Position numbers and translations under genes: made by a program. Source: Macrostomum lignano (Eukaryota). From it: 64,000 bases of DNA. Below are positions 1-64,000 of this stretch, in pieces (within the stretch, counting starts at the first letter, position 1; every line of letters begins with the position of its first letter). The notes beneath the pieces are model-generated. The model ran no database searches, was not told where the DNA came from, and saw only the letters and a list, made by a program, of their open reading frames with translations. The DNA lies in NCBI GenBank assembly GCA_002269645.1, contig NIVC01000166.1, positions 496,001-560,000 on the forward strand, in the 5' to 3' direction.

Positions 1-1345
1 CCCCAGTCAGCACAGCCGAAGTTGTGAGGCTCGCCCAACAGTCACCGGACGGGAAAGCGCTGGGCCCGGACGAGGTGCCCATCGAGGCGCTGCGACTCCA
101 CTGGGTGGCCAGCGAGGTCGCCAGTGTGATGAACCGCGTGCTTTTCGGTGAGACGGCACCCAACGAATGGACCACGGTGCACATCGTCGCTATTCCGAAG
201 AAGCCGTGCACCACGCGGCTTGAGGAGCACCGAGGTATCTGCCTGCAGTCCTGCGCTGCGAAGCTGTTCAACCGGATGCTGTTATCGCGGTTGCAGCCCG
301 TGCTGGATCCGTACCTGCGTCCTAAACAGAACGGCTTCCGGCCCCACCGCGGCACATGACGGCCAGTTGCACCAGACATCATGGCACGAATGCTGCTGTG
401 CTGACACCGGACGGCCTGTCAAATTTCTTTGAGACATCCACTGGGGTGTTCAGGGAGATACGCTTGCGCCGTTCCTGTTCGTCCTGGTGCTTGACTGGGT
501 GCTGCGGACTGCTCTCCCTTCTAACCACGTCCACGACGGCTTCCTGTTGCAGCGACGCGTGGGTCGACGCCAACCGGAAAGGCAGCTTAGCGTTCTGGGC
601 TACGCCGATGATCTCGCCCTGCTGTCCTCGACCGTCGAGGGCGCCCAACGCCAGCTGGACCGGCTGGTGAGCGTTGCGGCGAGCGTCGGCCTGGTGGTCA
701 ACACGCAGAAGACCGTCGTGCTCTGCGTGCCGGACGACATCGGGGCTACAATTTTCTGCCGAGGCGCCGACGGACAGGCGACGAAGCTTTCGTGCTGTCA
801 GCAGTTCGTCTACCTCGGCGGTCTGGTGCCTGACGTTAGCGAGGACCTGCGACGTCGCCGTGGACTTGACTGAGCTGCATTCCATGAGGGTTGTCCTGCA
901 GTCCGAGGCCCTGCCTGACTGTTAGAGGGCATTGTTCCAGGTGGTAATCGAGACCATCCTGTTGTACAACGCCAAGACCTGGATGCTGACGGACTCACAA
1001 AAACAGCTGGTCGATGCAGCCCACGCTGGCCTGCTGCGCACTGCCTTCAAGATCGGTTACAAGTGAGTCACCAATGCGGCACTCTATTGCCGCACTGGCC
1101 TGTCTCGTACCAGAGAACTGTTGCGCCATCAGCAAATCCAGCTAGCAGGCCGTTTCATCTGAGCCAAGTTGTACTGCCCACAGCTGATGCAGGAGGTGCT
1201 GCTGCTGACACTACAGGCACCCTACCGGCAGGGGCAGGCGTGTACTTGGCATTTTGTTGACTGCCTGCTGGCTGATGCCAGCGCCCCAGACACTGCTAGT
1301 GGAGCAGCCTATGTTCATACCCAGGCCTTGAAATGTGCCTTGTGA
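1..1345 (+). mobile_element. Decayed non-LTR retrotransposon (RTE-like) reverse transcriptase, 5'-truncated by window edge, with frameshifts and stops
   Basis: RT motifs spread over several frames: IPKKP, RGICLQSCAAKLFNRMLLSRL, QNGFRPHRGT, TPDG..FFETSTGVFQGDT, LGYADDLALL, GLVVNTQKT. Internal deletion, frameshift and in-frame stops. Clade assignment is from motif familiarity, not a search. Confidence 0.85.
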
Positions 1346-1897
1346 TGTTGTCTACTAACTGATTGACAATGTATTTTTGTTGTTGTGTTGTATGGAATTA
1401 GGCTAAGAGAAATGTGGTAATACACAAAGATTTTGCCAATGCATAGAACAGTTTAGCTTAATAAAAATGACTTAAAATTTGATACATAACCATTCAATAT
1501 ACTAATTTACCTGTCTGTTGAGTAGCATTGAACTAGGACTGATGTTTGTCATAGCAATGCAAGAAAAATAGTGAACTTATTATGGACAAGCAAGCATACA
1601 AACAAACCTTAGAGATTTAGTATATTTAGATTTGACAACAAAGATATACAATGGTACTGACTTAAAAAACCTATTGCTTTAGGTTAATAGTAGCACCAAG
1701 ACATAAAATTGGGGATATAAGTATATAATCCTAACTTGAAGTTGAATATATCAGATGTGTGATGCTCAAATGACAATTCTAGTGCTTGATGAATAACAAA
1801 GATTGTATCTTGCTTTGCTTGTTTATTTGGCTTTAAGACTTCATAAGTGATAGCAAGGCTTGTAACAAGATTATAAAGCTAGGGCACTTTATATATT

Positions 1898-3057
1898 GGC
1901 AGTGCTTATCCCCACGGTACCGCAGGAACAATTTCTGTCCCATTCCAACGGTACCGTGCGAATAATTTTCTGCTTATCCGCACGGCACACTGACGAGATA
2001 GCTGCCCTATCTTCTACATATGCCGTGCGAATAATTTTCTGCTTATCCGCACGGCACACTGACGAGATAGCTGCCCTATCTTCTACATATGCCATGCGAA
2101 TAATTTTCTGCTTATCTGCACGGCACACTGAGGAGATAGCTGCCCTATCTTCTACATATGCCGTGTGGGAAGTTTAGTACATACTAAACTGTGGGAAGTT
2201 TAGTTTAGCCTATTAGAAGCCCTGTACATTAAGACCAAACAGCCCACGTTAAATAACCAACTTGCGATGGGTGGGGCTAGCCGTCAACTCAGAATTTTTT
2301 AGCTGATTTGTCAATGACCGGACTGGCTTGAAACTGATATGCACTTTACCCAACCAATACTGTATCAAAAATTGATTACTATGTACAAGTTTTAAACCAT
2401 CAATTAAAAACTCAATTCAACTACTCTTGTTACTCTCAACTATCTATATATACTGAATATTCGTTCAAATTGTTTCTCAATAAAAAGACTCTGACGATGT
2501 CCTAATGCAAATGGACAGTAGCGCAACCAGAAATTTTTCAAGGGGGGGCGGATTCTGAGGGTAAAGTCCCAGGAGGGGGGGGGCGGCGGAGGGGTGGCTC
2601 TGTTTTTGGCGAAAATTCGCTTGGTCCCCCCTTTGATTTTTTTTCGGTCCCCCGCCTAAGGGGGGGGGGCGACCGCCCCCCCCCCGCCCCCCCCTGGTTG
2701 CGCCACTGCAAATGGACGAAATGCATCGGCAACTCAAATAATACTTCATGTTGATATTTACCTTTATTTAGTACATACGATTTGAGTGCAGTATAACAAC
2801 ATAACTTGGCTTGAACATTTGTTCTAAAGAAATAAAGATTTAACGACTTTACTATGAGAAAGAATTTTTTTGTGTAGTAACAAATGATTTAAATTGCGTG
2901 CCGTGCGGATAAGCAGAAAATTATTCGCACGGCATATGTAGAAGATAGGGCAGCTATTTCCTCAGTGTGCCGTGCGGATAAGCAGAAAATTATTCGCACG
3001 GTACCGTTAGAATAAGACAGAAATTATTCCTACGGTACCGTGGGGATAAGCACTGCC
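1898..3057. mobile_element. Non-autonomous Mutator-like TIR element (MITE)
   Basis: Long TIRs starting GGCAGTGCTTATCCCCACGGTACC (1898) and ending GGTACCGTGGGGATAAGCACTGCC (3057), with ~60-bp subterminal tandem repeats. 9-bp TSD TTATATATT at 1889-1897 and 3058-3066. Confidence 0.85.
2516..2708. mobile_element. hAT-like MITE nested in the Mutator-like element
   Basis: TIRs CAGTAGCGCAACCAG / CTGGTTGCGCCACTG; 8-bp TSD CAAATGGA at 2508-2515 and 2709-2716; G/C homopolymer-rich interior. Confidence 0.85.
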
Positions 3058-3750
3058 TTATATATTAGGGAGGGATGAGAGAGTCGGCATTTGGGCATAG
3101 TGGCCACAAACTATTGCATGAGTATATGATAAGATGTTTAACTATCAATTATTCTACTTATCTACTATGAGTAGTGTGAAGCTGCCACTATCATCTTTAC
3201 TAGATATAAAGAATCAAGACCAGTAATTTCTTAGAGCTAGGTCTAAAAAAGTATAACAGTTGAAATTAAGTTTCTCTAATTGTTATTATTATCTAAGGCA
3301 AATTAAACCTTAAAGAACTGTTTGGCTTTATAGAACCAGATAGCAACAGATATAAATTTATATTAGGCTAAATATATAACAATTATATTTATAGCTTTGA
3401 AATATCTCTTAGATTTGATTATTTGGCTGAGAATCTAGGTTAGGGTATGATTTTGCATAGGGTGTGATTTTGCACCTTGTCTTAGGCAAAAAACCCAGGC
3501 TGGGATTTTGTAGACAGCTGACAGGACAGGCTAAAGCTTCCTTGTTCTAAATGTTTTAAGTAAATTATAAATAAAGCAGCATTATCCATCCACCTATATA
3601 AGACCTACTATATACCACAATGTTTATTATATAGCATAAAAAAGGGGAAGTAATGGTTCCATTGCATGAACCTGATCAACAGCTAGTCCAGATCCTAGAA
3701 CTAGAAGAGAGTCGAGACCAATTGACTTACTGACCAAATAGCGGCTGTCT

Positions 3751-4484
3751 GGGAGCACGAGAATTTCCCGCAGGAATTTTTCCCACCAAGCTTTCCCCGC
3801 ACAAGTTTTTCCTGCACGAGATTTTGCCGCAGCGAGTTTTTCCCGCAACAAAAATTTGCCGCAGGAGCTTTTCCCACACGAGATTCTCCCGCAGCAAGTT
3901 TTTACTGCAGCGAGAGTTTCCTGCAAGAAATTTCCTGTCGAGATTTTCCTGCCAAGCTTTTACCGCCGAGATTTTCCTGCACAAATTTTCCCTACATAGA
4001 CTTTTTCCAGCAGAAAGATTTTCCCGCAAGAAATTTCTTGTGTCATGATTGCCTGTTTACCTTCCTACCTTCCTACCTGTCTGTCTGTCTGTCTGTCTGT
4101 CTGCCTGGCTGGCTGCCTGTGTCAAATTTATCAAAGAAAATCGCGTCTCTGCTAATAGCTTTCCTTTTTATAATTTCTTTCTTAAGGTAAACAGGCAATC
4201 ACAAGAAATTTCTTGTGGGAAAATCTTTCTGCTGGAAAAATTCTGTGCCGGGAAAATTCGTGCGGGAAAATCTCGGCGGTAAAAGCTCGGCAGGAAAATC
4301 TCGACGGGGAAATTTCCTACGGGAAACTCTCGCTGCGGTAAAAACTCGCTGCCGGAGAATCTCGTGCGGCCGTGCGGGGAAAGCTCCTGCGGCAAATTTT
4401 CGTCGCGGGAAAAACTCGCTGCGGGAAAATCTCGTGCGGGGAAAGCTCGGCGGGAAAAATTCCTGCGGGAAATTCTCATAGACC
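3751..4484. mobile_element. Foldback/Mutator-like palindromic element with GCGGGAAA-type subrepeats
   Basis: Arms 3759-~4040 and ~4200-4477 are imperfect inverted repeats (GAGAATTTCCCGCAGGAATTT / AAATTCCTGCGGGAAATTCTC). Flanking direct repeat CGGCTGTC at 3742-3749 and 4485-4492. Central (CTGT)n. Confidence 0.65.
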
Positions 4485-5088
4485 CGGCTGTCCTGTAGTC
4501 AATGTTTATAGGCCTAGAACTGCAATTTACACTTTCCAAATAGGCCAATATAGGCGGGGCCATGCCATCGGCTAGTAGACCCAGAGTGGTGTGCTCCAAT
4601 AACTACCGAAAAGAGCACAATTAAACGCTAAAAAATCCCACCGAGTGGACCACACGGTGAAAGAGATAAAAATGGGCTATTCGCATTCGCAATGGGAATC
4701 GCACATTCGCGCAATTCACACTGCAAGATGTGATGATTTTTAGTAATTTTACGAGTTCTCAGAAAGCACATTTTAAAACGTAAAAAAAATCAATCTCTTT
4801 TAGATTTCATATTTTTAGCACACATTTAAAATTCATGCATTGATTCTTTTGCAAGGCAATGAACTGAAAGTTTTAGGTAGCAGCAGTATTTTTATTTAAA
4901 CTTGTAGTTTTGTTTCTTTTTAAACCTTTATCATCGCGATATCTTTAAACTTTCCATGAGAAGATCTCAATCTCACTAGCCCAGTAAATCGTCATCATCG
5001 CGTCATCTTGACTTTTCCTTTAGTTTATTGCCTTTCATTGCTATCGCGAAGTCTTATTTTAATTGAGCTTTTGCTACAGTCTATAAAT

Positions 5089-8000
5089 ATGAATTTAAAG
5101 TGCAATTTGCTGTTGCTCGTGATTTGTGTCGTTTCTTTATGGGCGGACCATTGCTCATGCGAATTATTCACTGCTGTAATTGACATTCAAAAATCACTGC
5201 AGCAGGAGCAAGATCTTGCTGTGGCTCTTGAAGATTATGTATCGCAAGAAATGGTGCGACTTTCTTCCGTGAAGCGATTTGCTGAGACACTGAAATCCAG
5301 AGTTAAAACGGATGACACTAACTCAACCGACTTAACTCATCCAGTTTATGCCTATCTAATGCTTAAACGCCTTGGCGTAGACTGGCAAGAACATGTGAAA
5401 GGGAAGAAAGAGGAGTTGAAAAACTCGTTTGAATCTAGAATTCAAAACCTTTCCCTACCAGGCATAGAAGATGTTGATGGTGCTATGGATGCTATTGTTA
5501 GATTGCAAGATACATATGCTCTTCCTGCAAGGATGCTTTCTACTGGCAAAGTTTCTCATGAGTTCAATTTTTCTAAAAGCATTATGACTGGTAAGTTTTT
5601 TGTCACTTTTCAATTTAGCAACTAAATGCTTTAAATTCATTTAATAATTTAATCAAATAATAAAGCATATCCATAGGCCAGGCCTAGGGCTAAGTAGCCT
5701 GGCAACAATTGCATTATTAATACTAATAGTATAGGCCTAAATATTATCATATTTTAGGTTGGTTTATGTTTGAACTTTAGAGAGACTTGATGACTTGTTT
5801 ATGTTTAAATGTGCAACAACAATAACAATAGCAACAAACAAAGTACTTCATTTGCCAGCTATGCAGTGGCCAAAAAGGGAGAAGAAGTTAGAGTGTGTAT
5901 TTAGGCCATAGGCCTAACCCTCAGAAAGTCACATCCCTAGCTTGGTCTAGTAGGGCACCAGTATCAGTCAAAAGCCTGTCAGGATATCTCATTGTTTATC
6001 ATTGGCTTTGTCTATTTAGTCCCTGCAGTTTGGGCAGTAGTATCTTATGTAGCAGCTTAGGATAATGGGCCTCTGCTCTAACCAGATGACATGGCCAACC
6101 AATCAAAGTCATTGCTTGCGCAATAGGTCAAAAGGCCATATCAGGTATGCCCTTATGTAGAGTGCAGCATTAGTCTCGCTGCTTGGACTATTGCAAACTA
6201 AATATGCAAATTACACTACACAATATCCTATAGTCCTTTATGCAGCACTTTGCATTGATGTCTAGTGGCAATAGCCTTCACATATTTCTGAATTAGTGAA
6301 TCACCAGGGGCGTAGCCAGGATTTTTTTTGGGGGTATTGGTTAGCTGTTATCAGAAAGCAAGGGCTTGAGATCCACATATCCCCTTAATGTATTTCTAGT
6401 GCATAATACATATAATTACTCTATTTGTTTGTTAATTGTTATTCTTTCGATTTGGATACCTTTTTCTTCCTTAATGGTCACAATTGCAACTGAAAAAAGG
6501 AAAAAAATGTTGCTCTGGAAATTTGGGGGTATCGGCCGATATACCGATACCCCCTCGCTACGCCCCTGTGAATCACCAATGCAATGGCATATAAAACTTT
6601 TAGGTCATTGTGGCAAGAGTATATTTCATATATCAAGTGTGTAGAACAGTGGATTTTTTGCCAGCCAGAAGAGTAGGCCGTCTATGCATATTGTTTGATT
6701 TAAATATAGCTATAATAATACTGGCACCAATATTAATTTATTAAAGCTCCTTTAGATCTGAAAAATTTTTGACATTTAATATTATAATATGCATTTAATA
6801 TTGCATGTACATTTTTTTACTTTCTATGCAAAACACATTTTTTTGTTTTTGGAATGAATTCTATCTTGGCAGTATGGTAGCATAAGTGATGCAAGAGAGG
6901 GGGTTAGCTATTGCTAAATATTACCTTAGAATCTATATTATTAGTTATCATGAAAAGCTATTTAAAGTTTATAGAGATAAATCAATAGTTTATAGATAGT
7001 ACTCAAAGTTTTATGATAAAGTATTTCCCCTGGTGTCATACATGCCCAACACCCATCTAACCTGTCTGAACTGGACAGGTGAAATGGCCAGTGTTGGGCA
7101 CTTCCATTACCGAGTAACTTGCAAATGGTAATGCAAGTTACTTGTTTGTAAAGTGTTCCTTACACAAGTTACTTTTTTATTTTAGTAACGGAGTAACCAG
7201 TGCTGCTATTACCTGCATTTTTAACGCAGCTGCGTTTTTTTAGCTCTGGCTCTGCATTATGCGATAATTTTTTCACCAGGCGTAATATCTGCATTTTTTC
7301 TTATTATCTACACCATACCCATCCTTTTTCATGATTATAAATAAACAAGCCCAGCAAAGAAACGGCCAAGTCGATGACAGCCAGCTGGGAGTCGGCGAGG
7401 AGACTTAATTCTACTCCGCGACCCAGGAAGACGAGAATCTCAAAACGCACTATTCTTTCTTAAGGTTCGTGCATTCTATCAAGCCCTTGCTGCCTACCTA
7501 GCAACTGAACTTCCATTTAGGAAGTTCATTCTACGACACCAAGTTCTCAATCCAGGCAAACTGCTTGACAAAGAGAGTCCTGACCTTGTTGTTGCGCTGG
7601 CCAAGCAGCTGCCAACAGTAATATGCCAGAAGGAACTTGACTCTCTTCGTCAAGAAGTTCAGCAGCTGCATCTTCAAGGGCATCTTGTCGAAAGCTACCC
7701 AGCACCAGCACTTTTCTGGCATCAGGTCGCCAATAATAAGAACATCTTTGACAAGCTAGTGTTCCCCTTGATGACTAAGTTAGCGCAAGCAGTCATGACC
7801 TTCTTCCACGCCAATGCCGATCCAGAATGTGCTATAGGGAAGTCAAGTGACATCGATGATAATTCAAAGCGAAACACAATGGCTGACACCACTCGTCTAG
7901 CTCATCTTCGAGTTTGTAGCTTCCTTTGTTCAACTCAGCAACTGTGCATCTATGCGAACATCAGTCGGAACCTGATTGATCTCGGGATCAAAGCACGAGC

Positions 8001-11000
8001 CAAGTATTTTGCCCACCAGGCAGAAAAGAAAAAGCGTAAGGCTTTTTCTTAGTAGCTTGAAAAGGCTCAGGTGGCTGCTGCAGCGCAAGCGGCCAAGGAT
8101 GCTGAGACAGCAAAGTGCGAAATGCAGCGCCTAGAGCAAGCAACAAAGATTCGCCAGCGAGAGAAAGCTGCTCATGACCTTGAGCAGGAAGCCAATCGAA
8201 AGGTCACCAAAGCAGAGTTGGCGCTGCAGAAGGTCGCTGAGCACCTAAAGCAAGCGCAGCGTGAGCGGGAGGCTGCCCGGAAAGCCAAAATGGTTGTGGA
8301 AAAAAACCGCCAAATGCTAGACCAATGTGCTTTTGATGGAGGCGTAGCTACGAAGCACAAGTCCTCTAGTCAAGCCAATGTGGACCAATAATCCATCGCC
8401 GATGCCAATGGAGAAGCTTCCACCAGCAAGAAGCCCTGTGACCATTGACAATGTAGTACAATAAATTGATCTGACTGTCTATGACAGATAAACTTTCACA
8501 TTGTTCTTTAAGTACAAGCAACTTTTTAGCAATCAAATTTTTATTTAAGTCAATTCATTACAGCTATTTTTTACAGTTCATTATTCTGCTGCACTGTGTT
8601 GTGTGTTTTGTTTGTTGTGTTGCCTATCTGGAATCAAGGAAAAAAATTAAATATAAAATTCGAATTTAGGGTTAAAAATTTCTACGTTCAAATATCTTTT
8701 AGTGACAGGAGGTAAAAACAATCATCATTTTAGAATGCGTTTTTTCCCTTGTGCATTAATTTTTTTACTATATAGAGTGGCAGCACTGGGAGTAACCGTA
8801 AGTTACTCAAATTTTGGAAGTCTGTTACAGTTACTGCAACAATCACAATATTTAAATTTAAAACTTAAATGCTTAGCTAATATGCTGGTTGTAACATATT
8901 TTTGCATTTTTCATTCCTAAATTCAAAATTAAGTGAATAGTATCATATGGTATTGCGCTTAATTAATGAAGAAATACTTGAAACATGTTTTACTTTGTTA
9001 ATTTCAGTAAAATATTTTTGCCTTTCATTTTCGTTACTAAAAATTTTCAAGTTTAATTCAAACAAACAACCAAAGAAAGAAATTCATCTGTAGCCTCCAC
9101 AAGTCCCTCCACTGGCACTGCAGTACACTACACCATTTTATACAGTTCTATTTATTTTACTCTATTGAATTATTGATATTTGTTTATTTTATCATTTATA
9201 ATTTTAATTATTGATTGCCATTGCCAATTGGTCCTTCTACTTGCCTCACATTGTGTTGCCAATTCCTGTCTCTGTCTGTTAATTGGTTAATCCCAATGCC
9301 CAATGGCAAATTTCAGTAACAACAATGTGAAAAAAGCTGAAAATTTTTGTTAAGAGCATGGGTAATGGAAGTGAGTAATGGATAGTAACCTAAAAGTACT
9401 AGGTTTTTGTCTAAAGTTACTAGGCTAATGTAAGTTACTTTTTAAAAATTGGTAACTTAAGTTACAGTAACGCAAGTTACTTTTTTTGAGTAACTTGCCC
9501 AACACTGGAAATGGCCACTGGCCAATGTAAGTTGCAAAAATGAAAATGCAAAAAATAAAAAAATTGGAGGACTAAAGAAAAGAAAGGAAAAGAAAGGAAG
9601 AAGAAGAAAGAAAAAAGAAAGAGGAGAGAGAAAGAGAAAAAAGGCAAGGCAAGAAAAGTCATATAAAAAGTGAAAATTAAGTTGTAATCAGGGGAACTAA
9701 GTTGCAATTGGGAGGAACTAAGTTGCAAATCTGGACAAAACTAAATTGCACCAAACAGGTGAAATTTTGAGATTGGGCATGTATGCCTAGTGTCTCAGCT
9801 CCTTGGACTGGCCAACTATAGTCAATAAGGACAATAGAAATAAACGATCATACACATATCAACAGACCATTTTTAGTATATGGGAATGAGACCTATTGTG
9901 CTGTTTCATTTTTTTTGTGGTAGTTGGAATAACAATGCATGAAATTTTGACTGAGGATTTCCCCTTCAAAATGTTTTTGCTATCTGGGTTCCACTTGCTT
10001 TTTCCAAGGAGAACAATACTACTAATATCAATTGCAACAAGTATATGGTAAAAGATAAGACATGGGTATACCTGAAAAATATTGACACAAAGCAAAACAA
10101 TAAGTGCTGGCTTGGCCAAGGAGCTAATTGATTTTATATTGTCAAGTGCTCTATTAATAATGCAAAGACAATGCTATTGGTTGCTTTCACTCCAAACAAG
10201 TGCTGCATTGAATCCATTGAATTTATATAAAGCAAACTATTGATACAAATGACTAATGGCATCTTTGAATTTATTTAGCACATAGAAGACGTTTGGCATA
10301 TTCTCAGGTCAAAGCCAATTCACCTGTTGGATATTCTTTGACAATGGGACAATGTGCAACCTCGAACAGTCTACTGTAGCATGGAGTCTCATGGAGTTTA
10401 GCTAGTGTTTCAAAGTCCTTATTTTATTTATTGCTAATGTCCTTGATGCTTACTATTATTAAACTATGTGAGTTTATCATCAGTACAAGGTGCCCTTGGT
10501 GGCTTCAGTGCCCAAGTGGCAAGACATTGTTGACTATTATTAATCCTAACAAGTCCAAAGTGGTGTTACCAGTGATTGAGGGTTTTCCAGCTTCCTTCAT
10601 GGATTTACTATCTATCAGGACTCACTGGTTCATTACACTTCAGACTAGCAACATGCTTTAATTCCTAGGGACTTATCTATCTCTATACCTAGCATTGGTC
10701 AATGCAACTTTCACTCTCACTCTGCAACATGCTTTAATTCCTAGGGACTCATCTATCTCTATACCTAGCATTGGGCAATGCAACTTTCACTCTCACTTTG
10801 CAACATGCTTTAATTCCTAGGGACTCATCCACTTTATACCTGGCATTGGGCAATGCAACTTGAACACTCTTGGTCTGCAACCATTACTCTAGTAGCAAAC
10901 ATTGCCATGCTTAATTGGCAAAAACTACTTCTCAAAAAGTGAGCACTATAATTGTTTGTAAGAGCAAAACAGGTTGAAAAAAGTTAAGGTTACAACTTTC

Positions 11001-14000
11001 TTCTTTAGCTCCTGTATATCTACATCATTTTGGGATGTTTTCCAATTGATTCTTTTACAGTTTAACAAAATAGCGCATAATAAAACAATTGTTTTTTGCA
11101 TTCAAACAAATTTTTCAGAGCTTTTGGCAGGAAATCAAATTTGCTGAACATTATTATATGTGAAGCTATCTCACATAGCTAAGGAAGAGTAGGAGTATTA
11201 GAGTTGGGTGTCTAGGTCTATAAAATTGAACTCTTTTACTATTTTTCCATTAAGTTTTTGCATTGTTTTATCACTATAAGGTATTGCCCACCCCCCAAAA
11301 ATATTTTTGCTATGCCAAAGCTATAAGCTTTCATTTCTATAAATTATCATTTATTTTAAGTAAAGTTATATATAACGTTTTAAGTGAATAAAATCGGATG
11401 TTCCTTTTATTTCTGTTTTTGCTAAAGTTATACATCAATAAAATATATTTCTACTGCATTTTAGCGGATGAGTGCTTTGCCATTGCACTCTTTGCGTACA
11501 CCAAAGGAGATCTATACCATGCCAAAGACTGGTTCTCTGTGGCCCTTGGCCAAATGGGTGATCGAACTATTAGCAGCCAGGGCCTTAAGCGCAGCAGGAT
11601 TTTGGACTACTTGGCGTATGTTCTCTACAAGGTATCAACACGCTAATTTATGCTACTAAGCTGACGAAGCATGTTTGTATTATAAACTATAGATAGTTAC
11701 TCCTGCCTTTTACCTTTTTTTAAAATTTACTGTCTACAGCAAGGCCACCTACAGGAGGCGCTGGCGCTGACCAACGAGTTGCTAGTGCTAGAGCCCGGTC
11801 ACGAACGGGCGCTCAACAATCGGGCGCATTTCGAACGGCAATTGGCCAACGAGCTGGCCGCTGGTGGGCCACGCCGCAAAGGCGACACAGGGTCAGCCGA
11901 GGACGAGGAGGCCATCCGGCACAATGCGCCGCACCGGGAGGGCTGGTACGCCAGCGCCGAGTTCCAGCGCTACAAACGGCTGTGCCGAGGCCAACTGCTG
12001 CCTGGTGACTTCGAATCGGTGGCTTCCAATAAGCCGCTGGTGTGTCGGTACCATCGGCCGCATGCCTATTTCTATTTGGCTCCGGTTAAGGAAGAGGTCA
12101 GGGTTTTTGTTTGTTTGTAGTCTTATTGATAACTATTCTCGAAAAGATTATTGTTACATTTCTAAGCTTTGACAGCAACAGTGGAATCCAGGATCAATGG
12201 GTTTTAAAATCTGGGATTGGTTGGGATTTTTGAATCTGGGATCATTGGGATTTTGTAGTCTGAGATCAGTTGGGATTTTGGAATCTGGGATCAGTTGGGA
12301 TTTTGTAGTCTGAGATCAGTTGGGATTTTGGAATCTGGGATCATTGGGATTTTGTAGTCTGAGATCAGTTGGGATTTTGGAATCTGGGATCAGTTGGGAT
12401 TTTGGAATGTGGGATCAATTAGGATTTTGGAATCTGGGATCAGTTAGGATTTAGGAATCTCGGATCATTTGGGATTTTGGAATCTGGGATCAGTTAGAAT
12501 TTAGGAATCTCGGATCATTTGGGATTTTGGAATCTGGGATCAGTTAGGATTTAGGAATCTCGGATCATTTGGGATTTTAGAATTTGGGATCATTTGGGAT
12601 TTTAGAATCTGGGATCAGTTCGGATTTGGAATCTGGGGATCATTTGGGATTTGGAATCTGGGTCCAATTAGAATCCATGATTGTTAAAGTTTTGATTTCT
12701 GAGATGATTTATTGGGATTGTTAAGTTGAGATGATTCACTCGGGATCAGGAATCTGGGGATCCTTTTCCGACTATTTGAACCAAGTTTTCTTAGAAAAGC
12801 AACCAAATAAAATGGATCTCCAGATTGCGCACTGGCGGCCCCTCATAGTGTTATGGCATGGCATCATCGGGACAGCGGAGACGGCCACTATTCGTCAGCT
12901 GGCGGAGCCCCGGCTGCGCCGAGCCACCGTGCAGGACCCCGCAACTGGCCGCCTGGTGACTGCCCGTTATCGGATCAGCAAAAGCGCCTGGCTGCAATCC
13001 GTTCTGCACCCGGCTATTGAAAATCTGGATCGGCGCATCGAGCTGCTGACTGGACTGAGTGTGGCGTCTGCCGAGGAATTGCAGGTTGGAGTTGTCTGTC
13101 TGTGACGGTTCTTTGTAAAGAATATACTGTTTGGTACGTAGAATGATCTGTAGAAAGCGGCCCCTTGATTTCGTCGCTAAAAGAGCCACTTTAAGAACCT
13201 CTATCTAAAAGGACCAGTTTTAGGACCTCTATCTAAAAGGACCAGTTTTAGGACCTCTATCTAAAAGGACCAGTTTTAGGACCTCTATCTAAAAGGACCA
13301 GTTTTAGGACCTCTATCTAAAAGGACCAGTTTTAGGACCTCTATCTTAAAGGACCAGTTTTAGGACCTCTATCTAAAAGGACCAGTTTTAGGACCTCTAT
13401 CTAAAAGGACCAGTTTTAGGACCTCTATCTAAAAGGACCAGTTTTAGGACCTCTATCTAAAAGGACCAGTTTTAGGACCTCTATCTAAAAGGACCAGTTT
13501 TAGGACCTCTATCTAAAAGGACCAGTTTTAGAACCTCTATCTAAAAGAACCAGTTTTAGAACCTCTATCTAAAAGGACCAGTTTTAGGACCTCTATCTAA
13601 AAGGACCAGTTTTAGGACCTCTATCTAAAAGGACCAGTTTTAAGACCTCTATCTAAAAGGACCAGTTTTAGGACCTCTATCTAAAAGGACCAGTTTTAGA
13701 ACCTTTATCTAAAAGGACCAGTTTTAGGACCTCTATCTAAAAGGACGAGTTTTAGGACCTCTATCTAAAAGGACCAGTTTTAGGACCTCTATCTAAAAGG
13801 ACCAGTTTTAGGACCTCTAATGATAAATAAAAGTACCACTTTTAGATCATCAGCTAAAATGTCTAATTTTAGGTCCTCTAGTTGAAAAGACCACTTCTGG
13901 GCCTCTAACCTTAAAAACCACTTTTGGGTCCTTCAGCTGAAAAGGACCACTTTAAAGTCCTCTACTAGTTTTGAAGGGACCACCATTAGTTTGCACAAAA

Positions 14001-14399
14001 CAATTAAACAAAAGCATTTACTCCGAGTCCAACCTATTTTTACAGGTGGTTAACTACGGCCTGGGCGGCCACTACGAGCCGCATTACGATTTCGCGCACA
14101 GACGCGAGGTGAACTCGTTCGAACGGGCCCAGGGAAACCGCATAGCAACTCTGCTCTATTACCTGTCGGATGTGCCAGCTGGTGGAGCCACCGTGTTCAC
14201 CGATTTGGGTGTCCGCCTGCTGCCTACGAGAGGCTCTGCAGCGTTCTGGTTTAACCTGAAACGCAGTGGCGAAGGTGAGATGCTCACCAGACACGCGGCC
14301 TGCCCCGTGCTGCATGGCTCCAAGTGGGTCATGAACAAGTGGTTCCACGAGCGGGATCAAGAGTTTCGCCGGCCTTGCAGTCTGGACTCCAATGAATAG
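5089..14399 (+). CDS. P4HA: Prolyl 4-hydroxylase alpha subunit (collagen-type P4HA), 5 exons: 5089-5590, 11465-11631, 11740-12096, 12824-13084, 14046-14399; 546 aa
   Basis: All introns GT-AG with compatible phases (1,0,0,0); total 1641 nt is in frame. Signal peptide then ELFTA..., HPVYAYLMLKRL, EDVDGAMDAIVRLQDTY; TPR-like region; EPRLRRATV..YRISKSAWL; catalytic NYGLGGHYEPHYD, RIATLLYYLSDV..GGATVF, HAACPVLHGSKWVMNKWFHE. Confidence 0.95.
6305..6568. mobile_element. hAT-like MITE in P4HA intron 1
   Basis: TIRs CAGGGGCGTAGC / GCTACGCCCCTG; 8-bp TSD TGAATCAC at 6297-6304 and 6569-6576. Confidence 0.88.
7037..9785. mobile_element. Outer hAT-like MITE (~320 bp when empty) interrupted by a second hAT element
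   Basis: 13-bp TIRs CATACATGCCCAA (7037) / TTGGGCATGTATG (ends 9785). Flanks CCTGGTGT (7029-7036) and CCTAGTGT (9786-9793) are an 8-bp TSD with one mismatch. Confidence 0.7.
7089..9507 (+). mobile_element. Internally deleted hAT transposon with degenerate transposase C-terminus
   Basis: TIRs CAGTGTTGGGCA / TGCCCAACACTG; perfect 8-bp TSD GAAATGGC (7081-7088, 9508-9515); AGTAAC/GTTACT subterminal repeats. Remnant FPLMTKLAQAVMTFFHANADPE resembles the hAT dimerisation domain. It continues in frame through TAG TAG (8050-8055) into a coiled-coil tail (to 8391). Confidence 0.85.
10648..10875. repeat. 76-bp minisatellite, 3 units (about 8 units in copy 2 at ~20383-20985)
   Basis: GCAACATGCTTTAATTCCTAGGGACT... 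recurs at 10648, 10724 and 10800. Confidence 0.9.
12200..12680. repeat. ~25-bp minisatellite in P4HA intron 3 (copy 2 at ~22340-22760)
   Basis: Unit GGGATTTTGGAATCTGGGATCAGTT and variants. Confidence 0.9.
13195..13820. repeat. 28-bp minisatellite in P4HA intron 4 (copy 2 at ~23275-23870)
   Basis: Unit GGACCTCTATCTAAAAGGACCAGTTTTA, about 22 copies. Confidence 0.92.
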
Positions 14400-16605
14400 A
14401 TTTGATTGGTTGAAGACTTCTGACTTCGCTTTACCCAAGTCCCAGGCGTGCTCGATGGGGGGTTCGTGTCTGAAGCCTGAGTTGCCTGTTTGAATGTGCG
14501 AACTGTTGCGCAACCCGTGTGGATTTTTAAGAGATGTTTTAAAGAGGGCGGAGTGCTCTTGGCATGTCTTATGTCAGGCCTTATTTGCTCTTAACTAACT
14601 TAACGGCTAAACTAAAATGGAAGTCGAGTTTGAAACTTCCCTTTAAAACAAAGCTTTAATGTACTTGTATGCAAATTATTATTGCAGTGATCGCATGCTA
14701 GACTAATTTGATTGAAATTTTCGAAGCAGTATTATTCTAAGTGCTTGTTGCCTTTGCTTGTACCTTATCTGTATTTACGCTCGTGTCTGCACTCATAAAG
14801 TTGACAAGTTGGCCAGTGCTAAGTTCAATGCGTTTTTGACTATTATATTAAAGCTGCTTCACTATACAGTATTATAAATGCAAATAAAAATTTTTGTCTT
14901 GTCACCTAATATGATATTAGATATTGCTCGTGGACCAATTTATTTATACTATTTTTAATGTCAATCGTATTTGCAAACATTTTGTATTTGTTAATTTTTT
15001 GCATGAACCGCATACTTTTTAGAATTTTGCATGTTTGTTTGGATTGAACCTGTTTTTTGCCTTTAAGCTTCTTTAACCTCTTAGCCTTCCAGCTTTGCCC
15101 ACACTCTTGCAGTAGCTTTTGTTATTTATTAAATAAGTCATTTATTTTTAAACCTGCTTTGATAAATATTTACAAACTTGAATATCAATCGCTGTTTTTT
15201 TGCTAATAAAAATATACTTTCGAACTTGTTAAAGTACAAGCATAGTTTTGGTAGTTCTGTTGCCCTTCTGTGAAGTTTATAACTAATGCCGATATTTTGT
15301 TGTGTTCCTGTATTTATTCGTTATTTGCATGCATTAAAAAGGTCATTAATGATCGAATCAATTGAAAATTCAATTCCTCTGATACAAAAGTCTTAGCTAC
15401 ATACATTTCTTTAATAACTACTAACTTTAGGTTGTAAGAATTGTTTGCAACCTCCAAGTCAATGTGCAGTAAAAAGGAATGCTGCGAATTATTGATTATC
15501 GCCAGACAGATTTTTACTGGGTCGCTTTCACAAGCTTGAAATATTACATTAATTGTGAGTTGTGAGCTACCATGTAGCAAAAAACGCTCTGGTACGAGCA
15601 TGATTCAAATACATGTTCGTAGCTTTGTGAAATATTGATAAAGCATCGAAATGATTTAATAAAATGCGTTAAAATCAATCTTTCTAAATTTTTGTGAGCG
15701 GGTTTTATTAGCAGAAAGTTGTAATTTGTTATAATGTCTACATATCGCGCATCTGAGATTCGAACTTTTTAAAAAGCTAGAAATACGCTAGTAATAATTC
15801 AGCTTGCGCAGCGTGTCATGCATTAAGACGCACACGTATTGTAGATTTTATAATTTTATAAATACTCGCTTCTATCCTGTGCCATCACGTTTTAATTCTA
15901 CATGTAGAAGCTTGTAAAATACTTTTTTAATAAATATGCTTTATGTTTAATCAATATTTGCGTACATTCCATCTAAGAGAATACCTAAATAATTAATAAC
16001 TTATTTTGGTGTTGACTTTCTATAGAGTGCTACTTTATAATAGCAAAAATTTACAGCTCTAATTAAAAACATAATGTGTACATATTTTCAAGATTTAGGT
16101 GCATGTAATTATATAATATTTAGAACTGTTCTAAGGCTACAATATGAATTAATGAAAATATTATAGGTCTAATTTAATTAGAATATTTAAAGATATATGT
16201 ACCGAAAAAATAATATTATATCAAAATGGAATTTATTTTCTAGCATCAATTAAATTGATACTTTTACTTTCATTTTAAATGGACAGGTATTAAAATGCTG
16301 TTATTATATGTATATGCATTTACAAATATTACTTTGTGCTAAGTATGTATAAAAATAAGTAGGTATAGATGAATAAAATTTTATTTACATTTATTTGGAA
16401 AATTTTTGTGTGATTCAACAGTTCGTTTTTTAATAAAATTATGGTAAAAAGATGGAACTAAGTTAAACAATTTTATTTTAAATAAGAGAGTATTTAAAAG
16501 TATATTTTATTAAAACTTTCCTCCAAAAAGTAAAGCAAGGCCTGAAGTTAAGTCTTTAATATTCTAGCATAAGAATTTGCTTTACAAGTCACTGAGGACG
16601 ACAAA

Positions 16606-16822
16606 ATGTCAAACGAGCCGGTGCCGGACTCGGGCCGCTACGCCGGCTACGGTTTGAGCAGCGACGAGAGAGTGGCCGACGAGGTTAGCAGTCATCGGCG
16701 AATCCCGGCCGGTCGGCCAACCGCTGTGCTGGTCGGCGTTCGATTGCCACAAGACGACGATGACAAAGGGGGCGACGGAAAAACCAGGAAGAAGCGTCGC
16801 CGAAGGGAGCGGCTGAGGCGAG
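16606..16822 (+). CDS. Duplicated first coding exon of the SLC4 gene (copy 1; 72 aa plus 1 nt)
   Basis: Encodes the same 72 aa as 26676-26892. ATG in AAAATG context; AVLVGVRLP followed by a basic stretch resembles the SLC4A7/8/10 N-terminal AVYVGVHVP..RRRHRH motif; donor CGAG|GTAAAC, phase 1. Confidence 0.75.
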
Positions 16823-18354
16823 GTAAACTTGAGCGCGGCATTCGAGTGTCGACTAGAGCACCGTCAGGAGGGGACGTCAGAAAGAGCACCGTCAGGAGGG
16901 GGTGTCAGAAAGAGCACCGTCAGGAGGGGGTGTCAGAAAGAGCACCGTCAGGAGGGGGTGTCAGAAAGAGCACCGTCAGGAGGGAGTGTCAGAAAGAGCA
17001 CCGTCAGGAGGGGGTGTCAGAAAGAGCACCGTCAGGAGGGGGTGTCAGAAAGAGCACCGTCAGGAAAGGTCAGAATGCATGGGTCGGTTTTGCGCACCGA
17101 AGGATGCCACAGAGAGTGCCAGAATATCAGAATCGGATCGAGGAAGTGTATTTATGTCCTTTATATCCCTGAGAAAGGTCTGTCTTGCGCTGAAAAAAAC
17201 ATCTGTGAGCTGTGAGCTCATCTTGAATCCCGCGATTCCTGCCCTGTCATTCATAGTATTTCCCTACCTTTGCAGCCCCAACACCCTTCCGCTTAAGCTC
17301 TCGAGGCCTTCTCGAGTTGGGATGGCCCAACTCTGTCCCGTGTCTCGTGTCCAAGCTGCCACACGCCGCTTCCCCTCCCTTGATTGATGCCTTACTATAG
17401 AGTGACTAAAGCGCAAGTCCTTCGCCCCCTCCCTCACCTCTTCGCGACCGAACCCGTCAACCCTTCCGGCCTTTCCTGTCGTGATCGATTGCTTTCTGCT
17501 TGGCCCAGGAGGCGCCTCTTCTGCACATGTCCTCGTGTTATAATGTAGCTATTTGCTTATAGTACTTGGTTGTAATGTTGCTTTTTTACGCGGCTAAAGA
17601 CAACAGTTTTGCTAAGTTGACAAGGCAAATGACCGTTGATGACTCTTTTCTGTTGATTTATATAGAAAATACTGAAAGGTGGGTCTACGGAGCATCCAGG
17701 TTAAGAACTTGGGCGTCCAATCTTCTTCCACACTTGTGCCAGCCTTGGGCCAAGGGCTGATTGCGCGCCACAATTCTCTAACTGGCTTCTCCAATAGACC
17801 CCACTTGGGCCATAGACAATGGAAAGCAAGTCTTCAACAATGGCTTGATTCACCTCTCATCAAGTATAAACTTGCTGCTTTCCAGGCTCAATTGGCTTGG
17901 AAAATTCTTTAGTAGTGCTTGGCTACCAAACTTCATTGCTAAAGTTAAACCTTCCCCCCCCCCCTCGAATTTCTGCAGGTTCCACCTCAATTGATGAGCC
18001 AGACGGAGGAGCCGTGAACGAGCCTGCTCCAGGTAATATTCTGCTACATTTTTGTGTAGCAAGCGAATGGGAAGTCTGGCCACATACTATTCTCGTGCTT
18101 TTATGGGAGCTGTGGCTATTTTAGACCGTGTTGTTGGTTTAACTAAAAAATTAAAAGTACACAAAGCTATGCGATGCGAATGGCCGGATGCATTTCGTAG
18201 CCATTCCGTTGACATTTTCGCTTTCGGAGAAGGAAGGAATGACCAGTTTGTAAAAGCTCCTACTGAAGACGCAACAGCCGCGCATCATATACAATAGCGG
18301 TGTTTGGTTGCGAGCGTATGGGAGTCAGTTGGTCAGTTAGTTAGTTAGTTAGTC

Positions 18355-18403
<49 letters not shown>

Positions 18404-21400
18404 TTCAGTTAGACAGATTAAGCTGTAGCTCAGCAAAGGCAGATTTCGCTTTCTCAACAGAGAGATTAAAAGATTAACAAACTTTGGGGAGTATTGTTTC
18501 TGGGATGATTGGCAGACAGAGGCAGAGGAATTTAGAGGCACTCTGATTTCGGACCAGCTGTTACAGTTACTGCAACAATCACAATATTTAAATTTAAAAC
18601 TTAAATGCTTAGCTAATATGCTGGTTGTAACATATTTTTGCATTTTTCATTCCTAAATTCAAAATTAAGTGAATAGTATCATATGGTATTGCGCTTAATT
18701 AATGAAGAAATACTTGAAACATGTTTTACTTTGTTAATTTCAGTAAAATATTTTTGCCTTTCATTTTCGTTACTAAAAATTTTCAAGTTTAATTCAAACA
18801 AACAACCAAAGAAAGAAATTCATCTGTAGCCTCCACAAGTCCCTCCACTGGCACTGCAGTACACTACACCATTTTATACAGTTCTATTTATTTTACTCTA
18901 TTGAATTATTGATATTTGTTTATTTTATCATTTATAATTTTAATTATTGATTGCCATTGCCAATTGGTCCTTCTACTTGCCTCACATTGTGTTGCCAATT
19001 CCTGTCTCTGTCTGTTAATTGGTTAATCCCAATGCCCAATGGCAAATTTCAGTAACAACAATGTGAAAAAAGCTGAAAATTTTTGTTAAGAGCATGGGTA
19101 ATGGAAGTGAGTAATGGATAGTAACCTAAAAGTACTAGGTTTTTGTCTAAAGTTACTAGGCTAATGTAAGTTACTTTTTAAAAATTGGTAACTTAAGTTA
19201 CAGTAACGCAAGTTACTTTTTTTGAGTAACTTGCCCAACACTGGAAATGGCCACTGGCCAATGTAAGTTGCAAAAATGAAAATGCAAAAAATAAAAAAAT
19301 TGGAGGACTAAAGAAAAGAAAGGAAAAGAAAGGAAGAAGAAGAAAGAAAAAGAAAGAGGAGAGAGAAAGAGAAAAAAGGCAAGGCAAGAAAAGTCATATA
19401 AAAAGTGAAAATTAAGTTGTAATCAGGGGAACTAAGTTGCAATTGGGAGGAACTAAGTTGCAAATCTGGACAAAACTAAATTGCACCAAACAGGTGAAAT
19501 TTTGAGATTGGGCATGTATGCCTAGTGTCTCAGCTCCTTGGACTGGCCAACTATAGTCAATAAGGACAATAGAAATAAACGATCATACACATATCAACAG
19601 ACCATTTTTAGTATATGGGAATGAGACCTATTGTGCTGTTTCATTTTTTTTGTGGTAGTTGGAATAACAATGCATGAAATTTTGACTGAGGATTTCCCCT
19701 TCAAAATGTTTTTGCTATCTGGGTTCCACTTGCTTTTTCCAAGGAGAACAATACTACTAATATCAATTGCAACAAGTATATGGTAAAAGATAAGACATGG
19801 GTATACCTGAAAAATATTGACACAAAGCAAAACAATAAGTGCTGGCTTGGCCAAGGAGCTAATTGATTTTATATTGTCAAGTGCTCTATTAATAATGCAA
19901 AGACAATGCTATTGGTTGCTTTCACTCCAAACAAGTGCTGCATTGAATCCATTGAATTTATATAAAGCAAACTATTGATACAAATGACTAATGGCATCTT
20001 TGAATTTATTTAGCACATAGAAGACGTTTGGCATATTCTCAGGTCAAAGCCAATTCACCTGTTGGATATTCTTTGACAATGGGACAATGTGCAACCTCGA
20101 ACAGTCTACTGTAGCATGGAGTCTCATGGAGTTTAGCTAGTGTTTCAAAGTCCTTATTTTATTTATTGCTAATGTCCTTGATGCTTACTATTATTAAACT
20201 ATGTGAGTTTATCATCAGTACAAGGTGCCCTTGGTGGCTTCAGTGCCCAAGTGGCAAGACATTGTTGACTATTATTAATCCTAACAAGTCCAAAGTGGTG
20301 TTACCAGTGATTGAGGGTTTTCCAGCTTCCTTCATGGATTTACTATCTATCAGGACTCACTGGTTCATTACACTTCAGACTAGCAACATGCTTTAATTCC
20401 TAGGGACTTATCTATCTCTATACCTAGCATTGGTCAATGCAACTTTCACTCTCACTCTGCAACATGCTTTAATTCCTAGGGACTTATCTATCTCTATACC
20501 TAGCATCGGGAAATGCAACTTTCACTCTCACTCTGCAACATGCTTTAATTCCTAGGGACTTATCTATCTCTATACCTGCTGGTAGCATTGGGCAATGCAA
20601 CTTTCACTCTCACTCTGCAACATGCTTTAATTCCTAGGGACTCATCTATCTCTATACCTAGCATTGGGCAATGCAACTTTCACTCTCACTCTGCAACATG
20701 CTTTAATTCATAGGGATTTATCTATCTCTATACCTAGCATTGGTCAATGCAACTTTCACTCTCACTCTGCAACATGCTTTAATTCATAGGGACTTATCTA
20801 TCTCTATACCTAGCATTGGTCAATGCAACTTTCACTTTCACTTTGCAACATGCTTTAATTCCTAGGGACTCATCTATCTCTATACCTAGCATTGGGCAAT
20901 GCAACTTTCACTCTCACTTTGCAACATGCTTTAATTCCTAGGGACTCATCCACTTTATACCTGGCATTGGGCAATGCAACTTGAACACTCTTGGTCTGCA
21001 ACCATTACTCTAGTAGCAAACACTGCCATGCATAATTGGCAAAAACTACTTCTCAAAATAACTTAAGTGAGCACTATAATTGTTTGTAAGAGCAAAACAG
21101 GTTGAAAAAAGTTAAGGTTACAACTTTCTTCTTTAGCTCCTGTATATCTATATCATTTTGGGATGTTTTCCAATTGATTCTTTTACAGTTTAACAAAATA
21201 GCGCATAATAAAACAATTGTTTTTTTTGCATTCAAACAAATTTTTCAGAGCTTTTGGCAGGAAATCAAATTTGCTGAACATTATTATATATGAAGCTTTC
21301 TCACATAGCTAAGGAAGAGTAGGAGTATTAGAGTTGGGTGTCTAGGTCTATAAAATTGAACTTTTTTACTATTTTTCCATTAAGTTTTTGCATTGTTTTA

Positions 21401-24400
21401 TCACTATAAGGTATTGCCCACCCCCCAAAAATATTTTTGCTATGCCAAAGCTATAAGCTTTCATTTCTATAAATTATCATTTATTTTAAGTAAAGTTATA
21501 TATAACGTTTTAAGTGAATAAAATCGGATGTTCCTTTTATTTCAGTTTTTGCTAAAGTTATACATCAATAAAATATATTTCTACTGCATTTTAGCGGATG
21601 AGTGCTTTGCCATTGCACTCTTTGCGTACACCAAAGGAGATCTATACCATGCCAAAGACTGGTTCTCTGTGGCCCTTGGCCAAATGGGTGATCGAACTAT
21701 TAGCAGCCAGGGCCTTAAGCGCAGCAGGATTTTGGACTACTTGGCGTATGTTCTCTACAAGGTATCAACACGCTAATTTATGCTACTAAGCTGACGAAGC
21801 ATGTTTGTATTATAAACTATAGATAGTTACTCCTGCCTTTTACCTTTTTTTAAAATTTACTGTCTACAGCAAGGCCACCTACAGGAGGCGCTGGCGCTGA
21901 CCAACGAGTTGCTAGTGCTAGAGCCCGGTCACGAACGGGCGCTCAACAATCGGGCGCATTTCGAACGGCAATTGGCCAACGAGCTGGCCGCTGGTGGGCC
22001 ACGCCGCAAAGGCGACACAGGGTCAGCCGAGGACGAGGAGGCCATCCGGCACAATGCGCCGCACCGGGAGGGCTGGTACGCCAGCGCCGAGTTCCAGCGC
22101 TACAAACGGCTGTGCCGAGGCCAACTGCTGCCTGGTGACTTCGAATCGGTGGCTTCCAATAAGCCGCTGGTGTGTCGGTACCATCGGCCGCATGCCTATT
22201 TCTATTTGGCTCCGGTTAAGGAAGAGGTCAGGGTTTTTGTTTGTTTGTAGTCTTATTGATAACTATTCTCGAAAAGATTATTGTTACATTTCTAAGCTTT
22301 GACAGCAACAGTGGAATCCAGGATCAATGGGTTTTAAAATCTGGGATTGGTTGGGATTTTTGAATCTGGGATCATTGGGATTTTGTAGTCTGAGATCAGT
22401 TGGGATTTTGGAATCTGGGATCAGTTGGGATTTTGTAGTCTGAGATCAGTTGGGATTTTGGAATCTGGGATCATTGGGATTTTGTAGTCTGAGATCAGTT
22501 GGGATTTTGGAATCTGGGATCAGTTAGGATTTAGGAATCTCGGATCATTTGGGATTTTGGAATCTGGGATCAGTTAGAATTTAGGAATCTCGGATCATTT
22601 GGGATTTTGGAATCTGGGATCAGTTAGGATTTAGGAATCTCGGATCATTTGGGATTTTAGAATTTGGGATCATTTGGGATTTTAGAATCTGGGATCAGTT
22701 CGGATTTGGAATCTGGGGATCATTTGGGATTTGGAATCTGGGTCCAATTAGAATCCATGATTGTTAAAGTTTTGATTTCTGAGATGATTTATTGGGATTG
22801 TTAAGTTGAGATGATTCACTCGGGATCAGGAATCTGGGGATCCTTTTCCGACTATTTGAACCAAGTTTTCTTAGAAAAGCAACCAAATAAAATGGATCTC
22901 CAGATTGCGCACTGGCGGCCCCTCATAGTGTTATGGCATGGCATCATCGGGACAGCGGAGACGGCCACTATTCGTCAGCTGGCGGAGCCCCGGCTGCGCC
23001 GAGCCACCGTGCAGGACCCCGCAACTGGCCGCCTGGTGACTGCCCGTTATCGGATCAGCAAAAGCGCCTGGCTGCAATCCGTTCTGCACCCGGCTATTGA
23101 AAATCTGGATCGGCGCATCGAGCTGCTGACTGGACTGAGTGTGGCGTCTGCCGAGGAATTGCAGGTTGGAGTTGTCTGTCTGTGACGGTTCTTTGTAAAG
23201 AATATACTGTTTGGTACGTAGAATGATCTGTAGAAAGCGGCCCCTTGATTTCGTCGCTAAAAGAGCCACTTTAAGAACCTCTATCTAAAAGGACCAGTTT
23301 TAGGACCTCTATCTAAAAGGACCAGTTTTAGGACCTCTATCTAAAAGGACCAGTTTTAGGACCTCTATCTAAAAGGACCAGTTTTAGGACCTCTATCTAA
23401 AAGGACCAGTTTTAGGACCTCTATCTTAAAGGACCAGTTTTAGGACCTCTATCTAAAAGGACCAGTTTTAGGACCTCTATCTAAAAGGACCAGTTTTAGG
23501 ACCTCTATCTAAAAGGACCAGTTTTAGGACCTCTATCTAAAAGGACCAGTTTTAGGACCTCTATCTAAAAGGACCAGTTTTAGAACCTCTATCTAAAAGA
23601 ACCAGTTTTAGAACCTCTATCTAAAAGGACCAGTTTTAGGACCTCTATCTAAAAGGACCAGTTTTAGGACCTCTATCTAAAAGGACCAGTTTTAAGACCT
23701 CTATCTAAAAGGACCAGTTTTAGGACCTCTATCTAAAAGGACCAGTTTTAGAACCTTTATCTAAAAGGACGAGTTTTAGGACCTCTATCTAAAAGGACGA
23801 GTTTTAGGACCTCTATCTAAAAGGACCATTTTTAGGACCTCTATCTAAAAGGACCAGTTTTAGGACCTCTAATGATAAATAAAAGTACCACTTTTAGATC
23901 ATCAGCTAAAATGTCTAATTTTAGGTCCTCTAGTTGAAAAGACCACTTCTGGGCCTCTAACCTTAAAAACCACTTTTGGGTCCTTCAGCTGAAAAGGACC
24001 ACTTTAAAGTCCTCTACTAGTTTTGAAGGGACCACCATTAGTTTGCACAAAACAATTAAACAAAAGCATTTACTCCGAGTCCAACCTATTTTTACAGGTG
24101 GTTAACTACGGCCTGGGCGGCCACTACGAGCCGCATTACGATTTCGCGCACAGACGCGAGGTGAACTCGTTCGAACGGGCCCAGGGAAACCGCATAGCAA
24201 CTCTGCTCTATTACCTGTCGGATGTGCCAGCTGGTGGAGCCACCGTGTTCACCGATTTGGGTGTCCGCCTGCTGCCTACGAGAGGCTCTGCAGCGTTCTG
24301 GTTTAACCTGAAACGCAGTGGCGAAGGTGAGATGCTCACCAGACACGCGGCCTGCCCCGTGCTGCATGGCTCCAAGTGGGTCATGAACAAGTGGTTCCAC

Positions 24401-24451
24401 GAGCGGGATCAAGAGTTTCGCCGGCCTTGCAGTCTGGACTCCAATGAATAG
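16606..24451 (+). CDS. Predicted chimeric gene: SLC4 exon 1 (16606-16822) + P4HA exons 2-5 copy 2 (21595-21761, 21870-22226, 22904-23164, 24098-24451); 451 aa
   Basis: Phase-1 donor joined to phase-1 acceptor gives ...RLRR-A-DECFAIALF...; 1356 nt open frame; all splice sites intact. Expression is inferred, not observed. Confidence 0.5.
16855..17065. repeat. 28-bp minisatellite at start of SLC4 intron 1 (longer, with variant units, at ~26925-27390)
   Basis: Unit AGAAAGAGCACCGTCAGGAGGGGGTGTC. Confidence 0.9.
18558..19520. mobile_element. Duplicated right halves of the nested hAT elements (right TIRs and TSDs only)
   Basis: TGCCCAACACTG|GAAATGGC at 19243-19251 and TTGGGCATGTATG|CCTAGTGT ending 19520; no matching left ends in this copy. 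Confidence 0.85.
21595..24451 (+). CDS. P4HA: Partial duplicate of P4HA (exons 2-5, lacking its own exon 1)
   Basis: Exons 21595-21761, 21870-22226, 22904-23164 and 24098-24451 translate identically to copy 1 in the ORF track; splice sites intact; no copy of exon 1 upstream. Confidence 0.9.
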
Positions 24452-26675
24452 ATTTGATTGGTTGAAGACTTCTGACTTCGCTTTACCCAAGTCCCAGGCG
24501 TGCTCGATGGGGGGTTCGTGTCTGAAGCCTGAGTTGCCTGTTTGAATGTGCGGACTGTTGCGCAACCCGTGTGGATTTTTAAGAGATGTTTTAAAGAGGG
24601 CGGAGTGCTCTTGGCATGTCTTATGTCAGGCCTTATTTGCTCTTAACTAACTTAACGACTAAACTAAAATGGAAGTCGAGTTTGAAACTTCCCTTTGAAA
24701 CAAAGCTTTAATGTACTTGTATGCAAATTATTATTGCATTGATCGCATGCTAGACTAATTTGATTGAAATTTTCGAAGCAGTATTATTCTAAGTGCTTGT
24801 TGCCTTTGCTTGTACCTTATCTGTATTCACGCTCGTGTCTGCACTCATAAAGTTGACAAATTGGCCAGTGCTAAGTTCAATGCGTTTTTGACTAACTATT
24901 ATGTTAAAGCTGCTTCACTATATTATCAATGCAAATAAAAATTTTTGTCTTGTCACCTAATATGACATTAGATATTGCTCGTGGACCAATTTATTTATAC
25001 TATTTTTAATGTCAATCGTATTTGCAAACATTTTGTATTTGTTAATTTTTTGCATGAACCGCATACTTTTTAGAATTTTGCATGTTTGTTTGGATTGAAC
25101 CTGTTTTTTGCCTTTAAGCTTCTTTAACCTCTTAGCCTTCCAGCTTTTCCCACACTCTTGCAGTAGCTTTTGTCATTTATTAAATAAGTCATTTATTTTT
25201 AAACCTGCTTTGATAAATATTTACAAACTTGAATATCAATCGCTGTTTTTTTGCTAATAAAAATATACTTTCGAACTTGTTAAAGTACAAGCATAGTTTT
25301 GGTAGTTCTGTTGCCCTTCTGTGAAGTTTATAACTAATGCCGATATTTTGTTGTGTTCCTGTATTTATTCGTTATTTGCATGCATTAAAAAGGTCATTAA
25401 TGATCGAATCAATTGAAAATTCAATTCCTCTGATACAAAAGTCTTAGCTACATACATTTCTTTAATACTACTAACTTTAGGTTGTAAGAATTGTTTGCAA
25501 CCTCCAAGTCAATGTGCAGTAAAAAGGAATGCTGCGAATTATTGATTATCGCCAGACAGATTTTTACTGGGTCGCTTTCACAAGCTTGAAATATTACATT
25601 AATTGTGAGTTGTGAGCTAGCGTAAGTGACTACCATAGTAGCAAAAAACGCTCTGGTACGAGCATGATGCAAATACATGTTCGTAGCTTTGTAAAATATT
25701 GATAAAGCATCGAACTGATTTAATAAAATGCGTTAAAATCAATCTTTCTAAATTTTTGTGAGCGGGTTTTATTAGCAGAAAGTTGTAATTTGTTATAATG
25801 TCTACATATCGCGCATCTGAGATTCGAACTTTTTAAAAAGCTAGAAATACGCTAGTAAGAATTCAGCTTGCGCAGCGTGTCATGCATTAAGACGCACACG
25901 TATTGTAGATTTTATAATTTTATAAATACTCGCTTCTATCCTGTATTATCACGTTTTAATTCTACATGTAGAAGCTCGTAAAATACTTTTTTAATAATTA
26001 TGCTTTATGTTTAATCAATATTTGTGTACATTCCATCTAAGTCTAAGAGAATACCTAAATAATTAATAACTTATTTTGGTGTTGACTTTTTATAGAGTGC
26101 TACTTTATAATAGCAAAAATTTACAGCTCTAATTAAAAACATAATGTGTACATATTTTCAAGATTTAGGTGCATGTAATTATATAACATTTAGAACTGTT
26201 CTAAGGCTACAATATGTATTAATGAAAATATTATAGGTCTAATTTAATTAGAATATTTAAATATATATGTACCGAGAAAATAATATTATATCAAAATGGA
26301 ATTTATTTTTTAGCATCAATTAAATTGATATTTTTACTTTCATTTTAAATGGACAGTTATTAAAATGCTGTTATTATATGTATATGCATTTACAAATATT
26401 ACTTTGTGCTAACTATGTATAAAAATAAGTAGGTATAGATGAATAAAATTTTATTTACATTTATTTGGAAAATTTTTGTGTGATTCAACAGTTCGTTTTT
26501 TAATAAAATTATGGTAAAAAGATGGAACTAAGTTAAACAATTTTATTTTAATTAAGAGAATATTCAAAAGTATATTTTATTAAAACTTTCCTCCAAAAAG
26601 TAAAGCAAGGCCTGAAGTTAAGTCTTTAATATTCTAGCATAGGAATTTGCTTTACAAGTCACTGAGGACGACAAA

Positions 26676-53936
<27,261 letters not shown>

Positions 53937-53939
53937 GGA

Positions 53940-54016
53940 TTTGATTGATAGCTTGATTGGTTAATTGACTGATTGATCGATTGATTGGTTGATTGATTGA
54001 TTGGTTGATTGATTGG

Positions 54017-54078
<62 letters not shown>

Positions 54079-54430
54079 GACTGATTAATTTGTTAATTGA
54101 TTGATTGATTGATTTTTTGGTTGATTGATTGATTGATTTTTTGGTTGGTTGATTGATTAATTGATTGATTGATTGATTGGTTGGTTGATTGATTGATTGA
54201 TTGGTTGATTTATTGATTAATTTATTAATTGATTGATTGGTTGGTTGGTTGGTTGATTGATTGATTGATTGGTTGGTTGATTGATTGATTGATCGATTGA
54301 TTGATTGATTGATTGATTGGTTGGTTGATTGATTGATTGATCGATTGATTGATTGATTGATTGATTGATTTATTGGTTGGTTGATTGATTGAATGATTGA
54401 ATGATTGATTGATTGTTTTGTTGGTTGATT
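53940..54430. repeat. (GATT)n microsatellite immediately after the SLC4 stop codon (putative 3' UTR)
   Basis: Begins 4 nt after TGA at 53934-53936. Confidence 0.92.
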
Positions 54431-54909
54431 GATGACTCACTGATAGACCAATTCGTGGAAGGAATACTTGGTGTTGTCTCATCGATTGGCAAGTTGATTT
54501 GATTTATCAATTAAATAGTTTACTGACTTTTTTGTTGATTGGGTAATTTTTTGCTCAATTAGTCAGCTGATTAATTGAGTGATAGATTGCTCAATTGATC
54601 AAATCAGTTGGTGGATAAGTTAACCAACTGAGCGAACTCAATGATTCGCTAAACTATATGTTTACAAATTGGTCAATCCGATTTATGATTGCTAATTGAA
54701 TTCTCTGAGCACAAACTGAGGTATTGAAAATTACTTGAATTTTTACGTTTTTGTTCTGTAATTCATTGTAACATGTCGATGCTAATTTGACAAGAGAGGT
54801 CAAGCAAGCTTAGATTTTGTTCTAGTGCAATATTTTATAGTGAACTCTTAACATAGAATAGCATTGTGAATCTCACTTACCTTGATTCTCATTATTAATC
54901 TCCATGTAG

Positions 54910-55160
54910 AATCATCGATCTCTTTTATTGATAATCTCACCCCTAGACATATCAAATCTCTTATAGACAACCTCATCTCGGAGATATAAAAGCTCTCATT
55001 GATAATCTCACCCCGGAGAGATCAAATCTCTTATTGATAATCTCACCCCTAGAGGTATCAAATCTATATTCGATAATCTCACCCCTAGAGATATCAAATC
55101 TCTTATTGATAATCTCACCCCTAAAGTTATCAAATCTCTATTTGATACTCTCACCACTAG
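54910..55160. repeat. Degenerate ~36-bp tandem repeat (ATCTCACCCCTAGAGATATCAAATCTCTTATTGATA)
   Basis: Direct reading, about 6-7 copies. Confidence 0.8.
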
Positions 55161-56471
55161 ACAAGTATTGATTGTACTAATCCTCTTCACAGATACAAAT
55201 ACTGATTGGTGTTACAGACTTGCTGTTCTTTAAGTGTTTTTTTTCAATAAATTTTCTATGAAATGCTTCGTTTGAATGTAGTTATATTTTTCTGCACGAG
55301 ATTTGGTAATGTACCATCACCATCGAACAACTTCGTTTTTATAGACATGAAATTTTATCACAGTTTGATCATAAGATTTGTACAAACTTCTCTCCTCTTT
55401 AGCGACTCAATCTGTGAATTCGTAAAATAAATTCTGCAATATGCACCAGCGCTTGACCCACAAAATGACCCAGACTATAATTTAGAACCAGTCATACAAA
55501 ATCATAAATCAAATTGCATGACCATTGTGACACTTATGTTACTAATTATTTAACTATTTTTTTCCAAAATATTGTTCAAACCTTTACTCAGTTTAGACTA
55601 TAAAGTATTTTTGCAATAATTAAATATACAATAAATAAACATGCTTTTAGACTACTTGCGACCGATTCTAATCAGTAGTTAGTAAGCATTTTTCCGACTG
55701 TAACGCACAAAATTTGGAGATTAGTTCAAGAATCGCCACGCGTAAAATTATTCAATCTAGCTGATTTCACCGTTATAGTTGAAGGAAATTTTTACCATTT
55801 TTGCACCTTGATCGCTACCCGCTGATTAAAAATTAAATCTTACTACTGTCACAAGTAGAAGTAGTACACGCGCACGCTGAGATGTTGAGAACTGCGTACT
55901 GTGCAACGTATCAAATATAGTAGCCAACTTAATGCTCACGCGTCTCATACTGAATATCTTTGTTATCATAACTGCAGTCTTTCAACACTTGGATTTGTTT
56001 ATTTGAAAATTTAAAGTGGGTTTGGGCTTCAACTGCCGCTAAAAATTGAATTATTTGTTTAAAATGTGTGGACTTGATAATCCCTTCCTTGATAATCTCT
56101 CCCTTAATAATCCTTCCCTTGATAATCTCTCCCTTGGTAATCTCCTTTATAATCTCTCATTAGAAAATGCTAATGTTTTATTAAGTCAAAATGTTTTCAG
56201 AGGTACAAAATTTGTACCAATAATTTTATTGAAAATTTATTTAGATGATGGCAAAACTATAGCTGCGTAGGCAGGTGCAAAATAGTAATATTACAGGTAA
56301 ATATTTTACACTATTCGTACGAGTCGTACTTAAATAGCAAGCAGTTAAATCATTACGCATTAATTTGAGCAATTAGTAGAGAACTGTACAAAATTATTCG
56401 GTCTCACGCTGCACTACTAACAGTATCAAACACGCGCATGTGTTGACTAATTTTATAATTTAAGAAAAAAA

Positions 56472-57011
56472 TTAAAACGAATACGGCCGATTGATGTCGT
56501 AAAACTGTCCGTCCATAGTTGAAGCTTCATCCGGTGTCGATGCTTGAAAAGTTGGTTGGTGCTGCTGCTGTTGCTGCTGCTGCTGCAAATTCCAGTTGTT
56601 ATAGCTAACTTCTTGCTGTTGTTGCTGTTGCTGAAAGCAACAAGACTGGCAATAGCAGATGCTCTCAATAAAACTGCAACAAGTTGCAGATGCAGCCGGG
56701 GGAGGCTGGGCAGCTTGGGCGGCGTCCAGGCGCCTCAAAGTGTCGGACAGCCAGGCGATGTACTCGTAGGCGGTGCGCAGGGTCTCGATCTTGGTCAGGC
56801 GGGTCTCGTGCTGGCCCATGCTGGGCAGGGCTTGCCGCAGCGTCTCCAGGGCGTCGTTCAGGCCGTGCATCCGGTTGCGCTCGCGATCGTTCACCTTCAT
56901 CCTGCGGAGGCGCTTCAGCCTCTGCTGCTGCGGCTGCGGCTGCGGCTTTGGTCGGCGGTCAGACTGTGGAGCAGGCGACGAACTGCATGACATCGCGGCT
57001 TCCGAGTTCAT
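56472..57011 (-). CDS. ngn: Neurogenin-like (atonal superfamily) proneural bHLH transcription factor, single coding exon, ~179 aa from MNSEAA
   Basis: [28 protein letters not shown]...[23 protein letters not shown] matches the neurogenin/NeuroD bHLH pattern; polyQ tracts. ATG at 57011 chosen because the ORF-track start lies inside the minisatellite. Subfamily (Ngn vs NeuroD vs other) needs phylogeny. Confidence 0.85.
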
Positions 57012-57049
57012 TGTTGAGCTGCTGTCTGAGGATTGATGGAGATTGGGGT

Positions 57050-58975
57050 ATAGGTTAGAATCCTGTAGATAGATTAGAATCATGTTAGATAGATTAGAAT
57101 CCTGTTAGATAGATTAGAATACTGTTAGATAGATTAGAATCATGTTAGATAGATTAGAATACTGTTAGATAGATTAGAATACTGTTAGATAGATTAGAAT
57201 ACTGTTAAGATAGATTAGAATACTGTTAAGATAGATTAGAATACTGTTAGATAGATTAGAATACTGTTAGATAGATTAGAATCCTGTTAGATAGATTAGA
57301 ATCCTGTTAGATAGATTAGAATCCTGTTAGATAGATTAGAATACTGTTAAGATAGATTAGAATACTGTTAAGATAGATTAGAATCCTGTTAGATAGATTA
57401 GAATCCTGTTAGATAGATTAGAATACTGTTAGATACATTAGAATCCTGTTAGATAGATTAGAATACTGTTAAGATAGATTAGAATACTGTTAAGATAGAT
57501 TAGAATCCTGTTAGATAGATTAGAATACTGTTAGATAGATTAGAATCATGTTAGATAAATTAGAATACTGTTAGATAGGTTAGAATCCTGTTAGATAGGT
57601 TAGAATCCTGTTAGATAGGTTAGAATCCTGTTAGATAGGTTAGAATCCTGTTAGATAGGTTAGAATCCTGTTAGATAGATTAGAATCCTGTAGATAGATT
57701 AGAATCATGTTAGATAGATTAGAATACTGTTAGATAGATTAGAATACTGTTAGATAGATTAGAATACTGTTAAGATAGATTAGAATACTGTTAAGATAGA
57801 TTAGAATACTGTTAGATAGATTAGAATACTGTTAGATAGATTAGAATCCTGTTAGATAGATTAGAATACTGTTAGATAGATTAGAATCCTGTTAGATAGA
57901 TTAGAATACTGTTAGATAGATTAGAATCATGTTAGATTGATTAGAATACTGTTAGATAGGTTAGAATCCTGTTAGATAGGTTAGAATCCTGTTAGATAGA
58001 TTAGAATCCTGTTAGATAGGTTAGAATCCTGTTAGATAGATTAGAATCCTGTTAGATAGGTTAGAATCCTGTTAGATAGGTTAGAATCCTGTTAGATAGA
58101 TTAGAATCCTGTTAGATAGATTAGAATCCTGTTAGATAGATTAGAATCCTGTTAGATAGGTTAGAATCCTGTTAGATAGGTTAGAATCCTGTTAGATAGG
58201 TTAGAATCCTGTTAGATAGGTTAGAATCCTGTTAGATAGATTAGAATCCTGTTAGATAGATTAGAATCCTGTTAGATACATTAGAATCCTGTTAGATGCA
58301 TTAGAATCCTGTTAGATAGGTTAGAATACTGTTAGATAGATTAGAATCCTGTTAGATAGGTTAGAATACTGTTAGATTGATTATAATCCTGTTAGATAGA
58401 TTAGAATCCTGTTAGATAGATTATAATCCTGTTAGATAGATTAGAATCCTGTTAGATAGATTAGAATCCTGTTAGATAGATTAGAATCCTGTTAGATAGA
58501 TTAGAATCCTGTTAGATAGATTAGAATCCTGTTAGATACATTAGAATCCTGTTAGATAGGTTAGAATACTGTTAGATAGATTAGAATCCTGTTAGATAGG
58601 TTAGAATACTGTTAGATTGATTAGAATCCTGTTAGATAGATTAGAATCATGTTAGATAGATTAGAATACTGTTAGATAGATTAGAATCCTGTTAGATTTA
58701 TTAGAATCCTGTTAAGATAGATTAGAATCCTGTTAGATAGATTAGAATCCTGTTAGATAGATTAGAATCCTGTTAGATAGATTAGAATCCTGTTAGATAG
58801 ATTAGAATCCTGTTAGATAGATTAGAATCCTGTTAGATAGATTAGAATCCTGTTAGATAGATTAGAATCCTGTTAGATAGATTAGAATCCTGTTAGATAG
58901 ATTAGAATCCTGTTAGATAGATTAGAATCCTGTTAGATAGACTAGAATCCTGTTAGATAGACTAGAATCCTGTTA
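57050..58975. repeat. 20-bp minisatellite, ~1.9 kb, directly 5' of the bHLH ATG
   Basis: Unit GTTAGATAGATTAGAATCCT with 19-21 bp variants. Confidence 0.95.
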
Positions 58976-59504
58976 TGCAGTTCTGTTTTAATCGCTGTTA
59001 AATTTGCCGGCACGCAAACTGATTCGGTGAAGCGGACTGCATGCAGGATCAACACCCCTTTGACTTGACAGGGACCAGTTCTTTCATTACTCACTTAATT
59101 ATTGCGTCATTGTGCGACACTTATAAACCCCAGCCTCACTGCAGCATCTGAGCCTCCCGCCTGCCACACTTTGGCTGGCGCACAAATCAGGCATGCAGAT
59201 ATTTAATGCTTTTTATCTCACCTCTGCCCTCGCACGCATGCGCCATTTAATGGGATGCTCGCACGCGAACGGTCAAAATAGAAATTTGGAAAGTGACGAC
59301 TTTTGTTTAAAACAAGCCGACTAACTGCATGTCCTTGCTAATAGCGATTGCGCAACGATGCCGAATAGCGCTTAAAGATTTTTGTGTTTTTCATCACCTT
59401 CTCTCATTTTCTGGTCAATTTGTTGGAATTCTTTTGCTTTCTGTTTAACTCATGGTCGGGTGTTTATTGAGCATCACGTGGCGCTGATATGCAGATTTCC
59501 GCAT

Positions 59505-60045
59505 GGAGTGAACTGGGGAGCCAACTGGGGGAGGGCAACTGAGGGGCGCCAACTGGGGGGGGGCGCCAACTGGGGGGGCGCCAATTGGGGGGCGCCAACT
59601 GGGGACGCCAACTGGGGGAGGGCAACTGGGGGAGCGCCAACTGGGGGGCGCCAACGTGGGGGGCGCCAACTGGGCGCCTAAAAAAGAGACAGGGGCGCCC
59701 ACCTAAGAGACAGGGGCGCGCACCTAAGAGACAGGGGCGCCCACCTAAGAGACAGGGGCGCCCACCTAAGAGACAGGGGCGCCCACCTAAGAGACAGGGG
59801 CGCCCACCTAAGAGACAGGGGCGCCCACCTAAGAGACAGGGGCGCCCACCTAAGAGACAGGGGCGCCCACCTAAGAGACAGGGGCGCCCACCTAAGAGAC
59901 AGGGGCGCCCACCTGAGAGACAGGGGCGCCCACCCGAGAGACAGGGGCGCCAACCTAAGAGACAGGGGCGCCCACCTGAGAGACAGGGGGCGCCCACCTG
60001 AGAGACAGGGGTGCCCACCCGAAAGACAGGGGGCGCCCACCATGA
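59505..60045. repeat. GC-rich composite repeat: GGGGCGCCAACT units followed by 21-bp GACAGGGGCGCCCACCTAAGA units
   Basis: Direct reading; the GGCGCC core is shared by both unit types. Confidence 0.88.
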
Positions 60046-60971
60046 AATCAATTATTGGCGTCCCTTAGGGTTGCTGTGCCTCCAATTAATTCCTATGTAC
60101 ACCACTGACTGGGAGGGGCGCTAACTGGGCTGAACTTTTGATGAGCCACAATTGCCTAAGTTTTGCATAACTGGTGTGTGCAAACATTCATAAATACTCA
60201 AATCAAATTTTGCAACACACTCACCCTGATTGACAGTGCAGGAAGCGGCGAGAGCAAACCTCGGATCGAAGTCTTGCATAATTCGATGATAATTTAATTG
60301 AGACGGAAATGCAGAAATTCTCTCGGTTATCGAGGCTGGCTCTGTCTACTCTGCTTGAGACTTCTGAGATCGGTCTTATTCCCCTTTCCTACTCCTCTGT
60401 TCCCTTCGCTTTTAGCTTTGCTCAACTGGGAATCTGGAGGAGGGGGGGCGGGGATGGAGGCTGGTTGGAGGAGAGGCAGCGGAGGCGGCGGCGGCTGGCG
60501 GAAGAAAAATCCCCAATTGGGATCTGTGCGGGTTCTCAAGATTTTGAGAAACGGCTGTCATTGGCTGGAAGTTAGGTGGGGGGGGGTTGAGGTTTTATGT
60601 CGCAAAGCAGCGTTGGGTCCTGTTTTGATCAAGGGGTCCGGAACACTATGTTTTACTTCAAGTGCCAGGAAAAAATCCGAGAAACGGACAGGGGAAAGTC
60701 GCGAGAGAGGAGATCGGAAGAGAAATGAGATGAGATCTTAAATGAGACAGGAGAAAAGAGAGAACAGAGGAGAGAAGAGAAGAGAGAAGAGACGCGAACA
60801 TTGAGCGGGCGGGATTGCCATTGTGAAGTTTCAAAGGACCAGAGCGCTGGATAGAGAGGCTTTGCGGACCGACCCCTTGCCCTTGCGTCAGGCCGATAGA
60901 TCTGACTACTGTATAAACTGTTTCTTTCATTGTAACAAAAATATAAAATTTGTACAGACTAATGGCCTATG

Positions 60972-62600
60972 TATCAGAGTGACAATACAATCAGAGTGAC
61001 AATACAATCAGAGTGACAATACAATCAGAGTGACAATACAATCAGAGTGACAATACAATCAGAGTGACAATACAATCAGAGTGACAATAGAACCAGAGTG
61101 ACAATACAATCAGAGTGACAATGCAATCAGAGTGACAATACAATCAGAGTGACAATACAATCAGAGTGACAATACAATCAGAGTGACAATACAATCAGGG
61201 TGAAAATACAATCAGGGTGAAAATACAATCAGGGTGACAATCAATATTGCAAGAAGACATGTGTACATGGCAATCAGAGTATGAGTGAAAATCGCAGAAG
61301 TGCATGACGTCTCCAATCTCAGTTTGTTTTGACCCCTGCAGACGTAAACAGATTATTAATAAACAAACTTATATAATATCTTAGTGTGTAAGAGAGACTG
61401 GGCCATCTATATGATTTATAACTAACGCGTGGCAACCAGGCAGCAAGCAGCGGTGTGACAGATCACTTGTCAGTCAGTCAGGCCTCCTCATTCTCTTTAT
61501 GTCTTAACGACAGCCAAAAAAGCATAATTCCTTATTCAAAAATACGAACCGCCTTTTACTAGCTGAGACACCTGCTATATTACAATCTACAGACAGGCCC
61601 ACCCACCCAGATGGAAATATGTGCGTGGGCGTTTGTGTATTGTATCCCATATCATATCATATATTATTAATATAATAATCGGTTTCACCGACAAAAACCG
61701 TGCGCCCAGAGCGACATTTTGATTTGAAAGAATCCACATATATCCAAATCTGTGTGAAAGAAAGTCTGTTTAAATAAAATAAAAACTTCATCAATTCTCC
61801 AAATTTGGCTATTAAAAACATGCAGGCACTTAAATGTCTACGAAAATTATGTAAAGAGTTTATACAGACAAATCTATTTTGCATTCGGCATTGCATAACC
61901 GCGGTTTTACAAAATAGGCCCAAAAATATCCAGTCACTTAGTCAGATCAAATACCTCAGATCAAGATACTTAATCGAGTGACAAGATGGTTAATCGAGTG
62001 ACAAGATGGTTAATCGAGTGACAAGATAGTTAATCGAATGACAAGATAGTTAATCGAATGACAAGATAGTTAATCGAGTGACAAGATGGTTAATCGAGTG
62101 ACAAGATAGTTAATCGAATGACAAGATAGTTAATCGAGTGACACGATAGTTAATCGAGTGACAAGATAGTTAATCGAGTGACAAGATGGTTAATCGAGTG
62201 ACAAGATGATTAATCGAGTGACACGATGGCTAATCGAGTGACAAGATAGTTAATCGAATGACAAGATAGTTAATCGAGTGACACGATGGCTAATCGAGTG
62301 ACAAGATGGTTAATCGAGCGACAAGATGGTTAATCGAGTGACAAGATAGTTAATCGAATGACAATACAATCAGAGTGACAATGCAATCAGAGTGACAATA
62401 CAATCAGAGTGACAAAACAATCAGAGTGACGATGCAATCAGAGTGACAAAACAATCAAAGTGACAATACAATCAGAGTGACAATACAATCAGAGTGACAA
62501 TGCAATCAGAGTGACAATACAATCAGAGTGACAATACAATCAGAGTGACAATACAATCAGAGTGACAATACAATCAGAGTGACAAAACAATCAAGGTGCA
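60972..62600. repeat. 17-bp (CAATCAGAGTGACAATA) arrays at 60972-61245 and 62360-62600, and a related 20-bp (TTAATCGAGTGACAAGATAG) array at 61970-62360
   Basis: Direct reading; shared GAGTGACAA core. Confidence 0.9.
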
Positions 62601-64000
62601 AGATCTCAACTGTTTGAGCGCAACCCCTCTGCCCCATCTCATCCCACATACTATATACCAGCTGCCCAGCTCAAATATGACATTGATGGTTGACAATCCG
62701 GCAGGACTCACGTGAGCAGCCCAACAGCTAACAAAGATGTTCAGCAGCGCACAATCTACAATAAGTTGCACCACCATCCGTCAGATATCATTTGTAGATT
62801 AAGAATAGAACTTGTTTCAAAAGAAAATAATAATCAGTTTTTTCAGGATGCTCCATGCACAATGCCATGTCAAAGGAAGGCCGGCAGTCTGAATGACGCA
62901 ATCAGGTCACTCGCGTGGACGCTTAAAAGGTTTCAGGATTTTCAGTCGGTCAGACGCTGACTTTTAGACGAGGTGATGACGTCATGATAGATGGAGGCTG
63001 CAGGAGCAGGGGGGGGGTCAGAGGGCAGTAATTATTTACTGACGGCGAGATGAGATGCCCCGCCTCTGTCCAAGCGTGTGCAGGAAGGGTGCGTATGGAC
63101 TCAAAGCTTGGCTCTGCACAACAACCTTGGGGGCATTGAAGAGTGCAACGATTTGCAACGATTTGCAACGACCTCTGAATGTGTGCACGTGGGCTATAGT
63201 TCAAGGACCACTAGGAGTTATTATACCGCTGTTATCAGGACTGTAGCTTGAAGTTGGCGTGTGCGTTTTGCTCCGAGATTGAGCGCGCCAATACTGCATG
63301 TGCAGCGGCCCTTTGACTTTCTATTCGTCAGGTAAGTACATTCTGTTTGGCTTGGGGGTTGGCCCCGATGGGAGTGCATTCACATTGGTGTTAAAAACGG
63401 TAAATTCGACTTTAAATTCCAAACCCGATCCCAGCTAGATGAGCGCTCTATTGTGAAAGCTCCCATCGCATTCGCTCGCATGCCTGGAAAGTTAAAGAAT
63501 TTTTAATTAAGGGTCTGCTCAGTGCCGGCTGAATTCGTTCGTTGAGCAGCAGAACTCGGTGCACATGGAGAAGCAGTCAGACAGACATTGTCAGGGCATG
63601 GCCCATGGCGCGTTGTGAACCCGGTGACGCGGAATCAGACTGGCTGTGGAGGGCAGAGAAGATGAAGCATAGGAATCTGTTCTGCCGCAGGCTTTGTGAA
63701 ATTATTGATTGCGCCACAATATTTGGGGAAGTCACCTCCGCAGAATTAAAGGGGGAAGGGAAGGGCTCCTCTACCCCCGGGGGGAGATGAAGCAGAGATG
63801 CTGGAGAGAAGATGCGGAGCTGTTAATGCTAGAATGGATAAAGAATGACACGGGGCAGACTGCACAGACAGTTATGAATGGGTCAGGATAGATGATGATG
63901 TCCTTTGTTGTAAGGCTGAGACTTTTGAGACAAAGCCGCTTTTGGAGGTTGAGTCTGCGCAATAGGCTGAAATAATTTGCGGTTTGGGAGAGGGACTTAT

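What the first reader, a model, noticed from the sequence alone, without database searches (positions are those of the whole stretch)
16606..24451. Tandem duplication builds an in-frame SLC4-P4HA chimeric gene: a signal-less, possibly nuclear prolyl 4-hydroxylase
Seen: the duplicated unit holds P4HA exons 2-5 followed by the SLC4 upstream region and first coding exon. In the tandem arrangement, SLC4 exon 1 (16606-16822, donor CGAG|GTAAAC, phase 1) sits upstream of P4HA exon 2' (acceptor TTTTAG|CG at 21595, phase 1) across a hybrid 4.8-kb intron. Splicing gives a 1356-nt ORF (451 aa): MSNEPV...[24 protein letters not shown]...HYD...HAACPV...SNE*. Established: collagen P4H alpha subunits need a signal peptide and work in the ER with PDI; the HxD..H iron ligands and 2-oxoglutarate Lys lie in the retained exons. 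Inference: the product keeps the peptide-binding and catalytic domains, loses the signal peptide and N-terminal dimerisation domain, gains a basic NLS-like motif, and would be driven by the SLC4 promoter. That could be a newly born cytosolic or nuclear hydroxylase. It may be insoluble without PDI.
Basis: partly seen in the sequence, partly recalled or inferred. Interest (0 to 1): 0.9.

Follow-up and report, generated by a model that had tools for sequence, protein, structure and literature searches.

The report
Duplication-born SLC4–P4HA fusion gene, flatworm
In the flatworm Macrostomum lignano, a 10-kb tandem duplication has joined the first exons of a bicarbonate-transporter gene to most of a collagen prolyl-hydroxylase gene; the fusion gene is real and already in GenBank as a "hypothetical protein", it is an ordinary kind of young chimeric gene, and nothing shows that its product works.

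Summary
The window is Macrostomum lignano contig NIVC01000166.1 (assembly Mlig_3_7). It carries a direct tandem duplication, copy 1 at 8822-18557 and copy 2 at 18558-30111, with a seamless junction and no N gap. The breakpoints lie in P4HA intron 1 and in an early SLC4 intron. Native P4HA (546 aa) and SLC4 (1255 aa) stay intact, and a chimeric gene sits between them.

A UniProt model (A0A1I8HRP2) also carries the chimeric junction, inside a read-through transcript from P4HA exon 1 that encodes a 1015-aa double P4HA.

Two paralogous loci in the same assembly have a single P4HA followed by SLC4 and run uninterrupted through both breakpoints. The duplication is therefore specific to this locus.

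The chimera keeps the substrate-binding and catalytic domains. It loses the signal peptide and the dimerisation domain. It gains a disordered tail of about 90 aa with a basic cluster that is a general feature of SLC4 N-termini. Collagen P4H alpha needs PDI in the ER, so a cytosolic copy is probably inactive. Nuclear targeting and activity are untested. This is a known mechanism and a new example of modest interest.

The parts
5089..5590 (+). Native P4HA exon 1 (signal peptide + P4Ha_N dimerisation domain); outside the duplication, so it is missing from the chimera
   Evidence: Exact reconstruction of the 546-aa native protein, which equals UniRef A0A1I8I3T1 apart from one alternative-acceptor insert. 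Pfam P4Ha_N at residues 32-156. Hydrophobic N-terminal segment, Kyte-Doolittle (KD) hydropathy 3.07 over residues 7-18.
8822..18557 (+). Tandem duplication, copy 1. Contains P4HA exons 2-5, the P4HA-SLC4 intergenic region, SLC4 exon 1, cassette exon 1b and part of the following intron.
18558..30111 (+). Tandem duplication, copy 2. Same content as copy 1; longer because of expanded 76-mer, 28-mer and (GTTA)n arrays.
18537..18578 (+). Novel junction (18557|18558): ...GATTTCGGACCAG|CTGTTACAGTTAC... The two parental breakpoints share an imperfect ACTCnnATTTnGGA..AG..C stretch.
   Evidence: The paralogous loci L003 and L002 run uninterrupted through the right breakpoint, and L003 also through the left breakpoint; L002 lacks the sequence around the left breakpoint.
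11465..14399 (+). P4HA exons 2-5, copy 1 (11465-11631, 11740-12096, 12824-13084, 14046-14399). These complete the intact native P4HA. GenBank PAA89081.1 annotates them as a 5'-partial 378-aa CDS.
16589..16822 (+). SLC4 exon 1, copy 1 = first exon of the chimera. CDS 16606-16822 (72 aa, phase-1 donor). A 3' splice site at 16588|16589 lies 17 nt upstream of the ATG and is used in the read-through model.
17979..18032 (+). Cassette exon 1b, copy 1 (54 nt, phase 1-1, [18 protein letters not shown]). Included in the deposited chimera. Carries a copy-1-specific GCG>GTG (Ala>Val) change.
   Evidence: A homologous cassette is included in the paralogue P0126 and skipped in P0246.
21595..24451 (+). P4HA exons 2'-5', copy 2 (21595-21761, 21870-22226, 22904-23164, 24098-24451 including the stop) = 3' part of the chimera: PSB (TPR) domain, linker and catalytic domain.
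24934..24939 (+). First AATAAA after the chimera's stop codon (the copy-1 equivalent is at 14883); candidate poly(A) signal inherited from P4HA.
   Evidence: motif only; usage not tested
26676..26892 (+). SLC4 exon 1, copy 2: start of the intact SLC4 gene (GenBank model, 1255 aa). Its exon 1b' lies at 28324-28377 and the next SLC4 exon starts at 37067.
28667..29956 (+). (GTTA)n array, 1.29 kb in copy 2 (about 80 bp at ~18330-18411 in copy 1). It ends 155 bp before the right edge of the unit and may be a fragile site near the breakpoint.
   Evidence: the fragile-site role is inference

Best explanation
A microhomology-associated tandem duplication of about 10 kb occurred at one of three paralogous P4HA-SLC4 loci of Macrostomum lignano (line DV1). 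Its breakpoints lie in P4HA intron 1 and in the SLC4 intron that follows cassette exon 1b.

Because both genes are on the same strand and all the introns involved are phase 1, the middle of the duplication forms a new transcription unit. It consists of the SLC4 upstream region, exon 1 and exon 1b (copy 1), spliced to P4HA exons 2-5 (copy 2), and it ends at the P4HA stop and poly(A) region. This unit is GenBank gene BOX15_Mlig025307g1 (469 aa; 451 aa if exon 1b is skipped).

The product is a disordered, SLC4-derived N-terminal tail of about 90 aa, fused at a domain boundary to the peptide-substrate-binding and catalytic domains of a collagen prolyl 4-hydroxylase alpha subunit. It has no signal peptide and no dimerisation domain.

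Shown: the duplication, the exon structure, the ORFs, the domain content, the deposited gene models and the absence of the duplication at the paralogous loci.

Inferred: the protein is made in the cytosol. There it lacks PDI and an oxidising environment, so it is most likely poorly soluble or inactive. On this reading it is a young, probably neutral chimeric gene rather than a new enzyme.
For: Identity and structure.
- The window is an exact substring match to NIVC01000166.1 of GCA_002269645.1.
- The duplication and its junction are established.
- No N gap is present.

Deposited gene models.
- The 469-aa model built from window coordinates equals PAA89082.1 residue for residue.
- The 1015-aa read-through model equals UniRef A0A1I8HRP2 from its first Met, including the copy-1-specific Val in exon 1b.
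- Mlig_3_7 gene models are RNA-seq based: StringTie/TACO plus a de novo transcriptome (PMC5730564).

The two copies are distinct sequences.
- Copy 1 carries 34 private derived substitutions, copy 2 carries 15, and the two share 21.
- The paralogous loci L003 and L002 are single-copy; both run uninterrupted through the right breakpoint, and L003 also through the left one (L002 lacks the sequence around it).
- The parental breakpoints share a roughly 20-bp imperfect homology. This fits a biological template switch or end-joining event and is not expected from a random ligation chimera.

Protein.
- Pfam finds TPR_P4H and 2OG-FeII_Oxy_3 but no P4Ha_N.
- The catalytic domain aligns to human P4HA2 CAT (7zsc), with HxD, the second His, the Lys and the four PDI/disulfide cysteines conserved.
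- AlphaFold2 gives residues 1-86 pLDDT < 50, with the PSB and CAT domains confident.
- There is no hydrophobic N-terminal segment.
- Human C-P4H-II delta-140 (PSB+CAT) is a soluble heterodimer with about 5-14% of full activity only when co-expressed with PDI (PMC9676403).
Against: - No raw reads could be examined. The junction and the transcripts rest on one PacBio data set that was assembled twice (ML2 and Mlig_3_7 use the same reads) and on annotation pipelines.
- The genome is a hidden polyploid with 180-312 Mb of redundant sequence, which favours assembly errors.
- Divergence between the copies is a mosaic: 0% over 8822-10647 and 11414-14500, but 1.2-6% over 14501-18557.
- The closest paralogue of the window flips from L003 to L002 within a 71-bp interval that contains the right edge of the unit. 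This could reflect consensus switching in the assembly.
- No expression level, protein evidence or test of selection is available. The coding sequences of the two copies are identical, but so are the P4HA introns, so there is no dN/dS signal.
Confidence: 0.78

Rival explanations
1. Assembly artefact. The two 'copies' are different haplotypes or homeologues of a single-copy locus that Canu joined head to tail. The chimeric transcript models would then come from genome-guided assembly, or from back-splicing (a circular RNA) of a P4HA-SLC4 read-through transcript.
For: - The genome is a hidden polyploid with heavy redundancy, and Canu was run with errorRate 0.04.
- Copy divergence is a mosaic.
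- Haplotype identity flips within 71 bp of the unit's right edge.
- ML2 and Mlig_3_7 share the same PacBio reads.
- The 1015-aa model (P4HA ex1-5 > SLC4 ex1 > ex1b > P4HA ex2-5) is the exon order that a read-through plus a back-splice would also give.
Against: - The junction joins two non-homologous positions with no N gap. Haplotype-induced false duplications usually sit at gaps or contig ends.
- Two different assemblers, and the annotations built on them, give the same architecture.
- Copy 1 is a distinct fourth sequence with 34 private substitutions.
- The artefact reading needs two unrelated coincidences: a false genomic join in exactly these two introns, and an RNA junction between exactly the exons that flank them.
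Confidence: 0.1
2. One reading: the chimera is a newly born, working cytosolic or nuclear prolyl 4-hydroxylase, targeted by the basic [14 protein letters not shown] motif and acting on new substrates.
For: - The ORF is intact, with complete PSB and CAT domains and all Fe/2OG ligands.
- A K-K/R-x-K/R match and an RKKRRRR run are present at residues 61-67.
- The exon boundary coincides with the domain boundary, so the retained part equals the human delta-140 construct, which is foldable and weakly active.
- SLC4 exon 1 is identical in both copies although it is flanked by 1.7-2.5% divergence.
Against: - Delta-140 is soluble and active only in complex with PDI.
- The alpha chain uses an intrachain disulfide and two cysteines that bond to PDI, all conserved here. 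A reducing, PDI-free compartment argues against folding.
- The basic cluster is a generic feature of SLC4 N-termini.
- There is no evidence of selection. The P4HA exons are identical between copies, but so are the neighbouring introns.
- No protein or localisation data exist.
Confidence: 0.06
3. The middle unit has no promoter activity of its own. It is transcribed mainly as read-through from the upstream P4HA promoter. It would then give either the 1015-aa signal-peptide-bearing double P4HA (N-PSB-CAT-linker-PSB-CAT) or, after SL trans-splicing at 16589, the 469-aa ORF.
For: - UniRef A0A1I8HRP2 is exactly this read-through product. It uses an internal donor in the last P4HA exon (TTGCA|GTCTGG, 14379|14380) and the acceptor at 16588|16589.
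- A 3' splice site 17 nt upstream of the ATG is typical of trans-spliced 5' ends.
- About 7% of M. lignano transcriptional units are polycistronic precursors, and about 30-39% of genes are trans-spliced.
Against: - The GenBank gene is named Mlig025307.g1, the first gene of its own transcript cluster, and is not a downstream gene of the P4HA unit Mlig003499.
- The 2.2-kb intergenic region is longer than the 1-kb operon threshold used for this species.
- The acceptor is AAG, not the preferred [T/C]TNCAG.
Confidence: 0.25

Closest known systems
Chimeric genes formed at the junction of tandem duplications that span parts of two neighbouring genes (for example Drosophila yakuba/simulans; Rogers et al., PMC5460883, PMC4069613)
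   Same: One direct duplication has its breakpoints inside two same-strand genes. Both parent genes stay intact. The middle carries the 5' end of the downstream gene fused to the 3' end of the upstream gene. The event is young and locus-specific. The result is exon shuffling with a new combination of regulatory and coding sequence.
   Different: This case is in a flatworm with hidden polyploidy, SL trans-splicing and polycistronic units, so the 'promoter capture' part is uncertain. The copies show mosaic divergence that suggests exchange with paralogous loci. No population or expression data are available here.
Collagen prolyl 4-hydroxylase alpha subunit (P4HA1/2/3; PDB 7ZSC, 2V5F, 4BT8)
   Same: The PSB (TPR) domain, the linker and the 2OG/Fe(II) catalytic domain are retained, with HxD...H, Lys and the conserved cysteines. 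Identity to animal P4HAs is 41-51% (identity to the window's own P4HA exons 2-5 is 100%).
   Different: It lacks the signal peptide and the N-terminal coiled-coil dimerisation domain. It therefore cannot enter the ER by the normal route, meet PDI or form the alpha2beta2 tetramer.
Engineered human C-P4H-II delta-140 and the proteolytic C-P4H-I fragment cut near Asp139 (PMC9676403)
   Same: The same part of the alpha chain is retained (PSB+CAT, cut just before the PSB domain).
   Different: The engineered form was co-expressed with PDI and forms a 1:1 heterodimer with reduced activity. The flatworm chimera carries a 72-90-aa SLC4 tail instead and has no route to PDI.
Na+-coupled SLC4 bicarbonate transporters (NBCn1/NDCBE-like), N-terminal cytoplasmic tail
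   Same: The chimera's first 72-90 residues are the SLC4 N-terminus. This includes the Arg/Lys/His-rich cluster that precedes the conserved 'ARVQFLLG' segment in the homologues retrieved here, and a cassette exon that is alternatively spliced in a paralogue.
   Different: None of the Band_3_cyto or HCO3_cotransp domains is present, so it is not a transporter.

Membership tests
Collagen prolyl 4-hydroxylase alpha subunit | N-terminal ER signal peptide | tested here: not met
   The chimera's N-terminus ([14 protein letters not shown]...) has no hydrophobic segment: maximum Kyte-Doolittle (KD) hydropathy 0.92, against 3.07 for native exon 1. This is a simple hydropathy check; no SignalP run was available.
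Collagen prolyl 4-hydroxylase alpha subunit | N-terminal dimerisation domain (Pfam P4Ha_N, PF08336) | tested here: not met
   Present in the native 546-aa protein (residues 32-156, E = 5e-23) and absent from the 451-aa and 469-aa chimeras.
Collagen prolyl 4-hydroxylase alpha subunit | Peptide-substrate-binding TPR domain (PF23558) | tested here: met
   Residues 91-182 of the 469-aa form match profile positions 1-90 of 91, E = 1.4e-21. It aligns to PDB 2V5F residues 5-96. pLDDT is 83-96.
Collagen prolyl 4-hydroxylase alpha subunit | 2OG/Fe(II) catalytic domain with HxD...H, the 2OG-binding Lys, and the conserved cysteines used for the intrachain disulfide and the PDI contacts | tested here: met
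   PF13640 at residues 351-453. The alignment to 7ZSC (E = 2e-77) shows EPHYDF, RHAACPV, GSKWVMNKW, and the Cys of RLCRG, LVCRYH, AACP and RRPCS all conserved.
Collagen prolyl 4-hydroxylase alpha subunit | Assembly with PDI into an active enzyme in the ER | not testable with these tools
   This needs expression and an assay. It is unlikely for a product without a signal peptide, by inference from PMC9676403.
Chimeric gene born from a tandem duplication | Two direct adjacent copies with a single novel junction, and breakpoints inside two different same-strand genes | tested here: met
   The breakpoints are in P4HA intron 1 (8821|8822) and in the SLC4 intron after exon 1b (30111|30112).
Chimeric gene born from a tandem duplication | Both parent genes remain intact, and the chimera has an open in-frame ORF across the hybrid intron | tested here: met
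   Native P4HA 546 aa; the SLC4 model starts at 26676; the chimera is 469 or 451 aa.
Chimeric gene born from a tandem duplication | Unduplicated arrangement at related loci | tested here: met
   L003 (NIVC01000007.1) and L002 (NIVC01000006.1) each have one P4HA followed directly by SLC4. Both are colinear through the right breakpoint, and L003 also through the left one; L002 lacks window 7100-8821, next to the left breakpoint.
Chimeric gene born from a tandem duplication | Transcript spanning the chimeric exon junction | tested here: inconclusive
   Two deposited gene models (PAA89082.1 and A0A1I8HRP2) contain the exon 1b > P4HA exon 2 junction and are reproduced exactly from the window. The Mlig_3_7 models are RNA-seq derived. 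The reads themselves could not be inspected, and a back-splice is not excluded.
SLC4 bicarbonate transporter | Band_3_cyto and HCO3_cotransp domains | tested here: not met
   No such Pfam hits in the chimera. They are present in the neighbouring SLC4 models.
Protein with a classical monopartite NLS | K-K/R-x-K/R basic cluster that mediates importin-dependent nuclear import | tested here: inconclusive
   The motif is present (KKRR at residue 62; RKKRRRR at 61-67). Equivalent clusters occur in the N-termini of membrane SLC4 proteins. Import itself cannot be tested here.

The most novel reading that the evidence does not exclude
The chimera, or the 1015-aa read-through 'double P4HA' that contains it, is a functional new enzyme. 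One version would be a PDI-independent cytosolic or nuclear prolyl 4-hydroxylase with non-collagen substrates. The other would be an ER enzyme with two substrate-binding/catalytic modules per chain. Either would have been caught at the moment of birth in a transgenesis-ready animal.
Probability: 0.05. Interest if true: 0.7.

Novelty: new member of a known kind. Interest (0 to 1): 0.3.

Why it matters
This is a clean, fully resolved example of exon shuffling by tandem duplication:
- the breakpoints are known to the base;
- the unduplicated arrangement is preserved at two paralogous loci of the same genome;
- both parent genes stay intact;
- the fusion falls exactly on a protein-domain boundary.

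The result is a natural counterpart of an engineered P4H truncation (delta-140). It could serve as a teaching or test case for how young chimeric genes fare, because M. lignano supports transgenesis.

It does not change what is known about prolyl hydroxylases or about gene birth. It also shows that a GenBank 'hypothetical protein' can be explained fully from its locus structure.

Tried and rejected
Searches that gave nothing usable:
It also failed to return P0001 and P0122, which share 56 identical residues with it, so this negative result carries no weight.
- The third protein search, with the SLC4 N-terminus, did not return the window's own 1255-aa SLC4. The representative-library search did not return it either. 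Whether exon 1b is in the deposited SLC4 model was therefore not read directly. Instead, exon 1b was shown to be conserved with its splice sites at L002 and L003, and a homologous cassette was shown to be included in P0126 and skipped in P0246 in a paralogue.
- Literature and supplement searches for Mlig025307, Mlig003499 and Mlig017800 found nothing, so no expression data were obtained.

Arguments I dropped:
- I first took 'zero substitutions in 1356 nt of exons against 1.2% elsewhere' (P about 6e-8) as evidence of purifying selection. I rejected this because the P4HA introns in 11414-14500 are equally identical. Only the 217-nt SLC4 exon 1, flanked by 1.7-2.5% divergence, gives a weak hint (about 4-5 differences expected, none seen).
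- I considered dating the duplication from the divergence between the copies and rejected it because the divergence is a mosaic.
- I considered that copy 2 is simply a mis-placed L003 haplotype. I rejected this because the left half of copy 2 is identical to copy 1 and differs from L003 by 1-3%.
- An SL-donated AUG is out of frame at both 16589 and 21595 (my own reading of the SL sequence given).

Full report
**1. What the sequence is.**
An exact look-up of the deposited chimera places it on NIVC01000166.1 of assembly GCA_002269645.1 (Mlig_3_7). The fetched locus is an exact substring of the window, so window position 1 is contig position 496001. The organism is a free-living flatworm. Its sequenced line (DV1) is a hidden polyploid with a very repetitive and redundant genome (PMC5730564).

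**2. The observation.**
- Self-comparison shows a direct tandem duplication.
- With the anchors found, copy 1 is 8822-18557 and copy 2 is 18558-30111.
- The extra length of copy 2 comes from expanded arrays: 76-mer 2.8 vs 7.8 copies, 28-mer 7.5 vs 16.5 copies, (GTTA)n about 80 bp vs 1290 bp.
- There is no N in the window. The junction reads ...GATTTCGGACCAG|CTGTTACAGTTAC....
- The two parental breakpoints share an imperfect stretch, ACTCnnATTTnGGA..AG..C.
- P4HA exons 2-5 and SLC4 exon 1 are identical in the two copies.

**3. Gene content.**
- P4HA exon 1 (5089-5590; signal peptide and P4Ha_N domain) lies upstream of the duplication. Together with the copy-1 exons it gives an intact 546-aa P4HA.
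- SLC4 exon 1 of copy 2 (26676-26892) starts the GenBank SLC4 model of 1255 aa. It joins in phase 1 to the exon at 37067.
- The downstream exons match Na+-coupled bicarbonate transporters.
- A Macrostomum SLC4 paralogue has the same kind of N-terminus running directly into the Band-3 cytoplasmic domain. The MSNEPV... exon is therefore a genuine SLC4 first coding exon.

**4. The chimera is already a deposited gene.**
- The 90%-identity cluster of the P4HA protein contains PAA89082.1, 'hypothetical protein BOX15_Mlig025307g1', 469 aa.
- It starts MSNEPV...RERLRR, continues with 18 residues [18 protein letters not shown], and then ADECFAIALF... to ...SNE.
- Splicing 16606-16822 + 17979-18032 + the four copy-2 P4HA exons reproduces it residue for residue.
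That exact sequence is not in the collection.
- Exon 1b is conserved with its splice sites in copy 2 and at both paralogous loci.
- A homologous cassette (...SIDEADS...) is included in one isoform of an SLC4 paralogue (P0126) and skipped in another (P0246). I conclude that exon 1b is an alternative SLC4 cassette exon, and that the right breakpoint lies in the intron after it.
- Copy 1 carries a private GCG>GTG (Ala>Val) change in this exon.

**5. A second deposited model.**
- UniRef A0A1I8HRP2 (1058 aa including translated 5' leader; 1015 aa from the first Met) runs as follows: native P4HA up to an internal donor in its last exon (TTGCA|GTCTGG, 14379|14380), then an acceptor 17 nt upstream of the SLC4 ATG (16588|16589), then SLC4 exon 1, exon 1b and copy-2 P4HA exons 2-5. 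It is reproduced exactly from the window.
- From my own knowledge, the A0A1I8 accessions derive from the earlier ML2 assembly and annotation. If so, two assemblers and two annotation pipelines agree on the architecture. Both used the same PacBio reads.
- Mlig_3_7 gene models come from RNA-seq (StringTie/TACO) and a de novo transcriptome, cut at trans-splice and poly(A) sites. The chimeric junction therefore has transcript support at the level of annotation. I could not inspect any reads.

**6. Related loci.**
- The same assembly holds two paralogous loci: L003 (NIVC01000007.1, about 97-98% identical) and L002 (NIVC01000006.1, about 92-95% identical).
- Each has one P4HA followed directly by SLC4. 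L003 is colinear with the window through both breakpoints and L002 through the right one; L002 lacks window 7100-8821, next to the left breakpoint.
- The duplication is therefore specific to this locus.
- Site patterns give 21 changes shared by both copies, 34 private to copy 1, 15 private to copy 2 and 46 private to L003. They also give 12-20 sites that group copy 2 with L003.
- Divergence between the copies is a mosaic: none over 8822-10647 and 11414-14500, but 1.2-6% over 14501-18557. The age cannot be read from divergence, and the identity of the exons is not evidence of selection.

**7. An unexplained feature.**
- The last 155 bp of copy 2 are 100% identical to L003 and 86% identical to L002.
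- The sequence just right of the unit is 99-100% identical to L002 and 91-96% identical to L003.
- The switch maps to 30088-30159, an interval that contains the unit edge.
- Breaks near the long (GTTA)n array 155 bp upstream could have seeded both the duplication and exchanges between paralogous loci. A break-induced replication event with template switches would also fit. So would consensus switching in the assembly.
- This is the main reason I keep about 10% on an artefact.

**8. The product.**
- Pfam finds the PSB (TPR_P4H) and 2OG-FeII_Oxy_3 domains but no P4Ha_N.
- The catalytic part aligns to the human P4HA2 CAT domain (7ZSC, E = 2e-77). The HxD, the second His, the Lys and the cysteines equivalent to human Cys294, 311, 504 and 529 are all conserved.
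- AlphaFold2 models the PSB and CAT domains with confidence and leaves residues 1-86 below pLDDT 50.
- The N-terminus has no hydrophobic segment.
- The exon 1/exon 2 boundary of P4HA coincides with the N-domain/PSB boundary. The retained part therefore corresponds to the human C-P4H-II delta-140 construct. That construct is a stable 1:1 heterodimer with PDI and has about 14% ((PPG)10) or 5-9% (procollagen) of full activity per site (PMC9676403). The same paper states that the PDI subunit is required for a soluble, catalytically competent alpha subunit, and shows an intrachain disulfide plus two cysteines bonded to PDI.
- A signal-less copy made in the cytosol would meet neither PDI nor oxidising conditions. 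My inference is that it is poorly folded or inactive.
- The 'NLS-like' RKKRRRR run has equivalents in other SLC4 N-termini, so it was inherited rather than evolved.

**9. How it is probably expressed.**
- The duplicated unit includes the whole 2.2-kb P4HA-SLC4 intergenic region, so any SLC4 promoter there was copied as well.
- However, the 3' splice site 17 nt before the ATG, the read-through model, and the frequency of SL trans-splicing and polycistronic precursors in this species leave open that the unit is fed from the upstream P4HA promoter.
- The gene name Mlig025307.g1 (first gene of its own cluster) weakly favours an independent 5' end.

**10. Comparison and verdict.**
- The mechanism is the textbook one for chimeric genes at tandem-duplication junctions (for example PMC5460883).
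- By domain content the product is a truncated member of the collagen P4H alpha family. It fails two defining features of that family, the signal peptide and the dimerisation domain. It is not an SLC4 transporter.
- It is a new, well-resolved example of a known kind. It is already present in GenBank as an uncharacterised ORF, and I found no paper that describes it.
- Interest is modest: the structure is neat and testable, but nothing indicates function.

Noticed in passing
window 5089-24451 (donor 14379|14380, acceptor 16588|16589): UniRef A0A1I8HRP2 is a read-through model. Native P4HA, minus its last 6 residues, is spliced through SLC4 exon 1 and exon 1b into the second set of P4HA exons. 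The result is a 1015-aa signal-peptide-bearing protein with two PSB+CAT modules. It is reproduced exactly from the window.
   Followed up: yes
window 13977-14045 and 24029-24097: An alternative 3' splice site in P4HA intron 4 adds 23 in-frame residues (GPPLVCTKQLNKSIYSESNLFLQ) just before the catalytic core. It is used in UniRef models A0A1I8I3T1 and A0A1I8HTL3.
   Followed up: partly
window 11467-14399; L002 10001-13090; L003 10001-13165: GenBank annotates P4HA as a 5'-partial CDS starting at exon 2 at all three loci, and exon 1 is unannotated. The annotation pipeline cuts transcripts at SL trans-splice peaks, so this may mean that the exon 2 acceptor is also used for trans-splicing. It could equally be a break caused by the repeat-rich 5.9-kb intron 1.
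   Followed up: no
window 30088-30159 (flanks 29957-30111 and 30112-34050): The closest paralogue of the window flips from L003 (100%) to L002 (99-100%) within 71 bp around the right edge of the duplicated unit, 155 bp after a 1.29-kb (GTTA)n array.
   Followed up: partly
L002 ~16840-17700 and L003 ~16160-17015 (equivalent to window 17466-18340): The two otherwise 2-6% divergent paralogous loci are identical over about 830 bp of the SLC4 intron that contains exon 1b. This suggests gene conversion between paralogous loci, or consensus mixing in the assembly.
   Followed up: partly
window 7100-8821: The 1.7 kb immediately left of the left breakpoint is present in L003 (98%) but has no counterpart in L002. 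It is an indel, possibly a mobile element, next to the breakpoint. ORFs in it have no Pfam match.
   Followed up: partly
window 56472-57083, minus strand: A 203-aa single-exon ORF with a basic helix-loop-helix domain (Pfam HLH, E = 3e-15), downstream of SLC4 on the opposite strand.
   Followed up: no
window 24-885 and 49314-49679 (minus strand): Transposon remnants: a reverse-transcriptase fragment at the window start (weak RVT_1 hit, below the Pfam cut-off) and a mariner-type transposase fragment (Transposase_1) inside an SLC4 intron.
   Followed up: no
window 30796-31650, 34076-35667, 40331-41305, 57050-58975 and many others: Introns and intergenic DNA are packed with long minisatellite arrays (periods about 18-28 bp, up to 1.9 kb) that produce long spurious ORFs and extreme GC skew. 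Array lengths differ between the duplicated copies and between paralogous loci.
   Followed up: no
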